From an uncultured Bacteroidales bacterium (GTDB lineage: Bacteria; Bacteroidota; Bacteroidia; Bacteroidales; UBA932): a stretch of DNA of 64,000 nt. The notes beneath the pieces were generated by a model. It was not told the DNA's origin and searched no databases. It saw only the letters and a program-made list of their open reading frames with translations. How positions within the stretch are numbered: position 1 is the first letter of the stretch; each line of letters opens with the position of its first letter. Shown here piece after piece: positions 1 to 64,000 of the stretch. Position numbers and translations under genes: made by a program. The stretch covers positions 123,088-187,087 of the forward strand of contig CAKVAS010000005.1 of the NCBI GenBank assembly GCA_934725015.1. The letters run 5' to 3'.

Positions 1-2130
1 CCCGATGACCTCATTGCTCCCGCTGTCAAGGTTGATTCCCTTCACTCCGGCGGCGGTCCTGCCCATAGGCCTTACGTCAGACTCGTCGAACCTCACGCAG
101 CGTCCCTCCTTGCCGGCGATGAAAATCTGGCTGCTGCCGCTTGTGAGGGCAACATCGAGAAGCTCGTCCCCCTCGCGTATGGTGAGGGCGATGACTCCGT
201 TCGCGCGAGGCCGTGAATAGGCTTCGAGCGTGGTCTTCTTGATGATGCCGTTCTTCGTGCATAGAACCACATAATTGCTGTTGATGTACTCCTCGTCCTT
301 GAGGTTGCGGACATTAAGATATGCCTTTATTCTGTCCTCGGCTGAAAGGTTCAGAACGTTCTGGATGGCGCGTCCCTTCGATGAGCGTGAGCCTTCCGGA
401 ACCTCATAGACCTTGAGCCAGAAGCACTTGGCGCTCTCTGTGAAGAGGAGGAGCGTGCTGTGCATATTGGCGACATAGATGTGCTCGATGAAGTCCGCGT
501 CCCTCTTGGCGGCGCCCTTCATGCCCACTCCTCCGCGGGCCTGGGTGCGGTACTCGGTGAGCGGAGTCCTCTTTATATATCCGAGATGCGAGATAGTCAC
601 CACGACATCCTCGTCCGGATAGAAGTCCTCCGGATTGAATTCCTCTGCGGAAAGGGTGATTTCGGTCCTTCTCGCGTCGCCGTATTTCTCCTTCATCAGC
701 ATGGTCTCGTCCTTGACGATTGCCATCTGCATATCGTAGCTTCCGAGAACGTCGATGCAGTATTTGATGAATTTCATGAGTTCGTCATATTCGCTCTGAA
801 GCTTCTCCCTTTCGAGTCCCGTGAGCTGACGCAGACGCATCTCGACGATTGCGGATGCCTGTATGTCAGTGAATTCGAACCTTTCGATGAGCTGGGACTT
901 GGCGTCGTCAACGCTCTTTGACGCACGGATAATAGCGATAATCTGATCTATCACGTCAAGGGCCTTGAGAAGACCTTCAAGGATGTGGGCGCGGGCCTGC
1001 GCCTTCTTGAGGTCGAACTTTGTCCTGCGCACGATGACCTGATGGCGGTGCTCCACGAAATTGCGGATAAGGTCCTTGAGGTTCAGCGTATAAGGGCGGC
1101 CGTTCACGAGCGCGACGTTGTTCACGCTGAAGCTGGACTGGAGCGGAGAGTACTTGAACAGGCTGTTCAGCACAACGCTCGAATTAGCGCCCTGCTTGAG
1201 GCGGATGATAATCCGCACTCCGTGACGGGTGGTCTCGTCGTTCACATAAGATATTCCGTCTATCTTCTTGGTCTCGACAAGTTCGGCGATTTTCTCAATC
1301 ATCTCGCGCTTGTTGACCATATATGGAATCTCGGTGACGACAATGGTCTCACGGCCGCTCTCGCTCACCTCAATTTCAGTCTTTGAACGGATTACAATCC
1401 TGCCCTGGCCGGTCTCGAAGGCATCCTTGATGCCCTGACGGCCCATGATGATGCCGCCTGTCGGGAAGTCCGGTCCCTTGATGAAGTGCATGAGCTCCTC
1501 GACGGTGATGTCGGGGTTGTCGATGTAGGCGCAGATGCCGTCGCAGACCTCGGAGAGGTTGTGCGGAGCCATGTTCGTCGCCATTCCGACGGCGATTCCC
1601 GAAGAGCCGTTCAGCAGGAGCAGAGGCAGTTTGGTCGGCAGCACGGTCGGCTCCTGAAGGGAGTCGTCGAAGTTGTTCTGCATATCGACCGTGTCCTTCT
1701 CAAGGTCGCCGAGAATGTCCTCCGAAATCTTTTCGAGCTTGGCCTCGGTGTAACGCATGGCCGCTACGGGGTCGCCGTCCATGGAGCCGAAGTTACCCTG
1801 CCCATAGACGAGCGGATAGCGCACGCTCCACCACTGCGCGAGACGAGCCATCGCGTCATAGACGCTGGAGTCTCCGTGCGGATGGTACTTACCGAGCACC
1901 TCGCCGACGATTCTGGCGGACTTCTTTGTCTGCCCGGAGTAGGACAGTCCCAGTCCCTCCATGCCGAAGAGCACCCTCCTGTGGACAGGCTTTAGACCGT
2001 CCCTGACATCAGGAAGGGCACGCGAGACAATCACCGACATCGAATAGTCGATGTACGCGCTCCTCATCTGCTGGTCGATGTCCACCTGCTCAATCCGGCC
2101 TGTCGTAATCTTTTCTTCGTTGTTTTCCAT
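1..2130 (-). CDS. gyrA: DNA gyrase subunit A (N-terminus at 2130; 3' end of gene runs off the window start)
   Basis: Absent from the ORF track because it is open to the window edge. My translation of the minus strand from ATG 2130-2128 gives [55 protein letters not shown]...[20 protein letters not shown]...[10 protein letters not shown] (catalytic Tyr region) and a GyrA-box-like [10 protein letters not shown]. No stop down to nt 1. The plus-strand ORFs 460-921, 985-1386 and 1486-1995 are antisense artefacts of this gene. Confidence 0.93.
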
Positions 2131-2236
2131 ATTTCAAATCTTCGTTTTTCACTTTTTCGGAGATATATAATATATGTATCGTCCGTTCCGAAATCCGTGT
2201 TCTCCGACATCTGACGCGAAGGCACGGCATAGCTTG

Positions 2237-2244
2237 CAAATATA
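2237..2244 (-). promoter_or_regulatory. candidate Bacteroidetes -7 promoter box (TATATTTG) for gyrA
   Basis: Plus strand reads caaatata, which is TATATTTG on the minus strand. This matches the Bacteroidetes sigma-A -7 consensus TAnnTTTG, about 100 nt upstream of the gyrA ATG. Confidence 0.4.
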
Positions 2245-2256
2245 CGGAGATTTGCG

Positions 2257-2264
2257 TAATTTTG
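2257..2264 (+). promoter_or_regulatory. candidate -7 promoter box (TAATTTTG) for the clpC-like gene
   Basis: TAATTTTG matches TAnnTTTG in the divergent gyrA/clpC intergenic region. It would imply a leader of about 220 nt. Confidence 0.3.
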
Positions 2265-2486
2265 CAAAAATCGGGGCGTAAAAAGGCTCCGGGAAGATTC
2301 AAGAAACATGAAAAGAATAAACTGCTTCAGATTTGTCTTTGATTTTCGAGTATAGATTTCTTTTGGAAGAAGGAGTGTACTGGATGTACACGACTGATGA
2401 GAAAATAAATATGGACCGAAAAGGATGAAAAAGATGAGGCAGGTTATTTTTTGAAGGTTTCTAAATTTGAAAAGGAATACTCTTAT

Positions 2487-4940
2487 ATGAAAATATCTGT
2501 ATCGGACACGCTCAACGCAATCGTGAACTATGCGCGCGAGGAGGCGATGAGGACGGGGAGCTATATGATCGGGGCGGACCACCTCTTCCTGGGGATACTG
2601 CGTCACGAGGAAAATCTCGCTGCCGCGCATCTGAGGTTTCTCGGGATAGACCTGTCCGACCTCAAGGGCTTCATCGACGAGAAGATTTCAGAAAGCAGGC
2701 ACATTCCCTATTCCGACATCGACAGCATCACCTTGTCGCGCAGCGGGGCGAATATCATAAACATCGCCGTTTTCGAGACGACGAAGGCCGGCGGGACGGT
2801 CGTTGGGCCTCAGCACCTGCTGCTTGCGCTGTGCAAGGCCATGTCGGGCTACGGAGCGGAGTATCTGAGGGAGCACGGGCTGACCTACAGCCTGCTGCTG
2901 GACGAGTTCTCGCGGCTCGGGCTGCTGGGCGGCGGGGACGCGGGCGGAGGAAACGGCGCTGAGGCGGGAGCCGGGAACGACGCCGGGACAAGGCGCGGAG
3001 AGGGCTGCGGGATGAGCGGCAGGGGCGGTGCTGAAGCGGGAGCTGAGGCGGGCGTCGGGGCAGGAGCAGGAATGAGTGCTGGAACGGGGGCTGGAATGAG
3101 TGATGGAGAACGCGCCGGGATGGGCGATGAAAGGATGCGGACGGAGGAGCAGAGCCTGCTGGACGAGTTCGGGTATGACCTCACTGCGGCGGCAAGGGAG
3201 CACAGGCTGGATCCTGTCGTCGGGCGGGAGGACGAAATCATGAGGGTGATTCAGATTCTCGGCAGAAGGAAGAAGAACAACGCGATGCTTATAGGAGACC
3301 CGGGCGTGGGCAAGTCGGCGATTGTGGAAGGAATAGCCATACGGATTGCAACGGGGGACACGCCGCCCACCCTTGCCGGAAAGAGGCTGGTTTCGCTCGA
3401 CATAGCCTCGGTTGTTGCCGGAACGCGCTACAGAGGTGACTTCGAGAAGAGGCTCAAGGGCATCATGAACGAGATAGCCGCCAATCCGGACGTGATTCTG
3501 TTCATAGACGAGTTTCATACCATGGTCGGGGCGGGAGGCGGCTCGGGAAGCCTTGACGCGGCGAACATACTCAAGCCTGCCCTCGCGCGCGGAGAGATTC
3601 AGTGCATAGGAGCCACCACGCTCGACGAGTTCCGCAAGATTGTGGAAAAGGACGGGGCGCTTGACAGGCGCTTCCAGAAGATTGTGGTGGAGCCGACGTC
3701 CTCGGCGCAGACGCTGTCGATTCTTGAGCGGATGTGCCCGAGGTATGAGCAGTACCACGGGGTAAGCTACAATGAAGAGGCGCTGGAGGCCTGCGTATCG
3801 ATGTCGGCGAGATATGTGACCGACAGGTGCCTGCCGGACAAGGCCCTGGACATCATGGATGAGGCGGGGTCGATGGTGCGGCTGCGCGGAGGGAAGGCAG
3901 TGGGGAGGGAGGACGTCGCGGAGGTTGTTTCCAAGATGACCGGCATACCGGTGAGCAGCGTGGCACAGTCGGAAAGCCTGAGGCTCATGCGGATGGAGAG
4001 CCGTCTGGAGCAGCGGATAGTCGGGCAGGACGAGGCCGTTGCCGGCGTCGTCCGCGCGATTCGGAGAAATCGCGCCGGGATCAAGGATCCCGCCCGCCCG
4101 ATAGGCACCTTCCTCTTTGTAGGTCCGACGGGAGTGGGCAAGACCCAGCTCGCGAAGTCGATAGCGGAATACCTCTTCGACAGCGAGGACAACATGGTGC
4201 GCATCGACATGAGCGAATACTCCGAAAAGTTCAACGTGTCGAGGCTCATCGGTGCGCCCCCGGGATATGTGGGCTACGAAGAGGGAGGACAGCTCAGCGA
4301 GAAGGTGCGCCGCAAGCCCTACTGCGTCGTGCTTCTTGACGAAATCGAGAAAGCGCACCCGGATGTCTATAGCCTCCTGCTTCAGGTCCTTGACGACGGA
4401 AGACTGACCGACGCCGACGGAAACACCGTAGATTTCCGCAACACCATCCTCATCATGACATCGAACGTCGGCTCCCGCGAGCTTGACGAATACGGCAGCG
4501 GAGTCGGGTTCGCCACGGCCGGCCGCAATGTGGGTGACAACCGCAGAACAGTCCTCAACAAGGCGCTCAAGCGCACCTTCCCGCCGGAGTTCATCAACCG
4601 CATCGACGAGGTGATTTTCTTCGACAGCCTGACTCCGGAAAGCATCGCTAAAATCGTGAACATTGAACTGAAGGCGCTCCAGAGCAGGATTCTCGATGCG
4701 GGCTACAGCCTCGACATCGCTCCGGGCGTGAAAAAGTTCATCGCCGAGGCAGGCTTCGACCCGAGCTACGGGGCACGTCCGCTCAGGAGAGTCATCCAGC
4801 GTTTTGTCGAAGATCCCGTCTCCGAATTCATCATCGGCGACCGCAGCCGCAGAAACAGAAAGGAAACGGTTCGCCTGCACATCGGCCTCTCTCCTGACAA
4901 AAAAGGCACGACAGTAAGCAAGGCAAAGGTAAAGAAATAG
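2487..4940 (+). CDS. clpC: ATP-dependent Clp protease ATP-binding subunit, ClpC/ClpA type (two AAA+ modules)
   Basis: Has N-terminal Clp_N repeats, Walker A motifs GDPGVGKSA and GPTGVGKTQ, and a short inter-AAA linker with no ClpB-length M-domain. A VGF loop (GSGVGFATAG) is present. The ORF opens at 2451; I chose the second ATG at 2487 (MKISVSDTLNAIVNYAREEA) as the start. Confidence 0.85.
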   Translation: MKISVSDTLNAIVNYAREEAMRTGSYMIGADHLFLGILRHEENLAAAHLRFLGIDLSDLKGFIDEKISESRHIPYSDIDSITLSRSGANIINIAVFETTKAGGTVVGPQHLLLALCKAMSGYGAEYLREHGLTYSLLLDEFSRLGLLGGGDAGGGNGAEAGAGNDAGTRRGEGCGMSGRGGAEAGAEAGVGAGAGMSAGTGAGMSDGERAGMGDERMRTEEQSLLDEFGYDLTAAAREHRLDPVVGREDEIMRVIQILGRRKKNNAMLIGDPGVGKSAIVEGIAIRIATGDTPPTLAGKRLVSLDIASVVAGTRYRGDFEKRLKGIMNEIAANPDVILFIDEFHTMVGAGGGSGSLDAANILKPALARGEIQCIGATTLDEFRKIVEKDGALDRRFQKIVVEPTSSAQTLSILERMCPRYEQYHGVSYNEEALEACVSMSARYVTDRCLPDKALDIMDEAGSMVRLRGGKAVGREDVAEVVSKMTGIPVSSVAQSESLRLMRMESRLEQRIVGQDEAVAGVVRAIRRNRAGIKDPARPIGTFLFVGPTGVGKTQLAKSIAEYLFDSEDNMVRIDMSEYSEKFNVSRLIGAPPGYVGYEEGGQLSEKVRRKPYCVVLLDEIEKAHPDVYSLLLQVLDDGRLTDADGNTVDFRNTILIMTSNVGSRELDEYGSGVGFATAGRNVGDNRRTVLNKALKRTFPPEFINRIDEVIFFDSLTPESIAKIVNIELKALQSRILDAGYSLDIAPGVKKFIAEAGFDPSYGARPLRRVIQRFVEDPVSEFIIGDRSRRNRKETVRLHIGLSPDKKGTTVSKAKVKK

Positions 4941-5043
4941 AGACAACTTCCACGAAATCAGGGAACAAGGCACAGATTATGCAATCATGGCCGGCGGTTG
5001 TAACCGGCCTGCATATTCGTCGGGCCTCAAAAATTCAGACAAA

Positions 5044-6000
5044 ATGAGAACAGCATTGAAAACAGCCTTCGCGGGCGTCATCGCGGCGCTTTTGTGCATC
5101 TCCGCCGCCGCACAGTCGCACAAAACGACCTTGCCCACACCGGACGGAACCTATATGTTTGCAGAAAGGGACACCTGCAGGCTCTATATGGACATCTATG
5201 AACCCGCAAAGGCCACGACAAAGTTCGTCACCGGCCGGGAAAAGCCGACGGTCATCTTCATGTTCGGCGGCGGATTCGTGGGAGGCAGCCGCAACGACGC
5301 GGACTTGTCTCCGCTTTTCAATGCCATGCTGCGCGAAGGACTGAGAATTGTCGCAATTGACTACAGGCTCGGTCTCAAGGGGCAGAAAAATGTGGGAATA
5401 GGAAACGTCGATGCAATCGACAATGCAATCCACATCGCCGTGGAAGACCTCTTCAGCGCCACCAACTTCATCATCGACAATTCCGAAGAGCTCGGAATCG
5501 ACACCGGGAACATGGTCATCATGGGTTCATCGGCCGGCGCGATTTCCGTCCTTCAGGCCGAGTACGAGCTGTGCAACGGGAGCAGCTGGGCGAAGGTCCT
5601 CCCGGAAGGCTTCAACTACAGGGGCGTGGTCTCCCTCGCGGGAGCGATACTCAGCCGCAACGGCGCCCTCAAATATGCCAAGGCTCCGTGCCCGATGATT
5701 CTTTTCCACGGGACCGAGGACAAGGTCGTGAACTACAGGCAGACACGCTTTTTCAAACTTGGCTGGTACGGTTCCAACACCATCGCGTCAGTCTGCCGCA
5801 AAAAAGGCTACAACCACTGCATCTACCGCTATGAGGGCGCACGCCACGAAATAGCCGCATCCGGCCTTGAGAACCTCCCCGCCATCATGGAATTTCTGGA
5901 AGTCAACGTCTCCGACAACATCCAGCGCAGCATAGACGCCACCGTCACCGACCCTCGCATCGAGCCATCAACCCTCACCCTCAGCGAGTTATACAATTAA
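5044..6000 (+). CDS. secreted alpha/beta hydrolase (esterase/lipase family)
   Basis: Signal peptide MRTALKTAFAGVIAALLCISAAAQS, oxyanion-hole-type FMFGGGFVGG and nucleophile elbow GSSAGA. The ORF opens at 4987, but the signal peptide begins at the ATG at 5044. Confidence 0.8.
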   Translation: MRTALKTAFAGVIAALLCISAAAQSHKTTLPTPDGTYMFAERDTCRLYMDIYEPAKATTKFVTGREKPTVIFMFGGGFVGGSRNDADLSPLFNAMLREGLRIVAIDYRLGLKGQKNVGIGNVDAIDNAIHIAVEDLFSATNFIIDNSEELGIDTGNMVIMGSSAGAISVLQAEYELCNGSSWAKVLPEGFNYRGVVSLAGAILSRNGALKYAKAPCPMILFHGTEDKVVNYRQTRFFKLGWYGSNTIASVCRKKGYNHCIYRYEGARHEIAASGLENLPAIMEFLEVNVSDNIQRSIDATVTDPRIEPSTLTLSELYN

Positions 6001-6091
6001 GGGACGGCCACCGCGTCAAGGTGCACTATCACAGCACTTTCATTACAAATAAAGTGATGGTCACCGCGAGCAGTGTGATGTCGTGTTGAGT

Positions 6092-6230
6092 ATGGTACCG
6101 TCATCGTTAACATGGTATTGCCATCCGGATATGGTATTGTCATTTCGAACATGGTATTGTCATTTCGAACATGGTATTGTCATTTCGAACATGGTATTGT
6201 CATTTCGAACATAGTATTGTCATTTCGAAC
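6092..6230. repeat. tandem array of a 20-bp unit atggtattgtcatttcgaac (4 perfect copies, 1 near-perfect, 2 degenerate)
   Basis: Perfect copies at 6131-6150, 6151-6170, 6171-6190 and 6191-6210. A one-mismatch copy lies at 6211-6230 and degenerate copies at 6092-6130. Each unit carries tgtcatttcga, the reverse complement of the core of the right-hand array. Confidence 0.95.
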
Positions 6231-6280
6231 GAAGTGAGAAATCTTTAAGCCTACAAAATCGCAAAAAGATTTCTCACTTC
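6231..6280. repeat. perfect 16-bp-stem hairpin (gaagtgagaaatcttt / aaagatttctcacttc) at the centre of the repeat ladder
   Basis: Left arm 6231-6246, loop 6247-6264, right arm 6265-6280. Read directly from the sequence. Confidence 0.95.
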
Positions 6281-6452
6281 ATTTCATTCCGCTCGAAATG
6301 ACAGGCGAAATTTCATTCCGCTCGAAATGACAAGCAAAATTTCATTCCGCTCGAAATGACAAGCAAAATTTCATTCCGATGAAATGACAGGCGAAATTTC
6401 ATTCCGATTGAGATGTCTGATACATCAATTCCGCTCTGAATGACAGGTGATG
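6281..6452. repeat. tandem array of a roughly 29-bp unit atttcattccgctcgaaatgaca(a/g)gc(a/g)aa (3 good copies plus 3 decaying copies)
   Basis: Units at 6281-6309, 6310-6338, 6339-6367, 6368-6395, 6396-6427 and 6428-6452. The core tcgaaatgaca is complementary to the left array core. Confidence 0.9.
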
Positions 6453-6457
6453 TTCAA

Positions 6458-7330
6458 TTATAATTCCGACATCTTCTGAAGAGCCAATTCGACCAGTTTC
6501 CGCACCTGCGCCTTATAGTCAGGATTGCTGCTGCCGATGTGCCGGTTGGCGATGGCGCAGCAGACAGTACCTGCATGATGCCCGAGATGCGCGGCGATTC
6601 CGGCGACTGCGGAGCCCTCCATCTCGAAGTTGGTGACACGGCGGCCGTCGAACTCGAAGCTCTCGAACTTATCGACCATGTCCGGCATCGCGAGCTGCAT
6701 ACGGAGAACACGTCCCTGAGGACCGTAGAACCCGGATGCGGCGATTGTCATTCCCTTAACAGTGCAGTCGCTGAACTTGTCAATGAGCTTCTGGCTCGCC
6801 TTCACGAAATACGGGTCAGGAAGGTGCTTCGCCCAGCCCACGTGCTTCTTGAACGCCTCCTCGATTTCCGGCATGGCAATCTTGTCACGGTCGGCATACC
6901 AGTTGAGAAGACCGTCACATCCGACTGAAATGTGGGAGAAGATGAACGAGCCGAGAGGGATGTCGGGCTGAATCGCGCCGCAGGTCCCGATTCGGAGAAT
7001 GTTGAGCGAGCGCTTCCGTTCCTTGATTTCGCGGGTATCGAAGTCGATGTTTGCAAGGGCGTCAAGCTCGTTCATCACGATGTCGATGTTGTCGCAGCCG
7101 ATTCCGGTAGAGACGATGGTGAAGCGCTTCCCGTTGAATTTGCCGGTGGTCGTCACGAACTCCCGTGAGGCATGGCGGAACTCGATGTCGGTAAGGTACT
7201 CAGCAACCATATCCACACGCCCCGGGTCTCCGACAAGTATCACGTTGTCAGCGAGTTCCTCCGGTCTGAGATGAAGGTGAAAAACGGAGCCGTCCCCGTT
7301 GATTATAAGTTCTGATTCTGCTATACGCAT
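6458..7330 (-). CDS. nucleoside phosphorylase (PNP/UDP family, uridine phosphorylase-like)
   Basis: Motifs GDPGRVDMVAEYL, STGIGCDNIDIVMNEL, ILRIGTCGAI and NFEMEGSAVAGIA are typical of the PNP_UDP_1 fold. Confidence 0.85.
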   Translation of the reverse strand: MRIAESELIINGDGSVFHLHLRPEELADNVILVGDPGRVDMVAEYLTDIEFRHASREFVTTTGKFNGKRFTIVSTGIGCDNIDIVMNELDALANIDFDTREIKERKRSLNILRIGTCGAIQPDIPLGSFIFSHISVGCDGLLNWYADRDKIAMPEIEEAFKKHVGWAKHLPDPYFVKASQKLIDKFSDCTVKGMTIAASGFYGPQGRVLRMQLAMPDMVDKFESFEFDGRRVTNFEMEGSAVAGIAAHLGHHAGTVCCAIANRHIGSSNPDYKAQVRKLVELALQKMSEL

Positions 7331-7416
7331 AACTCGTTGATTTTAATATTAAACAAAAAGGCCTCCGCAAGTTGACATCTCTAACCGAAACGCCCTTGTG
7401 TCGGACACATATATTG

Positions 7417-7424
7417 CAAATATA
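7417..7424 (-). promoter_or_regulatory. candidate -7 box (TATATTTG) for the nucleoside phosphorylase gene
   Basis: Plus strand caaatata equals TATATTTG on the minus strand, about 90 nt upstream of the ATG at 7330. Confidence 0.4.
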
Positions 7425-7486
7425 GTCATTTTTCAACTTTTCGGAATATATTTGCCCGCGGATTTCTCCGAATGGGCAGTTTTTGC

Positions 7487-7494
7487 TATTTTTG
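7487..7494 (+). promoter_or_regulatory. candidate -7 box (TATTTTTG) for the DUF4293-like gene
   Basis: TATTTTTG matches TAnnTTTG about 60 nt upstream of the ATG at 7553. A second match (TATATTTG) lies at 7447-7454. Confidence 0.4.
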
Positions 7495-7552
7495 CATCCG
7501 ATTAAGAAACATATCCAAACAAAAAAAACAAGTTGAACGAAACACAACAATT

Positions 7553-7981
7553 ATGTGGCAAAGGATTCAAACACTATATCTGGCAATCGCCACGGCGCTG
7601 CTGACCTCCATGTTCTTCTGCAAGTTCGCGACCATCCTCGGTCCGGACGGCGCTGAGGTGACGGTGAAGTATTACGAAAAGGTTCCATATTTCTTCCTCC
7701 TGACGGTGACGCTTGCAGGCAACGCCTTCTCCCTGTTCGCCTTCAAGATAAGGATTCCGCAGATGAGGGTCGCGACTCTCTCTGCGATAAACCTTCTCGC
7801 GTTCCAAGTCTGGATAGTAGTAGATGTGGTGCGCGGATGGAATGAAATGGTGTTCTCGGTGACCGCGCTCTTCCCTCTCGTCGCGATGATTCTGGACATT
7901 CTTGCGGCACGCAACATCATGCTTGACGAGGCGATGGTACAGTCCGCATCGCGCCTGCGAGCCTCAAAACGGCGTAAATAA
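7553..7981 (+). CDS. small polytopic membrane protein (DUF4293-like)
   Basis: MWQRIQTLYLAIATALLTSMFF... with four hydrophobic segments. The family name is from memory of Bacteroidetes DUF4293 N-termini and is not verified. The ORF opens at 7472; I placed the start at 7553. Confidence 0.65.
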   Translation: MWQRIQTLYLAIATALLTSMFFCKFATILGPDGAEVTVKYYEKVPYFFLLTVTLAGNAFSLFAFKIRIPQMRVATLSAINLLAFQVWIVVDVVRGWNEMVFSVTALFPLVAMILDILAARNIMLDEAMVQSASRLRASKRRK

Positions 7982-7982
7982 G

Positions 7983-8075
7983 AGGCGGATTGCCGCGTTA
8001 CCCGTCTTGATGAAATCCTCACAACCATCAGGTTGCTGCGGTTTCATCCGCACCGGGTGCCTTGCACTCCATCCT
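7983..8075. repeat. dispersed palindromic intergenic repeat, copy A (core aatcctcacaaccatcaggttgctgcgg at 8014-8041)
   Basis: The core recurs at 10449-10476 and 20909-20937, and inverted at 24657-24684 and 24781-24808. Flanking gatgaaa/tttcatc arms extend the hairpin. Confidence 0.85.
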
Positions 8076-8122
8076 CTCCTTTACGCCTACTCCAAGTTGT
8101 TTATTCAGAAACATTAAAAGAA

Positions 8123-8158
8123 TGACCTGCTTCAGAGATGAGGCAGGTCAGTTTTTTC
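8123..8158. terminator. rho-independent, probably bidirectional terminator between convergent genes
   Basis: tgacctgcttca-gaga-tgaggcaggtca forms an 11-12 bp stem with one mismatch, followed by gttttttc on the plus strand. A T-rich run also follows on the minus strand. Confidence 0.75.
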
Positions 8159-8165
8159 AGGTTTC

Positions 8166-9020
8166 TTAAGAAAACCTCGCCAGCACCGCCTTCTCGTAGG
8201 TCTTGGTGACCGGAATCGGCGGAATCTGGCCGCAGTCGAGCTCAAGGACGAAGGCGTCGCCCTCCTTGCGCAGCACGCGGACGTGTTCGGTGTTCACGAC
8301 ATACTTGCGGTGACAGCGGACGAGAGTGCTGTCCTTGAATGTCTCCTCGACGGTCTTGAGGCGGCAGCGCAGCATATACTGCTTCATGTCCCCGTTTCCG
8401 TCGTCATACCACACCTTTATATAATTGTCGTCGGACTCGATGAAGTAGAGATTGCTGCGGCGCACGGAAAAGCGCAGCGTCCCTCCGATGTCGAAAAGGG
8501 TGATTTTCTGTTCATCGGTCTCCGGTTCGGGCTCGTCGGTCACGACATTGCTGTAGTTCATCAGGCGTATGATTTTTTCCTTCTCGACGAGCGCGAAATA
8601 CAGACACGAGATTATGTACGGCACCGCCAGGGATATGAACCCGTAGAGCATGGCCTTGAGAAACACCTCATAAACGGTCATCTCCTCCGGAACCTCGGAA
8701 ATCAGCACCGTCAGACCCGTGTATATACCGCAGATGACGACGATTTCAGCGAAGCACCAGAGCACATAGTGCCATATCTTCATTTCAAAGAGATATTTCG
8801 TCCTGTACATCACTACCCTGCTGACAATCAGGACAATGACACTGATGAAGAAGAACAGGAGAGTGTAGAGGAAACGGGAGGAATAGCCGAGTTCGAACCA
8901 CGCGGTCTTTGAAAAAGGAACATACAGATTCATGAAAACCATGCCGAAGAGCACGGAAAACGTCACCTGTCCCACAAGCTGGAACTTGTCCAGCAGATAG
9001 CGCGGAAGCCTTTTGTTCAT
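8166..9020 (-). CDS. membrane-anchored LytTR-domain DNA-binding protein
   Basis: N-terminal hydrophobic helices plus a C-terminal LytTR-like region: RSNLYFIESDDNYIKVWYDDG...MLRCRLKTVEE...LVRCHRKYVVNTEHV. Confidence 0.8.
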   Translation of the reverse strand: MNKRLPRYLLDKFQLVGQVTFSVLFGMVFMNLYVPFSKTAWFELGYSSRFLYTLLFFFISVIVLIVSRVVMYRTKYLFEMKIWHYVLWCFAEIVVICGIYTGLTVLISEVPEEMTVYEVFLKAMLYGFISLAVPYIISCLYFALVEKEKIIRLMNYSNVVTDEPEPETDEQKITLFDIGGTLRFSVRRSNLYFIESDDNYIKVWYDDGNGDMKQYMLRCRLKTVEETFKDSTLVRCHRKYVVNTEHVRVLRKEGDAFVLELDCGQIPPIPVTKTYEKAVLARFS

Positions 9021-9060
9021 ATCTCAAATTTTCTTACGGTCCAGTAATCGACAGACGCTG

Positions 9061-9068
9061 CAAAAATA
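9061..9068 (-). promoter_or_regulatory. candidate -7 box (TATTTTTG) for the LytTR gene
   Basis: Plus strand caaaaata equals TATTTTTG on the minus strand, about 40 nt upstream of the ATG at 9020. Confidence 0.4.
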
Positions 9069-9117
9069 TTAAATTTGAACCAATTTGGCAAATTTGGGCA
9101 CCAAGAAAAATTTTGAG

Positions 9118-9125
9118 TATATTTG
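9118..9125 (+). promoter_or_regulatory. candidate -7 box (TATATTTG) for fabF
   Basis: TATATTTG lies 33 nt upstream of the ATG at 9158, with a TTTG at 9093-9096 at roughly -33 spacing. Confidence 0.5.
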
Positions 9126-9157
9126 CCGTCCGGAAACGAGAAAAATATTAAACATAT

Positions 9158-10414
9158 ATGGAAAAGAGAGTTGTAATAACCGGAATGGGCGTAGTTTCGC
9201 CGACCGGGAATGACGTAAACACATATTGGGACAACCTGAAAAACGGCAGAAACGGAATCAAGAAACTGACGCGGTTCTCCACCGAAGACCTCCAGGCCTC
9301 GGTCGCTGGGGAAATCACAGACTTCAACCCGGCGGATTTCGGAATCGAGCCCGCGTTCACGAGAAAGCAGGACCTTTTCTCGGTCTATGCAGTGGCTGCA
9401 GCCAAGCAGGCAATGGATCAGTCCGGCCTGAACTCCGGCGAAGGCGGGAACATAGACCCGTTCAGACTCGGAGTCTATGTCGGCTCCGGAATCGGAGGCT
9501 TCCCGGCAACCTACCGTGAGGTGGAGAAGATGATTACGAACGGGCCGAGATGGATTTCTCCGCTCTATGTGCCGACAATGATTCCGAACATCGCGTCAGG
9601 GAACATAGCCATACGCCACCATGCCAACGGGCCGTGCCTGCCCATCGTGACGGCCTGCGCCACGGCGACGCACTCAATCGGAGAGGCCTACAGGGCAATA
9701 CGGCACGGCTATGCGGACGCGATCATCGCCGGCGGCACCGAATCGCCGCTCATCCCGATGGCCGTTGCGGCATTCGCCAATGCAAAGGCGCTCACCGGCT
9801 CCGACGACCCGAACTATGCCTGCCTGCCGTTCAACGCACACAGAAGCGGATTCGTGCTCGCGGAAGGAGCCGGAGTGGTGGTTCTTGAGGAATATGAGCA
9901 CGCGAAGGCAAGGGGCGCCGAAATCCTGGGAGAAATCTGCGGATACGGCAACACCTGCGACGGCTACCACATCACGGCTCCGAGGCCGGACGGACTCACG
10001 CAGTCCAAGGCCATCGGGGAGGCGCTTTCGGAAGCCGGCTACCGCGCAGGAGAGGACAGTCTCTACATCAACGCCCATGGAACGGGCACGCAGCTCAATG
10101 ACAGCTGCGAGACAAAGGCGTTCAAGATGGCTCTCGGAGAGGACGAGGCGCACCGTGCGCACATATCATCCACAAAATCAATGACAGGACATCCTCTCGG
10201 AGCTGCGGGCGGATTCGAGGCCATCGCCGCCGTCCTTGCACTCAGGGACGGCATCGTGCCGCCGACCATCAACCTCGATGCGCCGGATCCGGAATGTGAC
10301 CTTGACTACACGCCGAACGTTGCCGTAGAGGCTCCGCTCACAATAGCCATATCCGACTCATTAGGTTTCGGCGGGCATAACGCCTGCATCGCCTTCAGAC
10401 GCGAAAATGTCTAA
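9158..10414 (+). CDS. fabF: beta-ketoacyl-ACP synthase II
   Basis: MEKRVVITGMGVVSPTGNDV, active-site region PIVTACATATHSIGEA, HGTGTQLND and SMTGHPLGAAG are the classic KAS II Cys-His-His signature context. Confidence 0.95.
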   Translation: MEKRVVITGMGVVSPTGNDVNTYWDNLKNGRNGIKKLTRFSTEDLQASVAGEITDFNPADFGIEPAFTRKQDLFSVYAVAAAKQAMDQSGLNSGEGGNIDPFRLGVYVGSGIGGFPATYREVEKMITNGPRWISPLYVPTMIPNIASGNIAIRHHANGPCLPIVTACATATHSIGEAYRAIRHGYADAIIAGGTESPLIPMAVAAFANAKALTGSDDPNYACLPFNAHRSGFVLAEGAGVVVLEEYEHAKARGAEILGEICGYGNTCDGYHITAPRPDGLTQSKAIGEALSEAGYRAGEDSLYINAHGTGTQLNDSCETKAFKMALGEDEAHRAHISSTKSMTGHPLGAAGGFEAIAAVLALRDGIVPPTINLDAPDPECDLDYTPNVAVEAPLTIAISDSLGFGGHNACIAFRRENV

Positions 10415-10417
10415 AGT

Positions 10418-10505
10418 GCCCGCTTGCTGCGTTATGCTTCGTCGTCAAAATCCTCACAACCATTAGGTTGCTGCGGTTTTAACTCCTCACAAGCCTTGCA
10501 ATCGA
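10418..10505. repeat. dispersed palindromic intergenic repeat, copy B (core 10449-10476)
   Basis: aatcctcacaaccattaggttgctgcgg. Same family as copy A. Confidence 0.85.
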
Positions 10506-10536
10506 ACACTTTATACAATTTCGCTCCCAATGTTCT

Positions 10537-11067
10537 TTATATGAAAAATGTAAAATGAACATTTCCGTACTTTCGTTCTTTGACGAAATGCGGATGTGAG
10601 GTGAAGGAATATTCTGCGGGATGCTCAAGGATGAAGTAACATTCCGGATTGAGTATTCCGCAGTTCAGCACCTTGTCCGGAATGGTGTCAAGGCCTTCTA
10701 TTGCGTAGGGAGGGTCAGCGAAGATTATGTCGAACTTTTCCTTGCAGAGGGGAAGAAAGTCAAAGACATTGTGGCGCACGACGGTCAGGTTGTCGAGGCC
10801 GAACTTTGTGGCCTGCGAGCGTATAAACGAGGCGTTTGCCGGTGCCATCTCCACGGCGTAGGCCATTCCGACCCCGCGTGAGGCGAACTCCAGTGAGATA
10901 GAGCCCGCTCCGCCGAAAAGGTCAAGCACCTTCAGACCGTCAAACTCGTATTCGTTGTCAAGAATGTTGAACAGCCCCTCCTTCGCGAAATCGGTCGTGG
11001 GCCGGGCGGCATAGCCTGCGGGAAGCTCTATCGTGCGTCCCTTGAGTTTTCCTCCTATTATCCTCAT
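10537..11067 (-). CDS. rsmD: 16S rRNA (guanine966-N2)-methyltransferase
   Basis: MRIIGGKLKGRTIELPAGYAARPTTDFAKEGLFNIL, SAM motif VLDLFGGAGSISLE and DPPY. The ORF opens at 11109; I placed the start at the ATG at 11067. Confidence 0.9.
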   Translation of the reverse strand: MRIIGGKLKGRTIELPAGYAARPTTDFAKEGLFNILDNEYEFDGLKVLDLFGGAGSISLEFASRGVGMAYAVEMAPANASFIRSQATKFGLDNLTVVRHNVFDFLPLCKEKFDIIFADPPYAIEGLDTIPDKVLNCGILNPECYFILEHPAEYSFTSHPHFVKERKYGNVHFTFFI

Positions 11068-11149
11068 GTTCAAATAATTACCCAAAAACATTAAACCCGT
11101 GACATTCATCTTAGACCAAGCTGGTCTTCATCTTTACAGAGATTCGATG

Positions 11150-11839
11150 TCAGAAAACGGTTTCCACGCTGCGGAAATAGCTGCACAGGGATATTTCCTC
11201 ATCTTCCGTCAGCGGGGTTCTGAAAAGGATGTCCGAAACGTCCGGGTTGAGCTGGAGACTCTTCATCGCGGAAAAAATCCAGTATTCGGCCGTAGTGAAG
11301 TCCGGAGCGTCAAAGACATTGCACAGGCGAAGGCTCCTGCCCTCGGCAATCACGAGATAGAGGCGCGAGTCGGCAAGCGAGGCCACAATCTTGTTATACT
11401 GCGAGATGTCGGACAGAGAGCGGAGCATATAGTAGAGTTCCGGAAGCACCTCGGCGCGCCTGCCATCCACCATGAGGACAGTGTTTCGCAAAGTTTCCGA
11501 GAGCGTCTCCCCTATTGTCGGCGACCAGAGCATCGTCGCGGCGAACTCCGGAACAGCCACGCTTAAAATGCCGTCGGCCTCCGAGATGTCCGCCACCGAG
11601 GCAAGCAGCTCACGCTCGCCGCCCCCACGGACGAACTGGGACGGGACCAAAGTCACCTTTGGGGTGAACAGTGAAATCTCCACCTCGTCATAGCGGCACT
11701 GAAGCTCGCGGGCAGTAAAAACAGACCCGGCATCCATCCATCCGGATGAATGCCTGGCCTTGTCAGATTCTGTCTGAAAGGAAAATCCGCTCAGGCCTAC
11801 CTGAACGAACATCCTGTCCCTACTCCCAGTTACCTGCAT
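11150..11839 (-). CDS. hypothetical protein (possibly DUF3822-like, judged only from remembered synteny with rsmD)
   Basis: Clean 229-aa ORF tightly linked upstream of rsmD. I recognise no motifs. An alternative start at 11812 would remove the 20-nt overlap with the upstream gene. Confidence 0.6.
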   Translation of the reverse strand: MQVTGSRDRMFVQVGLSGFSFQTESDKARHSSGWMDAGSVFTARELQCRYDEVEISLFTPKVTLVPSQFVRGGGERELLASVADISEADGILSVAVPEFAATMLWSPTIGETLSETLRNTVLMVDGRRAEVLPELYYMLRSLSDISQYNKIVASLADSRLYLVIAEGRSLRLCNVFDAPDFTTAEYWIFSAMKSLQLNPDVSDILFRTPLTEDEEISLCSYFRSVETVF

Positions 11840-12512
11840 TGTTGTTAGGTGCGGTGACGCTTCCTACCTTGAGGCCAGGATAGCGGTCTGTCTTGATTCT
11901 CTCGTCGTCGAGGTTGATTCTGAGCTGGTTGTCCATGCCATGGAGAAGAGCCTTGTACGGCATCTCCGCCTCAAAGAGAGGAACAGGAACACCTGAGACC
12001 ATCTTGACGGTAGAAGCCATCTCGACAGGCTGTCCGCCGCTGAACGGAATGACCCCGATGGTGTTGATGTTGAAGTCCGGACGGTTGTTGAAGAGCGTAT
12101 CCTTCACCGGAACCTCGTTCTCGATGGTGAACACGAGCCTCTGGCCGGTCTTGGTAAGTTCAAGCATCTGAGCAGGGGTAATCTTAGGATTCTTCTTCTT
12201 GAGAGCCTTGGTGTTGGCAACGGCAAGGGAGTCGTCCATGGAGCCCACTTTCATGATTACCTTCATCTTGCCGGTGTTGTAGAATGTCTGAAGCGTGTCG
12301 AATGTTGAGACGAACTTTCCGTTCACGCTCTTGTAGGCCACCTGAAGATCACGGATGTCCTTGAGCTGCTGGATGGCGACCTTCTCTCGCGCCGCCTTTT
12401 CCTTGTTGAAGTCAATCGGCTCCATGACGCTCTTGACCGTAATCACTGCGAGGAATATAATCAGCGCAGGCAGGAGAATGTAAGTCAATGTAATCTTAAT
12501 TGCTTTGTTCAT
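11820..12512 (-). CDS. hypothetical N-terminally membrane-anchored protein
   Basis: MNKAIKITLTYILLPALIIFLAVITV TM anchor followed by a soluble domain. No family recognised. Confidence 0.6.
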   Translation of the reverse strand: MNKAIKITLTYILLPALIIFLAVITVKSVMEPIDFNKEKAAREKVAIQQLKDIRDLQVAYKSVNGKFVSTFDTLQTFYNTGKMKVIMKVGSMDDSLAVANTKALKKKNPKITPAQMLELTKTGQRLVFTIENEVPVKDTLFNNRPDFNINTIGVIPFSGGQPVEMASTVKMVSGVPVPLFEAEMPYKALLHGMDNQLRINLDDERIKTDRYPGLKVGSVTAPNNNAGNWE

Positions 12513-12545
12513 ATTCGTGGTCTTTTATTATTTTCAAAAACTTGA

Positions 12546-12553
12546 CAAAGTTA
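12546..12553 (-). promoter_or_regulatory. candidate -7 box (TAACTTTG) for the 11820-12512 operon
   Basis: Plus strand caaagtta equals TAACTTTG on the minus strand, about 35 nt upstream of the ATG at 12512. Confidence 0.4.
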
Positions 12554-12600
12554 TAAATTAGATTTATGAATTGCAACAGGAAATCTTCAAAAAATATGTG

Positions 12601-12608
12601 TAATTTTG
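12601..12608 (+). promoter_or_regulatory. candidate -7 box (TAATTTTG) for the DHH phosphoesterase gene
   Basis: TAATTTTG matches TAnnTTTG about 70 nt upstream of the ATG at 12679. Confidence 0.4.
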
Positions 12609-12678
12609 CAATGCGAATGCCGTGCCGGGACATGGAAAAAGGAATCCGTGCCGAGTGCGGGGAAAGGTGCACAGGACA

Positions 12679-13722
12679 ATGAACACGATTACAGGAGAAA
12701 AGCTAGCGGAGCTGGACAGGCGAATCTCGGAAGCGTCGGCGGTGGCGGTTTCCACCCACGCGCATCCCGACGGGGACGCCATAGGCAGCTCGACCGCCCT
12801 CGCCCGCTACCTTATGGGTCGCGGGAAGCCCGTGCGAATCATCCTTCCCGACCCGTGCCCGGAAAATCTCGGCTTCGCGCTCGACGAGAGCCTGACACGG
12901 TGCATCGCCGACAGGAAGGACGCGGCGAAGAGGGCGCTGAAGGAATGCGACCTCCTGATAAGCATAGACTACAACAGTCCGCAGAGGACCGACGCTCTCG
13001 AAGGCGCGGTGCGGAGGTTCGGAGGATTCAGGATACTCATCGACCACCACATATCCCCGGACACGGATTTTTACGACCTCATATTCTCTGAATGCGAAGT
13101 TTCGTCGTCCTGCGAACTGCTCTACGGAATACTGCTCGGGATGCCGGACATTGACGGGAAGGCGGAAAGGCTCGGAAAGGAGGCCGGGACCGCGCTGATG
13201 CTCGGGATGACGACAGACAGCAACAACTTCGCGAACTCGACCTACCCTTCGACGCTCAAGATGGCCGGGGAGCTGATTGCCGCCGGGGTCGATAGGGACG
13301 CGCTGCTGGGGAACCTCTACAACAGGTACCGGGAAAACCGCTTCCGCTTCATGGGATATTTCCTCGGCGAGAAGATGCGCGTGATGGACAACGGGGTGGC
13401 CTACGCGGTGATGTCGGCCTCGGAAATCCATGAATACGGCATAAGGGAGGGAGAGTCCGAGGGCTTCGTGAACATTCCGCTGGGAATAGAGAAGGTGAAG
13501 ATGAGCGTCTTCGTCAAGGAGGAGGAAAGCCACGACAGGCTCAGGGTCTCGGTGCGCTCGAAGAGGGGGATCTCGGCAAACCTGTTCGCGAAGCGCTATT
13601 TCAACGGCGGCGGGCACGAGCTTGCGGCCGGAGGAAGGCTCGGGGTTCCGTCGGACATATCCGGACCCGGGGCGGCGGCCGCCTACATAGAAAGGTGCGC
13701 GAGGGAGTTTTTCGGACGGTAG
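12679..13722 (+). CDS. DHH/DHHA1 phosphoesterase (NrnA-like oligoribonuclease / pAp phosphatase)
   Basis: Motifs STHAHPDGDAIGS, IDHH and GGGHELAAGG. The ORF opens at 12622; I placed the start at MNTITGEKLAEL (12679). Confidence 0.85.
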   Translation: MNTITGEKLAELDRRISEASAVAVSTHAHPDGDAIGSSTALARYLMGRGKPVRIILPDPCPENLGFALDESLTRCIADRKDAAKRALKECDLLISIDYNSPQRTDALEGAVRRFGGFRILIDHHISPDTDFYDLIFSECEVSSSCELLYGILLGMPDIDGKAERLGKEAGTALMLGMTTDSNNFANSTYPSTLKMAGELIAAGVDRDALLGNLYNRYRENRFRFMGYFLGEKMRVMDNGVAYAVMSASEIHEYGIREGESEGFVNIPLGIEKVKMSVFVKEEESHDRLRVSVRSKRGISANLFAKRYFNGGGHELAAGGRLGVPSDISGPGAAAAYIERCAREFFGR

Positions 13723-13807
13723 GCCGTCAGGTGGGGATGCCGCCCGTGACGGAAAGACAAAGATACCGCAGAAAAAGAAGAAAGGCGACAGAAAATATGG
13801 TGAAGAA

Positions 13808-14371
13808 ATGAAGAAAAACGGGAATATACGGAAAGCGGCTGCGGTCATCGTGGCTGTCATAGTCGCGGCGGCCTGCGGGAAGCAGCAGCTGCAGACGACC
13901 TATGACAGTCAGGACAAGAAGATTGACTCGTTCATACAGAGCCAGATAAGCAGTTCAAAGGCGCTGCGGGTCTATGTCAACGAGGGGTGCAGCCGTCTCG
14001 TGATTGACGAGGGCGTCGGCGAGGACAGTCTCTCGACCTCGGGGACGGTTTCGTTCTTCTACGCCGCCTACACCTTCACCGGGAGCCTCAGCCAGAACAA
14101 TATGTTCGCGACCAATCATGAGGAAACCGCCGCGCAGAACGGCTGGGACGAGCTCGGCGGAGCGGACTTTTCCCCGGTCAAGGCAAGTCTCGCGGACGAC
14201 AAGAGTCTGGTGGATGGCCTGCGCAAGGGGCTCTTCGGCGTGAAGGAGGGGCAGGAATGCTACATTCTCTTCTCCGGAAAGCACGGGTTCGGCTCCAAGC
14301 CGATTGGCACAATTCCTGCGAACTCGGCGCTGCTCTACCATGTGTGGGTCGAAAGCATAGACAACGAATAG
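13808..14371 (+). CDS. FKBP-type peptidyl-prolyl isomerase-like lipoprotein
   Basis: Lipoprotein-type signal ending ...VIVAAAC, and a C-terminal FKBP-like segment GLRKGLFGVKEGQECYILFSGKHGFG...LLYHVWVESI. Confidence 0.65.
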   Translation: MKKNGNIRKAAAVIVAVIVAAACGKQQLQTTYDSQDKKIDSFIQSQISSSKALRVYVNEGCSRLVIDEGVGEDSLSTSGTVSFFYAAYTFTGSLSQNNMFATNHEETAAQNGWDELGGADFSPVKASLADDKSLVDGLRKGLFGVKEGQECYILFSGKHGFGSKPIGTIPANSALLYHVWVESIDNE

Positions 14372-14403
14372 TGAAGAATATATTATAAGGTAAGAAAAGG
14401 GAC

Positions 14404-15504
14404 ATGAAGAAGATTTCAATCATCCTGACGGCCATCATCGCCGCCGCGTTGTGCGGAAGCTGCGCAAAGACCGTCGAAAGCGGGATTTATGACGACGAGA
14501 TAAACTACCTGAAGGCCTGGCTCAAGGCCGACCATTCGGACATCGGACTGGAAATCACGCGAAACCCCGAGACGGGGATGCCGGAAACCCTGGGACGCGG
14601 AGTCTATCTGCTCTCCGAAAAGGAGGGCACAGGAGAGACCGCGGCCGAGAAAGGCGACTATGTTACGCTCAGCTACATCGTCACAGACATGAACGGGACG
14701 ATTTCCTCCAGCACGGACAAGGAGACGGCGGTGAAGCTCGGAACATACGACAAGACATATTTCTACGGCCCCAAGGTCGTCTCTATCGCCGGGGGCGCGA
14801 ACTACGCCGGGGTAATCGACGCGGTCGCGGGCATGAAGGTCGGCGGCGAGAGGACCGTGTTCATTCCCAAATGGCTGATGAGCACAAAGGACAGCGATTC
14901 CGAAGAGGACTATCTCGCAAGTTCGACGACCGCGTCCAACGCGATTTACAGAATAAAACTCACCGGAATCATCGAGGACATCGAGAAATATCAGATTGAC
15001 GAAATAGAGACATACCTCAAGGACAATGTGGTCGGGAAGCTCAGGCTCGACAACGGGGAGTTCGCGACGATGCCCGACACAACAAAGACAATCGGCGCGT
15101 GCAGGGGATTCTACTTCATCCCCGTCACCGACACCACCGGGCACATGACCTTCCCGTCCGACACCACAGTCACCATCAACTACACCGGACGCAGGCTGGA
15201 CGGGCAGGCGTTTGACACCACCGTCGAGAAAACTGCGAAGGACAACGGAATATATTCATCATCAACCACCTACGAGACAAAGTCAATCTCATGGAGCGAC
15301 AGCTTCAGCGGCCTTAAGATGAGCAGCAGCTCGCTGATTTCCGGCTTCAGCAAGACCCTCTGGCAGATGAACTCCGGCAGGGGAATCGGAATCTTCTGGT
15401 CGGACCTCGGCTACGGCAGCTCCGGCAGCGGGAGCCTCATCCCGGGCTATGCGCCGCTCATTTTCGAGATTGAAATCATCAGCGAAGAGGAGGAGGACGA
15501 ATAA
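14404..15504 (+). CDS. FKBP-type peptidyl-prolyl isomerase lipoprotein (two FKBP-like modules)
   Basis: Signal ILTAIIAAALCGSC. Modules GDYVTLSYIVTDMNG...GMKVGGERTVFIP and VTINYTGRRLDGQAFDTT...PLIFEIEII. Confidence 0.7.
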   Translation: MKKISIILTAIIAAALCGSCAKTVESGIYDDEINYLKAWLKADHSDIGLEITRNPETGMPETLGRGVYLLSEKEGTGETAAEKGDYVTLSYIVTDMNGTISSSTDKETAVKLGTYDKTYFYGPKVVSIAGGANYAGVIDAVAGMKVGGERTVFIPKWLMSTKDSDSEEDYLASSTTASNAIYRIKLTGIIEDIEKYQIDEIETYLKDNVVGKLRLDNGEFATMPDTTKTIGACRGFYFIPVTDTTGHMTFPSDTTVTINYTGRRLDGQAFDTTVEKTAKDNGIYSSSTTYETKSISWSDSFSGLKMSSSSLISGFSKTLWQMNSGRGIGIFWSDLGYGSSGSGSLIPGYAPLIFEIEIISEEEEDE

Positions 15505-16895
15505 TGGCCGAAATCAAATCTGCACCGACGGAATTAGGCACTGAGAAAATCTGGAAACTCATACAAAGCTACGCGCTCCCGGCAATCATCGCGATGACGG
15601 CCTCTTCGCTGTACAACATGGTCGATAGCGTCTTCGTGGGACAGGGCGTGGGGGCTCTTGCCATTTCCGGGCTCGCGGTGACATTCCCCCTGATGAACCT
15701 CTCGACCGCGTTCGGAACGCTCGTGGGAGTGGGAGGCGCGACGATTCTCTCCATTCTGCTGGGACAGAAGAACTACGAGGCGTCGCGGAAGGTTCTCGGC
15801 AACATCGTGACCCTCAACATAATAATAGGATTTCTCTTCGCGGTCATAGCCCTCGCGTTCCTCGACCCGATTCTCCATTTCTTCGGAGCCAGCGACAACA
15901 CGATAGGCTATGCGAAGGAATATATGGAAATCATCCTCTACGGGAACATAATCTCTCATGTCTATTTCGGACTCAACGGGGCGATGAGGGCTTCCGGAAG
16001 CCCTAAGATGGCGATGGGACTGACGATTTTCACCGTGCTCTTCAACACGGCGCTCGACCCTGTCATGATTTTCGGAATGAACATGGGAATACGCGGGGCC
16101 GCATGGGCGACCGTAATCTCGCAGTTCATCGCGATGATTCTCGCGATTCTACATTTTACCAGAAAGGACAGGACGGTACGTTTCGAGAAGGGCATACTCA
16201 GGCTTGACGTCAGGGTGGCCAAGGACTCGCTTGAAATCGGCTTCGGGCCGTTCCTGATGAACACCGCCGCCTGCATAGTGTCGCTCTTCATAAACCAGCA
16301 GATGGGAAAGTACGCCGGGGATCTCGGAATCGGAGCCTACGGGATATGCAACAGGCTGACCTTCATGTTTGTGATGATATGCATGGGACTGAACCAGGGA
16401 ATGCAGCCTATCGCCGGCTACAACTACGGGGCAAGGAAATACAGCCGTGTAAGGGAGGTCTATTTCAAGACGGCCGCGCTCGCCACGATAGTTTCCGTGC
16501 TGTGCTTTGTCGTCTGCGTGGGAATGCCGAGACTCGCCTGCTCAGTCTTCACGCATGACCCGGCTCTGCTCGACCTGTCGTCTCACGGGCTGCGGATAAT
16601 GAACATGATGTTCCCTGTCGTGGGATTCCAGATGGTGGGGACGAACCTCTTCCAGTGTCTCGGCATGGTGAAGAAGTCAATTTTCCTGTCGCTCACGAGA
16701 CAGCTGCTCTGCCTTGTGCCGGCGCTCTACACCCTGCCGCTCTTTTTGGAAGCCGACGGCGTCTGGTGGAGCTTCCCTATTTCCGATACGGTCGCGAGCA
16801 TTCTCACGGCCATCCTTCTGGGAAGCCTCTTCAGGAAGTTCTCCAGGCTTAATGACGGCGACGACCCTGTAGGGCTCGGCGGAGCGGTCAAATAA
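15504..16895 (+). CDS. MATE family efflux transporter
   Basis: About 12 hydrophobic segments and a MATE-type N-terminus IWKLIQSYALPAIIAMTASSLYNMVDSVFVGQGVG. Its ATG overlaps the upstream TAA by 1 nt. Confidence 0.85.
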   Translation: MAEIKSAPTELGTEKIWKLIQSYALPAIIAMTASSLYNMVDSVFVGQGVGALAISGLAVTFPLMNLSTAFGTLVGVGGATILSILLGQKNYEASRKVLGNIVTLNIIIGFLFAVIALAFLDPILHFFGASDNTIGYAKEYMEIILYGNIISHVYFGLNGAMRASGSPKMAMGLTIFTVLFNTALDPVMIFGMNMGIRGAAWATVISQFIAMILAILHFTRKDRTVRFEKGILRLDVRVAKDSLEIGFGPFLMNTAACIVSLFINQQMGKYAGDLGIGAYGICNRLTFMFVMICMGLNQGMQPIAGYNYGARKYSRVREVYFKTAALATIVSVLCFVVCVGMPRLACSVFTHDPALLDLSSHGLRIMNMMFPVVGFQMVGTNLFQCLGMVKKSIFLSLTRQLLCLVPALYTLPLFLEADGVWWSFPISDTVASILTAILLGSLFRKFSRLNDGDDPVGLGGAVK

Positions 16896-16932
16896 AGTCA
16901 AGGTTGTTGCCCGCCTATAAAAATCAAACGGA

Positions 16933-17541
16933 ATGAAAAAGATAATAATAAACATAGGACGTCAGTTCGGCAGCGGCGGAAAGGCTGTGGCCGACAAAAT
17001 CGGCGAGATTCTCGGGATTCCGGTCTATGACCACGAGCTGCTTACCAAGGCCGCGCAGGACTTCGGATTCACAGAGGAGCTGTTCAGGGACAGGGACGAG
17101 AAGAAGCGCAGCCTCACGCTGTCCTCCGTCTTTTCGTCAAGCCTCTTCGGCGGCGGCTCCTACCTCACGGACGACAACACGCTGTTCAAGATGCAGGCAC
17201 AGACCATCAGGAACATCGCTGAGAAAGGGTCGGCGGTGATTGTGGGAAGGGCGGCGGACTACATTCTCCGCGACATGGACTGCTGCCTCGACGTATTCCT
17301 CACATCGCCGCTTTCAGTGCGCGCGAAAAGAGTCTCCGAAAGGATGGGGATGCCGCTTGAGAAGGCGCAGGACTTCATTGTCAAGAAGGAAAAGGAACGG
17401 GAAGACTTCTACAACTGCTTCACTTTCGGCAACTGGGGCGTCGCATCGACCTACGATTTGTGCGTTGATACTTCGCTGCTTGGAGTGGATGGAACGGCGG
17501 GATTCATAATCGAGTTTGCAAAACTGTCCTCAAAGATTTGA
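16933..17541 (+). CDS. cytidylate kinase-like family protein
   Basis: IINIGRQFGSGGKAVADKIGEILGIPVYDHELL is typical of the Cytidylate_kin2-type family. Confidence 0.7.
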   Translation: MKKIIINIGRQFGSGGKAVADKIGEILGIPVYDHELLTKAAQDFGFTEELFRDRDEKKRSLTLSSVFSSSLFGGGSYLTDDNTLFKMQAQTIRNIAEKGSAVIVGRAADYILRDMDCCLDVFLTSPLSVRAKRVSERMGMPLEKAQDFIVKKEKEREDFYNCFTFGNWGVASTYDLCVDTSLLGVDGTAGFIIEFAKLSSKI

Positions 17542-17630
17542 ATGTCTTTTTGGTTCATTGTTTTCTCAAAAATCTGATTCAAATCTCGTGGTGACTTATT
17601 TTTGAAAATTTCTCAACTGATAATAGCGTT

Positions 17631-19025
17631 TTGGTCAAAAGAAAAAATATAATATTTTTAGTTATCGTGGCGGCGGCGGTCGTCGCGGCGGTGGCGGTTC
17701 CGGCCACGAGGCTGCACGGAACGGGACAGAAGCAGACCGTGACGGAGGAGACCGAGGATACGGTGTTCCTGAACAGTGTGCTGACAAATGCGATGTCGGA
17801 AGTGGAGGCACTCGAAAAGATGGACAAAAAAGTCGAACGGTATATGCAGTACTGGCACATCCACGGGGCGCAGCTTGCGGTGATGCGCAGCGATTCCCTG
17901 CTCTACTGCAAGGGCTACGGCATTGCCGACGACAGCCTCTGCCTGTTCTGCGACAGGGACTCCACGGACGGATGCAGAAGGACCGGGGTGTCGGTCGGGA
18001 TGACCCCTGGACACATCATGAGAGTGGCGTCCGTCTCCAAGCTCATCACCGCAGCCGGCATCATGAAGCTTCAGGAAGAAGGGCTTCTGCACCTGTCGGA
18101 CACGGTGTTCGGCCCGCACGGAATACTCCGGGACTCGCTTTATACCGAGGCCATCAGCAACATGAACGACTACTCGAAGATTACAGTCGAGCACCTTCTG
18201 CGCCATCAGGCCGGATTCCGCCGAGACCCTGTTTTCTCCGCGAACGACGTGCGCAGGCAGATGGGACTGGACAGGTGTCCTGAACTTGACGACTACTCGC
18301 GGCTGGTTCTTTCCCGCAGGCTAAGATACGAGCCGGGAGGCTCGCAGACCTATTCGAACTACGGGTATATGCTGCTGTCGAGGATAATAGAGACCGTCTC
18401 CGGGATGGGCTACGAGGATTTCATCCAGACAAAGGTGCTGCATCCGGCCGGATGCTGGGATATGCACATAGCCGGGAACTACTATCGGGACAAGCGCCCG
18501 AACGAGGTGCGCTATTTCGTGCACGAGGGCGACGGAAAGCAGGTTCAGGAATACAACGGGAGCGGACGCATGGTCGAGAGGTGCTACGGCGGGAACGACA
18601 TCAATCTCCTGAGCGGAGCAGGGGCGTGGGTATGCTCCGCGGCAGAGCTTGCAAGGTTCGTGGCCTCGATTGACGGGGTGCCGGAGTCGGTTCCTGACGT
18701 GCTCGACGAGGAAAGCGTCGGACAGATGACGGAATACATCGACTCGAACACCTATTCCCTCGGCTGGAACGACACCAACCCGCGCAAGGGATGGGTCCGC
18801 ACGGGAACGCTTGCGGGCACGAACGCAGTCATCAAGTATTTTCCGGACGGGGAATGTTGGATCTGGCTCACGAACACGAGCACATGGAAGGGGCCGAGCC
18901 ACCTGAGATACACCGCGACGCTCTTCGACCAGCTCCGCCGCGACTACTCCGCCAAACTTCCCACCCAAAACCTGTTCGCCCCGCAAATGGACAGGCACAA
19001 AGATTCCTCGCTTCGCTCGGAATGA
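17631..19025 (+). CDS. serine hydrolase, beta-lactamase/PBP class-C-like family
   Basis: N-terminal TM/signal segment, SxxK motif ASVSKLITA and YxN motif YSNYGY. The last 8 codons (KDSSLRSE) are supplied by a repeat element. Confidence 0.85.
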   Translation: MVKRKNIIFLVIVAAAVVAAVAVPATRLHGTGQKQTVTEETEDTVFLNSVLTNAMSEVEALEKMDKKVERYMQYWHIHGAQLAVMRSDSLLYCKGYGIADDSLCLFCDRDSTDGCRRTGVSVGMTPGHIMRVASVSKLITAAGIMKLQEEGLLHLSDTVFGPHGILRDSLYTEAISNMNDYSKITVEHLLRHQAGFRRDPVFSANDVRRQMGLDRCPELDDYSRLVLSRRLRYEPGGSQTYSNYGYMLLSRIIETVSGMGYEDFIQTKVLHPAGCWDMHIAGNYYRDKRPNEVRYFVHEGDGKQVQEYNGSGRMVERCYGGNDINLLSGAGAWVCSAAELARFVASIDGVPESVPDVLDEESVGQMTEYIDSNTYSLGWNDTNPRKGWVRTGTLAGTNAVIKYFPDGECWIWLTNTSTWKGPSHLRYTATLFDQLRRDYSAKLPTQNLFAPQMDRHKDSSLRSE

Positions 19026-19026
19026 C
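19001..19026. repeat. half-copy of the gtcatt(c/t)cga...gaggaatctt palindromic repeat family
   Basis: agattcctcgcttcgctcggaatgac aligns to 6266-6304 of the ladder (aagatttctcacttc...gctcgaaatgac). Confidence 0.7.
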
Positions 19027-19028
19027 AG

Positions 19029-19640
19029 TTAAAATAAACCGAAGAGCTGGGCATCTATACGATCCGTTATCGAAGAAAAGTCCTCCGGGCGGTTCTCGAA
19101 GTCGAGATTGTCACCCTCGATGGTGATGACCCGGCCGGGATAGGACGCTATCCACTGCTCGTAGAGGTCGTTCAGCCCGGTGAGGTACTCGATGCTCATC
19201 CCCTTCTCATAGTCACGTCCCCTCTTTGCAATCTGCGAGACGAGGTGGGAAATCGAGGAGCGGATGTAAATAAGCAAATCCGGATATTTAACTGAAGACA
19301 TCACCACATGGAAGAGTTCCATGTAGGTGTTGAAGTCACGCTCGGAAAGGTTGCCCATCAGATAGTTGTTGCGGACGAATATTTCCACGCCCTCGAATAT
19401 CGTGCGGTCCTGGACAATGGTCTCGCGGCTCTTGGCAATAGCCATCACGTCCTTGAGACGCTGCGCGAGGAAGTATGTCTCAAGATTATAGGACCAGCGC
19501 GGAATGTCCGTGTAGTAGTCCTCCAGATAGGGGTTGTAGGTCACGGCCTCGAACCTGGGAGTCCATCCGTAGTGTTCGGCCAGCATACGCGTGAGAGTAG
19601 TCTTGCCGCATCCTATGTTTCCGGCGATACCGATGTGCAT
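19029..19640 (-). CDS. deoxynucleoside kinase
   Basis: P-loop GNIGCGKTT and dNK-family layout (VQDRTIFEG, about 200 aa). Confidence 0.85.
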   Translation of the reverse strand: MHIGIAGNIGCGKTTLTRMLAEHYGWTPRFEAVTYNPYLEDYYTDIPRWSYNLETYFLAQRLKDVMAIAKSRETIVQDRTIFEGVEIFVRNNYLMGNLSERDFNTYMELFHVVMSSVKYPDLLIYIRSSISHLVSQIAKRGRDYEKGMSIEYLTGLNDLYEQWIASYPGRVITIEGDNLDFENRPEDFSSITDRIDAQLFGLF

Positions 19641-19642
19641 GA

Positions 19643-20233
19643 TTATTCAGTTTTTGCAGGTGGAATTTCTATTTTGCAGTTGGTCGAGTTCATCGCCCTC
19701 TCGACGCCGATTGTGGCGAAGGCCTTTACGCCGGCTATCACCTTGTCGCTGATCAGCGGCATCACCTTCAGTTCTTCGTCGCTCAGTTTCCCGAGCACGA
19801 AATCGACCTGATGTCCCCGGCTGAAATCATTGCCGATTCCGAGACGAATCCGCGCATATTCCTGACTTCCGAGAAGCTCGGTGATGTTCTTGAGCCCGTT
19901 GTGACCGCCGTCGCTGCCGTTCTTTCGCATACGGATGGTTCCGAACGGAAGATTGAGGTCGTCGGAAATGACGATGATGTTTTCTATCGGAATGTTCTTC
20001 TCCTGCATCCAGTACCTGACGGCCTTGCCGCTGAGGTTCATGTAGGTGGACGGCTTCAGGAGAATAAACCTGTGTCCCTTGAACGGAACTTCGGCGATGT
20101 CTCCGTAGCGTTCTGTGTGAAAAACGGCGTTGGATGCCTTCGCGAAGGCATCCAACACTATAAATCCCATGTTGTGCCGGGTGTTTTCATATTCGGAACC
20201 TATGTTTCCGAGCCCGACTACAAGACAGTTCAT
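19643..20233 (-). CDS. pth: peptidyl-tRNA hydrolase
   Basis: MNCLVVGLGNIGSEYENTRHNMGF hallmark, plus GHNGLKNI. Confidence 0.95.
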   Translation of the reverse strand: MNCLVVGLGNIGSEYENTRHNMGFIVLDAFAKASNAVFHTERYGDIAEVPFKGHRFILLKPSTYMNLSGKAVRYWMQEKNIPIENIIVISDDLNLPFGTIRMRKNGSDGGHNGLKNITELLGSQEYARIRLGIGNDFSRGHQVDFVLGKLSDEELKVMPLISDKVIAGVKAFATIGVERAMNSTNCKIEIPPAKTE

Positions 20234-20251
20234 CTTTCAGACAATTCCTGA

Positions 20252-20827
20252 TTATTCAGCCTGGGCAGCCTGAGCGGATGCACGGGTAGGACGTACTGAG
20301 CAGATGATTGTTGCCTTAGGAGAAACGATGGTGACACCCTCGTAGTGGAGGTCGCCGGCCACAATCTGCTTGCCGATGAGGAGAGGAGTACAATCAACCT
20401 CAAGCGTGTCAGGAAGTTCGTGGAGCATGGCGCTGACCTTGAGCTTGCGCGCTGAAACGAGAAGCTTACCGCCGGCCTTCACACCCTCTGCGTGACCCGT
20501 AACGACAACCGGAACGTCAATTACGACAGGCTTGGTATCGTTCACAGCGAGGAAATCGACATGGAGGCACTGGTCCTCTACCGGATGCCACTGAAGCTCA
20601 TGAAGAACGGCGTTGATTTTCTGTCCGTTGCTGAGTTCGAGGTCGATGATGTATGAGTTCGGAGTGTGGGTGATTGGCCTGAGAGCCTTGGCGTCAACCG
20701 CAAAGTGGATGTTCTCCATTCCGAGTCCGTAGATGTTGCAAGGCACGAGTCCTTCCTTGCGGAGAGCCTTGATGGCCTTCTTTCCGACAGCTTCACGAAG
20801 CTGCCCCTTCAATTCAATGTGTTTCAT
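20252..20827 (-). CDS. rplY: 50S ribosomal protein L25 / general stress protein Ctc
   Basis: MKHIELKGQLREAVGKKAIKALRKEGLVPCNIYG with a long Ctc-type C-terminal domain. Confidence 0.9.
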   Translation of the reverse strand: MKHIELKGQLREAVGKKAIKALRKEGLVPCNIYGLGMENIHFAVDAKALRPITHTPNSYIIDLELSNGQKINAVLHELQWHPVEDQCLHVDFLAVNDTKPVVIDVPVVVTGHAEGVKAGGKLLVSARKLKVSAMLHELPDTLEVDCTPLLIGKQIVAGDLHYEGVTIVSPKATIICSVRPTRASAQAAQAE

Positions 20828-20861
20828 TGTTTTTAAATTAAAATGTGTTACTCAGCTCCGT

Positions 20862-20985
20862 TGCGGAACTCCATAAAAAGCGCATCGCGGCGTTGCACTC
20901 CCCGGCAGAATCCTCACAACCATCAAGGTTGCTGCGGTTCATCCGCATCGTGCGCCTTGCGCTGCATCTTTTTATGAAGTTCCGC
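20862..20985. repeat. dispersed palindromic intergenic repeat, copy C (core 20909-20937), with long outer inverted arms
   Basis: Core aatcctcacaaccatcaaggttgctgcgg. The outer arms ggaactccataaaaag and ctttttatgaagttcc pair with one mismatch. Confidence 0.8.
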
Positions 20986-21116
20986 CTCCCCTTGCGAGGC
21001 TGACGGAACCCCATTGCACCAAAAAGTCCAGTGACTTTTTATGGGGCTGCAAAGATACTATTTTTTTTTATATTCAACAACATGGGTTCAAACTTGGCAA
21101 AAGTTGTCTTAAAGTG

Positions 21117-21173
21117 TATGGGGCAGGAGACCTTCGCTCATGAAAAAAATCGTTCAGGCTCTCCTGCCCCATA
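21117..21173. other. perfect 14-bp-stem hairpin downstream of the C11 peptidase gene (possible terminator)
   Basis: tatggggcaggaga (21117-21130) pairs with tctcctgccccata (21160-21173) around a 29-nt loop. No clean U-tract follows, so terminator function is uncertain. Confidence 0.4.
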
Positions 21174-21217
21174 CGCTCCGCAACTTCTACAAGGGAGCTG
21201 TTACAACATCTCATTAA

Positions 21218-22531
21218 CTACTTCACAAGACCCGTCGCCTTGTTCCAGGAAAGTTCCTTATAATAATTATTAAGGTAACTGCGCTCGGGGTACGGCAGGT
21301 ACATGCTCAGTCCGCTGTAGCTGCTGATTTTGAAGTCGCTCATGAACCACTCCGTCGAAGCCCTGTAGGCGACGCACTGTCCGAGAGCCCAGTCGATGTC
21401 GGCGAGTTCGATTTCGGTCGCACCGGAGGCGACCATCACGCTCCTGAAGTCGTAGAACCATTTCTGCTTGTCCCTGTAGCGGTTGCGGAAAAACTGCTGA
21501 AGGGAGGTCTTGTCGCAGCTGTCGTAATTCACGTCATGCGAGCGGAACACGGAGCGGCACACTGCGGCAAGCGCGTCGATGCGTGAGCAGTCAATCATGG
21601 AGATTGTCGCGGACTTATATTGCCCGCTCTGATTCTCGTAAAGGCTGTAGAAGTCCTCGCAGACGGCCTCGGGATCCGGAGCATCGGATTTCAGAAGCCG
21701 CTCCACAAGCCGGCTGTAGTCCATTCCGTCGCCTAAAATCTCAGTCTGGGAGGCGCACATCCAGCGGCATTTGTCCTTCAGCTCGTATGCGACCTCGACT
21801 CCGCCCATATAGCAGGCGTCGAAGATGATGTAGTCCAGTTTGAACGGAATGGCCTCGGCCAGTTCGACGATGTCGGTCTCATAGGCGTTCTTGTGCGTCC
21901 CGTCCGTCCATGTAGAGCCTATGCTCTTCACCGCCGGGCCGTCGTCCTCACGATGGACATAGGGCACGGGGGCGTTTGCGCGGCGGCCTCTCTTCCTGCC
22001 GGACTTACCTGCCGACCAGACATCCGCCGTTGTGCCCTCGAACCGTTCAGGCAGGGCGAGATAGCCGGGCGGGACCCAGCCGGAGCCGTGAGAGGAGAGC
22101 AGCAGGCCGTAGCTGTCCGCATGATACTCATCCCTGATGCAGTTTAGCGCTTTCGCGATGTTCCCGCCCGTGTTAGGGATGTCCCCCTCGCCGAAGGTCA
22201 TGACATTGGCACGGACGAGGTCGCCGGCATGATTAAGATAAATCCTCACGAGAGAGGGAATTTCCGGAGTTCCGTCGGCATTCACTCCGTGGCTGTAGAG
22301 AAAGAACAGGTTCTCCTCGTCCCCGCCGGCCGGAATGTAGCCGCAGGACACCTCCTTTATGTTCTTTTTCAGATAGGAGTCCAGATCGTTGCAGCCGAAG
22401 CTCATCATCACGAAAGCATGGATGTGATTGTGCCGCACGACTACCTCCGTTTCGGTGACGACCTTCGTGCAGGCGCCGAGCGAGAGGAGAGCCGCGACGG
22501 AGAAAAGTATATTTCGTATCATTGTCTTCAT
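21218..22531 (-). CDS. clostripain-family (peptidase C11) lipoprotein
   Basis: Signal LFSVAALLSLGAC and a His/Cys dyad context (LLLSSHGSGWVP and IIFDACYMGG) typical of C11. Confidence 0.8.
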   Translation of the reverse strand: MKTMIRNILFSVAALLSLGACTKVVTETEVVVRHNHIHAFVMMSFGCNDLDSYLKKNIKEVSCGYIPAGGDEENLFFLYSHGVNADGTPEIPSLVRIYLNHAGDLVRANVMTFGEGDIPNTGGNIAKALNCIRDEYHADSYGLLLSSHGSGWVPPGYLALPERFEGTTADVWSAGKSGRKRGRRANAPVPYVHREDDGPAVKSIGSTWTDGTHKNAYETDIVELAEAIPFKLDYIIFDACYMGGVEVAYELKDKCRWMCASQTEILGDGMDYSRLVERLLKSDAPDPEAVCEDFYSLYENQSGQYKSATISMIDCSRIDALAAVCRSVFRSHDVNYDSCDKTSLQQFFRNRYRDKQKWFYDFRSVMVASGATEIELADIDWALGQCVAYRASTEWFMSDFKISSYSGLSMYLPYPERSYLNNYYKELSWNKATGLVK

Positions 22532-22659
22532 ATTCCCATATTTTTCCTAAATTTGTCAGATATTCTTCAAATCCGCAAAGGTACGAAAAATCTTCGTATC
22601 ACGCGGTTTCGGGGATATGCATTTGTCGCATAATATATCAAAAGTAGGGATATTACAAT

Positions 22660-24654
22660 ATGAAAACTGTAGTGAAAATGATTGCAGCAGCAGCGATTAT
22701 GGGCTGTGCCGTGTCGTGCGGCGCTCCGAAGGACGAGGTGCCGGCCGACTTCAGGTATCTGATTGACGAGTTCGCCGACCTGAAGATTATGAGATACCGC
22801 GTGCCGGGATGGAACGCACTGAGTCTCAAGCAGAAGGAATATGTCTATCACCTGAGCGAGGCGGCGAAATACGGACGCGACATCCTCTGGAACCAGAACT
22901 GCGCGGTGAACCTGCCGGTGCGTCATGTGCTTGAGGACATAATCGAAAAATACGACGGCGACAAGGAGTGTAAGGAATATGCCGATTTCCTGGTCTATGC
23001 CAAGAGGGTGTTCTTCAGCAACGGAATACACCACCACTACGCCGAGGAAAAGTTCTTCCCGGAGTGCTCACGCGAGTACTTCGCAAGCCTTATGGCGGCC
23101 GTCGGCGACGAGGATGACGAACTGCTTGAGGCAATCTATTCCCCGACGCTCTACCGCTGGAGAAAGACCGACGAGGGAGACATCGTGAAGGGCTCGTCGG
23201 TGAACTTCTACGAGGGCGTGAACAGAAAGGAAGTCGATGACTTCTATGCCGCGCTCGCCGACCCGAACGACCCGGAACCGGTTTCATATGGGCTCAACAG
23301 CAAGCTCGTAAAGGGGGCGGACGGGGTAATCCGGGAGGAAGTCTATCGTATCGACGGACTGTACGGAGCGGCCATATCGAAGATTGTCGGGGAGCTCGAA
23401 CTCGCGGCCGAGGCCGCCGAGAGCGAGATTCAGAAGCAGTACATCGCGACGCTGGTCGATTACTACCGCACGGGTGACCTGCGCCTTTGGGACAAGTACA
23501 ACGTCGAATGGGTGAAGGACACGCTCGGTACGGTGGACTTCATCAACGGCTTCATCGAGGACTACAACGACCCTCTCGGACGCAAGGCCACTTGGGAGGG
23601 ACTCGTGAACGTCCGTGACGAGGAGGCCTCGCAGCGCACGGTGAAGCTCTCGGAGAACGCGCAGTGGTTCGAGGACCACTCCCCCGTCGATGCAAGGTTC
23701 AGGAAGCCTGCGGTCAAGGGAATCTCCGCGAAGGTAATCGATGCGGTGACGCTCGCCGGAGACTGCTATCCTGCCACCCCTATCGGAATCAACCTCCCCA
23801 ACGCCGACTGGATCAGGCGCGAGCACGGCTCCAAGTCCGTGACCATCGCGAACATAACCCACGCCTACGACTTCGCGGCGCAGGAGTCGCCCAAGAGCAC
23901 GCTCACGGAATTTGCCTGGGACGAGGAGGAAATCGCGGCGGCGAAGAAATACCTCGCCCTCACCGACGAGATTCACACCGACCTGCACGAATGCCTCGGT
24001 CACGGCAGCGGGCAGCTTCTTCCGGGGACTTCGCCGAACGCGCTCGGAGAGTTCAGCTCCACCCTTGAGGAGACCCGCGCAGACCTCTTCGGACTCTACT
24101 ACATGGCAGACCCGAAACTCGTCGAACTCGGCATCCTTCCGGACGGCGAGGCCTACAAGGCAATGTACGCCAACTACATACGCAACGGCCTGCTCGTGCA
24201 GTTCTCACGTGTCGAGCTCGGCAAGAAGAACACCGAGGCGCACATGCAGAACCGCAAGCTGATTGCCCATTGGTGCTACGACAAGGGACTGGAGAACAAG
24301 GTGATAGAGAAGAGGATACGCGACGGAAAGACCTATTTCGTGGTGAACGACTACCCGGCGCTGCGGGGTCTGTTCGGCGACCTGCTCGCGGAAATCCAGC
24401 GAATAAAGTCCGAGGGCGACTACGCGGCCGGCAAGGCTATGGTCGAGAAGTATGCCGTGAACATCGACTACGACCTCCACAAGGAGATTCTCGAACGCTA
24501 CGCCGCCCTGAACCTCAAGCCTTACGGGGGCTTCGTGAACCCGCGCATCGAGCCGGTGGAGAAGAACGGGAAGGTGGTTGACTACGCCATTTCCTACACC
24601 GACGGCTATCTGGAGCAGATGCTCGAATACGGTCATAAGTATAAGACTTTATAA
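22660..24654 (+). CDS. dipeptidyl-peptidase III (peptidase M49)
   Basis: HECLGH plus EETRADL zinc motifs (the Bacteroides-type pentapeptide variant of HELLGH), with a signal/lipoprotein N-terminus. Confidence 0.9.
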   Translation: MKTVVKMIAAAAIMGCAVSCGAPKDEVPADFRYLIDEFADLKIMRYRVPGWNALSLKQKEYVYHLSEAAKYGRDILWNQNCAVNLPVRHVLEDIIEKYDGDKECKEYADFLVYAKRVFFSNGIHHHYAEEKFFPECSREYFASLMAAVGDEDDELLEAIYSPTLYRWRKTDEGDIVKGSSVNFYEGVNRKEVDDFYAALADPNDPEPVSYGLNSKLVKGADGVIREEVYRIDGLYGAAISKIVGELELAAEAAESEIQKQYIATLVDYYRTGDLRLWDKYNVEWVKDTLGTVDFINGFIEDYNDPLGRKATWEGLVNVRDEEASQRTVKLSENAQWFEDHSPVDARFRKPAVKGISAKVIDAVTLAGDCYPATPIGINLPNADWIRREHGSKSVTIANITHAYDFAAQESPKSTLTEFAWDEEEIAAAKKYLALTDEIHTDLHECLGHGSGQLLPGTSPNALGEFSSTLEETRADLFGLYYMADPKLVELGILPDGEAYKAMYANYIRNGLLVQFSRVELGKKNTEAHMQNRKLIAHWCYDKGLENKVIEKRIRDGKTYFVVNDYPALRGLFGDLLAEIQRIKSEGDYAAGKAMVEKYAVNIDYDLHKEILERYAALNLKPYGGFVNPRIEPVEKNGKVVDYAISYTDGYLEQMLEYGHKYKTL

Positions 24655-24656
24655 TG

Positions 24657-24720
24657 CCGGAGCAACCTTTTGGTTGTGAGGATTTTCCGCGAACGACAAC
24701 GAAGTAATCCTCCGCCTTTA
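24657..24720. repeat. dispersed palindromic intergenic repeat, copy D (inverted orientation; core 24657-24684)
   Basis: ccggagcaaccttttggttgtgaggatt is the reverse complement of the A-C core, with a different loop. Confidence 0.85.
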
Positions 24721-24780
24721 GTACCCGGATGTCTGAATATCATAAAAGGATGAAGTACAAGGCGGAGCGAAGCGGAAATA

Positions 24781-24843
24781 CCGGAGCAACCTTTTGGTTG
24801 TGAGGATTTTCCGCAAGTGACAACGAAGTAATTCGCCTTTTAG
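24781..24843. repeat. dispersed palindromic intergenic repeat, copy E (core 24781-24808), direct duplicate of D about 124 bp away
   Basis: The core ccggagcaaccttttggttgtgaggatt is identical, and the tail ttccgc(g/a)a(c/g)(g/t)gacaacgaagtaat is similar. Confidence 0.85.
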
Positions 24844-24844
24844 G

Positions 24845-25711
24845 ATGTTCAGACACGAAGAGGAGTACGAGTACTATCTGAAGATAGAATGTGCGATGTC
24901 GCCGAACACGGTGGCGTCGTACATTTCCGATCTGTCGTTCTTCTTCAGGGCGGCGGGCAAGGAGCCGGAGGAGATAGTTCCGGAGGACATAATCAGCTAT
25001 TTCGCCGAGGGCACGGCCGTTTCCAAGCGCTCGCAGGCACGCATCCTGAGCTCGCTCCATTCTTTTTACAACTGGATGCTCATGGCGGGCAGGATGAAGG
25101 AAAATCCCTCAGACGCGGTGGAGGCTCCGAAGCTCGGTAAGTACCTGCCGGAAGTGCTGTCCGTGGAGGAGGTCGAAAAGCTCATCGGAGCCGTGGATTT
25201 GAGCTCGCCGTTCGGGAAGCGAGACAGGGCTATCCTTGAGGTTCTGTACGGGCTGGGGCTGAGGGTGTCGGAGTCCATATCCCTGAAAATCTCGGACTTC
25301 TGGTTCGACAAGGGATTCGTCAGCGTCATCGGCAAGGGCAACAAGCAGCGGCTCGTCCCGCTCGGGGACATGGCCCGCGACGCGGCGCTGGCCTACCTCG
25401 ACGTGCGTGGGGAGGCGTCCGATCGGGACAGCGACGACATCCTGTTTCTGAACCGCTTCGGGAGGGGGCTCAGCCGGGTGGCGGTGTTCAACATGATTAA
25501 GTCGTATGCAATGAAGGCCGGCATCAGCAAGGAAATTTCACCGCACACCCTGCGCCATTCGTTCGCAACGCATCTTGTCGAAAACGGGGCCGACCTGCGT
25601 GCGGTGCAGGAAATGCTCGGACATGAGAGCATCCTGACCACGGAGATTTACACGCACATCGACAGTTCGACCTGGCAGCGGAATATCCTCGACCACTTCC
25701 CGCGTCATTGA
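24845..25711 (+). CDS. xerD: site-specific tyrosine recombinase XerD/XerC type
   Basis: N-terminal SAM-like core-binding domain (YLKIECAMSPNTVASYISDL) and catalytic region HTLRHSFATHL ... LGHESILTTEIYTHI. No flanking mobile-element cargo. Confidence 0.75.
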   Translation: MFRHEEEYEYYLKIECAMSPNTVASYISDLSFFFRAAGKEPEEIVPEDIISYFAEGTAVSKRSQARILSSLHSFYNWMLMAGRMKENPSDAVEAPKLGKYLPEVLSVEEVEKLIGAVDLSSPFGKRDRAILEVLYGLGLRVSESISLKISDFWFDKGFVSVIGKGNKQRLVPLGDMARDAALAYLDVRGEASDRDSDDILFLNRFGRGLSRVAVFNMIKSYAMKAGISKEISPHTLRHSFATHLVENGADLRAVQEMLGHESILTTEIYTHIDSSTWQRNILDHFPRH

Positions 25712-25841
25712 TTTTGACATCTTTTTGGTCTATATTTACTTTCTCATCGGTCATGTTGTACCTCCAGTACCCCCACCCTCTTCAAAAATAAATCTATCCT
25801 CAAAAATCTAATCCAAATCAGTCACAGCTTATTTCTCAAAC

Positions 25842-26294
25842 TTATTTGTAGGTCCTTCTGAGGAAGGCGAGGAGAAGGCGGCGGACGATGTAGGTCCGAG
25901 GCCAGAGCCTTGAGCAGAGTCTCCACGAAAACGAAGAACAGCTACATTCCTTTCCGGACGGGGCTATTCTTTTTTCCACGACGGCAAAGACATCCTCCGG
26001 ATTCGCCCATTCAGTGCCCTTGCAGTTGCCGTCGCCCCGGAAGATGTAGGCGGAAGCCCTTTTCCCGATGCATCGGTGCAGGATGAACTTGCCGCGGAAG
26101 CGGAACAGCGCGACGTCGCCGCTTTTCAGGCCGTCCGCCGGCACGAACGGGCGGAGCAGCGCGGAGTCCTTCTCGTTGCGGAAAAACGGGAACATACTGC
26201 AACCCTTGACATTAAGCAGGACATGGCCCGAGTTTTCGAGTTCGTCGAGGAGGTTCTCGAAAAATATGTCGTTAGGAATTACAATCTGTCCCAT
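25842..26294 (-). CDS. S24/S26-family peptidase-like protein
   Basis: VKGCSMFPFF (GxSM nucleophile context), GDVALFRFRGKFILHRCIGK, and a hydrophobic, basic C-terminal tail. Confidence 0.55.
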   Translation of the reverse strand: MGQIVIPNDIFFENLLDELENSGHVLLNVKGCSMFPFFRNEKDSALLRPFVPADGLKSGDVALFRFRGKFILHRCIGKRASAYIFRGDGNCKGTEWANPEDVFAVVEKRIAPSGKECSCSSFSWRLCSRLWPRTYIVRRLLLAFLRRTYK

Positions 26295-26431
26295 ATTACT
26301 TTCTCCATTTCGCTTTTGTCCGCATCGGATTTGCGAATTTCACAAATTTTGCGTAATTATGCAAGATTTTTCGACCGTGTCCGGAGCAATATGGCTCCAA
26401 GCGAGGACAGGAGAGCAAATAATTATATGAA

Positions 26432-28678
26432 ATGAAAGCAAGGATAATGATGATTACGGCCATCGCGATGATGGCGCTGTGCGGAACCGCCTCAGACTCC
26501 TGGGCAGCCCCCGCGAGAAAACATCTGATTACCTACACCCAGCCTGACGGCGCGACATTCAGGGGATATGTGCGGGGCGACGAGTTCTGTCATGTCTGCA
26601 CGACCGCTTCGGGACGGACCATCGTGAAGGACGAGGACGGATGGTGGTGTTACGCGAGCCTCGCCGCGGACGGAAGCCTGGCGGCGACGGGCGGCAGGGT
26701 AAGCGCGTCGGAAGCGTCTGTTTCCGCATTTTCGGCGGCACACGGAACCATATTCCCGAAAGCATCGGAAAGGCGGAGGACTTTCAATGAAAACGTCGCG
26801 AGGAAGCCGATGATGCGAAATTTTCTTGCACAGGACGGAGCCGCCACCAAATCTGCGGCCATGCCGAAGCAGAAGCATGGAATCGTGATTCTCGCGCAGT
26901 TCAGCGACGTTCCGTTCACCTACACGAGACAGAATTTCGTGGATTTGCTGACGAAGAAAGGATATTCCCACAACGGGGCGGTCGGGAGCGCACTGGACTA
27001 TTTCAACGACCAGTTCAACGGAGAGGTCGAGTTCAGCTTCGACGTGTCGGAGATTGTCACGCTGCCGAACGAACGGGCATACTACGGCGGCAATGACCGT
27101 AACGGAGAAGACAAGAATGCGGAACAGATGATTATTGATGCCTGCAGGCTTGCTTCTGAAAAAGGGACGGATTTCTCAAAATATGACGACGACAACGACG
27201 GTTATGTCGATAATGTCTTTGTGTTCTTTTCCGGCGGTGACGAAGCGGACGGAGCCGGAGACGACTGCATCTGGTCGCACGCCTATTACATTGAGTCCGG
27301 GGCAAAAAAACACCTGACGCTCAACGGGAAGAAGATTGACAGCTACGCCTGCACGTCTGAGCTCACAGCCGAAATCGACGAATATAATGGAGCATATGGT
27401 ATAACGGGAAACTATTTTCTCGCGGGCATCGGGACATTCTGCCACGAGTACAGCCACACCTTCGGGCTCCCGGACCTCTATGACACGGACTATGAAAAAA
27501 GCGGAGGACAGGCGGAGGCTCTCTGGACCTGCACCGGTCTCATGGACGGAGGAAACATGAACGACTACGGCAACACGCCGCCGTACTACAATGCAATAGA
27601 CAGGGAATATCTCGGAATCGGGGAGGCCCTGACGCTTGAGGAAGGCAGCCACAAACTCGAACCGATACATCTGAACGGCAGGTATTACCGTCTGGACACA
27701 GGCACGAAGGACGAGTATTTCCTCATCGAGTGCAGGAGTAACAAGACGCTGTGGGACAAGCACATCGGCGGAAAAGGTATGCTGATCTATCACATCGACA
27801 AGTCGAATAACTCCGCAGGTAGTTCAGACTATTATGAAGGAGTGCTGACGGCGGCTAAGAGATGGGACTACAACGAAGTCAACTGCCGTCGCGACAGGCA
27901 GTGCGCAGACCTCGTCGAAGCCGACCCCAATGTTGTCCGTCAGGCACAAAGCGGCTCATCCTTTTATCCGACCGCCGCGCAGGTGGCAAAGATATTCTTC
28001 CCAAGCGGCACTCACAACACCCTCGGGCCGGACAACGGACTCTCCGGATGGGACGGCAACGGATGCGGAGTGCAGATTTACGGGATTCAGACAGAAAGCG
28101 ACGGCTCGGTGTCATTCTCGGTGGGCAAGCCCAAGGAAGTCAGCGCCACTGTCAGGAAAGACGTGTTCCAGAATGCCGCAATTCTTGAAATAGAGATGTT
28201 CAATGCGGACGGGGAAATAACGATAAAATACGGATTGTCCGGAAAGTCATTGACCTCCGGCATAAGCGCAGACGCGGACGAGACTGGAAAATATGTTGTC
28301 CGTCTTGACGGACTGACACCCCGACAGGCCTACACGGCAGAGATTTACGCGACGGTGGATGGCGCGCAGACAAAAGTGACCACGGCGTCATTCACGACAA
28401 AGCCCGTTTCCGGGACATATCCGGCAATAATCGTTGATGTCGAAGGACGGAACGACGACGGTTCATTTGCCTCAGGGGCCAAGATTCCACTGGTCCTGAA
28501 CAATGCCACCGCGGCAAAGAAAGTGGAGTGGTACTTTGACGGCAAGGCCATGGATACGGCTGAGGACTGCTACCTCACCGTTGAGAGGACCGGAACATTG
28601 AAAGCAGTCATGACATACTCCGACGGAGTTCAGACAAGCATTTACAAGAAAGTTGTAGTACAGAATCAGTTACAATGA
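26432..28678 (+). CDS. secreted M6-family (immune inhibitor A-like) metalloprotease
   Basis: Signal peptide MKARIMMITAIAMMALCGTASDSWA and zinc motif FCHEYSHTFGLPDLYD. Beta-rich C-terminal domains follow. Confidence 0.8.
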   Translation: MKARIMMITAIAMMALCGTASDSWAAPARKHLITYTQPDGATFRGYVRGDEFCHVCTTASGRTIVKDEDGWWCYASLAADGSLAATGGRVSASEASVSAFSAAHGTIFPKASERRRTFNENVARKPMMRNFLAQDGAATKSAAMPKQKHGIVILAQFSDVPFTYTRQNFVDLLTKKGYSHNGAVGSALDYFNDQFNGEVEFSFDVSEIVTLPNERAYYGGNDRNGEDKNAEQMIIDACRLASEKGTDFSKYDDDNDGYVDNVFVFFSGGDEADGAGDDCIWSHAYYIESGAKKHLTLNGKKIDSYACTSELTAEIDEYNGAYGITGNYFLAGIGTFCHEYSHTFGLPDLYDTDYEKSGGQAEALWTCTGLMDGGNMNDYGNTPPYYNAIDREYLGIGEALTLEEGSHKLEPIHLNGRYYRLDTGTKDEYFLIECRSNKTLWDKHIGGKGMLIYHIDKSNNSAGSSDYYEGVLTAAKRWDYNEVNCRRDRQCADLVEADPNVVRQAQSGSSFYPTAAQVAKIFFPSGTHNTLGPDNGLSGWDGNGCGVQIYGIQTESDGSVSFSVGKPKEVSATVRKDVFQNAAILEIEMFNADGEITIKYGLSGKSLTSGISADADETGKYVVRLDGLTPRQAYTAEIYATVDGAQTKVTTASFTTKPVSGTYPAIIVDVEGRNDDGSFASGAKIPLVLNNATAAKKVEWYFDGKAMDTAEDCYLTVERTGTLKAVMTYSDGVQTSIYKKVVVQNQLQ

Positions 28679-29082
28679 AGAAGATATATGTTTTTATGCT
28701 GACGGCAGCCGCGCTGGTCGGATGCGTGAGGGGAAATCTCGAAGAGCCGTCCTATGATGACGGTCTCGCGCTAAGCGTGGGCGGCAAGGAGATTTTCAAA
28801 TATGACGAGCTCACCTGGCAGGCTGAGGCCGGAAACGACAATGTGTTCGTGATGCTCAAGGACGATGAAAGCTGCTGGTACAGGCTTGAATGCGACGGAT
28901 GCCCTACCGATGCCGGCGACGAGGTCACGGGAAACCTCTCGTGGAGAACCGAAGAGGCGTCGAAGGACAGCCGTATGAAGAACATCACGCTGAGGGTCAG
29001 CTCCATCGACACGGAATCCGGGATGATGCACCTGTGGTCTCAGGAGAAGGGCGTCTCAGTAATGGTACACACCGTGAGATAA
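28675..29082 (+). CDS. small lipoprotein, translationally coupled to the M6 protease
   Basis: MKKIYVFMLTAAALVGC lipobox. Its ATG overlaps the protease stop (ATGA, 28675-28678). Confidence 0.6.
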   Translation: MKKIYVFMLTAAALVGCVRGNLEEPSYDDGLALSVGGKEIFKYDELTWQAEAGNDNVFVMLKDDESCWYRLECDGCPTDAGDEVTGNLSWRTEEASKDSRMKNITLRVSSIDTESGMMHLWSQEKGVSVMVHTVR

Positions 29083-29099
29083 ACACCGTGAGATAAAGA

Positions 29100-31139
29100 A
29101 TGAAATCGACGATGAAGGATTATGGATTTGTGAGGGTGGCGGCGGCGGTTCCGGTGGTGAGCCTTGCCGACCCGAAGGGGAACGCGGAAAGGATTTGCGA
29201 ACTGATTGACAATGCGGAAGAAAGGAAGGTTTCCCTGCTCGCATTCCCGGAACTATGCGTCACGGGCTACAGCTGTGCGGACCTGTTCGGTCAGAACCTG
29301 CTCATAGAGGCCGCCGAGAAGGCCGTTGCGGAGATTGCCGGACATACTGACGGGCTGGCCGTGACGGTTGTCATCGGGGTTCCAGTGCGGTTCGCCGGAC
29401 ATCTCTACAACTGCGCGGCGGTCATAGGCAGGGGGAAGATTCACGGCCTCGTCCCCAAAATCCATCTTCCGAACTACGGGGAGTTCTACGAGGCCAGATG
29501 GTTCACCTCGGGAGCGGAGTTCATGCAGTCCCCGGAGGAACTGAGCTATGCCGGGCAGCGGACGGTTCTCGGTCCCAATCAGATTTTCTCGCTCGGACGG
29601 ACGTCGTTCTCAGTGGAGATATGCGAGGACCTGTGGACTCCGGTGCCGCCGTCGTCGTTCCACAGCATTGCCGGGGCGCTGCTCACGGTGAATCTCTCGG
29701 CAAGCAACGAGGTCATCGGCAAGGAGGACTACCGGCGCAGTCTGGTCACGATGCAGTCGGCCAGAACCATCGGCGGATACATCTACTGCTCGGCCGGTTA
29801 CGGCGAATCCACGCAGGATCTGGTCTATTCCGGAGCCGCGCTGATTGCCGAAAACGGGCACATCCTCGCGGAAAACCGGCGGTTCAGCCTTGCCGGCTCG
29901 CTCACGGTCGCGGACATCGACAGCGAGCGGCTTGAGACACTCAGGCAGAAAAGCAGCACTTTCAGCGCGCTCGCCCCCGACGGAAACGGAGACTGGAGAG
30001 CGGATTACCGATTCGTCACGGTCGGGAACGCTGCCGACACGGACTTCGGAGCCGCGCTTCACCACGGCATAGACCCGCATCCCTTCGTCCCGTCAGGCTC
30101 ACCGGAGGCACTGGACGAACGCTGCCGCGAGGTCACTGACATTCAGGTGGAGGGGCTTCTGACAAGGCTCGCCCACATCGGATGCAAGTCCGCGGTCATC
30201 GGCATCTCGGGAGGCCTCGACAGCACGCTCGCGCTGCTCGTGACCGTGCAGGCTTTCGACAGGCTCGGATGGGAGCGCAGCCGCATCATCGGCGTCACGA
30301 TGCCCGGCTACGGGACGACGGACAGGACATACCGCAATGCGCTCGACCTGATGGCGGCGCTCGGTGTCACTTCGCGTGAGATTCCAATCGCAGCGGCCTG
30401 CGACCGTCATTTCCTCGACATCGGGCACGACAAGGACATCCACGACGTGACCTACGAGAACTCGCAGGCACGCGAACGGACGCAGATTCTCATGGACATC
30501 GCCAACCAGACGGGCGGCATCGTGGTCGGCACCGGCGACCTCTCCGAACTCGCGCTCGGATGGGCCACCTACAACGGGGACCATATGTCGATGTATGCCG
30601 TGAACGCCAGCATCCCCAAGACCCTCGTGCGGCACCTCGTGCGCCGGACGGCGGACAAGATTGAGGGGACGACGGCCGGAGCATCCGGTTCGGCAAATAA
30701 CTCGGCTGACGATTCTGTGGCAGTTTCAGCAGACGAGTCAGGAACAAGGCCGAGGACTGTCAGGGACATCCTGATTGACATCACGGAGACCCCGGTGAGT
30801 CCGGAACTGCTCCCGGCCGGCAAGAACGGGAAGATTCTTCAGGTGACGGAAGACCTCGTAGGCCCGTATGAACTGCACGATTTCTTCCTCTACAATTTCT
30901 TCCGCTTCGGCTTCACGCCCGAGAAGATCCAGTTCCTCGCCGAGAAGGCCTTTGCCGACAGCTACGACAGCGGGACAATCCGCAAATGGCTCCGCACCTT
31001 CATCCGCCGCTTCTTCTCCCAGCAGTTCAAGCGATCCTGCCTCCCCGACAGTCCCAAGGTCGGCAGCGTCACCCTCTCCCCAAGAGGAGACTGGCGTATG
31101 CCCTCCGACGCAGCCGCAGGGCTGTTTCTGGAGTTCTGA
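29100..31139 (+). CDS. nadE: glutamine-dependent NAD+ synthetase
   Basis: N-terminal CN-hydrolase domain (FPELCVTGY, EICEDLW) plus a C-terminal PP-loop GISGGLDS. Confidence 0.92.
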   Translation: MKSTMKDYGFVRVAAAVPVVSLADPKGNAERICELIDNAEERKVSLLAFPELCVTGYSCADLFGQNLLIEAAEKAVAEIAGHTDGLAVTVVIGVPVRFAGHLYNCAAVIGRGKIHGLVPKIHLPNYGEFYEARWFTSGAEFMQSPEELSYAGQRTVLGPNQIFSLGRTSFSVEICEDLWTPVPPSSFHSIAGALLTVNLSASNEVIGKEDYRRSLVTMQSARTIGGYIYCSAGYGESTQDLVYSGAALIAENGHILAENRRFSLAGSLTVADIDSERLETLRQKSSTFSALAPDGNGDWRADYRFVTVGNAADTDFGAALHHGIDPHPFVPSGSPEALDERCREVTDIQVEGLLTRLAHIGCKSAVIGISGGLDSTLALLVTVQAFDRLGWERSRIIGVTMPGYGTTDRTYRNALDLMAALGVTSREIPIAAACDRHFLDIGHDKDIHDVTYENSQARERTQILMDIANQTGGIVVGTGDLSELALGWATYNGDHMSMYAVNASIPKTLVRHLVRRTADKIEGTTAGASGSANNSADDSVAVSADESGTRPRTVRDILIDITETPVSPELLPAGKNGKILQVTEDLVGPYELHDFFLYNFFRFGFTPEKIQFLAEKAFADSYDSGTIRKWLRTFIRRFFSQQFKRSCLPDSPKVGSVTLSPRGDWRMPSDAAAGLFLEF

Positions 31140-31172
31140 CCGACTGAATTTGTAAGGAGCAATATCTCATCG

Positions 31173-32222
31173 TCAGCCGATGGTCATGCCGAGGCGGAAC
31201 ATCGGCATATACATGGCAATCAGGACAAAGGCGACTATGGCTCCCACCAAAAGGATGAGGAGCGGTTCGACGATGCTGTTCAGCTGACGGATTTCATGCT
31301 CCAGCTCGGAGTCGAGGGCGTCGGCCTGCGAAAGGAGAGTTCGGCCGAGAGTGTTGGTCTCCTCGCCGACACGGAGGAGGACGAGAAGCCGTTTGCAGTA
31401 GAGGGATTCATGGTGCGCGAGGCCGTCGGACAGTGAGCCTCCCCGTTCGACCTCGGAGGCTGCCTCTTCCAATGACTTGCGGAAGGGATAGAATGTCACG
31501 ATGCCGTGCATGAGGGAAAGTGCTTCGAGCATCGGGACATCCGCACTGACAAGAAGATGGAATATGCGGCAGAAACGGGCGGACTGCCACCTGCGGACAA
31601 GGCGGCTCCAGACAGGGATGCGGAGCTGCAGCGAGGAGGAGATGCGCTGCCATGAGTCCAATCTGCCGTATAGCCTTTTCAGTACATAGCAGATGGCGGC
31701 AGTCCCGGAAAGAAAGAGCAGAACTGACGGAGCATGGTCTGAAAATTCCACTATCCGCCTCGTGATGCCGGGAAGTTCGCCTCCCATCCTCGAATATACC
31801 TGTTCAAACATCGGCACGACCACCAAAAGCATGAACACGAGAACGAGCGCGGCGACCGAAAGGGTTATCAGCGGATAGCTCAGCGCACTTACGACCATCC
31901 GCCGCCGGCTGTCCCGTTTCTCATAGTAGTTCGTCAGAAAGTCGAGAGCCTCCGGCAGCCGCCCGGTCTCCTCGCCTATTCGTGCGACACAGCAGTCCAT
32001 TGTTGTGAATACCGGCTCTGTTCCGAGTGCGCGCCACAGTTCCTGCCCGGCGACCACGCGCCCGAACACCCGCGAGTAAAGCTCCTTCTCCGTCCCTTCC
32101 GCACAGTCGATGAGCAGCCCGAAGGCACGGCTGAAATCCAGTCCGGAGCAAATGAGCGTATGCAGCTGCACGAAGAACGCCTTTTTATCCCGGTCGGAGA
32201 TTTTCTTCTTAAAGATTTCCAT
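31173..32222 (-). CDS. type II secretion / type IV pilus platform protein (GspF/PilC family)
   Basis: Two T2SSF-type repeats (VARIGEETGRLPEALDFLTNYYE and LLRVGEETNTLGRTLLSQADAL), each followed by TM segments. Confidence 0.88.
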   Translation of the reverse strand: MEIFKKKISDRDKKAFFVQLHTLICSGLDFSRAFGLLIDCAEGTEKELYSRVFGRVVAGQELWRALGTEPVFTTMDCCVARIGEETGRLPEALDFLTNYYEKRDSRRRMVVSALSYPLITLSVAALVLVFMLLVVVPMFEQVYSRMGGELPGITRRIVEFSDHAPSVLLFLSGTAAICYVLKRLYGRLDSWQRISSSLQLRIPVWSRLVRRWQSARFCRIFHLLVSADVPMLEALSLMHGIVTFYPFRKSLEEAASEVERGGSLSDGLAHHESLYCKRLLVLLRVGEETNTLGRTLLSQADALDSELEHEIRQLNSIVEPLLILLVGAIVAFVLIAMYMPMFRLGMTIG

Positions 32223-32269
32223 TTTCCTTTATGATTTTCCGGATTATATCAACTCATATTGATGAAATA

Positions 32270-32620
32270 TCATCGCGAAGAATATGTTTCTATGTACTTA
32301 TATGTCACGACATTACCACCCCTCGTCCTTGCACTCACCGTCATTCTCCGAAGTTCCGGCACAGTCTCGTGAGGGGCTAGGGAGACAATGATGCAGCCCC
32401 AAGGATAATCATAAGTCCGTTCAACAAACATCTCGTCCACGTCAAGCGCATCGGCCCGGCAGCGTTCAATCTCGCGTTCCACCGCGACAGGACCCGGATA
32501 GTCGATGTCATGGGCGGCGAGGTTTCCGAGAACATCCGTGGCAATTATGAAGACTGCAAGGAATATGACGGAAGCGACCAGCGTCTCCACAAGCGAGTAT
32601 GCGCCAAGTTTAGTTTTCAT
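32270..32620 (-). CDS. minor pilin/pseudopilin-like protein (class III signal)
   Basis: MKTKLGA|YSLVETLVASVIFLAVFII is a prepilin-type N-terminus with Glu at +5. 116 aa. Confidence 0.7.
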   Translation of the reverse strand: MKTKLGAYSLVETLVASVIFLAVFIIATDVLGNLAAHDIDYPGPVAVEREIERCRADALDVDEMFVERTYDYPWGCIIVSLAPHETVPELRRMTVSARTRGGNVVTYKYIETYSSR

Positions 32621-33168
32621 CTTGATTTCAGTTCAATCCTGCGCCCTTTCCAGCCGAGCGTCAGAGTTTCCGGGGAATATGAGACCACATCAAACTGGCC
32701 GACTCTCTCCCCTCTCCCGAGCATGAGCAGTTCCCCTCCGCGGACAATCATGGCCTTTGTCCCGGAGCCGCTGCCGATAATGCCTTTGAATATGAAATCC
32801 GGAGACGGGACGGCTTCCTGCGACGGCGCCGGTGTCCGTGGTCTGGAAGACTTGGCCGGAGGAAGAGGCCTGCTCAGCGGGCGGAGGAAAGGGTCGGGAT
32901 AGTCAAGCGCAAGAGTGTCGGCAGGGCGGCCGTTCCGAAAGGAGACAACCCCCTCTGCAGTAAGAGCCAGACTGTCCGAGCGCATCCTCAGGACATCAAC
33001 GGCTTCAAGAGACGACATCTCCTCATGAAAGCCGCCGGAGCTCGCCTTGCGGAACATCCCGGTCAGGGAAACAATACCCTCATAGAGCGCAAACATCAGC
33101 ACTGCGGAAACAATCATCGTGACCAGGACCTCGGCCAGAGTGCTGGCCTTAAAATATAACCGATTCAT
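32617..33168 (-). CDS. pilin-like N-terminus fused to a PilP/GspC HR-like beta domain
   Basis: MNRLYFKA|STLAEVLVTMIVSAVLMF at the N-terminus. The C-terminus FKGIIGSGSGTKAMIVRGGELLMLGRGERVGQFDVVSYSPETLTLGWKGRRIEL resembles the secretin-contacting HR domain pattern. Overlaps the downstream gene by 4 nt. Confidence 0.6.
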   Translation of the reverse strand: MNRLYFKASTLAEVLVTMIVSAVLMFALYEGIVSLTGMFRKASSGGFHEEMSSLEAVDVLRMRSDSLALTAEGVVSFRNGRPADTLALDYPDPFLRPLSRPLPPAKSSRPRTPAPSQEAVPSPDFIFKGIIGSGSGTKAMIVRGGELLMLGRGERVGQFDVVSYSPETLTLGWKGRRIELKSR

Positions 33169-33170
33169 TT

Positions 33171-34346
33171 TCAGTAGATTTTCTTGATTGTTTTTCTTGT
33201 GTAGGCACCGGACAGGAGAATTGGAAAGGCAAGGGAGTCGCTGCGGACAAAACGCGCGTCACACAAGGTTCCCGGAAAGGTGTTGCCGCCCGAGCGATGG
33301 TAGCAGTCACGGATGTAGGCAGCTCCATAGACATTGCCAGCAAGTTCGCAGGAGCCGTCGATGCAGAGGAGGCCGCGAAGAGTCGAACCATGCTCCTGAA
33401 TATAGCTCGGAAAACGAAGTCCGCTGTCGGCATTCTCGCTGAAAACGGCAATGTAGCCGGAGACCTCGCTGTCGGAACCGAAACGGACAAAGGGGCGGCA
33501 AGCATTTGAGCGGCAACCGTCTGAAGAATGGCTGTCGTCGGCCGCATTGACGAAGATTCCTGACGGGAAACGCAGCACGACGCCGTCCTCGACAATCACG
33601 GTGTCGCTCGCGAAAATCTGCGCAGTCCCTTCAAAGCCTCTCTCCACAGTCACGCTTCCGGCCGAAACAATAGCATCCGACGGCAGTTGCAGGCTTCTCG
33701 AAAGAACGACTCTTTCTCCGAAAAGACAGTCCGGCAAAGGCATATCCCGATTTGCCTTGCTCCATAGCCGGCACAGCTCCGATGCCTTCCTGAAAGCGGC
33801 GGAATCGAACGGAGGCAGGTCAGGGCCGGAGAGCCGCAGGTCAGACTCGGGAAGCGGCAGGCCGGAATAGTAGCGGGAGGCTATCTCCGTGTAGTTCAGT
33901 CCGTTCATAGGTATGTAGGCCAAACCCTCCATCCCGGCATCTGCGGCCAACGACAAGGCGCGGTTGCGGTCGCATATCCAGAACGCCGCCTCGGCCGGGC
34001 ACTCCGTCCTGCGCCCTACCAGCATGGTCATCGCGTCGGGAGAGGAATTGGAAAGGCGCACACGCTCATAGAGTCCCCAGTCGGAAACAGCGACATGAAC
34101 CGAATCCTCGCCGTCGAAAAGGAAGATGTCCGCGCTGTCCCCGGCGGCACAAAGCAGGCTGTCATAAAGGTAGAGATTCAATGCGGAAGCCAGGTTCTCG
34201 CGCTCCTGATGCGCCTCCCGGTAGAGGGCATAGCGCCTGTATTTCAACGCCAGCGAATCATAGGCAAAGAAAATCATCAGCAGGACGACCGCCGACATAA
34301 CCAGCACCGCAGGCAGGGCGTATGCTTTCAAATGCTTTTTCATCAT
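33171..34346 (-). CDS. large minor pseudopilin-like protein (GspK/PilX-like; lacks Glu+5)
   Basis: MMKKHLKA|YALPAVLVMSAVVLLMIFF followed by a domain of about 360 aa. Confidence 0.55.
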   Translation of the reverse strand: MMKKHLKAYALPAVLVMSAVVLLMIFFAYDSLALKYRRYALYREAHQERENLASALNLYLYDSLLCAAGDSADIFLFDGEDSVHVAVSDWGLYERVRLSNSSPDAMTMLVGRRTECPAEAAFWICDRNRALSLAADAGMEGLAYIPMNGLNYTEIASRYYSGLPLPESDLRLSGPDLPPFDSAAFRKASELCRLWSKANRDMPLPDCLFGERVVLSRSLQLPSDAIVSAGSVTVERGFEGTAQIFASDTVIVEDGVVLRFPSGIFVNAADDSHSSDGCRSNACRPFVRFGSDSEVSGYIAVFSENADSGLRFPSYIQEHGSTLRGLLCIDGSCELAGNVYGAAYIRDCYHRSGGNTFPGTLCDARFVRSDSLAFPILLSGAYTRKTIKKIY

Positions 34347-34349
34347 CTT

Positions 34350-34865
34350 TCAGTCTTTATACGGGCCTCGGCCGTGACTCGATTTATCCGTTTGGCCCGT
34401 GCTCTCAAGCTGGCGAAGAGAGAGTCGCAGCATGACGGAGAGCTGGTTTCGGGACGGGCGGTAGGAGTTGAAGGCGGCGGAACAGATGCGAATCTCCGGA
34501 ATGGACTCCACCGTCTCAAGGACTTGAAGCAGGGACTTGAAATCACCGGAAAGGACGAGCTCCGCGCCGCAGAGCCTTAGGTCACCCTCCGAGCCGAGTT
34601 CTGACGGAGCGAATGCGAGGACTGAAACGGAGCGTTCCGCGCAGAGCCCGGAGACCGTCCCGACAAATCCTCCGTTGCTCAGGGCCGGTTCACTCCCTAT
34701 GACGGAGCGGCGCTCCTGCGGGACAAGCGCGGAGTCTGATTCCGCAAGAGCCTTCCGCCAGTCCGTCCACAGGTCGAAGGTACGTGAAAGAGCCAGACTC
34801 CAGACCAGAACCGGAAGAACGACAAGCAGGACGGCAAGCTTCAGCGATGAGAGATTTCGTTTCAT
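34350..34865 (-). CDS. bitopic inner-membrane assembly protein (GspM/PilO-like)
   Basis: Single N-terminal TM (LKLAVLLVVLPVLVWSLAL) plus a periplasmic domain of about 130 aa. Position and size fit GspM/PilO. Confidence 0.5.
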   Translation of the reverse strand: MKRNLSSLKLAVLLVVLPVLVWSLALSRTFDLWTDWRKALAESDSALVPQERRSVIGSEPALSNGGFVGTVSGLCAERSVSVLAFAPSELGSEGDLRLCGAELVLSGDFKSLLQVLETVESIPEIRICSAAFNSYRPSRNQLSVMLRLSLRQLESTGQTDKSSHGRGPYKD

Positions 34866-34887
34866 GGACAGTTGAGAAGTCAGCGGT

Positions 34888-35832
34888 TTACAACAAAGTA
34901 TTTAATTTTTCCGCAGGCAGCTGTATATGGATTTCAAATGTGGAGAAATCCTCGTTTCCGGCGCGGTTGAGACCGACTACCTCGATTCCGGAAAAACCGG
35001 CAATATGCTTCATGCTTTCGGAGAATGCTGCGACGGTTGCGGGGTTAAGGGTCTCCCCTTTCAGGGATATGAGCACGCGGTCATCGGGGACGGCAGCCTT
35101 CCGTCGGGACTTCGGTTCATTGAGCAGAATTTCCGTGAGCCTCATTCCGTCCGGAAGGGCGGAGGCGATGGCGTCGCTCCAGACGGACGCTTCGAGCCTT
35201 GCCGTGCTCTCATACTCGGCTACCAGCCTTGAGCGGGCAGAGTTTTTCTCGGACAGAAGCCGCGCCGAGCGGCCTGTCTCGTAGCTGAGAGACTGACGTT
35301 CGGCAAGTTTTTCCGTCAGAGATGTGCTGACCCAGAAATTCGCGGCAAGGACGGCGAGCCAGAACAGGAGAAGAGGCAGGAGCAACTTCCGGAACAGCCG
35401 TGCCGCAAGAAAGTCACGCAGAGCAGCGTCCGACTTCAATGCGCTGAAAGACAGGCTGCGTCTCCTGGCCGCATCAGCCTCGGCGTCAATGTCAATGGAG
35501 CCCAAATCTGCGGTCACGACCGTTCCCGCGACGAACTGCCCCGAACGCTCAAGCCCGGCACGGACATCGTCCGGCAGGGTACGGCGGACATAGTCGATTC
35601 TCGTGCCGTCCGCGTGCTCCGACGAGAGCAGTTCCGGGTTGTCGATTATGCGCCGCACAATCGGATTCGAGCGGTCAAGCTCCCTGCTTCCCACAGCCGC
35701 GCCAGTCACGACCAGAAACATCAGACCGGACTTCGCCTGCTTCAGCCAACGCATGGACACGCCGTCGTGTCCGACATCCGCGACGGCGACGGAAATCCCG
35801 ACAAACTTGAACAGAGAGGAATTTCGTCTCAT
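34888..35832 (-). CDS. bitopic assembly protein (GspL / PilM-N-like)
   Basis: Cytoplasmic domain of about 150 aa, a TM segment (LLLPLLLFWLAVLAANFWV), a coiled region and a C-terminal alpha/beta domain. Its start overlaps the upstream immunity gene stop by 4 nt. Confidence 0.5.
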   Translation of the reverse strand: MRRNSSLFKFVGISVAVADVGHDGVSMRWLKQAKSGLMFLVVTGAAVGSRELDRSNPIVRRIIDNPELLSSEHADGTRIDYVRRTLPDDVRAGLERSGQFVAGTVVTADLGSIDIDAEADAARRRSLSFSALKSDAALRDFLAARLFRKLLLPLLLFWLAVLAANFWVSTSLTEKLAERQSLSYETGRSARLLSEKNSARSRLVAEYESTARLEASVWSDAIASALPDGMRLTEILLNEPKSRRKAAVPDDRVLISLKGETLNPATVAAFSESMKHIAGFSGIEVVGLNRAGNEDFSTFEIHIQLPAEKLNTLL

Positions 35833-36431
35833 TGCTTATTCTGCTTCGCAACCGGAATATCAGACCATTCAAGATAGGTTGCACTGTCCGACTTCCAAAA
35901 ATCGGGATTGCGGACATCGTAGCCCATGGCTTCCGCATAGTCCAGAATCATGTCGTTCGTAAGGCGCTTCTTCTTGATGCGCTCCTTGTATTTTTCCGTC
36001 TGCTCAAACGGAAAAGGCTCCCCGATTTCATAGAAGTCCCAGCGAGGATCCTGCATCACACGAACCATACGTTCCGAATGGTCTCGTCCCCAATGATAGA
36101 AAAGCCTCATGTCATACTCTTGGTCGCCTATCTTGTTTTCCGGATCCAATGTCAGACAAATCCGCGTAATATCATATCCATAGCGGAGATTCAAAACATT
36201 GCATAGTGTATAGAAACCATCTCTCTGATTGCCATACATAGCAGTCTTGTTTTTTGCTGGCCTCCAAAGAACCATCTTGGCAACCAATGAACCATAAGCG
36301 ACGCAAGATAAATCTATTTTCAAGGATGACCTACTTTGGGAAACAGGATATGAAGGCTCTTTTATTTCAATTATTGACCGACAAACCTCCTCAACATCAA
36401 CATCCAAAAAAGAAAAAAAACGCGTTATCAT
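35829..36431 (-). CDS. putative Rhs-tip immunity protein, paralogue 3
   Basis: 200 aa. Shares the MITR.F.F... scaffold and a near-identical C-terminal 76-78 aa with 36610-37212 and 37398-37991. AT-rich. Confidence 0.7.
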   Translation of the reverse strand: MITRFFSFLDVDVEEVCRSIIEIKEPSYPVSQSRSSLKIDLSCVAYGSLVAKMVLWRPAKNKTAMYGNQRDGFYTLCNVLNLRYGYDITRICLTLDPENKIGDQEYDMRLFYHWGRDHSERMVRVMQDPRWDFYEIGEPFPFEQTEKYKERIKKKRLTNDMILDYAEAMGYDVRNPDFWKSDSATYLEWSDIPVAKQNKQ

Positions 36432-36446
36432 TTTCTTATTATTTTA

Positions 36447-36611
36447 TTATTTTATAATTCTGTCAAATAGTGTGAGACCATCCATTATCAGTTCATATTC
36501 AACATTGGCTTCAATAACCTTTTTGTGCCGGTCACTGTTCTTCTTGCTTCTGTCCACCTCGTAGTTATGGTGAACGCCATCTGCATTCCACTGGACATCA
36601 GGACGATTGTC
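36447..36611 (-). pseudogene. orphan Rhs toxin-tip fragment 2 (last 54 codons, no start codon)
   Basis: DNRPDVQWNADGVHHNYEVDRSKKNSDRHKKVIEANVEYELIMDGLTLFDRIIK aligns with the Rhs1 C-terminus NNRPDVQWNQGGHHYNYEVDRTRKNSDRHRKIIKKNDP.... It begins on the stop codon of the preceding immunity gene. Confidence 0.8.
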
Positions 36612-37212
36612 ACTTCTGCTTTGCAACCAGAATCCACGACCATTCGAGATAGGTTGCACTGTCGGACTTCCAAAAATCGGGATTGCGGACATCGTAGCCC
36701 ATGGCTTCAGCATAGTCCAGAATCATGTCGTTCGTCAGGCGCTTCTTCTTGATGCGCTCCTTGTATTTTTCCGTCTGCTCAAACGGGAAAGGCTCTCCGA
36801 TTTCATAGAAATCCCAACGAGGGTCCTGCATCACACGGACAAGTCGCTCAGTACCATTCGATCCCAAGAAATGAAACAGACGGAACAAATATATATCCGA
36901 ATCATTTATTTTATTGTCCAAGTCCAAGGTGAGGCTGATACTCGTAACATTGTAACCAAAACGATGATTCAAAATATGACATAAAACACTGAATCCATCA
37001 CTCTGATTCCCATAAATGGCAGTTTGCCCAGAACTGGGACTCCATAAGACCATTTGGGCAATACGCGAACCTATATCTTCATAATCCAACACTATTTTCA
37101 GTTTAGTCGGAGCATATTCTGTTACAGGATACTCCGGTCCCATTATATTGATAATATTAGATATTATATCATTAACATCTCCGATTATAAACGAAAAATC
37201 ACGTGTAATCAT
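36610..37212 (-). CDS. putative Rhs-tip immunity protein, paralogue 2
   Basis: 200 aa. Divergent N-terminal two-thirds. The C-terminal VRVMQDPRWDFYEIGEPFPFEQTEKYKERIKKKRLTNDMILDYAEAMGYDVRNPDFWKSDSATYLEWS is shared. Confidence 0.7.
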   Translation of the reverse strand: MITRDFSFIIGDVNDIISNIINIMGPEYPVTEYAPTKLKIVLDYEDIGSRIAQMVLWSPSSGQTAIYGNQSDGFSVLCHILNHRFGYNVTSISLTLDLDNKINDSDIYLFRLFHFLGSNGTERLVRVMQDPRWDFYEIGEPFPFEQTEKYKERIKKKRLTNDMILDYAEAMGYDVRNPDFWKSDSATYLEWSWILVAKQK

Positions 37213-37219
37213 TTTCTTA

Positions 37220-37399
37220 TTATTTTATTATTCTGTCAAATGGTGTAAGACCATCGATTATCAGTTCATATTCAAACTCAGCTTTAGGGTCATTCTTTTC
37301 AATAACCTTCTTGTGACGGTCGCTGTTCTTCTTGCTTCTGTCCACCTCGTAGTTATGGTGAACCCCATCCGTATTCCACTGGACATCAGGACGATTGTC
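37220..37399 (-). pseudogene. orphan Rhs toxin-tip fragment 1 (last 59 codons, no start codon)
   Basis: DNRPDVQWNTDGVHHNYEVDRSKKNSDRHKKVIEKNDPKAEFEYELIIDGLTPFDRIIK. The junction TGACAATCGTCCTGATGTCCAGTGG is the same as for fragment 2. Confidence 0.8.
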
Positions 37400-37991
37400 A
37401 CTTCTGCTTCGCAACTGGAATATCAGACCATTCAAGATAGGTTGCATTGTCGGATTTCCAAAAATCAGGATTGCGGACATCGTAGCCCATAGCCTCCGCG
37501 TAGTCCAGAATCATGTCGTTCGTAAGGCGCTTCTTCTTGATGCGCTCTTTGTATTTCTCAGTCTGCTCAAACGGAAAAGGCTCCCCGATTTCATAGAAGT
37601 CCCAGCGAGGATCCTGCATTACGCGAACCAGTCGCTTTTCATGCTCTTTTCCAATATGGCAAAACAACCTCATATCATAAACTTCATCATCTATCTTGAT
37701 CTCCGGATCCAATGTCAGACAAATCTGAGTAACATCATATCCATAACGCAGATTCAAAACATAGCATGTTGTATAGAACCCATCCGACTGGTTACCATAC
37801 ATAGCAGTCTGATTTTCGGAAATACTCCAGAGAGCCATCTTGTTAATTATGCCACAATTAACATAGGACAAGTCAATCTTTAACGGAGCAGTTGTTTTTT
37901 GAACAATATGTCTTGCCTCTTTCATACTCACTATTGCGTTACCGACACTTTCGAGGTCGGCTTTAATAAATGTAAAATACCTTGTAATCAT
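37398..37991 (-). CDS. putative cognate immunity protein of the Rhs1 tip, paralogue 1
   Basis: Starts 7 nt after the Rhs1 stop. 197 aa, same family as paralogues 2 and 3. Confidence 0.75.
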   Translation of the reverse strand: MITRYFTFIKADLESVGNAIVSMKEARHIVQKTTAPLKIDLSYVNCGIINKMALWSISENQTAMYGNQSDGFYTTCYVLNLRYGYDVTQICLTLDPEIKIDDEVYDMRLFCHIGKEHEKRLVRVMQDPRWDFYEIGEPFPFEQTEKYKERIKKKRLTNDMILDYAEAMGYDVRNPDFWKSDNATYLEWSDIPVAKQK

Positions 37992-37998
37992 ACTCTTT

Positions 37999-40900
37999 TT
38001 ATTTTAAAATTATAATCGGGTCTAATGGGGTGATCCCATCTATTATTTCACATTCGAATTCAGATTCAGGATCGTTCTTCTTAATAATTTTCCTATGACG
38101 GTCACTGTTCTTCCTAGTTCTGTCAACCTCATAGTTATAGTGATGACCTCCCTGATTCCATTGAACATCCGGACGGTTGTTCCCAACTTTATTGCCATCA
38201 ACATCGACTTGAACCTGATTTTTACGAATCTGTTTTACATCATTCTGAGGTATGAGTTCTTGAATCTTCTGGTCAATAGCATCATTATGGTCAGCATTTC
38301 CATGCGGTTTCGCATCGCCTCCGTTAGGTTTCGGTCCACGCTTCATCCCCTTGGCAACATCCGTGGCGTTGTCAACGCATTCGGCAGTCTTCACCGCATC
38401 CAATGCCTTGTCGGCTGCCCTTGTCGCATCCACCGCGTCATCGACGGCATCCGCAGCCTTGGCGGCCTTGATTCCCGCTCGCACGGCTCCGACTCCTCCC
38501 GGGACGAGCGGGACGGCAGCCGCAACCATGTCCACGACGATGCCGCCGGCGTCAAACACCGCGCCCCAGACATTGCCGGCCCTGACATTGTCGGCGAAGC
38601 TCCTGACGCCGAGCCCCACGCTGAACAGGTCCCAGACAATGTCGGGGAACCTGCCGTCCGGATCCACAAAGTTAACAGGATTATTCAGACAAAAGGCATA
38701 CGGGGAGAAATTCGCCGTCTTTTCCGCCAGGGCATCGGAGGTGTGCCAGCGCATCAGCACCGGGTCGTAATGCCTCGCCCCGAAGTCGTGCCATCCGAGA
38801 CCGAACTCGCCGACGCGCTCCTTGCCCAAGTACTTGTACGGCTGAGTGTCCGGAACCGGCGTCGAGAGCAGCGCTCCGGACGGATAGTAGGAGTTTATCT
38901 CCTCCACCGCGCCGTCCCCGTTGCGGACGAGGCGGACGCTGCCGAGATAGTCCCTTATGAAGTGGCGGTACTTTCCGTCCCTGAAGGAATAGTATCCCGT
39001 CGCGGTCTGAAGCATCTCCGGAACGCCGTCCCGATATATCACGCCGTCGAAATAGTCCCTGCGGACATCCTCCCTGCCGGGTTCCTCTACCGTCAGCGAG
39101 CGCTTCCTCCCCTCCGCATCCCAGCCATACACAAGCCTGCCGCCGCTCCCGAACGAAATCGTGTCAGGCAACGACAGGTGGTTGTACGAGAGCGACAGTC
39201 CCCGGTTGTCGTCATGCACGAGGTTTCCGCAGGCGTCATACTCATACTGAACCGCCGCCCGCGAACCGCCGTTGAAGCGGTTGTATGCACGGTTCGGATG
39301 CTCGGTCGCCACGGCGTCGCCCACACGGACCAGATGGTTGCCGTCGTATTCCAGCGTCAGGTCATCCACCCGCTCGAAGGAATTGTCTCCGGTCTGTCCT
39401 GTTCGCCTGAGGCTGAGGAGATTGCCGTTGAGGTCGTAGGACGGAAACATCTCGTCGTATCGTCCGATATTATCCATCAGAGCAGAACCCTCGGCGTAAC
39501 TTGCCGCAGTAAGCCGTCCGGATGCATCATAGCCATACTTGTAGCCCTGCCACTGCTGATTCCCCACCTTCCAGCTGACGGCGCTCACGAACCCGTTATG
39601 GCGGCGAGCGCCGGGTCCGATGTTGTAGTACAGGTTCTGGCTGAAGTCCGTCCCGGAGATTGAGGTGGGCAGGTTCCTTATGTTATAGGAATATGACAGG
39701 CTGTCCAGACTCTCCCCATAGACGGTCTTCACGAGCCTTCCGACGTCGTCATAGACGTTCCGCAGAAGCGGTTTCATGTCCCCGCCGTTCATCGCATGGG
39801 ACGTTTCCGCGAGCCGCCCCGCGCGGTCGTAGCCGAATGCCTGCGTCTCGGTAAAGACGGTGTCCGCGCCGCGAAGATGAACCCTTTTCTTCAGGGTCGG
39901 CCTGCCGGCGATGCTGTAGTTGGTGAAGACCTCGTCCATGACGCCGGTTCGCGTGTCATGGGAGGCCGTCCTCACCGGGCGGTCAAGTTCGTCGTACCAG
40001 TATGACGTGAGCGTCTCACCCTCACCTGCCATGTCACGCACTCGCCTGCCGGTCAGCTGCCCGACGGCAGAGATGTCCCTGCCCTCAACGACATTGTCAT
40101 GCACCGGCACGAAGCGCGAGTCCGGCGCCACGGGAGCGGCAGGCAGAGAGGCCGCGATGCAGGAAAGAGACCTGTAGTCGTAACTGTCGTAGTAACTTAT
40201 GGTAAGATACTCCGGCTCGGCAAGAGTCAGATTGCTTATCACATACCCCGTCTCGCCAGTCGTGAGTCCGGACGGGCTCGCATACACGAAAAATGACTTT
40301 ATGCCCTCTACATCCGTGTTGCGGCAGAGCCCCGTCATGACCTGACGGCCGTGCCTGTCGGGAATCTCAAAACGCCATTTCCCCTCTTTTCTCAGTTCGC
40401 CGTCCTGAACGAATATGCAGTGTCCGGCCCTGTCGTAGTGCCGATACTCCCATTCCTTGCCGGGCTCCTTGACACGAACAGGACGGTTCAGAGGGTCATA
40501 GCCATAAATGTAGGCATATTTATCCAGCAGAGCCTGCTTTTCTTCTTCTGTCGTCACAGAGTCGAGGGCGGCGGAAGCCATAGGCGGAAGGACAATCCGC
40601 AGATTTCCGTAGTTGTCGTAAAGGAAGTATGTATCCAGACGCGTGCCGCCGAGGAAGCGACGCTCAAGCACCGTCTGGCCCACCGGATTGACAAAGGAGA
40701 ACACGGTTATGCCGTCCTCGTCGGACGACTCGCGTATGTTCAGATAGCCGTCCGGATACAGTCCCGAGGACGAGAAACGGTCGTTGTCACGCTCCCTGAC
40801 ATAGACAAACTGCAGCAGCCGGCACGAGCGGGCGGAGGTCGTGCCGTTCAGGGAATATTTCCTTGACCTGAATTTCCGGTCATTCCGCCAAGCCTGTCCC

Positions 40901-43900
40901 GGCCCGTGTTCCTCAAGCAGTCGGCCGGAGGATGACTTCTCATGGACATATTCCGAGTACGGGGACATATCATTGTAATATCCTCGGGTATATGGCAGAA
41001 GCCCCTGAAAATAGTTTCCGTCGGACTCGACTGGCGTCGGGAGCGACTGCCGGACGACTCTCCCGAGCGCGTCCGGCACAATGTCCGAGACCACGTCCTT
41101 CCCGGAACTCCCTACCTGACGAGCCACAGACTGAACCGGATGCCCGAAGGCATTGTAAAAGTCACGGGTTCTGAGATGGAGGGTGTCGTCGAGACGGGTG
41201 CTCGTCCCGATGCTGTTGCGGGTGACGCTTCCGGAATAGCCGAAGCTGTAGTCGTATGACTTCAGCGTCTGCCACCTGCCGCCGACCATAACTTTTTCTT
41301 TTGTCAGGCGGCCGCAGCCGTCGTATTCGTAGCCCGTCCGCCGCCCGTCGGGAGCGACCGTCCCGGTGAGTCCGACCAGAGGAGTGTATTCATATCGCCT
41401 GACATGGGCATCCGGGAGCAGCGCCGGCAGTTCGTCAAGGGAGCAGCCGCTGCCTATCTCACTCTCCACCTGAGAATACGTAGCGTTGCGCACGACCAGA
41501 GACGGATACCTGTCGTCAGTTCCCCACAGATAGACATAAGGCACGCCGTCCTCATCAACGGCACTGAGCGGCTGTCCGTGAGAATTGAACATCCCGACCT
41601 CGAAGGTCCGCTTCCACTCGGGAGAATTGCTGTTTGTGTAATAGGTCTCCGTCTTCTTCTCACAGATGTTGCCCCCGTCAAGGACATAGTGATGGTTCCT
41701 CGTCACCGTCGGCCCGGTGATTTTCGTCAGCCGAGTGTGCGTCTCCTCTATCACTGCCGAGACAAAGTTCCTCGCCGCCATGGTGTCAAGGACGGCGGAA
41801 GGAAGAAGGGAGGAGTCGTACAGGTAGCGGCGGAAAGACACATCGCGCCACAGACCGGAACCGTTTTTTACACTGCGGTCGTGGTATGTGCACAACGAAT
41901 GCGACCTGACGTCACGGTCTATCGCATTATAGGCATACGACTCCGTTGTTACCTTAGGTGTGTCACCGTCATATTCAGTCGTTTCCGTCCCGACAAGCTT
42001 CTTCCATCCCGTCGAGACGCAGATGTCGAAGAAATAGAAGTTGAAGACTGACTTGCAATAAAAGTACAGAAAATCGCCTGTATCCGCCACATTCCAATCT
42101 CTATAGCGCGGAAGAATTCCCTTGGAATAAATGCCGACAGGCTCCCTGTCTTTCCGCCCAAATTCTTTGTATGTGTTTTTTACAGAGCGCTTCAGTGCAT
42201 ATTCTCCGCCTTTCCATTCGTATTCGTCCAAGCTGGAAAGACAGCCGTTGACCCATGAATTGTCAACGACATATCCCGGAATCTCATACCTTGAATCAGA
42301 AAATCCGCCAATCCTCTGAACAGATGTATATAACCCGGAGCCCATGGCCTCCGAGAGTTTGTCCTTCCATTGCGTGTAGGCCTCACGCTGTGAACTATAA
42401 TACCTTTCCTGAAACTGGGCCGTCGATACGAACTCAGGCTCTTTGACATCAAAGCCATATACAGTCTTCAAGGTGTCGGACGGTGCGGAAGAGTCCGTTA
42501 TCTTTTCAACAATCCTGCGGTATGCAATCCGGGCAGAATAATTGTAGCCGGGAACCAGCGGCTCCGAACTGCACGTCCATGACTGAACGATTTCAAAATC
42601 TGCGCTTTCGCCCTCGACATTCAGATTTCTTATCTGCGACACCGAATAGTCCTCAAACAGGCTTGAGCCAAAGGATATGTTAAAATGCTGCGGGTTCGAA
42701 TAGTCATAGTTCCGCGTAATCGTCCGTCCCGTTGCCAAGTCTTTTGAGATTACTTTCTTCACCTTGATTGCCGGAGTTCGCGGTATGTCATAATCCTCCG
42801 TGTCATAAACGAACTCGGTGTATGCTCCGGTTATGCCAGTTACCGACTTGAGAGAATGAATTTTTGCCGCGCTCGCCGAATGACTCCTGTCCGCGATATA
42901 GGTGTCATAATATTTGTCCCCGACAGGCAGATAGCCCAGCAGGCTCGGATTGGACTTGCCGTTGTAGTACCCCTGCAGGTCCTGGGCATAATAGCAGTTG
43001 GGGGAACACATTGCCAGATAGCCCAGACTGGACTTGGCGGCAAGGTCCGACACGGAGACGTCCTCATTATAATACTTGAAGTCATAGCTGTCATAGACAG
43101 TTTCAGCTGCGCCCTTGAAAGTCACCGTCTCCAGTTTAAGGCGGCCTCCGGCAAACTTACCATGTTCAAACTCAACTATCCGCAGTTTCTTTCCGTATTT
43201 GTCATACAGAGTTATTCCAGCAAGGCGAAACCGCCGTCCGTCAGCATTCGATTCCGCAGTAGTGAACACAAGCTTGCCCTGAGAGAACGTTATCTCTTTC
43301 AGAACAGGTGCGGAGTTCACCGTCCTCGTGTGGATGATGCTGCTGGCCTCACGGTCCGGCTGGGCTGCTCTTCCGACCTGCCTGATTTCATAGGAATGGG
43401 ACAGGGTCCTGTCGATGTATAAGTCCGAACGCCCGGCATAGACAAAGTTTATACTGTCCGTTTTGTTCATTGAGACAATCTTTGTCAGATACCATGCGCT
43501 GTCGTATGTATAAGACTCGCACAGCGGACTCATCCTTCCGGTCTTATGGTTATAGACCGTGGATACAACCGTCGATGTCTCCGCCTGTTCATAGTAATAG
43601 GAGGTTCCGCTGTCGTCAGTGATGACGAATCCCGCCGTCAGTTTCCCTGTACTGTTTACAAGCCTCCGGATGCGGTTTTCAGTATATGGAACCTGCAAAT
43701 AGTTATTGTAATCGGTAATGTAGAATGAGCCTCCGGTCTTTCCCGTCGTGTAGTCGTAGCGGTCGCGCATCTTATCCGTGCCGTTGAGACCGTTGCTCTT
43801 TTCCGCTATGGTCAGATTGAGAGACGCTGCGTCTTTGTCCGCACGGATTTTTGAGGCAGTCGGAAGTTCCGGGTTCATACTCTTGTCCGGAAGCCCGTTG

Positions 43901-44256
43901 ACCGTGAGGTTCACTACGCCTCCGGCGTTCAGCACCCAGCCGAGTCCCGCCCAGCTCGCCTTGTCGGTGACCCTGACTCCGCCGCCGATGTAGGAAAGGG
44001 ATACGGGGAATGTCAGTTCGCGGGTACGGATTTCATAAATGGGAATTGACACGTCGACCTGTCCCGAAGCCTGAGAGACGGAATACTGTCCGTAGTTGAG
44101 AAATGCGGCGGCCTCGGGCGTGGGAGGAACGAGATAGGGATTGTTCTCCGCGGACATGAGAGTGCTTCCGACGGCGAGGGTCTGTGCCGGAAGACGGAGG
44201 CCTGACGAGGCGAGAAGCAGAGCCAGAGTGCAGAGGGTCAGCAGTTTCTGTTTCAT
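37999..44256 (-). CDS. Rhs/YD-repeat polymorphic toxin 1 (Sec signal, SpvB-like N-terminus, YD repeats, Rhs core, PT-TG-like region and nuclease-like tip)
   Basis: Signal MKQKLLTLCTLALLLASSGLRLPAQ and SpvB-type SIPIYEIRTRELTFPVSLSYIGGG...GLGWVL. Many YD repeats (YEYDGCGRLTKEK, YGYDPLNRPV, and others). The core ends at NNPVNFVDPDGRF (about 38649-38690) and a 215-aa tip follows. Confidence 0.92.
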   Translation of the reverse strand: MKQKLLTLCTLALLLASSGLRLPAQTLAVGSTLMSAENNPYLVPPTPEAAAFLNYGQYSVSQASGQVDVSIPIYEIRTRELTFPVSLSYIGGGVRVTDKASWAGLGWVLNAGGVVNLTVNGLPDKSMNPELPTASKIRADKDAASLNLTIAEKSNGLNGTDKMRDRYDYTTGKTGGSFYITDYNNYLQVPYTENRIRRLVNSTGKLTAGFVITDDSGTSYYYEQAETSTVVSTVYNHKTGRMSPLCESYTYDSAWYLTKIVSMNKTDSINFVYAGRSDLYIDRTLSHSYEIRQVGRAAQPDREASSIIHTRTVNSAPVLKEITFSQGKLVFTTAESNADGRRFRLAGITLYDKYGKKLRIVEFEHGKFAGGRLKLETVTFKGAAETVYDSYDFKYYNEDVSVSDLAAKSSLGYLAMCSPNCYYAQDLQGYYNGKSNPSLLGYLPVGDKYYDTYIADRSHSASAAKIHSLKSVTGITGAYTEFVYDTEDYDIPRTPAIKVKKVISKDLATGRTITRNYDYSNPQHFNISFGSSLFEDYSVSQIRNLNVEGESADFEIVQSWTCSSEPLVPGYNYSARIAYRRIVEKITDSSAPSDTLKTVYGFDVKEPEFVSTAQFQERYYSSQREAYTQWKDKLSEAMGSGLYTSVQRIGGFSDSRYEIPGYVVDNSWVNGCLSSLDEYEWKGGEYALKRSVKNTYKEFGRKDREPVGIYSKGILPRYRDWNVADTGDFLYFYCKSVFNFYFFDICVSTGWKKLVGTETTEYDGDTPKVTTESYAYNAIDRDVRSHSLCTYHDRSVKNGSGLWRDVSFRRYLYDSSLLPSAVLDTMAARNFVSAVIEETHTRLTKITGPTVTRNHHYVLDGGNICEKKTETYYTNSNSPEWKRTFEVGMFNSHGQPLSAVDEDGVPYVYLWGTDDRYPSLVVRNATYSQVESEIGSGCSLDELPALLPDAHVRRYEYTPLVGLTGTVAPDGRRTGYEYDGCGRLTKEKVMVGGRWQTLKSYDYSFGYSGSVTRNSIGTSTRLDDTLHLRTRDFYNAFGHPVQSVARQVGSSGKDVVSDIVPDALGRVVRQSLPTPVESDGNYFQGLLPYTRGYYNDMSPYSEYVHEKSSSGRLLEEHGPGQAWRNDRKFRSRKYSLNGTTSARSCRLLQFVYVRERDNDRFSSSGLYPDGYLNIRESSDEDGITVFSFVNPVGQTVLERRFLGGTRLDTYFLYDNYGNLRIVLPPMASAALDSVTTEEEKQALLDKYAYIYGYDPLNRPVRVKEPGKEWEYRHYDRAGHCIFVQDGELRKEGKWRFEIPDRHGRQVMTGLCRNTDVEGIKSFFVYASPSGLTTGETGYVISNLTLAEPEYLTISYYDSYDYRSLSCIAASLPAAPVAPDSRFVPVHDNVVEGRDISAVGQLTGRRVRDMAGEGETLTSYWYDELDRPVRTASHDTRTGVMDEVFTNYSIAGRPTLKKRVHLRGADTVFTETQAFGYDRAGRLAETSHAMNGGDMKPLLRNVYDDVGRLVKTVYGESLDSLSYSYNIRNLPTSISGTDFSQNLYYNIGPGARRHNGFVSAVSWKVGNQQWQGYKYGYDASGRLTAASYAEGSALMDNIGRYDEMFPSYDLNGNLLSLRRTGQTGDNSFERVDDLTLEYDGNHLVRVGDAVATEHPNRAYNRFNGGSRAAVQYEYDACGNLVHDDNRGLSLSYNHLSLPDTISFGSGGRLVYGWDAEGRKRSLTVEEPGREDVRRDYFDGVIYRDGVPEMLQTATGYYSFRDGKYRHFIRDYLGSVRLVRNGDGAVEEINSYYPSGALLSTPVPDTQPYKYLGKERVGEFGLGWHDFGARHYDPVLMRWHTSDALAEKTANFSPYAFCLNNPVNFVDPDGRFPDIVWDLFSVGLGVRSFADNVRAGNVWGAVFDAGGIVVDMVAAAVPLVPGGVGAVRAGIKAAKAADAVDDAVDATRAADKALDAVKTAECVDNATDVAKGMKRGPKPNGGDAKPHGNADHNDAIDQKIQELIPQNDVKQIRKNQVQVDVDGNKVGNNRPDVQWNQGGHHYNYEVDRTRKNSDRHRKIIKKNDPESEFECEIIDGITPLDPIIILK

Positions 44257-44299
44257 GAGAAGCTTGGTTTGTGTGGTTATCGTTAAGCGGGGATAAATT

Positions 44300-45988
44300 T
44301 CATAGTATCGTCGGCTTTATGAAGATGTTGAGCTTCGTTTCGGTCCTGTTCTTCTTCGTCTTGCCGAATACGGAGCGGAGCACCGGGACACGGGAGGCAT
44401 AAGGAAGGCCTCTGGAGGAATTGTCCGTCAGGTTCTTCTCGATGCCGCCGAGCAGGACCATATCCCCGTCCTTGACCCTTATGATGGAAGTGAAGCTGCG
44501 CCTGGAGATTCCCGGAGGGGCATATTCGTCGTCCTTCGAGCCTGTGTCGGTGAACTCGTCCTGGCTGAGGCTGACCGTGAGGGTGATGGTGCTGTCGCGG
44601 CTCATGTACGGCGTGATGTCGAGGACGAAGTTCGCCTCGACGTTCTTCCACAGATAGGACTCCGACTGCAAGGGATTCTGCGTGCCGATGATGTTCACCT
44701 GACTTTCCTTGTAATATTTCACCTCGCCGCTCTTCAGCACGGCCTTGTGACCGTTCAGAGTGGATAGCCTCGGCGTGGAGCGGAGCGAAATCCTGCCGCT
44801 CTCCTCAAGGAGCTGGAGGTCGGCATAGAAAAACTGAGAAACCTGTCCCAGATTGATTGAGCCGAGACCGCTGAACGACGCGAGCAGGCGGTTTATCGAG
44901 TCCGCGTTAAGCGTCAGGCCAAGCCCCGGCGAGAAAGTAGCACTGTTCTTTCCCTTCTCAGAACCGACTCCAAGCCCCAGCCCGAGGGACTGCGCGGAAC
45001 TTGTCGTCGCATCCACAATCATCACGTCAATCGAAATCAGCGGAACGCTCACGTCTATCTCGGAAAGGAACGACAGGATTTCCGACGCCGCCTGTCTGTC
45101 TCCGCTGACGACGACGCCGTTGAGGTCCGTGAACGGCGTGATTTCCATGTTCTGCTTCAGCGAAGACGGGATTATGTTCACGACATCCTCGACAGTCCTG
45201 TGCCTCATGGCATAGACGACGGTTCCGGTCTGCGGAGACGCATCCTCCCGCTCGTCGAAGAACGCGGAAGAGAATGCGCCGCGTTCCTTTCCGCTCTCGA
45301 ACAGACACCACGAATCTCCTTCCCGGCGGGCAGAAAGCACATTCACGGCCGCGATGGTCTTCACGGCCTCGTCGAGTGTCATTCCCGTTCCGAACGCCGA
45401 CACCTGCCGCTCGGCCAATGAATTGGGATAAAGGAGATTGCATCCGGTCACTGCATTGAAGCGGCGCGCCACTGCATCAAGCGTGCAGGCCGAGATGTCG
45501 AAGGAAAACGCCGTGCTGTCCGCAGAGTCACGGAAAAACCTGACCTCCGGGGCCGGCACTGGAGGAACGAAGTCAGTCAATGCGACTATATCCCCGGAAA
45601 ATGTCGCCTCTATGCCTTTCTCGTTACAGATGAATGCCAGAACATCGCAGACCGGTATTTTCTGGATATTGCAGGTAATCGTCTTTCGCTTGTCGAAGTT
45701 TATGGCGATGCTCAGCCCGTTCGATATGGCAATGCCCTTCATGAGTTCGGCGACCGAGAAGTTGGTCACTGAGACATCTATCTCATTATTGTAGGCAGGG
45801 ATTCTTTCGGCCAGGGCGGAAAAGTTCCGGCGCAGAAGCCAGGCGCGGGATGTCGAATCTGCGGCGGGGAGACACGACGGGAAGGCCGATGACCGGCTAT
45901 GCTTGGGGCAGGTTCCGAAGAGCCGGGCCGGACTCAGAATGAGGAGGCAGGCCAGACTTAAAATCAGGGAGAGAAGGCAGCGTTTCAT
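44300..45988 (-). CDS. secretin (GspD/PilQ family outer-membrane channel)
   Basis: Signal peptide, N-domains, and a C-terminal secretin domain ...TPRLSTLNGHKAVLKSGEVKYY...VKDGDMVLLGGIEKNLTDNSSRGLPYASRVPVLRSVFG...TETKLNIFIKPTIL. Confidence 0.9.
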   Translation of the reverse strand: MKRCLLSLILSLACLLILSPARLFGTCPKHSRSSAFPSCLPAADSTSRAWLLRRNFSALAERIPAYNNEIDVSVTNFSVAELMKGIAISNGLSIAINFDKRKTITCNIQKIPVCDVLAFICNEKGIEATFSGDIVALTDFVPPVPAPEVRFFRDSADSTAFSFDISACTLDAVARRFNAVTGCNLLYPNSLAERQVSAFGTGMTLDEAVKTIAAVNVLSARREGDSWCLFESGKERGAFSSAFFDEREDASPQTGTVVYAMRHRTVEDVVNIIPSSLKQNMEITPFTDLNGVVVSGDRQAASEILSFLSEIDVSVPLISIDVMIVDATTSSAQSLGLGLGVGSEKGKNSATFSPGLGLTLNADSINRLLASFSGLGSINLGQVSQFFYADLQLLEESGRISLRSTPRLSTLNGHKAVLKSGEVKYYKESQVNIIGTQNPLQSESYLWKNVEANFVLDITPYMSRDSTITLTVSLSQDEFTDTGSKDDEYAPPGISRRSFTSIIRVKDGDMVLLGGIEKNLTDNSSRGLPYASRVPVLRSVFGKTKKNRTETKLNIFIKPTIL

Positions 45989-45996
45989 ATATCAGG

Positions 45997-47358
45997 TCAC
46001 ATGGTGTTCAGGATTGGGGCAATCTCCTCAAGCGAGGTCTCCCCGGATTCATAAAGGGCCAGCGCGGATTCGCGGAGCGTCCGCACGCCTTTCTGAGACA
46101 GGATGCCGCTGACGTCGCGGGCATTTTCGCGGACGGCGTAGGACAGGGAATCGTCAATGCGGATGACCTCATAGATGGCCTTGCGGCCGAGGTAGCCGGT
46201 GTAGTGGCACTGCGGGCAGCCAACGGCCTTGCCGGAGGAGGACTTGCAGTGAGGACAGAGAAGCCGGACAAGCCGCTGCGCGACGCAGGCGACGAGGGTC
46301 TCTGAAATCAGGTAGGGATGGACACCCATGTCGGCGAGCCTCGTGATGCAGCCCCACGCGCTGTTCGTGTGCAGGGTGGAGAGCAGGAGGTGACCGGTCA
46401 GAGAGCTGCGGACTGCCATCTCGGCGGTCTCCTCGTCGCGGATTTCCCCAAGCATGATGATGTCCGGGTCCTGGCGCAGGAAAGTCCGCAGAGCCACCGG
46501 GAATGTCAGCCCGATTTCCTCCTTGAGCTGAACCTGGTTGATGCCGTCGAGGGTGTATTCAATCGGATCCTCGATGGTGAGGATGTTGTTGTCGCCCCGG
46601 TTCAGCCGCTCAAGCGTCGCATAGAGCGTCGTGCTCTTTCCCGAGCCGGTCGGACCGCTGATGAGCACAAGCCCGTGGGGACGGCCGACCGCGTCGAGAT
46701 AGTCCCGAAGCTGACGCTCGTCGAAGCCCAGTTCATCAAGGGAGATGTGCCGCCCGTCACGCGAGAGCAGGCGCAGGACTATCTTCTCCCCGTAAATCGT
46801 CGGCATCACCGATGTCCGGATGTCAAACTTGACGTCGCCACGCGAATACATTATCCTCCCGTCCTGCGGAAGCCTCTTCTCCGCGATGTCGAGGTTCGAC
46901 ATGATTTTGATCCGGTTCACGATGCCCGGATAGCGGTCGCGTCCGACGACATGGCGCTCAATCAGCTTCCCATCCACCCGGAAGCGCACCCGGCACCTGT
47001 GCTCCGAGGGTTCAAGGTGAATGTCGCTCGCACGCACACGGAATGCCTCCTCCACGAGTTCCCCGACAAAGTCCTGCCCGCCCAAGGCTTCACTCTCTGA
47101 ATGCTCCTGCACGCCGGTCTGCCGGTAGTTTGAGGACAGCAGCCTCGTCAGTTCGTCCGGAGCCACGGGATGCAGCGAGAGCCGCAGTCCATACACCGTC
47201 TCAACCTCCTCAACGACAGCGTCATAGGCCTTCCCCTCGTCGCAGTAGCACGCCACCTCTCCGTCAGATTCCCGTCCGAACGGGACAAGGCGGTAGTAAA
47301 AGGCCTCGTCACCGGTGAACAGCTGCAGGGCCTCAGTCGAAATCTTTTGTGGTTGCAT
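45997..47358 (-). CDS. type II/IV secretion assembly ATPase (GspE/PilB family)
   Basis: GspE-N-type N-terminal domain, Walker A GPTGSGKSTTLYA, Asp and His boxes, and the tetracysteine motif CPHC...CPQC. Confidence 0.92.
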   Translation of the reverse strand: MQPQKISTEALQLFTGDEAFYYRLVPFGRESDGEVACYCDEGKAYDAVVEEVETVYGLRLSLHPVAPDELTRLLSSNYRQTGVQEHSESEALGGQDFVGELVEEAFRVRASDIHLEPSEHRCRVRFRVDGKLIERHVVGRDRYPGIVNRIKIMSNLDIAEKRLPQDGRIMYSRGDVKFDIRTSVMPTIYGEKIVLRLLSRDGRHISLDELGFDERQLRDYLDAVGRPHGLVLISGPTGSGKSTTLYATLERLNRGDNNILTIEDPIEYTLDGINQVQLKEEIGLTFPVALRTFLRQDPDIIMLGEIRDEETAEMAVRSSLTGHLLLSTLHTNSAWGCITRLADMGVHPYLISETLVACVAQRLVRLLCPHCKSSSGKAVGCPQCHYTGYLGRKAIYEVIRIDDSLSYAVRENARDVSGILSQKGVRTLRESALALYESGETSLEEIAPILNTM

Positions 47359-47468
47359 AATTCTTAATATCGTTTAGGTCTTATATACCCCAGTGCACAG
47401 ATTAAAGCCATTATAACATAGATAATTATTAGCATCATCCATTCTTTCGACTTTCCTATCCAGAAACC

Positions 47469-48002
47469 CTACAGCGTGAACAATGCCGCGAATATCAACA
47501 AAAGGACAATTATCAAGGGAAGTGACCCCTCATCCTTACATTTTGAGGCATAATCCCCCTGCTCCAAACGCAATAGTATTCGTTCGGGAAATACCATGAC
47601 ACCGGGCCAATAGTTCCTCTTTTTCCAAGGAACAAATGGAGTCCAATAACAACGGCCGCCAACTTTCCAAACATTCCAGGACAAGGCTCCTTTCCAAAGC
47701 CAAAAGACTTGTCGCCTGTAATCTGAAGAAACCGGTGCAGTTGCATACAAAGTCCAAAAACCATCTCTTATCCCCACATACACAGAAGTATGAGAATACA
47801 ACACCACATCATCCGCCAGAATCTTTTCCAATGAAATATTTTCTTCGGCGGAATATCGGTGGCTATATACACAGATAATGTCACTATCCAATGCGTATTC
47901 ATCAATTGCCACGAACTGAAAATACTGACGTCTGTCATCCGGCCATCTTATTTCAAAGACATCTCCGGGAACCGGTTTTCTATGTTTCATTGTTTTTACC
48001 AT
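47469..48002 (-). CDS. hypothetical protein, AT-rich (candidate orphan immunity protein)
   Basis: 177 aa, no signal peptide. It is the second gene downstream of the Rhs2 tip and sits in a visibly AT-richer block. It has a hydrophobic C-terminal tail. Confidence 0.55.
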   Translation of the reverse strand: MVKTMKHRKPVPGDVFEIRWPDDRRQYFQFVAIDEYALDSDIICVYSHRYSAEENISLEKILADDVVLYSHTSVYVGIRDGFWTLYATAPVSSDYRRQVFWLWKGALSWNVWKVGGRCYWTPFVPWKKRNYWPGVMVFPERILLRLEQGDYASKCKDEGSLPLIIVLLLIFAALFTL

Positions 48003-48035
48003 TTTGTATGTAACACATTAGGAACAGGATGCTTA

Positions 48036-48974
48036 TTACATAAAAACAAAGAAAGGGTCATTGCAACAAAAGAATACGGCCTCAAAATTATCATAGCCAA
48101 GCGTATCATACAACCAGTCGAAAACCGGCTGACCGTCCCTTATTGACAGAACGATGTTTTCATACACATAGACGCCCTCCGTCGGAACGCTCGGAACGGC
48201 ATTCGCTTCGTCATCCTTTATTCTTCGAGGAATCTTGTCCGATATGTGATTGACATACATCATGTAGGCATCCCCATGCCATGACGAAACCAGCGGAGCG
48301 GAAAGTTCCAGCGGCAGTTCATGCCTTTTTATCCTAACGCCACGACGAGTTCTTTTGCAAGGTAACGCATTCATCAGCAGCATCCGATCATCTTTCTGCA
48401 TCCATATTCCCCAAACGCCCCTTATCACAAAGAAGTTCCATCCGTCGTGCAGCTTCATGAAACGGACAAGAGTCTTATATTCCGCCAGAGCATTTCGACG
48501 ATGCCCCTCCGGAGATATTGGAATGACACTGTTGATAAATGCATACTCAAATTCGTCATTATTCAGATTTTCATAATCCATTACCCATGGCCATTCATAG
48601 CCTGTACTATATTTTGTAAGGGGAAATTCCGTCACAAGCCGATTAAGTTTGCCTGACATGAGTACATGCCGATATAGCAAGATTCCGTTATCGATGACAG
48701 AGACTCGTCCTATCGAATCACGCTCCAACAATTCTGATAAAACCTTTGTTTTCCGTAACTTCTTCCAGTTAATGCATCTGACCGGCAATGCATATGCAAC
48801 CAAAGCCGTGTCTGAATCCGAGATATTCCCAACTTCGTCTTCATCAAACTGACCGCGAGAGCGGGCGAACTCAGCAGCATCCATAAATAAACGACCGCGA
48901 GACGGCAGGCTGTCACAGACATTGATTGTCAACATCTGCAACAACGCCAATAATATGTTAAGAGTTAATTCCAT
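48036..48974 (-). CDS. hypothetical protein, AT-rich (candidate cognate immunity protein of Rhs2)
   Basis: Starts 7 nt after the Rhs2 stop. 312 aa, no family recognised. Confidence 0.6.
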   Translation of the reverse strand: MELTLNILLALLQMLTINVCDSLPSRGRLFMDAAEFARSRGQFDEDEVGNISDSDTALVAYALPVRCINWKKLRKTKVLSELLERDSIGRVSVIDNGILLYRHVLMSGKLNRLVTEFPLTKYSTGYEWPWVMDYENLNNDEFEYAFINSVIPISPEGHRRNALAEYKTLVRFMKLHDGWNFFVIRGVWGIWMQKDDRMLLMNALPCKRTRRGVRIKRHELPLELSAPLVSSWHGDAYMMYVNHISDKIPRRIKDDEANAVPSVPTEGVYVYENIVLSIRDGQPVFDWLYDTLGYDNFEAVFFCCNDPFFVFM

Positions 48975-48980
48975 ATATCA

Positions 48981-51900
48981 TCAAAGCTTAAAAATGTTTA
49001 TGAGATTATACAAGTTATTAAAATTATACTTAATTCGCCCTCCTACTCCAGAAGGATTCATCAACCACATCTTTATACGAAAATTATCATAAATAACAAT
49101 TTTGCTGATTGCCGTCGAATGTCCCATTCCTTTCCATAATCTCATTTCATATATCATGACATGATTATTTTGCATTCTATCTGCAATTAAATCCGCATAT
49201 TCCAAAACCTTATCCATAGGCAACAATGACTCGTTCCTCTTCAATTCATAACTCGCAGACATCCCATTATTTCGATACATATCTCCCAATGTTTTATCAC
49301 ATAATTCTGCATTCGGATAATTCTGTCGCAATACAGCCACATCATCTGTCGAGCCATTGTAATATGTGTCGATTGAACGGAAGGTCTCATAACGGCAATC
49401 CAGTTCTCCCACCTGATTCATCTGTGGCAAATCTATTGACACACTGCGCACAATTCGCCCTCCGTGAAGAAAATTTCGTCCGTCCTTGACTGCGCTTATA
49501 CCACCAGCCAGACCAGTGCACAAACCTCCAGCCAAGCCTCCACCTATAGCTCCAAGAGCAGCTATTCCCAAAGACTTGCCAAAATTTTCACCACTTATCA
49601 GACTATTACCTAAACCATTTATAAAGCCACCTGCCGCGCCACTTGCAGCCCCTATCTTAAATCCAGTCGAAAAACACGAAAGTGCAGTTGCAGCATTTGA
49701 AGTGCCCCATAATCCTGCAGAGAATCCAGTGCCTGCAAGACTGGAACTAACACCGGCGCCGATGCCGGCACTAACCGCCCCTGCAAATGCGCCAACTGCA
49801 AAATATCCTAAACCTTTCCATGTAAATTCGCAACCATTGGCAAGCCAATTCACGATGCCACCAACAGCTGCACCGATTATCAGATGCCAGTATTCTCCAC
49901 TTGGGTCAGTGTAACTCAACGGATTGTTGAGGCCGTAGGAGTAGCGGTTGAAGGACTGGGTGAAGTCAGGAGCCTGCACATACGGGTCTGGCGAGAGGAA
50001 GCGGCAGAGGAGAGGGTCGTAGAGACGGGCGTTCATGTTGATGAGGCCGAACCACGGGAGGTGCTCGTGACCGGTGAAGCCCCGGCCGAGGTAGAGCGTC
50101 GGCTCTGTACCCGGAGCGTAAATCTCCTGCGTTTCAGGGTCGCGCAGCCGTCCCCACGGGTCGTAGCTGTACTCGGCGAGGAGCGTGCCGTCGGCCGTCA
50201 CGATGTGGGTGATGCTGCCGAGATAGTCCCTGCCTATGTTCAGAGGTGTCCAGCTGCCGGAGCCCTCGCGGACGAGAACCATCGGGGCGGAGTAGGCGTC
50301 GCCGCCGAGGTAGAGGCGTTCGGTCGATGCGCCGCCGGACCTGATGTCCTGCTCGTAGCGGCCGCCGATGTAGTAGCGCGTGAGTTCAGGCGAGACGCCC
50401 TCGGCGTAGAGCATCTTCACGCGGTCGCCGCTGCCGTTGTAGGTGAACGACGCGCTCTTTCCGCCCTCGACAAGGCGAGACGGACGGCCGTAGCAGGTGT
50501 AGCTGACGGTCTGCTCGCGGGACGGGACGAGGGAGTCGTCCTCCGGGGTGAGGGAGGTCACCTGATACGGGCGGTCAGAGTTGCCATAAGCCATCTCGCC
50601 TATGCCTCCGACTGAAGTGACATTGCCGGACGATGAGTAGCAGACTGTCCTGTCATCCATTTTTACAAGACGGTTCAGAGCGTCATAGTTGAACGATTCC
50701 GACAAATTGCGGGTGTTGTCCTTTCGGGAATCAAGGTTGCCGGAGAGAAGCCTGAAACTATATTCAAAGTCCATAACGCCGTCAATCTTCCGGGAAACCG
50801 GCATACCTGAACTGCTGTAGCCGTACTCCCTCGTGACCTCCCCGGTCGTAACACGCAGCGGCATCCCCAAGTCGTTCTCTTCCTCAAGACGCATAACAAC
50901 AGTTCCCTCCGAGAGAACAATGCCGATGCCATGTCCGTTTGAATAGAGGTAGTTCTCTGTCGCGATGTCACCCGACTGAGCCGTATATCTTATGCTGTTC
51001 ACGCGACTTCCCGCTCCATAAGCATAGTTCTTCAACAGCCACTTCCCATCCGGAACAGTTTCCTTTTCCGTCAGAACGCGGTCGTATCGGTCGTAGGTGT
51101 AGGTCTTGGAAGTTCCGTTAGTCGAGACTTCGGAAGCGAGCCGACCGTAACTGTCATAACTATATGAGGTCGAATACTCTCCGAGTCTGTCAGTCTTTGT
51201 GAGTCGCCCGAACTTGTCAAAATAAGACACAATCTGTCCGTTTGGATTCGTCTGCGTGCGCACCGACGTGCCGTCCGCATTCCATGCCGTCGTGTCGGTC
51301 TGCACTCCGGCGCTCGGGTCATCAATCCTAATACGCCGTCCATAACGGTCATAGCCGAATGTTGTTGTAACGCCTCCTGCCACCACAGACGACGGCTGGG
51401 CGTCATCGCGACGAATGTAGGTGATGGAACCACCCGGATCATCTACTTGCCAAACATTCCCGAGAGCATCATACTTCACAGTCTTGCTTATACCATTGCG
51501 CCACTCGGTGACGGTGTTTCCTGAATAGATGCGACGGGTTGTCTTGTCCGGAGTCGAGACTATCGTCGAACGTCCGTAATTATCATACGAATAGTATATC
51601 CATGCAGCAGGTCCCGGTCCCCTATACGGCATTGTTTCACGGGACAGCTGCCCCTTGGAATCATAGGCATAGTCCGTCTTCTGCCATTGCCCGTCAAAGC
51701 GGAGGTTTTCAGTATGGACTTTGCGACCAATTCCGTCATAATGTGTGACTGTCGTAGGGGCGACATTGGACGACTCCGTCACTGTGAGGATTCCTTGACC
51801 ACCCCATGCGAGTGTCCGTGTCGTAATTGCGCCGTCCGGGGTTTCTATACGAAGGACATTACCCAATGCGTCGTAAGAAATTCTTGTCGTGTCGCCGTGG

Positions 51901-54900
51901 TGGTTCACGATGTGCTCCGGCTTTCCGAAGCGGTTGTAGTCCGCATAGCGCGTCACCAGCCCGAGGGCATCGGTCTCGGAGGTCAGAAAATGTCCGTCAG
52001 AAGTGTAGGTCCGGCTGACGCCGACATACTCGGAGGCGCCAAAGTTAGCTGTGCGTTCCGACAGGACATTGCCGAAATCATCGTATTCATAACAAGTTTC
52101 TGAAACTGTCTTTGTCTGGTCAAATTCGTCATTGACAAAAACTGATGCCCCCGATGCCGTACCCGTTGGGCTTGCCGTTGTGAATTTTCCTACAGAACCA
52201 CGGCGCGATTTCTTATACACCAGCCTGCATCTGTCATCATATTCGTATTCCGTCTTCCATGAAATGTTACCAAGTGTCCTTGCGATTACATGAGGGTTGA
52301 TTCTTGAACCTATAGTATATTTTGCTGTCAGTTCCGCATCCGTGAGTCCCAAGACATATTTTTCTTTTGTCAGAGAATTGCTGTAGGAATATGTTGTTCG
52401 TTCACCTTTTGTCGTTCCTGTACCTATTCTCTTGACAATAACCTTCTTCACCGGTAAATCATAATCACCATAAGCAAGTTTCGTTGTAGTCATGACATTC
52501 GTCAAGCTGTCAGCGTGTTCCGACATTATCAGACGGGGATTCATTTTCCCATATTCCGTGCTGTTTGCATCATAAGTGTTCACGATTGTCTCGAACGGCG
52601 TGTCAGGAGAGCTGAGCAGGGCCTTCGAGGAACGGAGCGGAACACCTAGTTTCTCCGGGGCATTTTCCTGAACCGAAACCACCTCCGCGACTTTGTCCTC
52701 GCAGCGAACCTTGCCGAAGCCGCAGAATCCGAGGCCGCCGCTGCCGGAGACCGCATCATAGTAGGTGTATTCCGCATCCGCGACCCTGTGACCTGTTTTG
52801 TCCGGGTTGCCATAAGTCGTGGTTTTATGCAGGAGAGCAAGCGGGAAGGCAACTCGTGCGAACCCGTCCGCGCTCGAATATGAACGGTTGCCGTCATTGC
52901 CATATACAGCATCCGAGTCCATCAGGTTGGCATATTCATTTGTCTGGAGCACTCCGTAGCTGTCCTCCATCTCGGCGACAAGACGGTTCGCGCCACGGTT
53001 GTCTGAAAACTTGTAGCTCGTAATCGTATGCCCGTCAATGGTCATGAGGCCGCTTATTGCGTTATATCCGAGTATATTGTTGTAAATCACGCCTTTTGAG
53101 GACGGCATAGAGGCTGTGGAGAATATCGCGGATTCACTGTAGAAATTTCCGTTGTCGTTCAGATGGCACCGAAGTTTCTTTCCACGGAAGCACAGCATAT
53201 CAGAAAGCCCGTCACGGTTCACATCCATGAACATATATCCGTCTCCCGGACGGCGCTGCCCCAGATTGAGCACCGTTCGTTCAAATTTCTCACCCGTATA
53301 TGAATATATCGACCACTCCGACCCGCCGTCAATAATGCCGCCTACGGAACCGGGCGAGCCGGTGCCTGTGTTTCCTCCACTATAGTTCGGGTCAAGGTAG
53401 GTTTCTCCCGGAGGAACCACGATGTCGAGGTAGCCGTCGCCGTTCCAGTCGGCACAATAGTACGGTTTTCCGATTAAGGAGCCGTAGTTCAGGCCCTGGA
53501 CTGTCTTGTAAGGGTCCATCGTCACAAGTCCTGAAGAATACGCGGCAGTCGTACTGACACGGTGATAGACCGAATATCGGTACAGCGTTATACCTCCGTT
53601 GGGTTCAATATAGCATAACTCCGTTTTGCCGTCATTATCAAGGTCACAGGCAAACATTTGGGACAAAGCGACAAGGTCTATGTGAGAACGGTCCGTGCAT
53701 TTGCCGGTATTCAAATCAACGATTGCAGTCCTTGAAGTTCGCTGTACTCCACGGAAGTCCCTATTCAGAGACACGGCCACCATGTGGGCTCCGACCCCGT
53801 CAAATTTCCCGAACAGATAGGTTCGTTGGTAAGGACTTACCCAATAGTCATCATCCTCAGACTTGTCCCTTATCACGCCATAGGTTTTTATATCAAAGGA
53901 ACGGCTATCGAATCTTCTTGCCCCTGCATTATAGTCATATATTGTGATTCTCAGCTTTGTATAGTCTCCGTCTGTCCCGACAAAATTAACCTTTACAATC
54001 TCATCCACGCCATCGTCATCAACGTCCAATGTTTCAATCGCCTGGAAACCAGCCTCCACATCCATAATAATTTCCGTAGTACTGGATGACACATCCGGAA
54101 TTACAACTATCTTGTCGGTTGCATTATAGCCACTCCCATACTTATAGAAATAACTTTTCTTAAATGCAGACGAGGCTGCCATAGAGGCAATCTGCACATA
54201 ATTGCTCTTGTCCGGCAGAATAATCACCCCGTCCGAAGTCGCACCGCTGAGGAACCGTCCGCGCAAATATCTCAGGTCCCCGGCAGGGAGGATGCTTACA
54301 TTCCGAGTATGGGCGACATAGAAGTCCGGACTGTCCGCAGGCTGCTCCTGATAGTGGAAGCGAAGAGGACGAAGGCCGGTCTCCCCCATCCGGCATCCGA
54401 TTGAAGCGAGCAGGTTTGCACCGAAGCGCGACTCGTGCGTCAGGGTGTATGTGTAGAGATTGTCGTCACCAGAGTTGGAGCGGACGGCTTTCAGAAGCTT
54501 GCGGCACTGGATTTTCTGACCTGCGTAGTACGAAATCGTCCCGGAATCGACACTCTCATAATCAAAGTATATCCTGCCGGTCGGTACTCCATACTTATCG
54601 TAGTTATAGAAAATGGTCGAGGGATAATAAATACCGGTTGGCTCCTGACAGTCGTAGAAGAAGTCTATGACCGTTCCGTTGATGTCCCTCATCTTCGTCA
54701 GGGGATATGAAATCCGGTTGGAAGAGTTCTGAGCATTGGACGGGAATCCATACACAGCCTTGGAACCGTTTGGATAGAGGACATCAAACCAGACAGTCTT
54801 GCCGTTTACCACATGAGGACAGACAAGGATGTGACCGCGTGCCGTCTCATACGGATAGTCCCCGGAAAGTTCCTCAATCGAGGATTTCACAATCGGCACG

Positions 54901-55265
54901 CCGTCAAGGGCGAACAGCGGACTTGTGTCCTCCAGACTCGCGGCGCTGACATGACCATGATAGTAGCTGTTGGCGTTAATCATTGTGATTGCCGACAGGC
55001 CGCCTACTGTCCAGCCGTGTCCGGCGATTCCGGTTCCCGACTGGCTGCTGTATTGCAGAGACAGGCTCGGAAGAAATGATCCGAAAGGCGTTGTCGCGAT
55101 GGGAACGGTGTAGGTGCGTGCCCCGGTCGGAGTAACATCCGCCGTATAGGGTATCTGCCCCACGGGATAAGACGAGAAGTCATCCGTGACGGGGGCGGCA
55201 AGGGCTGTCGTCGCGAGACTTGCCGCAATGAGGGATGCAAGTGTTTGAATTATATGATGTTTCAT
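48981..55265 (-). CDS. Rhs/YD-repeat polymorphic toxin 2, Tc-toxin BC-fusion-like (SpvB N-terminus, FG-GAP propeller, YD shell, Rhs core, Gly-zipper, papain-like tip)
   Basis: The real start is MKHHIIQTLASLIAASLATTALAAP at 55265 (codon 157 of the 2250-aa track ORF). SpvB-like YTVPIATTP...GIAGHGWTVGGLSAI. FG-GAP-type motifs DVDDDGVDEIV, DLDNDGKTELC, DWNGDGYLDIV and DVNRDGLSDML. The core ends at NNPLSYTDPSGE (about 49893) and a 303-aa tip follows. Confidence 0.92.
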   Translation of the reverse strand: MKHHIIQTLASLIAASLATTALAAPVTDDFSSYPVGQIPYTADVTPTGARTYTVPIATTPFGSFLPSLSLQYSSQSGTGIAGHGWTVGGLSAITMINANSYYHGHVSAASLEDTSPLFALDGVPIVKSSIEELSGDYPYETARGHILVCPHVVNGKTVWFDVLYPNGSKAVYGFPSNAQNSSNRISYPLTKMRDINGTVIDFFYDCQEPTGIYYPSTIFYNYDKYGVPTGRIYFDYESVDSGTISYYAGQKIQCRKLLKAVRSNSGDDNLYTYTLTHESRFGANLLASIGCRMGETGLRPLRFHYQEQPADSPDFYVAHTRNVSILPAGDLRYLRGRFLSGATSDGVIILPDKSNYVQIASMAASSAFKKSYFYKYGSGYNATDKIVVIPDVSSSTTEIIMDVEAGFQAIETLDVDDDGVDEIVKVNFVGTDGDYTKLRITIYDYNAGARRFDSRSFDIKTYGVIRDKSEDDDYWVSPYQRTYLFGKFDGVGAHMVAVSLNRDFRGVQRTSRTAIVDLNTGKCTDRSHIDLVALSQMFACDLDNDGKTELCYIEPNGGITLYRYSVYHRVSTTAAYSSGLVTMDPYKTVQGLNYGSLIGKPYYCADWNGDGYLDIVVPPGETYLDPNYSGGNTGTGSPGSVGGIIDGGSEWSIYSYTGEKFERTVLNLGQRRPGDGYMFMDVNRDGLSDMLCFRGKKLRCHLNDNGNFYSESAIFSTASMPSSKGVIYNNILGYNAISGLMTIDGHTITSYKFSDNRGANRLVAEMEDSYGVLQTNEYANLMDSDAVYGNDGNRSYSSADGFARVAFPLALLHKTTTYGNPDKTGHRVADAEYTYYDAVSGSGGLGFCGFGKVRCEDKVAEVVSVQENAPEKLGVPLRSSKALLSSPDTPFETIVNTYDANSTEYGKMNPRLIMSEHADSLTNVMTTTKLAYGDYDLPVKKVIVKRIGTGTTKGERTTYSYSNSLTKEKYVLGLTDAELTAKYTIGSRINPHVIARTLGNISWKTEYEYDDRCRLVYKKSRRGSVGKFTTASPTGTASGASVFVNDEFDQTKTVSETCYEYDDFGNVLSERTANFGASEYVGVSRTYTSDGHFLTSETDALGLVTRYADYNRFGKPEHIVNHHGDTTRISYDALGNVLRIETPDGAITTRTLAWGGQGILTVTESSNVAPTTVTHYDGIGRKVHTENLRFDGQWQKTDYAYDSKGQLSRETMPYRGPGPAAWIYYSYDNYGRSTIVSTPDKTTRRIYSGNTVTEWRNGISKTVKYDALGNVWQVDDPGGSITYIRRDDAQPSSVVAGGVTTTFGYDRYGRRIRIDDPSAGVQTDTTAWNADGTSVRTQTNPNGQIVSYFDKFGRLTKTDRLGEYSTSYSYDSYGRLASEVSTNGTSKTYTYDRYDRVLTEKETVPDGKWLLKNYAYGAGSRVNSIRYTAQSGDIATENYLYSNGHGIGIVLSEGTVVMRLEEENDLGMPLRVTTGEVTREYGYSSSGMPVSRKIDGVMDFEYSFRLLSGNLDSRKDNTRNLSESFNYDALNRLVKMDDRTVCYSSSGNVTSVGGIGEMAYGNSDRPYQVTSLTPEDDSLVPSREQTVSYTCYGRPSRLVEGGKSASFTYNGSGDRVKMLYAEGVSPELTRYYIGGRYEQDIRSGGASTERLYLGGDAYSAPMVLVREGSGSWTPLNIGRDYLGSITHIVTADGTLLAEYSYDPWGRLRDPETQEIYAPGTEPTLYLGRGFTGHEHLPWFGLINMNARLYDPLLCRFLSPDPYVQAPDFTQSFNRYSYGLNNPLSYTDPSGEYWHLIIGAAVGGIVNWLANGCEFTWKGLGYFAVGAFAGAVSAGIGAGVSSSLAGTGFSAGLWGTSNAATALSCFSTGFKIGAASGAAGGFINGLGNSLISGENFGKSLGIAALGAIGGGLAGGLCTGLAGGISAVKDGRNFLHGGRIVRSVSIDLPQMNQVGELDCRYETFRSIDTYYNGSTDDVAVLRQNYPNAELCDKTLGDMYRNNGMSASYELKRNESLLPMDKVLEYADLIADRMQNNHVMIYEMRLWKGMGHSTAISKIVIYDNFRIKMWLMNPSGVGGRIKYNFNNLYNLINIFKL
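49990..50459. repeat. roughly 470-bp tract with no differences found by eye from 58872-59341 (Rhs core-encoding region)
   Basis: Base-by-base reading with a constant offset of 8882. Flanks remain highly similar over about 49905-50575, then fall to clearly diverged sequence. Confidence 0.85.
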
Positions 55266-55735
55266 ATTGCTGATTCGAGAATTATGCGGAGGATTATCCG
55301 GAGGGTAAGACAGGCGGCGAGGGCGGTGACGAGCGGGATGTCGCGGGTCGCGGCGGTTCTGGAGTGGCGGGTGTAGGGAAGCCAGAAGAGGAGGGTCGCG
55401 AGGGAGGAGACGATCAGGAAGAGGAGGAAATGGCGGAGCGGGAAATATGGGGTCAGACAGAGGACGAAGAGGAGGTCGCCGGTGCCGAGCATATCCGGAA
55501 GACGGCGTTTCCGCAGTCTTGCCCAGAGGGAGAGGGCGGCCCACAGGAGAACGCAGGTCAGGAGATTCCGGACGAGGTTCGACAAAGGCAGGCGCAGGCC
55601 GCCGCTCTCCATCACGGACACGAATATTACCACGGCGCCGAAAACCGCCAGATTGAGAATCCCTATCCTCCTGCACCTCAGGTCCGAGAACGCCAGCGCC
55701 GCAAGAGGCGGGAGACACATGAGACTCCACCACAT
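55262..55735 (-). CDS. short A24-family prepilin peptidase (no methyltransferase domain)
   Basis: 157 aa, polytopic, with two Asp motifs in context (AFSDLRCRRI and LGTGDLLFVL). The stop TGA overlaps the Rhs2 ATG (ATGA). Confidence 0.75.
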   Translation of the reverse strand: MWWSLMCLPPLAALAFSDLRCRRIGILNLAVFGAVVIFVSVMESGGLRLPLSNLVRNLLTCVLLWAALSLWARLRKRRLPDMLGTGDLLFVLCLTPYFPLRHFLLFLIVSSLATLLFWLPYTRHSRTAATRDIPLVTALAACLTLRIILRIILESAI

Positions 55736-55769
55736 ATATTCCTTGAAATCAGTTCATTGGCATTACGAT

Positions 55770-56183
55770 TCAGTCCTTCACGAGCTCCTTGAGCTTCTTG
55801 TCCTGGTCAATCTCCCAGACATTGAACTGCCCGTCCTTGTCGAAATCCACCACGGAGACGGCCTGGGCCTTGAAGCCCGAGTCGCCGGCCTCGACAATCT
55901 CGATGCGGTAGTTGGCGTTGCCGCCGTCGGTGACGAGAGGCTGCTGTTCGAAGCCAAGCTCTTCCAGATTGTCACAGTATCTTGAATAGGTGTAGAAATA
56001 ACTCTTCTGCAAGGTGTGGACAAAGGCGAGCTGCTGCTGAGCCTCCATGCTCTTGGCCTTGGAAATCAGCGGCATGAGGTTCGGGAGGGCAATCAGGACG
56101 AGTATGCCGATTATTACAAGGACTACCAGCATCTCCGGAAGCGAGAATGCCCGGAGACGCTTTTCCGAAACGCGCCGCATCAT
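55770..56183 (-). CDS. major pilin / GspG-like pseudopilin
   Basis: MMRRVSEKRLRA|FSLPEMLVVLVIIGILVLIALPNLMPLISKAK class III signal with Glu+5. A DFDKDGQ acidic loop lies near the C-terminus. 137 aa. Confidence 0.85.
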   Translation of the reverse strand: MMRRVSEKRLRAFSLPEMLVVLVIIGILVLIALPNLMPLISKAKSMEAQQQLAFVHTLQKSYFYTYSRYCDNLEELGFEQQPLVTDGGNANYRIEIVEAGDSGFKAQAVSVVDFDKDGQFNVWEIDQDKKLKELVKD

Positions 56184-56554
56184 TGCCCGTCCTCCCGCTT
56201 TTCTGACGGCATCTCCGCCGGAGTCTCCTCCTTTGCAGGCATTGCTTCCGGAGTCCCGGCAGTCCGGCTCCCGATTGTCTCCGGATTTCCGGCAGTCCGG
56301 TTCCCGGTTGTCTCCGAAGACCCTGAGGTACGGTTTCCGGCACTTGCGGAAGCCCCCGCCGACGAGGATTTCTGAGGAGTCATCGATGATGGTCGGGCAG
56401 TTTCCGCCGTTGACTGCTGCTCCGGAAGGGTGACCGTCACTCTCCCGATTCGGTTTCCGGCCGCGTCGTAGCTGTAGTTCACGACCTTTGTCTGAGCCTG
56501 CGCCGCAACGGCAAGCGCAAGGCAGCAGTGCGCTGTTATTAGTGTTCTTTTCAT
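56180..56554 (-). CDS. small secreted protein with one YD repeat and a repetitive low-complexity tail
   Basis: Signal MKRTLITAHCCLALAVAAQAQ, then VVNYSYDAAGNRIGRVTV (a single YD unit), then an S/T/G/P/E-rich tail with an 11-aa repeat GNRT(S/A)G.(S/P)ET.. Overlaps the pilin gene start by 4 nt. Confidence 0.65.
   Translation of the reverse strand: MKRTLITAHCCLALAVAAQAQTKVVNYSYDAAGNRIGRVTVTLPEQQSTAETARPSSMTPQKSSSAGASASAGNRTSGSSETTGNRTAGNPETIGSRTAGTPEAMPAKEETPAEMPSEKREDGQ
56248..56346. repeat. three tandem copies of a 33-bp repeat inside the small YD protein gene
   Basis: ccggagtcccggcagtccggctcccgattgtct, ccggatttccggcagtccggttcccggttgtct, and a third degenerate unit. Confidence 0.8.
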
Positions 56555-56572
56555 GTTTTCAGTTTTTTGACG

Positions 56573-57325
56573 TTATTTTTTAGCGCGGCATCCGAAGTTG
56601 AAGCGCAGGCCGACGGTGAGGTCGATGTGGCTGCAGCTGCGGAGGTCATCTCCCATATATTCGGCAATGGCCTCCTTCGTCAAAAGCGAATGCTCGACCG
56701 CGATGTCGTTTTTGTTCATGACGGCATAGAGGTATGAGAGCTGAATGCCGAAGGAAACATTGGGAGACAAACTCAAGTCATAGCCCAAATCCCAGCACAT
56801 ACCGGCCGTATCAGCCTTCAGCTTACCGTGTTCAATAAGATTGAAGTTGTCATAGTACCCGCAATAGCCTACGGCAAAGTTTGCGGTCAGGCAATGCTTT
56901 CCGTCAGGAGAATAGGAACGGGAACAAATCATCGGACCGATAAAAGGGATTGAGATATTCTCCGTAAGAGTAATCGCATAACCGCCAGTCGTACTCATAT
57001 CCACCGAAGCGCTCGAATACATCAGCTTTCCTTTTATTCCCGCGCCGAGCCCCTTCATAAAGAACCACGAGATGTCCCCGCCGACAACAGCGCCCCACCT
57101 CAGTTTGTTTGCATGGGATATAAGTTCCGGTTCTAAGTTGGGGTCGGTCTTTCCGATTCCATATCCTCCGCCGAAATCAACCCCGATTCTCAGCCGAGGC
57201 CAGACGAATGCGCTAACGGACGTCGAATCCGAAGCCTGCCCGCGCGTCCGGGCATCCGCCCCTGCCGACAGGCTCATAAGCGCCGCGCACAGAAGCACGG
57301 CAAAAATTACTTTCCTAGTTTTCAT
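56573..57325 (-). CDS. outer-membrane beta-barrel protein (small porin/OmpA-like barrel family)
   Basis: Signal peptide, alternating-hydrophobic beta strands, Gly/aromatic girdle and a terminal strand IDLTVGLRFNF. Confidence 0.7.
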   Translation of the reverse strand: MKTRKVIFAVLLCAALMSLSAGADARTRGQASDSTSVSAFVWPRLRIGVDFGGGYGIGKTDPNLEPELISHANKLRWGAVVGGDISWFFMKGLGAGIKGKLMYSSASVDMSTTGGYAITLTENISIPFIGPMICSRSYSPDGKHCLTANFAVGYCGYYDNFNLIEHGKLKADTAGMCWDLGYDLSLSPNVSFGIQLSYLYAVMNKNDIAVEHSLLTKEAIAEYMGDDLRSCSHIDLTVGLRFNFGCRAKK

Positions 57326-57337
57326 AGTCTTTATTGT

Positions 57338-57871
57338 TTATTCTGTTATTACTCCTTCAAATATCATTAACATATAATCGCCTACCACGCCCTTATCCCT
57401 AATGTAGCTTACTGTCGCATTATCAGACATGATTGTCCTTATGCACTCTTTGTATGCAATGTCGGCATTACTATCTATTCCGGAAATCAATCCCAATGCA
57501 AATAATTTATTCTCAGGACATAGATTATAGGCATTCAACATTTGCATCCTCGCCTCTTCCAATTCCATCTTGAACAACCACTCGCACCATGTGGCAAGCC
57601 ATCCACTCCAAAACAAAAAGTCTGCATTCGCGTAGAAAATCGATTTTCCTTCAATATAAACATCATATATTTTTTGCGCAGTAATTGAAACCACATCAAA
57701 CCCATTGACATCTGGCTGCATCGGAATTGCCTCCAACACATATAAAGCATTTAAATATGCATCAGGAGTCTCATCATACTCTTTTGAGTTAACAATTTGT
57801 AATATGTATTCCATTGCAGTACGCCAATCTTTTTTTGCGACAAGTTCTCGCAGAGATTCTTTCCAAGTCAT
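57338..57871 (-). CDS. hypothetical helical protein, AT-rich (candidate cognate immunity protein of Rhs3)
   Basis: Starts 13 nt after the Rhs3 stop. 177 aa, no signal peptide, no family recognised. Confidence 0.6.
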   Translation of the reverse strand: MTWKESLRELVAKKDWRTAMEYILQIVNSKEYDETPDAYLNALYVLEAIPMQPDVNGFDVVSITAQKIYDVYIEGKSIFYANADFLFWSGWLATWCEWLFKMELEEARMQMLNAYNLCPENKLFALGLISGIDSNADIAYKECIRTIMSDNATVSYIRDKGVVGDYMLMIFEGVITE

Positions 57872-57883
57872 ATAGAAATAGTA

Positions 57884-60800
57884 TTATGGTATATACATCG
57901 TCCCCAACATGGGCACACCATCGACAACATAGCCTCTAACCCAAACGTCATACCCATATATATTGGCATTTAATTGATAAAATCCAGACGCAGGATATCG
58001 ACCATTTATTGAGTACATTGCCGTCCTCACTAATCCTCGTTCACCCAGAAGGTCAACCAATGGGCCAAAATTATGTTTAGAGGCTAATATATGATGTATT
58101 TTGTTCGGATCGGACAAAGCCTTTGCAATTCCTTGTTCGATTAAATCATCTGGGATAAAATTACTACCCATCGGTTCTTCCACAGACGGCAATTTCAAGC
58201 CTTTTTGCGGAGAAGGACTCTGCGGAGAAGGATCCTGAGGAGAACGCGAAAAGTCAGCTAAATCAGCCGGTTTTTCAAGAGCACCTTCTCTAATAGTTGG
58301 AGAGGTCTTGTCCGAGATAACCTGCCCCGGTCTCATTGGGACATCCAAAGGTCGTCCATTCCAGAAATTCTGATGCCGGAATGCTGCATTAAGTCCCCCT
58401 GCGACACCACCGGCAAGTGCGCCGCCAAGACCTCCATACAAGGCTTGTATTCCACCGGCTTTAAGAGCATCCGAGAAACTTCCGCCACCCAGCAGCGTCA
58501 TGCCGAAACCATTAGTAAACCCTCCGACAAAGCCGCCAACCCCACCAGCGATAGCACCTCCGGCAAAGCCTCCGATGCCAATTGCAGAACCGACAGCGGC
58601 TCCAGCCGCGCCTCCGGCGAAACCGGCAATTCCACCAATTAAACCGCCGCCTATCATATAACCGGCCATTTCCCAACCGGTAGCACCCTTGGAATGGCCT
58701 ATTCTATAGCCACAATATGCGCCAATTGCGACACCAATCGCCGCGCCTATAATCAAAGCCGTGGTAATGACGAACTCCCCGTTCGGGTCAGTGTAGGAGA
58801 GCGGATTGTTAAGACCGTAGGAGTAGCGGTTGAAGGACTGGGTAAAGTCCGGGGCCTGTACATACGGGTCGGGCGAGAGGAAGCGGCAGAGGAGAGGGTC
58901 GTAGAGACGGGCGTTCATGTTGATGAGGCCGAACCACGGGAGGTGCTCGTGACCGGTGAAGCCCCGGCCGAGGTAGAGCGTCGGCTCTGTACCCGGAGCG
59001 TAAATCTCCTGCGTTTCAGGGTCGCGCAGCCGTCCCCACGGGTCGTAGCTGTACTCGGCGAGGAGCGTGCCGTCGGCCGTCACGATGTGGGTGATGCTGC
59101 CGAGATAGTCCCTGCCTATGTTCAGAGGTGTCCAGCTGCCGGAGCCCTCGCGGACGAGAACCATCGGGGCGGAGTAGGCGTCGCCGCCGAGGTAGAGGCG
59201 TTCGGTCGATGCGCCGCCGGACCTGATGTCCTGCTCGTAGCGGCCGCCGATGTAGTAGCGCGTGAGTTCAGGCGAGACGCCCTCGGCGTAGAGCATCTTC
59301 ACGCGGTCGCCGCTGCCGTTGTAGGTGAACGACGCGCTCTTCCCGCCCTCGACGAGGCGAGACGGACGGCCGTAGCAGGTGTAGCTGACGCTCTGCTCGC
59401 GGGACGGGACGAGGGAGTCGTCATCAGGGGTGAGGGAAGTCATCTGATACGGCCTCCGAGGGATGTTGCCATAGCTCATCGTCCCGACGCCATCGACTTT
59501 TGTGACATTGCCGTATGAGGTGTATGTTACCTTGCGCCCCTCCATCTCGGTCAGGCGGTTCAGCCCGTCGTAGGCGAATGTCTCCGAGAGACTGCGCGTG
59601 TTGTCCTGACGGACATACAGGTTGCCGGTCGGGAACTGGAAGGCATACTCAAAATCCATGAGGGAGCCGTCGTCCATCTTCCTTCCGGCAGGATGACCGT
59701 AAGGAGTGAAGCTGTAGGTTCTCGACACCTCGCCGGTCGTGACGCGAACCGGAGCGCCGAGGTCGTTTTCCTCGTCAAGGCGCATCACCACAGTGCCCTC
59801 GGAGAGGACGATGCCGGTGTTGGTCCCGTTCGACCAGATGTAGTTCTCCGTCGTGATGTCCCCGGTCTGATTCGTGTATCTGACGCTGTTCACCCGACTG
59901 CCCTTGCCGTAGGCGTAGCTCTTCTGAAGCCATTTGCCGTCCGGGACGGTCTCGCGCTCAGTAAGCACGCGGTCGTAACGGTCATAGGTGTAGGTCTTGC
60001 CCGTTCCGTTCGTGGAGGTCTCGGACTCGAGGCGGCCGAAAGCGTCGTAGGCGTATGAGGTGGAATATTCGCCGAGGCGGTCTATCTTCGTGACGCGGCC
60101 GAACTTGTCTATGTTCGTGACAATCTCCCCGTTCGGGTTGGTCTGCGTCCGCAGCGCCGTTCCGTCGGCGTTCCAGAGAGTCGTGTCGGTCTGCGTGCCC
60201 GCGCTCGGGTCGTCAATGCGGCAGCGACGGCCGTAGGCATCGTAGGAGAAGGTCGTGGCGATGCCGCCGGTGACCACGCCGAACGGCTGTCCGTCGTTTC
60301 GGAGGGTATATTCTATCCTGCCCCCGTCGTCAACTATTTTGACAAGGTTGCCCACAGCGTCGTAAGTCCGGCTGCGCGTCAATCCTTTGGCGGTCTCGAC
60401 GACAGTCGCACCGGAATAGGACCACGAGGATTCTGAACCGTCCGCATTCCGCTTCCGGGTCTTGCGTCCGTAGTCATCGTAGGTGTATTCTGCCCAGAGC
60501 CTTGCCGGAGCGGCATCGTTCTGTTGAGCAAGACGATATGGCAGAGATGTGCGATACAGCTGCCCCTTTGTGTTGTACTCATAATCGACGCAGCGCCATT
60601 TCCCGTCGAAGCAGCGGGTCATCGTACGGACTTTCCGGCCGAAGGAGTCGTAGTGGGTGACGACAGTCGGCTTGGTGTCGGAGGTCTCGGTCACCGTGTA
60701 GGTTCCCGCTCCGCCCCATTCGATGCGCTTCCATGAACGGTTGCCGTCCGGAGTGACAGTGCCTGTAACATTCCCCCAGCTGTCGTAGGACACTGAGGTC

Positions 60801-63800
60801 GTGTCTCCGTGGTGGTTCACGATGTGCGCGGGCTTTCCGAACCGGTTGTAGCCTGCATAGCGCGTCACCCGTCCAAGTTCATCCGTTTCGGATGCCACAT
60901 GACGGTGAGAGGCATCATAAGCCCACGATTTGGTCAGGAACTCAGTCGCCCCGTTACGCGCGGTCTTTTCGGATATGACATTGTCGTAGTCGTCGTAGGT
61001 CCACTCGGTCTGGGAGACTAGTCTTGTCTTGTCCAGATTGCGGGGTGGAATCAATGTCTGAACTGACGAGCCGGAGGACTGAACTCGCAAAGAATCCCTA
61101 ATCGGACGTATTTCCTCAGGAAGACACTCGCCGAGATAATCCCGACGGACGGAAAGACGATGTCGGCTGTCGTAAGTATATGTAGTCCTTTCCCGCCACT
61201 TTTTTGCAGCCACGCTCGCCCCCGTCTTATCAACAGTCGTCTTTGTCGGCAAGCCGAGAAGATAACAGGATGAGGACACACTATGCGAATATGTATAGGA
61301 TGATGTTTCCTGAAAAATATTGCCCGTCCCGACACGCCTTGTCACGGAAATTTTTGACGGATAGTCATAGTCTCCGTAAGTCGTGCTCGTCGTGGTCTTG
61401 AGTCCCGTCAGATTGTCCGTCACTACAGATTTCGTCAGACGAGGGTTCAGTTTCCCGTAGGTCGTTCTGTGGCTGTCGTAAGTGTTCTCAACGGTCTCGA
61501 ACGGATTGTCCATTCGGCTGAGCAGAGCCTTCGTGGAACCTGTAAGCACGCCACGCTTCTCCGGGGCGTATGTCTGAACGGCGGCGACCCTGTTCACATA
61601 ATCCAGACAGCGCATCTTCCCGAATCCGCAGAATCCCTGTCCCTTGCTGTTATACACGGCATCGTACCATGTGTAGTAATTATCCACGGTCTGCTCTGAA
61701 CTCAATTCGTTTGAGCTCGGGAATACCTTCACATGATAAATCATATTGGCCGAGAACGAACGACGGGAGAAACCGGATGCGAGGGAATACGTCCGAGAGA
61801 CATCCTTCTGATAGACATTCGCAGACTCGGACATATCCTCGTACTCATTGACATGAGTCACACCATAACTGTCCTCGAAGCACGTCAGCAGCCTGTTCTT
61901 GCTGAGATTGTCGGAATATTTATAGCCCATTACCCGGAATCCATCGACTACGACGAATTGGGTAGGTTCACTATAGCGCAGGAGATTCATTGGAATCACC
62001 CCATCATTCTTAGGCAGTGTGACGGACGATATGTTCGCATTTTTAGTAAAACCGGCCTTGTGGTTTATGAAAAACGAGAGTTTAGTGCCGTTTATTGTGA
62101 ATTTCAGAAGATCCGCAAGCCCGTCGCCGTTGATGTCCATAAGCATGAAACGGTCATTTTCAGCTCTTGAGCATATTTCGTAGTTATATCCCCAAAATGA
62201 ATTTCCTGTGAAACAATATGCCCTCCAAACATTTCCCGAATCTTTCCCCGGAGCCCTGACAATGTCCAGCAGCCCGTCTCCGTTTATATCCGAATAGAAA
62301 AACATCTGATCCTTCAGGTCATTGTATGTCAAACCGGTGAAAGTCTTGAACTTATAGAATGTGCGGTCGCTTGCAAGATATGAGTAACGGTCAAGTCCAG
62401 ATGCCGTCAGATTGCAGAGTTCCGTGATACCGTTGCCGTCAATGTCAGCCATGACAAGTCTGTATTCGCCTCCGTTCCCGAGGTCAAACAGTTTGCTTTC
62501 GCTGCACAGCCCGGTCTTGAGGTCAATCACAGAAGTGTAGGACTGTCGCCCATTGCCTCTAAAGTCTGTGTTGTAGGATATGGTGACAAGCTGAGCACCC
62601 CCGCTCGCGTCAAATTTTCCGAACCAAAACGCTCTTCGCTGAGGACTCCACAATTGGTTTCCGTCGTTTACGACTCCCGTAACCTTCGTGTCGATGACTG
62701 TCGAATCAAGAGCCGTTGCCGAACCATTGAACTTGTAGATCTTGATTCGCAGCTTTGTGTAGTTCCCGTCGAGTCCGTTGAAATTAACCTTGACAATCTC
62801 GTCTGTCCCGTCATCATCCACATCCAGCGCTTCGATTGTCTGGAAACCGGAATCCGCCCTGATAGTCAAATCAACAGGACTTCCGACACACGGTGCAACA
62901 ATGATTGCCTGATTCGCAGAATATGAACTATTGCGCTGATAATATTTCTTGAACCAATGCGTTTTGGTCGCTACAACTGCGTATGTATCAAATATCGGCA
63001 GCATTATCACGCCGTCAGAATAGTTGCCTGACATGAACTTGCCGCGAACATAACGAACGCTGCCGCTCGTAAATGCCTGTCTCAGGTAAGTGCCGTCACT
63101 GGTTTCCTGAAAATCCGGCACATACTGATGTCCGAGAGGGAGATTGCCGTAAGTGAAAGTCAATGGAGACAGTCTGACATCTCCGCTGGTGCAGCCGATT
63201 GCATCAAGAACATAGGAATACGCGATGGTGTCGAACGATTGCGTCAGATTATATGTACACAACAATTCCGAACCGGAATATACCGAGATGCTTTTAAGAA
63301 GTCGTCCCAAAGACACCCGTTGCCCGGCATAATAGGAATGGTAGGAATCAACGCGGTTGATTTCATAGGAGAATGTGATGCGGCCGATTTCTTTGGAGGC
63401 CTTGTCCTTGAGCCGAATGTCCCAAGGCCAATACTGCACGCCGTGGTCGTAGTCCGCATGATAATTCACCACAATGACATTCCCATGCAAGTCCGTCATT
63501 TCCGTCAAAGGATACGATGTCCTTGTCTCGGAATTGCCCTTGAAGCCATACACCGCCCTTGAACCATTCGGAAGCAGAGCCTCAAAGTATTTCACGACCT
63601 CACCGGACTTGACCATTTTGACGAGTATATGCCCGGTTGCCGTCTCGTATTGATATTCCTCCTCCAAGGCAGTCACGGATGTGTTCACAATCCGCACGCC
63701 GTCCAAAGCAAAAACAGAAGTCTTGTTGTCAATTGACGGAGCCAGCGCAGTCCCATCGTAGTAGAGGTTTTTACCCGTCATGGTAATCGATGACAATCCC

Positions 63801-64000: not shown

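Follow-up and report, generated by a model that had tools for sequence, protein, structure and literature searches.

A probable archive of immunity genes formed by C-terminal displacement behind an Rhs toxin gene of an uncultured Bacteroidales bacterium

We describe here a locus that is probably an archive of immunity genes, accumulated through successive C-terminal displacements behind the gene for an Rhs nuclease toxin, a contact weapon of bacteria. It lies in a stretch of 64,000 nucleotides from an uncultured Bacteroidales bacterium (hereafter, the window). The locus comprises a true Rhs gene with an orphan tip/immunity array behind it. Arrays of this type are already known; the unusual features are the truncated form of this one and its location.

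The array is made up of three tandem units of ~775-788 bp each on the minus strand, in the order Rhs1, imm1, tip fragment 2, imm2, tip fragment 3 and imm3 (table 1). An earlier interpretation made from the DNA alone (the sequence-only reading) had described Rhs1 and its immunity gene as followed by two displaced modules, and this layout is borne out by open reading frames (ORFs) and alignments. The block had also been described as AT-rich, in agreement with its GC content (0.37-0.47, versus 0.55-0.64 for the flanks); the AT-rich stretch begins already at the Rhs1 toxin domain (~38350).

Table 1. Features of the array and adjacent genes, in window coordinates.
Feature	Position	Strand	Remark
Secretin gene, directly upstream of Rhs1	44300-45988	-	Pfam Secretin, 2e-33
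Rhs1	37999-44256	-	2085 aa ORF
Toxin domain of Rhs1	38002-38367	-	122 aa modelled
Toxin domain N-terminal half	38179-38367	-	alignments of main toxins
Rhs1 toxin domain 3' part, NRPDVQWN...IIILK	38002-38178	-	homologous to orphan fragments
Immunity gene 1 (imm1, type A, 197 aa)	37398-37991	-	cognate position for Rhs1
Fragment 2 ORF including upstream extension to ATG	37220-37480	-	86 aa
Orphan toxin fragment 2, DNRPD...DRIIK	37220-37399	-	59 codons + stop
Immunity gene 2 (imm2, type B, 200 aa), orphan	36610-37212	-	ORF
Fragment 3 ORF including upstream extension	36447-36713	-	88 aa
Orphan toxin fragment 3	36447-36611	-	54 codons + stop
Immunity gene 3 (imm3, type C, 200 aa), last in array	35829-36431	-	ORF
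PilN-like gene	34888-35832	-	Pfam PilN, 9e-5

Rhs1 starts with a signal-peptide-like sequence and carries DUF6443 and RHS_repeat (Pfam) as well as Rhs_assc_core (NCBIfam, 3e-18). The core ends in ...NPVNFVDPDGR, a motif of the PxxxxDPxG(L/R) type, after which comes the C-terminal toxin region. In the AF2 model of the toxin domain (pLDDT 90.7), the elements follow one another as alpha-beta-beta-beta-alpha-beta. The PD-(D/E)xK core has its elements in this order, with an acidic residue where strand 2 begins and a (D/E)-x-(K/other) motif in strand 3. The conserved residues are H22, H27, Q51, Q53, D55, N64, P66, D67, E80 and D82; P66-D67 precede strand 2 and E80-V-D82 lie in strand 3, both being conserved in the toxin family. 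Relatives of the domain fall into 353 representative clusters, in all of which it is C-terminal, within Rhs, PT-HINT and DUF6443 proteins, and the toxin/immunity pairing was found again in Neisseria. There is no Pfam model for the family and no Pfam Tox-REase model matched the domain; the best Foldseek matches were nearly all PD-(D/E)xK nucleases, yet weak (E of at least 0.08 throughout). Taken with the topology and the motifs, these matches suggest that the domain is probably a PD-(D/E)xK-type nuclease.

Relatives are 98-100% identical outside a variable block that extends from ~195 nt before to ~565 nt after the NRPD codon. The N-terminal half of the toxin, which contains helix 1, the variable loop QELIPQNDVKQ and strand 1, has a sliding identity of 64-80% between lineages; it is present in the main gene only and missing from both orphans. 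In alignments of main toxins, the immunity type tracks this half better than it tracks the tail (Mantel r of 0.80 for N-half vs immunity and 0.56 for tail vs immunity, both inflated by linkage and shared descent). With about five independent modules behind it and such inflation in the figures, this pattern suggests that toxin specificity lies in the N-terminal half.

Homology between the orphan fragments and Rhs1 begins at the NNRPDVQWN motif (38178 downward), that is, from residue 64 onward in the toxin domain of 122 aa. The fragments are devoid of helix 1 and strand 1, and hence of the conserved H22, H27, Q51, Q53 and D55; neither orphan module contains a complete toxin domain or any core or linker sequence. 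Judging by the model, they would hold only the latter half of a PD-(D/E)xK-like nuclease fold. In fragment 3, a 15-nt in-frame deletion has also taken out the conserved NDP motif. Both fragments begin on the codon that terminates the immunity gene before them, each with the same AAGTGACAATCGTCCTGATGTCCAGTGGAAT, just as the sequence-only reading had claimed. At the first of these junctions, imm1 ends in ...AKQK-TGA and the first codon of fragment 2, which is in the +1 frame relative to imm1, overlaps this TGA by 2 nt.

We compared the array with related loci from gut metagenomes (L numbers below). All orphan junctions are alike in the window and in the 15+ related loci in which the junction was compared. 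A check for orphan tips on full-length Rhs genes, which had been proposed earlier, gave a positive result: the main tip of L005/L098 is 95% protein-identical to fragment 2. In L098-L105, the order is Rhs, toxin, immunity C, junction, tip, immunity D and PilN, and in L106 and L114 it is toxin A, immunity A, junction, fragment, immunity C and onward. The fragment of L106 and everything downstream of it are 100% identical at the DNA level to L098 from the 3' half of its main toxin onward, and the front of L106 is 94-100% identical to the front module of the window. The same join is common to three assemblies from three samples.

Since L106 and the window have the same front, the A module (toxin A, immunity A and junction) stands on three resident arrays, that is, those of the window, L106/L114 and L113. 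Together with the 100% match between L106 and L098, this distribution points to growth of the array by displacement, with one ancestral junction carried along. The differing N-terminal halves of the toxins (78% identity) suggest that the change went from the L098 to the L106 arrangement. Some of the fragments are themselves decaying, by the NDP deletion in fragment 3 of the window, by change to NRSD (L106/L113/L114) or NNCPD (L020) and by truncation (L003), and fragments have been wholly lost from the arrays of L021, L026 and L108. Relatives in which the Rhs genes and the machine were lost still keep an intact immunity-only island (L108/L111).

Based on these data, the two modules would be the remains of earlier resident toxin/immunity pairs, each with a complete immunity gene and the 3' half of the old toxin, and the type A gene would be the immunity gene of Rhs1. 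A single ancient illegitimate event may have fused an immunity stop codon to the NRPD codons of a toxin, creating the junction ...CAGAAG-T(G/A)A-CAATCGTCC.... Donor DNA made up of a relative's Rhs core, new toxin, new immunity gene, junction and conserved tip head would then enter via ordinary homologous recombination, with the left crossover within the Rhs core or linker and the right one where the donor tip head pairs with NRPD...KNSDRH in the main toxin of the resident. The outcome would be a new toxin/immunity pair in front of a resident toxin that is severed precisely at the junction, with the resident's immunity gene left in place. Later unequal recombination between conserved stretches (immunity C-half, junction and tip head) could shuffle, expand, contract or remove pieces.

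The immunity genes provide evidence of their own. No Pfam or NCBIfam model matched the immunity proteins, and a model of the immunity protein (pLDDT 87) had no PDB match; we infer the immunity role of these genes only from position, covariation and conservation. In L023, the first immunity gene behind the main toxin is of type B, and in L003 and L005/L098 it is of type C; both types share 80-92% identity with their copies from other lineages. Same-type copies from different lineages have pN/pS values of 0.17-0.44 for the N-half and 0.05-0.16 for the C-half (0.20 and 0.05, respectively, for imm2 vs the L023 copy). Such low values show that the orphan immunity genes are maintained, types B and C being under purifying selection. 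Between paralogues, the N-half is saturated (pS 0.62-0.80) and the C-half has a dS of 0.34-0.85 with dN/dS ~0.03, values that mark them as old alleles rather than recent duplicates. At the DNA level, the C-half groups by lineage instead of by type, and in L026 all three genes are 98-100% alike there; a comparison of the imm A copies of the window and L106 gave a pS of 0.027 for the N-half and 0.257 for the C-half. The lineage grouping and this contrast indicate cassette shuffling. The sequence-only reading had also proposed protection against relatives, an idea supported by the fact that B and C are cognate to the main toxins of relatives and are under purifying selection. The kept immunity genes may therefore protect against toxin variants that relatives still use.

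The same reading had seen in the orphans a reservoir for toxin switching, in which the Rhs1 tip would recombine with an orphan, exchange its last 54-59 residues and make the orphan immunity gene the cognate one, giving a new toxin specificity as in the Salmonella Rhs orphan, the precedent reported in PMC3967940. The same tail variants do occur in main and orphan positions across genomes, the tail is partly linked to the next immunity type (Mantel r 0.56, inflated as stated above) and L023, with a type-D-linked tail on a B-like N-terminal half, indicates that crossovers inside the tip do happen. However, the immunity gene of L023 goes with the N-terminal half and not with the tail, tails 95% alike precede type B in the window and type C in L005, and none of the contigs with an A-type N-terminal half (window, L001, L002, L106 and L114) has an orphan tail. 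Moreover, half of the catalytic fold is missing from the fragments, as is the stretch in which the toxins vary most. Their DNA is 71-76% identical to the Rhs1 tip, with longest exact matches of 9-15 nt, which makes a poor recombination substrate, and a fusion would remove immunity A, the cognate gene. The reservoir claim is thus unsupported, and we consider toxin switching an unlikely explanation for the array. Having half a fold, no variable part and such a low DNA identity, the tip fragments would be scars that double as homology arms, rather than working toxins, and are probably not a switch reservoir.

The even spacing of 775-788 bp and the identical junction could also be produced by local tandem duplication, with a unit of 780 bp, made up of a tip end and an immunity gene, copied twice and diverged in place; in fact, the first junction needs some such illegitimate event. 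But the synonymous sites of the N-half are saturated, yet types B and C remain close to the copies of other lineages; the array content differs between close relatives, which requires transfer, and the L106 fragment equals the main toxin of another strain at 100%. Such duplication is, in our view, very improbable. An origin of the two modules in two independent events was ruled out by the one junction common to the orphans of all relatives. The fragments had also been said to have no in-frame start codon, which proved wrong: both frames are open 27-29 codons upstream, with in-frame ATGs 16-29 codons upstream of the fragments, inside the preceding immunity gene, and gene callers predict a 75-aa ORF at the fragment position in public contigs. 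Expression of the fragments alone as small proteins of 75-88 aa, perhaps with a role as decoy or regulator, is scarcely credible nonetheless. The same open alternative frame lies at the end of imm3, which has no tip behind it (ORF 35675-35938); this suggests that the frame is a by-product of conserved immunity codons and not a sign of expression. The upstream ATGs, which stem from these codons and one of which is lost in L004, look incidental. In addition, the fragments of relatives are deleted or mutated, with the immunity genes unaffected, and the product would be half a fold.

C-terminal displacement of Rhs and the orphan rhs-CT/rhsI modules of Enterobacteriaceae are known (Poole 2011, PMC3150448; Koskiniemi 2014, PMC3967940; also Jackson 2009, cited in PMC5361080). 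As in those systems, the window has a full-length gene, a variable C-terminal toxin, an adjacent immunity gene and displaced modules downstream, and the orphan variants occur on full-length genes of other strains. Enterobacteriaceae orphans, however, retain some conserved core and the whole toxin domain; that of Salmonella has 522 bp of 95% identity upstream of the CT, and canonical orphans can be revived by fusion (PMC3967940). In the window, by contrast, homology does not set in until residue 64 of 122, right on the stop codon that comes before, one junction is common to all orphans and the fragments could not encode a complete toxin.

The archive proposed here is also similar to the T6SS orphan immunity arrays of Vibrio cholerae, which arise via sequential displacement (Kirchberger 2017, PMC5361080) and for which rare homology-facilitated illegitimate recombination was proposed to account for additions (PMC5361080). 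In both cases, an incoming effector-immunity module replaces the old effector and the old immunity gene is kept, orphan immunity genes match cognate genes of other strains (here, B in L023 and C in L003, L005 and L098) and the proposed benefit is protection against kin still carrying the old effector. Unlike in V. cholerae, the shared junction and conserved tip head would here permit ordinary two-sided homologous recombination, and, instead of a T6SS cargo effector, there is an Rhs tip encoded in a T2SS/T4P-like operon.

Within gut Bacteroidales, the AID and rAID arrays are reportedly associated with a recombinase or located on a mobile element. The immunity-only island of L108/L111 is like them in effect, whereas the window array has no recombinase or mobile-element genes beside it (the flanking ORFs are Rhs1 and T2SS/T4P-like genes) and adjoins the 3' end of the toxin gene to which it belongs, within an operon on the chromosome. 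Its toxin is an Rhs protein with a signal peptide, and no T6SS link was seen in the window. AID and rAID are orphan immunity arrays thought to be protective against the toxins of neighbours (Ross 2019, bioRxiv 10.1101/471110).

The placement of the array between the secretin gene and a gene formerly called GspL-like, here PilN-like, was confirmed and is conserved in relatives, the order secretin, Rhs, immunity and PilN being found also in L005 and L098-L105. Around the array lie GspE, secretin, PilN-like, pseudopilin-like and GspF genes; the cluster showed no T6SS gene, and the window has no tRNA gene. Imm3 has ...KQNKQ as its last residues, and its stop codon TGA shares bases with the start codon of the PilN-like gene (ATGA). 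This overlap is found in all relatives, in which the terminal immunity gene always ends in CAGAATAAGCC(A)ATGA on the PilN start. It is possible, although we put it forward only tentatively, that the array belongs integrally, by translational coupling, to an Rhs delivery operon not described so far, with the junction and tip head acting as a selected stacking handle. If so, a T2SS/type-IV-pilus-like machine made up of GspE, secretin, PilN-like protein, pseudopilins and GspF would export Sec-signal-bearing Rhs nucleases in uncultured gut Bacteroidales, and a portable handle of this kind would allow new toxin/immunity modules to pile up by ordinary recombination, with the old immunity kept.

The tip of the first Rhs gene of the window (Rhs1) and its immunity gene are followed by two further units, each made up of a truncated tip end (fragments 2 and 3) and a complete immunity gene. 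The three immunity genes are of types A, B and C. A repeat finder recovered three repeat copies spaced 775–788 bp apart, and both fragments start on the stop codon of the immunity gene before them, with an identical string, AAGTGACAATCGTCCTGATGTCCAGTGGAAT, as the sequence-only reading had described. Homology of the fragments with Rhs1 sets in at the NNRPDVQWN motif of the latter. The array is therefore a real feature, and that first observation was largely correct, including the lower GC content, which is 0.37–0.47 over the toxin domain and the array versus 0.55–0.64 outside. It erred in stating that the fragments have no in-frame start codon: upstream of each fragment its frame stays open for another 27–29 codons, overlapping the immunity gene in a different reading frame, and ATGs occur in it. 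Gene callers have annotated a 75-aa ORF at this position in public contigs. The same open frame also lies behind the last immunity gene of the array, although no fragment follows there, and occurs in relatives as well; one of its ATGs is lost in a relative with a single orphan (L004). We read the open frame as a by-product of conserved immunity codons. A +1 frameshift or read-through at AAG-TGA-C, fusing the immunity protein to the fragment, was rejected because the stop is TAA in other lineages, a slippery site is missing and the fragments are dispensable.

Coordinates of the features of the array, of the surrounding secretion cluster and of the Neisseria pair (window positions unless a locus is named)
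Feature	Position	Strand	Remark
Rhs1	37999-44256	minus	2085 aa
Immunity gene 1	37398-37991	minus	197 aa
Tip fragment 2	37220-37399	minus	59 codons
Immunity gene 2	36610-37212	minus	200 aa
Tip fragment 3	36447-36611	minus	54 codons
Immunity gene 3	35829-36431	minus	200 aa
Upstream-extended fragment ORFs	37220-37480 and 36447-36713	minus	
PilN-like gene	34888-35832	minus	start overlaps immunity gene 3 stop (ATGA)
Rhs genes of the cluster	37999-44256, 48981-55733, 57884-63826	minus	
GspE	45997-47358	minus	
Secretin	44300-45988	minus	
Pseudopilin-like genes	32270-34346	minus	
GspF	31173-32222	minus	
Homologues of L108/L111 small genes	47469-48002 (post-Rhs2), 57338-57871 (post-Rhs3)		
Neisseria flavescens pair	L014 8913-10192		201-aa toxin-motif protein, then 189-aa immunity-family gene; also L015, L016

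Rhs1 is a true Rhs protein, with DUF6443, an RHS repeat and an Rhs-associated core domain ending in NPVNFVDPDGR, and its N-terminus, as read from the sequence, resembles a signal peptide. The toxin domain corresponds to the last 122 residues. A word-index protein search with this domain returned only 8 matches, and a full HMMER scan was needed to recover the family, which comprises 353 representative clusters; the domain is always C-terminal, and its host proteins, among them Rhs, PT-HINT and DUF6443 proteins, reach 3184 aa. AlphaFold modelled the domain with confidence (pLDDT 90.7), placing helices at 25-38 and 85-98 and strands at 44-49, 68-72, 75-82 and 103-108, and the residues conserved in the family include H22, H27, Q51, Q53, D55, N64, P66, D67, E80 and D82. 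Foldseek matches of the model were nearly all PD-(D/E)xK nucleases (R2 endonuclease domain, Can2, BspD6I, Bax1, Hjc, RecU), none of them significant (best E 0.08), and we regard the domain, by reasoned inference and not by demonstrated membership, as a predicted restriction-endonuclease-fold nuclease. Searches of Pfam, NCBIfam and PDB sequences gave no match for the toxin domain or the immunity proteins, the sole exception being an Ntox10 match that scored below threshold in the pre-toxin linker (18 bits, cut-off 26.8) and recurs in other members of the toxin family. This linker (38368-38648, minus strand), which may be a pre-toxin or translocation segment, is a Gly/Ala/Val-rich stretch of ~95 aa between DPDGR and the toxin domain.

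The immunity genes belong to a small, unannotated family, of which the search recovered 88 clusters, with no relative in Pfam, NCBIfam or the PDB. The protein model is confident (pLDDT 87), and Foldseek found no PDB match with E < 0.06. Across the family, the N-terminal 120 residues are variable and the C-terminal 75 highly conserved, and discrete types of N-half (A, B, B', C, D and E) can be told apart. Neisseria flavescens has a small toxin homologous to that of Rhs1 (IRINQQQV...CRPDVQ...YIEYD), and the gene after it shares the conserved C-half of the immunity family. The pairing of toxin and immunity gene is thus old, consistent and crosses phyla, in support of the immunity assignment.

Genome and metagenome scans yielded about 30 closely related loci, which belong to uncultured Bacteroidales of the gut (for example UBA6408 and UMGS764). 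One of them has no orphan (L028), three have one orphan each (L004, L005 and L023), and in others the immunity genes abut with no fragment between them (L021 and L026, and the E-D-B array of L108). Immunity genes end in only three ways among the loci compared: internal genes followed by a fragment end in CAGAAG-T(G/A)A-CAATCGTCC, internal genes whose fragment was deleted show CAGAAGTAACA joined to TAAAATAGTAAGAAAATG, and terminal genes end in CAGAATAAGCC(A)ATGA, overlapping the PilN start. The join of CAGAAGTAACA to TAAAATAGTAAGAAAATG is recurrent (L020, L021, L022, L026 and L108) and here only ~19 nt of the former tip precede the start of the following immunity gene. A single junction is common to all orphans in several lineages, suggesting that it arose once and has been copied since. 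An origin through microhomology (GAATAA) between the immunity 3' end and toxin GNN codons was also considered, and it did not reproduce the actual junction sequence.

How such arrays grow can be followed in two groups of relatives. The loci L098-L105 have the order secretin, Rhs, toxin, immunity C, junction, fragment, immunity D and PilN, whereas L106 has toxin A, immunity A, junction, fragment, immunity C, junction, fragment, immunity D and PilN. From CTGATGTT, just after the junction, L106 is identical to L098 at the DNA level (100%) for 1.6 kb, a stretch that starts in the middle of the main toxin gene of L098; to the left of this point, L106 is 94–100% identical to the Rhs1 tip and immunity A of the window. 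L098 is not a deletion product of L106, since the N-halves of their toxins are only 78% identical. Nor is L106 an assembly chimera joined at a repeat, since this join recurs in two further samples: L114 matches L106 at 100% identity, and in L113 the front module stands before another resident array, one of a single gene. The module of toxin A, immunity A and junction is therefore found on three resident arrays, namely B-C (window), C-D (L106/L114) and C' (L113), and arrays of the L106 type are best described, from these alignments, as the product of displacement. The simplest route would be homologous recombination, with a left crossover in the Rhs core or linker and a right crossover between the donor tip head (the conserved stretch from NRPD on) behind the junction and the NRPD...KNSDRH stretch of the resident main toxin. 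The linker of L106 is 93% identical to those of both the window and L098 and so favours neither as its background.

The Rhs protein between secretin and immunity gene is only 1025 aa long in L098, L101, L102 and L105 (134-3211), residues ~280-1400 of window Rhs1 being missing in this lineage, and L100 has a RecG gene and an Rhs remnant of 301 aa where the others have secretin and Rhs. This reflects either a real deletion or an assembly collapse.

The immunity genes of the window have synonymous sites saturated in their N-halves (pS 0.62–0.80) and a dS of 0.34–0.85 in their C-halves (dN/dS ~0.03), so that these paralogues are old alleles and not recent duplicates. Copies of the same type from different lineages, among them window B versus the cognate-position B of L023 and window C versus L003 and L005, gave pN/pS values of 0.17–0.44 for the N-half and 0.05–0.16 for the C-half, and the orphan immunity genes are therefore maintained genes. 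The DNA of the C-half groups by lineage and not by type: identity is 98–100% among the three genes of L026 and 99% between D and E of L004, versus ~90% for the same type across lineages. Moreover, immunity A of the window and that of L106 (577-1170) differ by a pS of 0.027 in the N-half and 0.257 in the C-half, with a sharp recombination boundary at the RVMQDP motif. Both results indicate shuffling: the conserved stretch of immunity C-half, junction and tip head behaves as a recombination sequence flanking variable cassettes.

The sequence-only reading had interpreted the array as a reservoir for toxin switching and as protection against the toxins of relatives. Its second half, the immunity archive, is supported; the toxin reservoir is not. 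The fragments start at toxin residue 64 of 122, without helix 1 and strand 1, and thus lack the part in which main toxins vary most, that is, the stretch upstream of NRPD and above all the loop that follows helix 1. For each of the nine main pairs, this stretch agrees with the type of the first immunity gene (A in the window and L106; C in L003 and L005; D in L004 and L027; B in L023; B' in L026 and L028). The tail is more loosely associated: that of L023 shares 98% identity with the tail linked to D in L004 and L027, while the N-half and immunity gene of L023 are B-like, and tails with 95% identity stand ahead of type B (window) and of type C (L005). Mantel correlations with immunity were 0.80 for the N-half and 0.56 for the tail, values that are descriptive only because there are ~5 independent modules and all parts are physically linked. 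The tip ends were aligned, as had been proposed, and fragments 2 and 3 proved 91% identical, with a 41-nt exact match; for the orphan heads against the Rhs1 tip, identity is 71–76% and the longest exact matches are 9–15 nt. A fusion of Rhs1 to an orphan would also delete immunity A. Finally, fragments decay, by an NDP deletion in fragment 3, NRSD in L106/L113/L114, NNCPD in L020 and a truncation in L003, and in some arrays they are deleted altogether. The toxin remnants are too short for revival, and the immunity genes are kept and under selection. It seems probable, if well short of certain, that the fragments are scars now serving as homology arms.

The array lies within a secretion-machine operon, as the sequence-only reading had noted, and the order secretin, Rhs, immunity array and PilN-like gene is conserved in relatives, with the terminal ATGA overlap present in every relative reaching PilN. 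In the window, three Rhs genes are interleaved with machine genes in a cluster at 31173-63826 (minus strand); Pfam searches with the genes after Rhs2 and Rhs3 were empty. A limited full-text literature search retrieved no account of Rhs genes within an operon of this kind in Bacteroidetes, which is not proof of absence. The window contains no tRNA gene. A motif scan found the Bacteroidetes -7 promoter motif TAnnTTTG 32 times versus 16 expected; two minus-strand sites, one inside immunity gene 2 (36886-36893) and one in the linker that precedes the Rhs1 toxin domain (38667-38674), could be internal promoters for immunity genes.

At the syntenic site of L108/L111, a 165-kb Hadza gut metagenome contig with at least nine similar contigs (compared with window 26432-64000), NAD synthase and a peptidase M6 gene flank the site as in the window, and Rhs genes and secretion machine are both missing. 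Present instead are homologues of the small post-Rhs2 and post-Rhs3 genes of the window, followed by immunity types E, D and B and lastly a PilN remnant of 60 codons. Such an immunity-only genotype fits a defensive value of these genes. In another relative (L025), two of the array's immunity genes are separated by a 3.3-kb insert (6600-9900) with two pairs of small, unrelated genes (216 + 181 aa and 208 + 188 aa), and the 181- and 188-aa members resemble the post-Rhs3 small gene of the window and a 179-aa gene of L108. Immunity genes from further families also seem to accumulate at the array site.

Accounts of how orphan immunity arrays build up have mostly relied on static genomes and have usually invoked rare illegitimate recombination. 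Here, a population series with no, one and two orphans, tip-less arrays and immunity-only islands is available, with one displacement visible at 100% DNA identity. Bacteroidales AID arrays have a recombinase or mobile-element context, which is absent at this locus. In its working, the locus resembles Rhs C-terminal displacement and the sequential-displacement immunity arrays of V. cholerae (PMC5361080), but it has no T6SS context, in contrast to the Vibrio arrays, and, unlike these systems, has one portable junction, so that no new illegitimate event would be needed per addition and arrays could grow by ordinary homologous recombination. Canonical Rhs orphans retain the complete toxin domain together with part of the core, and fusion can revive them (PMC3967940), whereas the fragments of this locus have neither a complete toxin domain nor core. 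The locus separates two roles that are usually lumped, that of immunity genes, which are kept and selected, and that of toxin remnants. The tie of three Rhs genes to a T2SS/T4P-like operon in Bacteroidales further suggests that this machine may be a candidate export route for Bacteroidales Rhs toxins.

What the first reader, a model, noticed from the sequence alone, without database searches (positions are those of the whole stretch)
49905..50575. A roughly 470-bp tract with no visible differences is shared by Rhs2 and Rhs3 just upstream of their unrelated toxin tips
Seen in sequence:
- 49990-50459 and 58872-59341 (constant offset 8882) show no difference that I could find by eye.
- High similarity extends to about 49905-50575 and 58785-59455.
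- This encodes ...SLVPSREQ.VSYTCYGRPSRLVEGGKSASFTYNGSGDRVKMLYAEGVSPELTRYYIGGRYEQD...[41 protein letters not shown], the end of the shell and the Rhs core.
- Upstream of the tract the two genes are clearly diverged at both nucleotide and protein level. Downstream of DP(S/N)GE the tips are unrelated.

Inference: the pattern is the footprint of recent gene conversion or recombination. It supplies a ready homology arm for swapping tip-plus-immunity cassettes between the two loci.
Basis: partly seen in the sequence, partly recalled or inferred. Interest (0 to 1): 0.65.

Follow-up and report, generated by a model that had tools for sequence, protein, structure and literature searches.

The report
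Shared recombination tract in two Rhs genes
Two neighbouring toxin-delivery (Rhs) genes of an uncultured gut Bacteroidales bacterium share a 470-base identical stretch just before their unrelated toxin tips; this is a real footprint of repeated gene conversion, but a well-known way for such genes to evolve, not a new mechanism.

Summary
Window 49990-50459 and 58872-59341 are identical for 470 nt, and 97% identical over 671 nt. The rest of the two minus-strand genes is 35-75% identical, with saturated third-codon positions.

It is not chance: the longest run in permuted data is 35. It is not selection, because synonymous sites are identical and an antisense ORF is rejected. It is not an assembly chimera, because independent metagenome contigs span it or break inside it.

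The tract encodes the end of the YD shell plus the Rhs-associated core (TIGR03696).

- **Related species:** their Rhs2 and Rhs3 orthologues carry the same block with the same 5' edge, at about 92% identity, and orthology signal is erased inside it. So this is long-standing concerted evolution with a very recent event on top.
- **Other strains:** they differ from the window only by four clustered SNPs inside the tract. This is either a fresh Rhs3-to-Rhs2 patch or a bubble collapse, so true identity is at least 99%.
- **Tip replacement:** a related species has a different tip-plus-immunity cassette at the Rhs2 locus, joined at the tract's 3' end.

This is a new instance of known Rhs/TcC core-mediated recombination. 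No tip exchange between the two loci was seen.

The parts
49905..50575 (-). Copy A of the homogenised tract, in Rhs2. It encodes the last YD repeats and the Rhs-associated core, ending at the D of ...[12 protein letters not shown].
   Evidence: 97.2% identity to copy B. TIGR03696 Rhs_assc_core, 56.8 bits against a cut-off of 32.5, on tract residues 142-228. GC3 0.84-0.90.
49990..50459 (-). Exactly identical 470-nt core of copy A.
   Evidence: Permutation test.
58787..59457 (-). Copy B of the tract, in Rhs3. The identical part is 58872-59341.
50099..50133 (-). 35-nt patch holding the only four differences between the window and three other assemblies of the Rhs2 locus. The window has Rhs3's derived state A,G,T,A. 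The others have the outgroup-like state G,T,C,G.
48981..55265 (-). Rhs2, 2094 aa: signal peptide, SpvB, FG-GAP propeller, RHS/YD shell, core, tip.
   Evidence: gene call and Pfam.
57884..64000 (-). Rhs3. Its start lies about 320 nt beyond the window end. It is 2145 aa in locus L083.
48981..49904 (-). Rhs2 tip: a Gly-rich hydrophobic linker plus a 175-aa papain-fold Cys/His toxin domain (48984-49508). GC3 is about 0.3.
47361..49892 (-). Replaceable cassette at the Rhs2 locus: the tip plus ORFs 48036-48974 (312 aa) and 47469-48002 (177 aa), which are candidate immunity genes. A related species has a different 1.3-kb cassette in its place.
57884..58786 (-). Rhs3 tip, unrelated to the Rhs2 tip. 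It gives a weak sub-threshold Ntox35 match. It is shared at about 90% with orthologues L002 and L003.
57338..57871 (-). Candidate Rhs3 immunity gene (177-aa ORF, called as 158 aa from 57814).
   Evidence: No family match.

Best explanation
Rhs2 and Rhs3 are diverged paralogues, about 50% identical at the amino-acid level. They lie in direct orientation 8.9 kb apart. Their last ~670 nt before the toxin tip form a homology island kept alike by repeated, presumably RecA-type, non-reciprocal recombination (gene conversion).

The proposed history has three steps.
1. An ancestral event homogenised the block, with its 5' edge near 50570, before this species and its relatives split.
2. High identity then allowed further conversions confined to the block. 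The flanks are too diverged to extend them.
3. The window lineage shows the latest round, at 466-470 of 470 identical. This includes a possible ≥35-nt Rhs3-to-Rhs2 patch that other strains lack.

The tract encodes the part of the shell that any tip needs: the closing repeats and the Rhs core, which by analogy holds the autoproteolysis site. The same block serves as the left-hand arm when a tip-plus-immunity cassette is replaced by homologous recombination with incoming DNA. The conserved downstream gene serves as the right-hand arm.

Shown: the identity pattern, the phylogenetic switch, the strain polymorphism and the cassette replacement at the junction. Inferred: RecA dependence, direction and timing, and any exchange between the two loci.
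For: - **Identity pattern:** an exact 470-nt run against a background of 35-75%. The permuted maximum is 35.
- **Synonymous sites:** third-position identity is 1.0 in the tract and 0.47 overall.
- **Incongruence:** the triplet test gives p of 1e-16 or smaller.
- **Paralogue-specific sites:** they are dense on both sides but only 4 lie inside 49905-50570.
- **Same block elsewhere:** the paralogues of a related genome, L001 and L002, step from 0.59 to 0.92 at the same edge. A third species, L036, is 96.5% identical over 173 nt. Other Bacteroidales pairs show 3'-core homogenisation of varying degree.
- **Independent assemblies:** they are otherwise identical over 5.5-6.2 kb and differ only at four clustered sites in the tract. 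The window state equals Rhs3's derived state.
- **Contig ends:** contigs L079, L080, L084, L085, L086 and L036 begin or end inside the tract, as expected of a true near-exact repeat.
- **Cassette replacement:** it is bounded at 49893 and 47360 in L053/L093.
- **Junction codons:** the last ~10 core codons of Rhs2 use the low-GC codons of its tip, placing the tip junction near 49920-49930.
- **Precedent:** 522 bp at 95% identity recombines experimentally in Salmonella rhs (PMC3967940). RHS-core direct repeats drive TcC tip replacement (PMC7861908).
Against: - **Direction is ambiguous.** The bulk of the tract is slightly closer to Rhs2 orthologues (22-24 differences against 33-36). The four-SNP patch points from Rhs3 to Rhs2. 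GC3 continuity suggests an Rhs3-like origin.
- **The window state may not be independently confirmed.** Rhs2 carrying Rhs3's four bases is seen only in the window and in scaffold ERZ28614082, which may not be an independent assembly. A second assembly labelled with the same sample accession (L078) has the other state. Bubble collapse could therefore explain the last 0.9%.
- **No recombinant between the loci was found.** None of the retrieved contigs joins an Rhs3 shell to the Rhs2 tip, or the reverse.
- **No orphan fragments.** No displaced core-tip fragments lie downstream of Rhs2 or Rhs3.
- **No read-level data were available.**
Confidence: 0.85

Rival explanations
1. Assembly artefact. The identity was produced by repeat collapse, bubble popping or a chimeric join in a metagenome assembly.
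For: - All available sequences are metagenome assemblies, and many contigs break inside the tract.
- Three assemblies show four differences that the window lacks.
- L078 is labelled with the same sample accession as the identical scaffold, but has the other state.
Against: - L078 and L081 run from unique Rhs2 shell sequence, through the whole tract, into the Rhs2 tip and the downstream genes. They differ from Rhs3's copy at only 4 of 470 positions.
- Three other species have the same block at 92-96% between paralogues.
- The pairing of each shell with its tip is reproduced in orthologues: L002, L003 and L089 for Rhs3, and L078 and L081 for Rhs2.
- Only the last four positions can be an artefact. 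For that narrower claim I put the probability near 0.35.
Confidence: 0.04
2. Selective constraint, not recombination. The tract would be conserved because the protein core, a nucleotide-level element, or the antisense ORF 49884-50615(+) is under strong purifying selection.
For: - The tract is the most conserved protein segment of the family. It is 53-97% identical at the amino-acid level across 75 loci.
- A 243-aa antisense ORF coincides with it.
Against: - Segments with 80% amino-acid identity elsewhere still have third-position identity near 0.45-0.5. The tract has 1.0.
- Between species, tract changes are mostly synonymous in the Rhs frame (30-43 synonymous against 7-15 non-synonymous). They are mostly non-synonymous in the antisense frame (6-11 against 31-51).
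- The antisense frame has stop codons in L053 and L002.
- Orthologues differ by 5-10% in the tract, so no nucleotide-level constraint holds it fixed.
Confidence: 0.02
3. Each locus separately received an incoming tip cassette that brought the same long core arm from a shared external pool. This would be horizontal transfer, not exchange within the genome.
For: - In this family, orphan modules carry core arms of 37 to about 320 aa.
- The last 25-85 nt of the core do travel with the tip.
- The tips have foreign, low GC.
Against: - The Rhs3 tip is old in this lineage, shared at about 90% with L002 and L003. Yet its tract is 100% identical to Rhs2's and only 92-93% to those orthologues.
- The tip-proximal 85 nt are the least alike part of the block, at 86%.
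- The tract is GC3-rich like the host shell, not like the tips.
- The strain-level four-SNP patch matches the resident paralogue.
Confidence: 0.07

Closest known systems
Salmonella Typhimurium rhs-main / rhs-CT-orphan recombination (Koskiniemi et al. 2014, PMC3967940)
   Same: Both have a direct repeat of the core-encoding segment, immediately upstream of unrelated toxin tips. The sizes are similar: 522 bp at 95% there, 470 bp at 100% (671 bp at 97%) here. In Salmonella the repeat is shown experimentally to recombine and change which toxin is displayed.
   Different: Here both partners are full-length genes with their own diverged shells, 8.9 kb apart. Pilin and other genes lie between them. 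There is no main gene paired with an orphan fragment. No recombinant junction has been observed.
C-terminal displacement model of rhs evolution (Jackson et al. 2009, PMC2935791)
   Same: Both have a conserved GC-rich core, low-GC variable tips with an adjacent immunity gene, and tip replacement with the junction at the end of the core.
   Different: At the Rhs2 locus the old cassette was replaced outright, and no displaced orphan remains. That paper found recombination between cores at different E. coli loci to be infrequent, if it occurs at all. Here exchange between loci is the main signal.
RHS-core-dependent replacement of TcC hypervariable regions in Tc toxin loci (Song et al. 2021, PMC7861908)
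   Same: Consecutive genes carry direct repeats of the RHS core. Homologous recombination between them is proposed to replace tips and change copy number. Rhs2 and Rhs3 also have the TcB-like N-terminal parts (SpvB, FG-GAP propeller).
   Different: Here the B-like and C-like parts are fused in one Sec-signal protein. No TcA gene is present in the window. The host is an uncultured gut Bacteroidales, and the genes sit inside a type II secretion / type IV pilus-like cluster.
Concerted evolution of bacterial paralogues by gene conversion (for example tuf and rRNA operons; my own knowledge)
   Same: Paralogues are more alike within a genome than orthology predicts, with sharp tract boundaries and identical silent sites.
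   Different: Here only a ~0.7-kb segment of a 6-kb gene is homogenised. It abuts a hypervariable module.

Membership tests
Rhs / YD-repeat polymorphic toxin | RHS/YD repeats forming the shell | tested here: met
   PF05593 RHS_repeat at E 3e-26 (Rhs2) and 7e-28 (Rhs3). PF25023 TEN_YD-shell among the precomputed hits.
Rhs / YD-repeat polymorphic toxin | Rhs-associated core domain (TIGR03696) ending in a PxxxxDPxG-type motif at the core/tip boundary | tested here: met
   TIGR03696 at 56.8 bits against a cut-off of 32.5, on tract residues 142-228. The motif is [11 protein letters not shown] / [11 protein letters not shown]. The residue after G is E, not the usual L. Autoproteolysis was not tested.
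Rhs / YD-repeat polymorphic toxin | Variable C-terminal toxin followed by a cognate immunity gene | tested here: inconclusive
   The tips are unrelated. The Rhs2 tip is a papain-fold domain with invariant Q, C and H. The downstream ORFs have no family match. Toxicity and immunity are untested.
T6SS-delivered Rhs effector | N-terminal PAAR or VgrG linkage, with a T6SS neighbourhood | tested here: not met
   No PAAR or VgrG hit. There is a signal peptide plus SpvB and FG-GAP instead. The neighbours are T2SS/T4P-like genes.
Tc-toxin BC-type cocoon (TcB-TcC) | SpvB N-terminal domain, FG-GAP propeller, RHS shell and core in that order, with a partner TcA | tested here: inconclusive
   The domain order is met. 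No TcA-like gene lies in the 64-kb window: no Pfam hit among the ORFs scanned. Not every ORF was scanned.
Gene-conversion tract (concerted evolution) | A block of elevated identity, including silent sites, bounded by diverged flanks | tested here: met
Gene-conversion tract (concerted evolution) | Phylogenetic incongruence: orthology signal outside the tract, paralogue identity or loss of orthology signal inside | tested here: met
Gene-conversion tract (concerted evolution) | Non-reciprocal transfer with an identifiable donor and recipient | tested here: inconclusive
   The four-SNP patch indicates Rhs3 to Rhs2. The bulk of the tract is ambiguous.
C-terminal displacement | Different tips at orthologous loci, with the junction at the end of the core | tested here: met
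   Window against L053/L093/L001: identity is 88-90% up to 49893, then unrelated, then 93% again from 47360.
C-terminal displacement | Displaced orphan core-tip fragments downstream of the full-length gene | tested here: not met
   No extra tract copy lies in the window. No remnant of the alternative tip was found. Orphans do occur in other genomes of the family, such as L019, L041 and L046.

The most novel reading that the evidence does not exclude
The tract is an actively maintained recombination module, not a passive footprint. It would be a GC3-enriched homology island (0.9, against 0.6 in the Rhs2 shell) with a fixed 5' edge across species. It would undergo conversion often enough to be polymorphic among near-clonal gut strains. 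It would let a T2SS/T4P-embedded array of Sec-dependent Rhs cocoons in uncultured Bacteroidales re-assort tips between differently built shells. GC-biased gene conversion would be visible at the scale of a single gene.
Probability: 0.25. Interest if true: 0.45.

Novelty: new member of a known kind. Interest (0 to 1): 0.3.

Why it matters
This is a clean, well-bounded natural example of concerted evolution confined to the Rhs core. It comes with three layers of comparative evidence.
- An old homogenised block shared by related species.
- A patch polymorphism at strain level.
- A precise cassette replacement at the same junction.

It extends core-mediated tip turnover to uncultured human-gut Bacteroidales carrying fused TcB/TcC-like, signal-peptide Rhs proteins. 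That process has been documented mainly in Enterobacteriaceae and Tc loci.

In practice, the tract is a repeat that breaks short-read assemblies and can mis-pair shells and tips. Annotations of such loci in metagenome-assembled genomes need care.

It does not change how we understand Rhs toxins to diversify.

Tried and rejected
- **Antisense ORF 49884-50615(+) as the cause of conservation.** Rejected. Substitutions are synonymous in the Rhs frame and non-synonymous in the antisense frame. Two orthologues have stop codons there.
- **A fixed mobile cassette that starts at the tract's 5' edge.** Not supported. Orphan core arms in other genomes range from 37 to about 320 aa. The short 'orphan-like' proteins found with the tract were contig-end fragments, or the last pieces of frameshift-fragmented full-length genes (L087 and L088).
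- **The search for homologous proteins with the tract.** It returned only proteins under 400 aa, so it could not list alternative tips on full-length genes.
- **Recombinant junctions between the loci** (Rhs3 shell to Rhs2 tip, or the reverse). None found among the retrieved contigs.
- **A pilE-like G-quadruplex element near the tract.** None. The only G4 motif in the window is at 2919-2944.
- **Family assignment of tips and candidate immunity genes by Pfam and NCBIfam.** Nothing above threshold. Rhs3 tip gives Ntox35 at E=0.06 and Rhs1 tip gives Ntox10 at E=0.002, both below the cut-offs.
- **The source genome.** It is not among the GTDB species representatives at 100%. The best hits are 96-97% identical at the amino-acid level.
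Full report
**Anatomy.** The window carries three large Rhs-type genes, all on the minus strand.
- Rhs1 is 37999-44256. It has DUF6443 plus RHS repeats and belongs to a different family.
- Rhs2 is 48981-55265, 2094 aa.
- Rhs3 runs from 57884 to beyond the window end. It is 2145 aa in locus L083.

Rhs2 and Rhs3 are paralogues with the same build: signal peptide, SpvB N-terminal domain, FG-GAP propeller, RHS/YD shell, Rhs core, then a C-terminal tip. They are in direct orientation. The equivalent positions in their 3' parts are 8,882 nt apart.

**Checking the observation.** At offset 8882 there is one exact run of 470 nt, 49990-50459 = 58872-59341.
- The 5' flank in gene sense, 50460-50575, has 7 mismatches in 116.
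- The 3' flank, 49905-49989, has 12 mismatches in 85.
- A codon-aligned sliding window over the whole genes gives nucleotide identity of 0.35-0.75 and third-position identity of 0.25-0.55 outside the block. This includes a stretch with 80% amino-acid identity. Both values are 1.00 inside.
- Permuting the match vector 2000 times never gave a run above 35 nt, or above 20 consecutive third positions against 156 observed.
- The tips after DP(S/N)GE are unrelated (BLASTP E=0.66).

**What the tract encodes.** The 228 aa around it hit the Rhs-associated core model TIGR03696 above its cut-off, on residues 142-228. An RHS repeat lies just before that. The tract ends at the D of [12 protein letters not shown] (Rhs2) and [12 protein letters not shown] (Rhs3). 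It is therefore the closing part of the shell plus the core. By analogy with solved Rhs and TcC proteins (my own knowledge) this region also holds the autoproteolysis site.

**Not selection.**
- Silent sites are identical, whereas conserved protein segments elsewhere have saturated silent sites.
- Between species the tract does change, by 5-10%. It changes mostly synonymously in the Rhs frame, with 30-43 synonymous against 7-15 non-synonymous codon changes.
- An antisense ORF (49884-50615, + strand) coincides with the tract, but it takes mostly non-synonymous changes and has stop codons in two orthologues. It is the usual artefact of a GC-rich sense frame.

**Not an assembly chimera, with one caveat.**
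- Looking up neighbouring proteins in public assemblies gave independent contigs of the same or a nearly identical strain.
- L078 and L081 run from unique Rhs2 shell sequence through the whole tract into the Rhs2 tip and the downstream genes.
- L083 carries both copies and is 100% identical to the window.
- Several contigs (L079, L080, L084, L085, L086) start or stop inside the tract. One runs exactly from the Rhs3 copy to the Rhs2 copy with a 36-nt end overlap. This is the behaviour expected of a true near-exact repeat.

The caveat concerns L078, L079 and L081. They come from three assemblies, including one from a Hadza sample, and are identical to the window over 5.5-6.2 kb except for four SNPs. 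All four lie within 35 nt inside the tract, at 50133, 50127, 50109 and 50099. Those assemblies have G,T,C,G, which is the state seen in most outgroups. The window's Rhs2 has A,G,T,A, which is the state of Rhs3 in every assembly and is derived.

There are two possible readings. Either the window strain underwent an extra short Rhs3-to-Rhs2 conversion, or its assembler merged a four-SNP bubble. One other assembly also shows a single difference in the Rhs3 copy, at 59095. The two copies are therefore at least 98.6-99.1% identical in every strain seen, and 100% in the window.

**Comparative picture.** A scan of species-representative genomes with the tract protein found no identical genome. It did find close relatives among uncultured Bacteroidales.
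- L001 and L002 come from one genome. L001 is the orthologue of Rhs2 and L002 of Rhs3.
- L053/L093 (UBA6408) carries an Rhs2 orthologue.
- L003/L094 (UMGS764) carries an Rhs3 orthologue.

Upstream of about 50570 each window gene is 80-97% identical to its orthologues and 50-75% to the other type. Inside the tract all six sequences are 88-98% alike, whatever their locus.
- Sites that distinguish the Rhs2 type from the Rhs3 type are dense on both sides, but only 4 fall within 49905-50570.
- Triplet counts switch from 'Rhs2 groups with its orthologue' (438-443 against 60-70 sites) to 'Rhs2 = Rhs3' (32-34 against 9-12), with Fisher p between 1e-16 and 1e-28.
- In the related genome the two paralogues show no orthology signal in the tract (23/25/17).
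- L001 and L002 step from 0.59 to 0.92 identity at the same 5' edge.
- A third species (L036) has copies 96.5% alike over the 173 nt that can be compared.
- More distant genomes show the same tendency to varying degrees.

The block is therefore a long-standing homogenised island. The window pair is its most recent and most complete state.

**Composition.** GC3 in Rhs2 is 0.5-0.69 along the shell. It jumps to 0.84-0.90 in the tract and falls to 0.30 in the tip. Rhs3 already has GC3 of about 0.8 for 1.5 kb upstream.
- The step in Rhs2 marks the tract as an imported segment.
- It hints at an Rhs3-like origin, or at GC-biased conversion.
- Direction remains unresolved, because the bulk of the tract is slightly closer to Rhs2 orthologues (22-24 differences against 33-36).

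**Tip turnover at the junction.**
- In UBA6408 (L053, L093) the Rhs2 orthologue matches the window at 88-90% up to 49893.
- It then carries an unrelated 1.3-kb cassette: a tip with an HExxH motif plus a small lipoprotein-like ORF.
- It matches the window again at 93% from 47360, the start of the T2SS ATPase gene.
- L001 shares that alternative tip.
- No remnant of it exists in the window, so the cassette was replaced; it was not displaced downstream.
- The last ~10 core codons of Rhs2 use the low-GC codons of its tip, placing the junction near 49920-49930.

This is direct evidence that the 3' end of the tract is where tip-plus-immunity cassettes are exchanged. The conserved downstream gene provides the other arm.

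**The tips.** The Rhs2 toxin domain (175 aa) belongs to a rare family. It has 26 representative clusters among 1.84 billion proteins, and it is always C-terminal.
- Q32, D37, C38 and H130 are invariant.
- The AlphaFold model is confident (pLDDT 85).
- Its best structural matches are staphopain, C39 peptidases and a papain-like toxin.

The Rhs3 tip has only a sub-threshold Ntox35 match. The candidate immunity genes have no family match.

**Relation to what is known.** Recombination through the conserved core is the accepted way Rhs and TcC toxins change tips.
- Jackson et al. 2009 proposed the C-terminal displacement model (PMC2935791).
- Koskiniemi et al. 2014 showed experimentally that 522 bp at 95% identity between rhs-main and an orphan recombines (PMC3967940).
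- Song et al. 2021 proposed recombination between direct repeats of the RHS core in consecutive tcC genes (PMC7861908).

The present case is a new instance, not a new kind. Its particular features are these:
- The exchange is between two full-length, otherwise strongly diverged genes. Jackson et al. found recombination between cores at different E. coli Clade I loci infrequent, if it occurs at all.
- The homogenised block is sharply delimited and shared across species.
- The block is polymorphic among near-clonal strains.
- The host and architecture are unusual: uncultured gut Bacteroidales, a fused TcB/TcC-like Sec-signal protein, and a position inside a T2SS/T4P-like gene cluster.

**Limits.**
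- There are no reads, so copy phasing and depth could not be checked.
- Direction and timing are inferred.
- No recombinant between the two loci was seen. Because there is no shared sequence downstream of the tips, a crossover between the two tracts would delete or duplicate 8.9 kb. It would not swap cassettes.

**Verdict.** It is an ordinary but tidy example of a known mechanism.

Noticed in passing
window 31173-56183 (minus strand): The three Rhs genes are interleaved with a type II secretion / type IV pilus-like gene set. It comprises T2SSF (31173-32222), PilN-like (34888-35832), secretin (44300-45988), T2SSE ATPase (45997-47358) and a prepilin-type pilin (55770-56183). The synteny is kept in related species (L053, L093, L003, L094). 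A functional link between this machinery and export of the signal-peptide Rhs proteins is conceivable but untested.
   Followed up: partly
window 35829-37991: Downstream of Rhs1 there is an array. It holds the main immunity-like ORF (37398-37991), then two units. Each unit is an 86-88-aa fragment of the Rhs1 toxin C-terminus (37220-37480, 36447-36713) followed by a ~200-aa paralogue of the immunity-like ORF (36610-37212, 35829-36431). The C-terminal halves of the three paralogues are nearly identical while the N-terminal halves differ. This is a second locally homogenised repeat (families D1, D4, D6 and D7).
   Followed up: partly
window 48984-49508 (minus strand): The Rhs2 toxin domain is a rare, unnamed papain-fold family. 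It has 26 clusters among 1.84 billion representatives, invariant Q/C/H, and Foldseek matches to staphopain and C39 peptidases.
   Followed up: yes
window 49905-50575 and 58787-60376: GC3 reaches 0.84-0.90 in the tract, against 0.5-0.69 in the Rhs2 shell and 0.30 in the tips. In Rhs3 the high-GC3 zone extends 1.5 kb upstream. This may be a signature of GC-biased gene conversion.
   Followed up: partly
window 56180-56554 and 55268-55730; L083 3100-3480: Each of Rhs2 and Rhs3 is preceded by a small ORF of 124-152 aa. The one at 56180-56554 has a signal peptide and a single YD-like motif (YSYDAAGNRIGRV). No family match was found.
   Followed up: no
L053 3204-4502 (= L093 1868-3166): The alternative cassette at the Rhs2 locus of UBA6408 has a tip with an HExxH motif (MHEYGHT), suggesting a metallopeptidase-type toxin. 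It is followed by a small lipoprotein-like ORF.
   Followed up: partly
L087 5525-11086; L088 5293-10996: In two long MAG contigs the homologous Rhs gene is split into several ORFs. In both, one break lies just upstream of the position equivalent to the tract's 5' edge. This may be coincidence, sequencing frameshifts, or scars of recombination.
   Followed up: no
window 40377-43554: About 3.2 kb of the middle of Rhs1 has no BLASTN counterpart in L053/L093. In those loci the alignments to window 43554 and 40377 abut. This points to an indel or a strongly diverged segment in Rhs1 between species.
   Followed up: no
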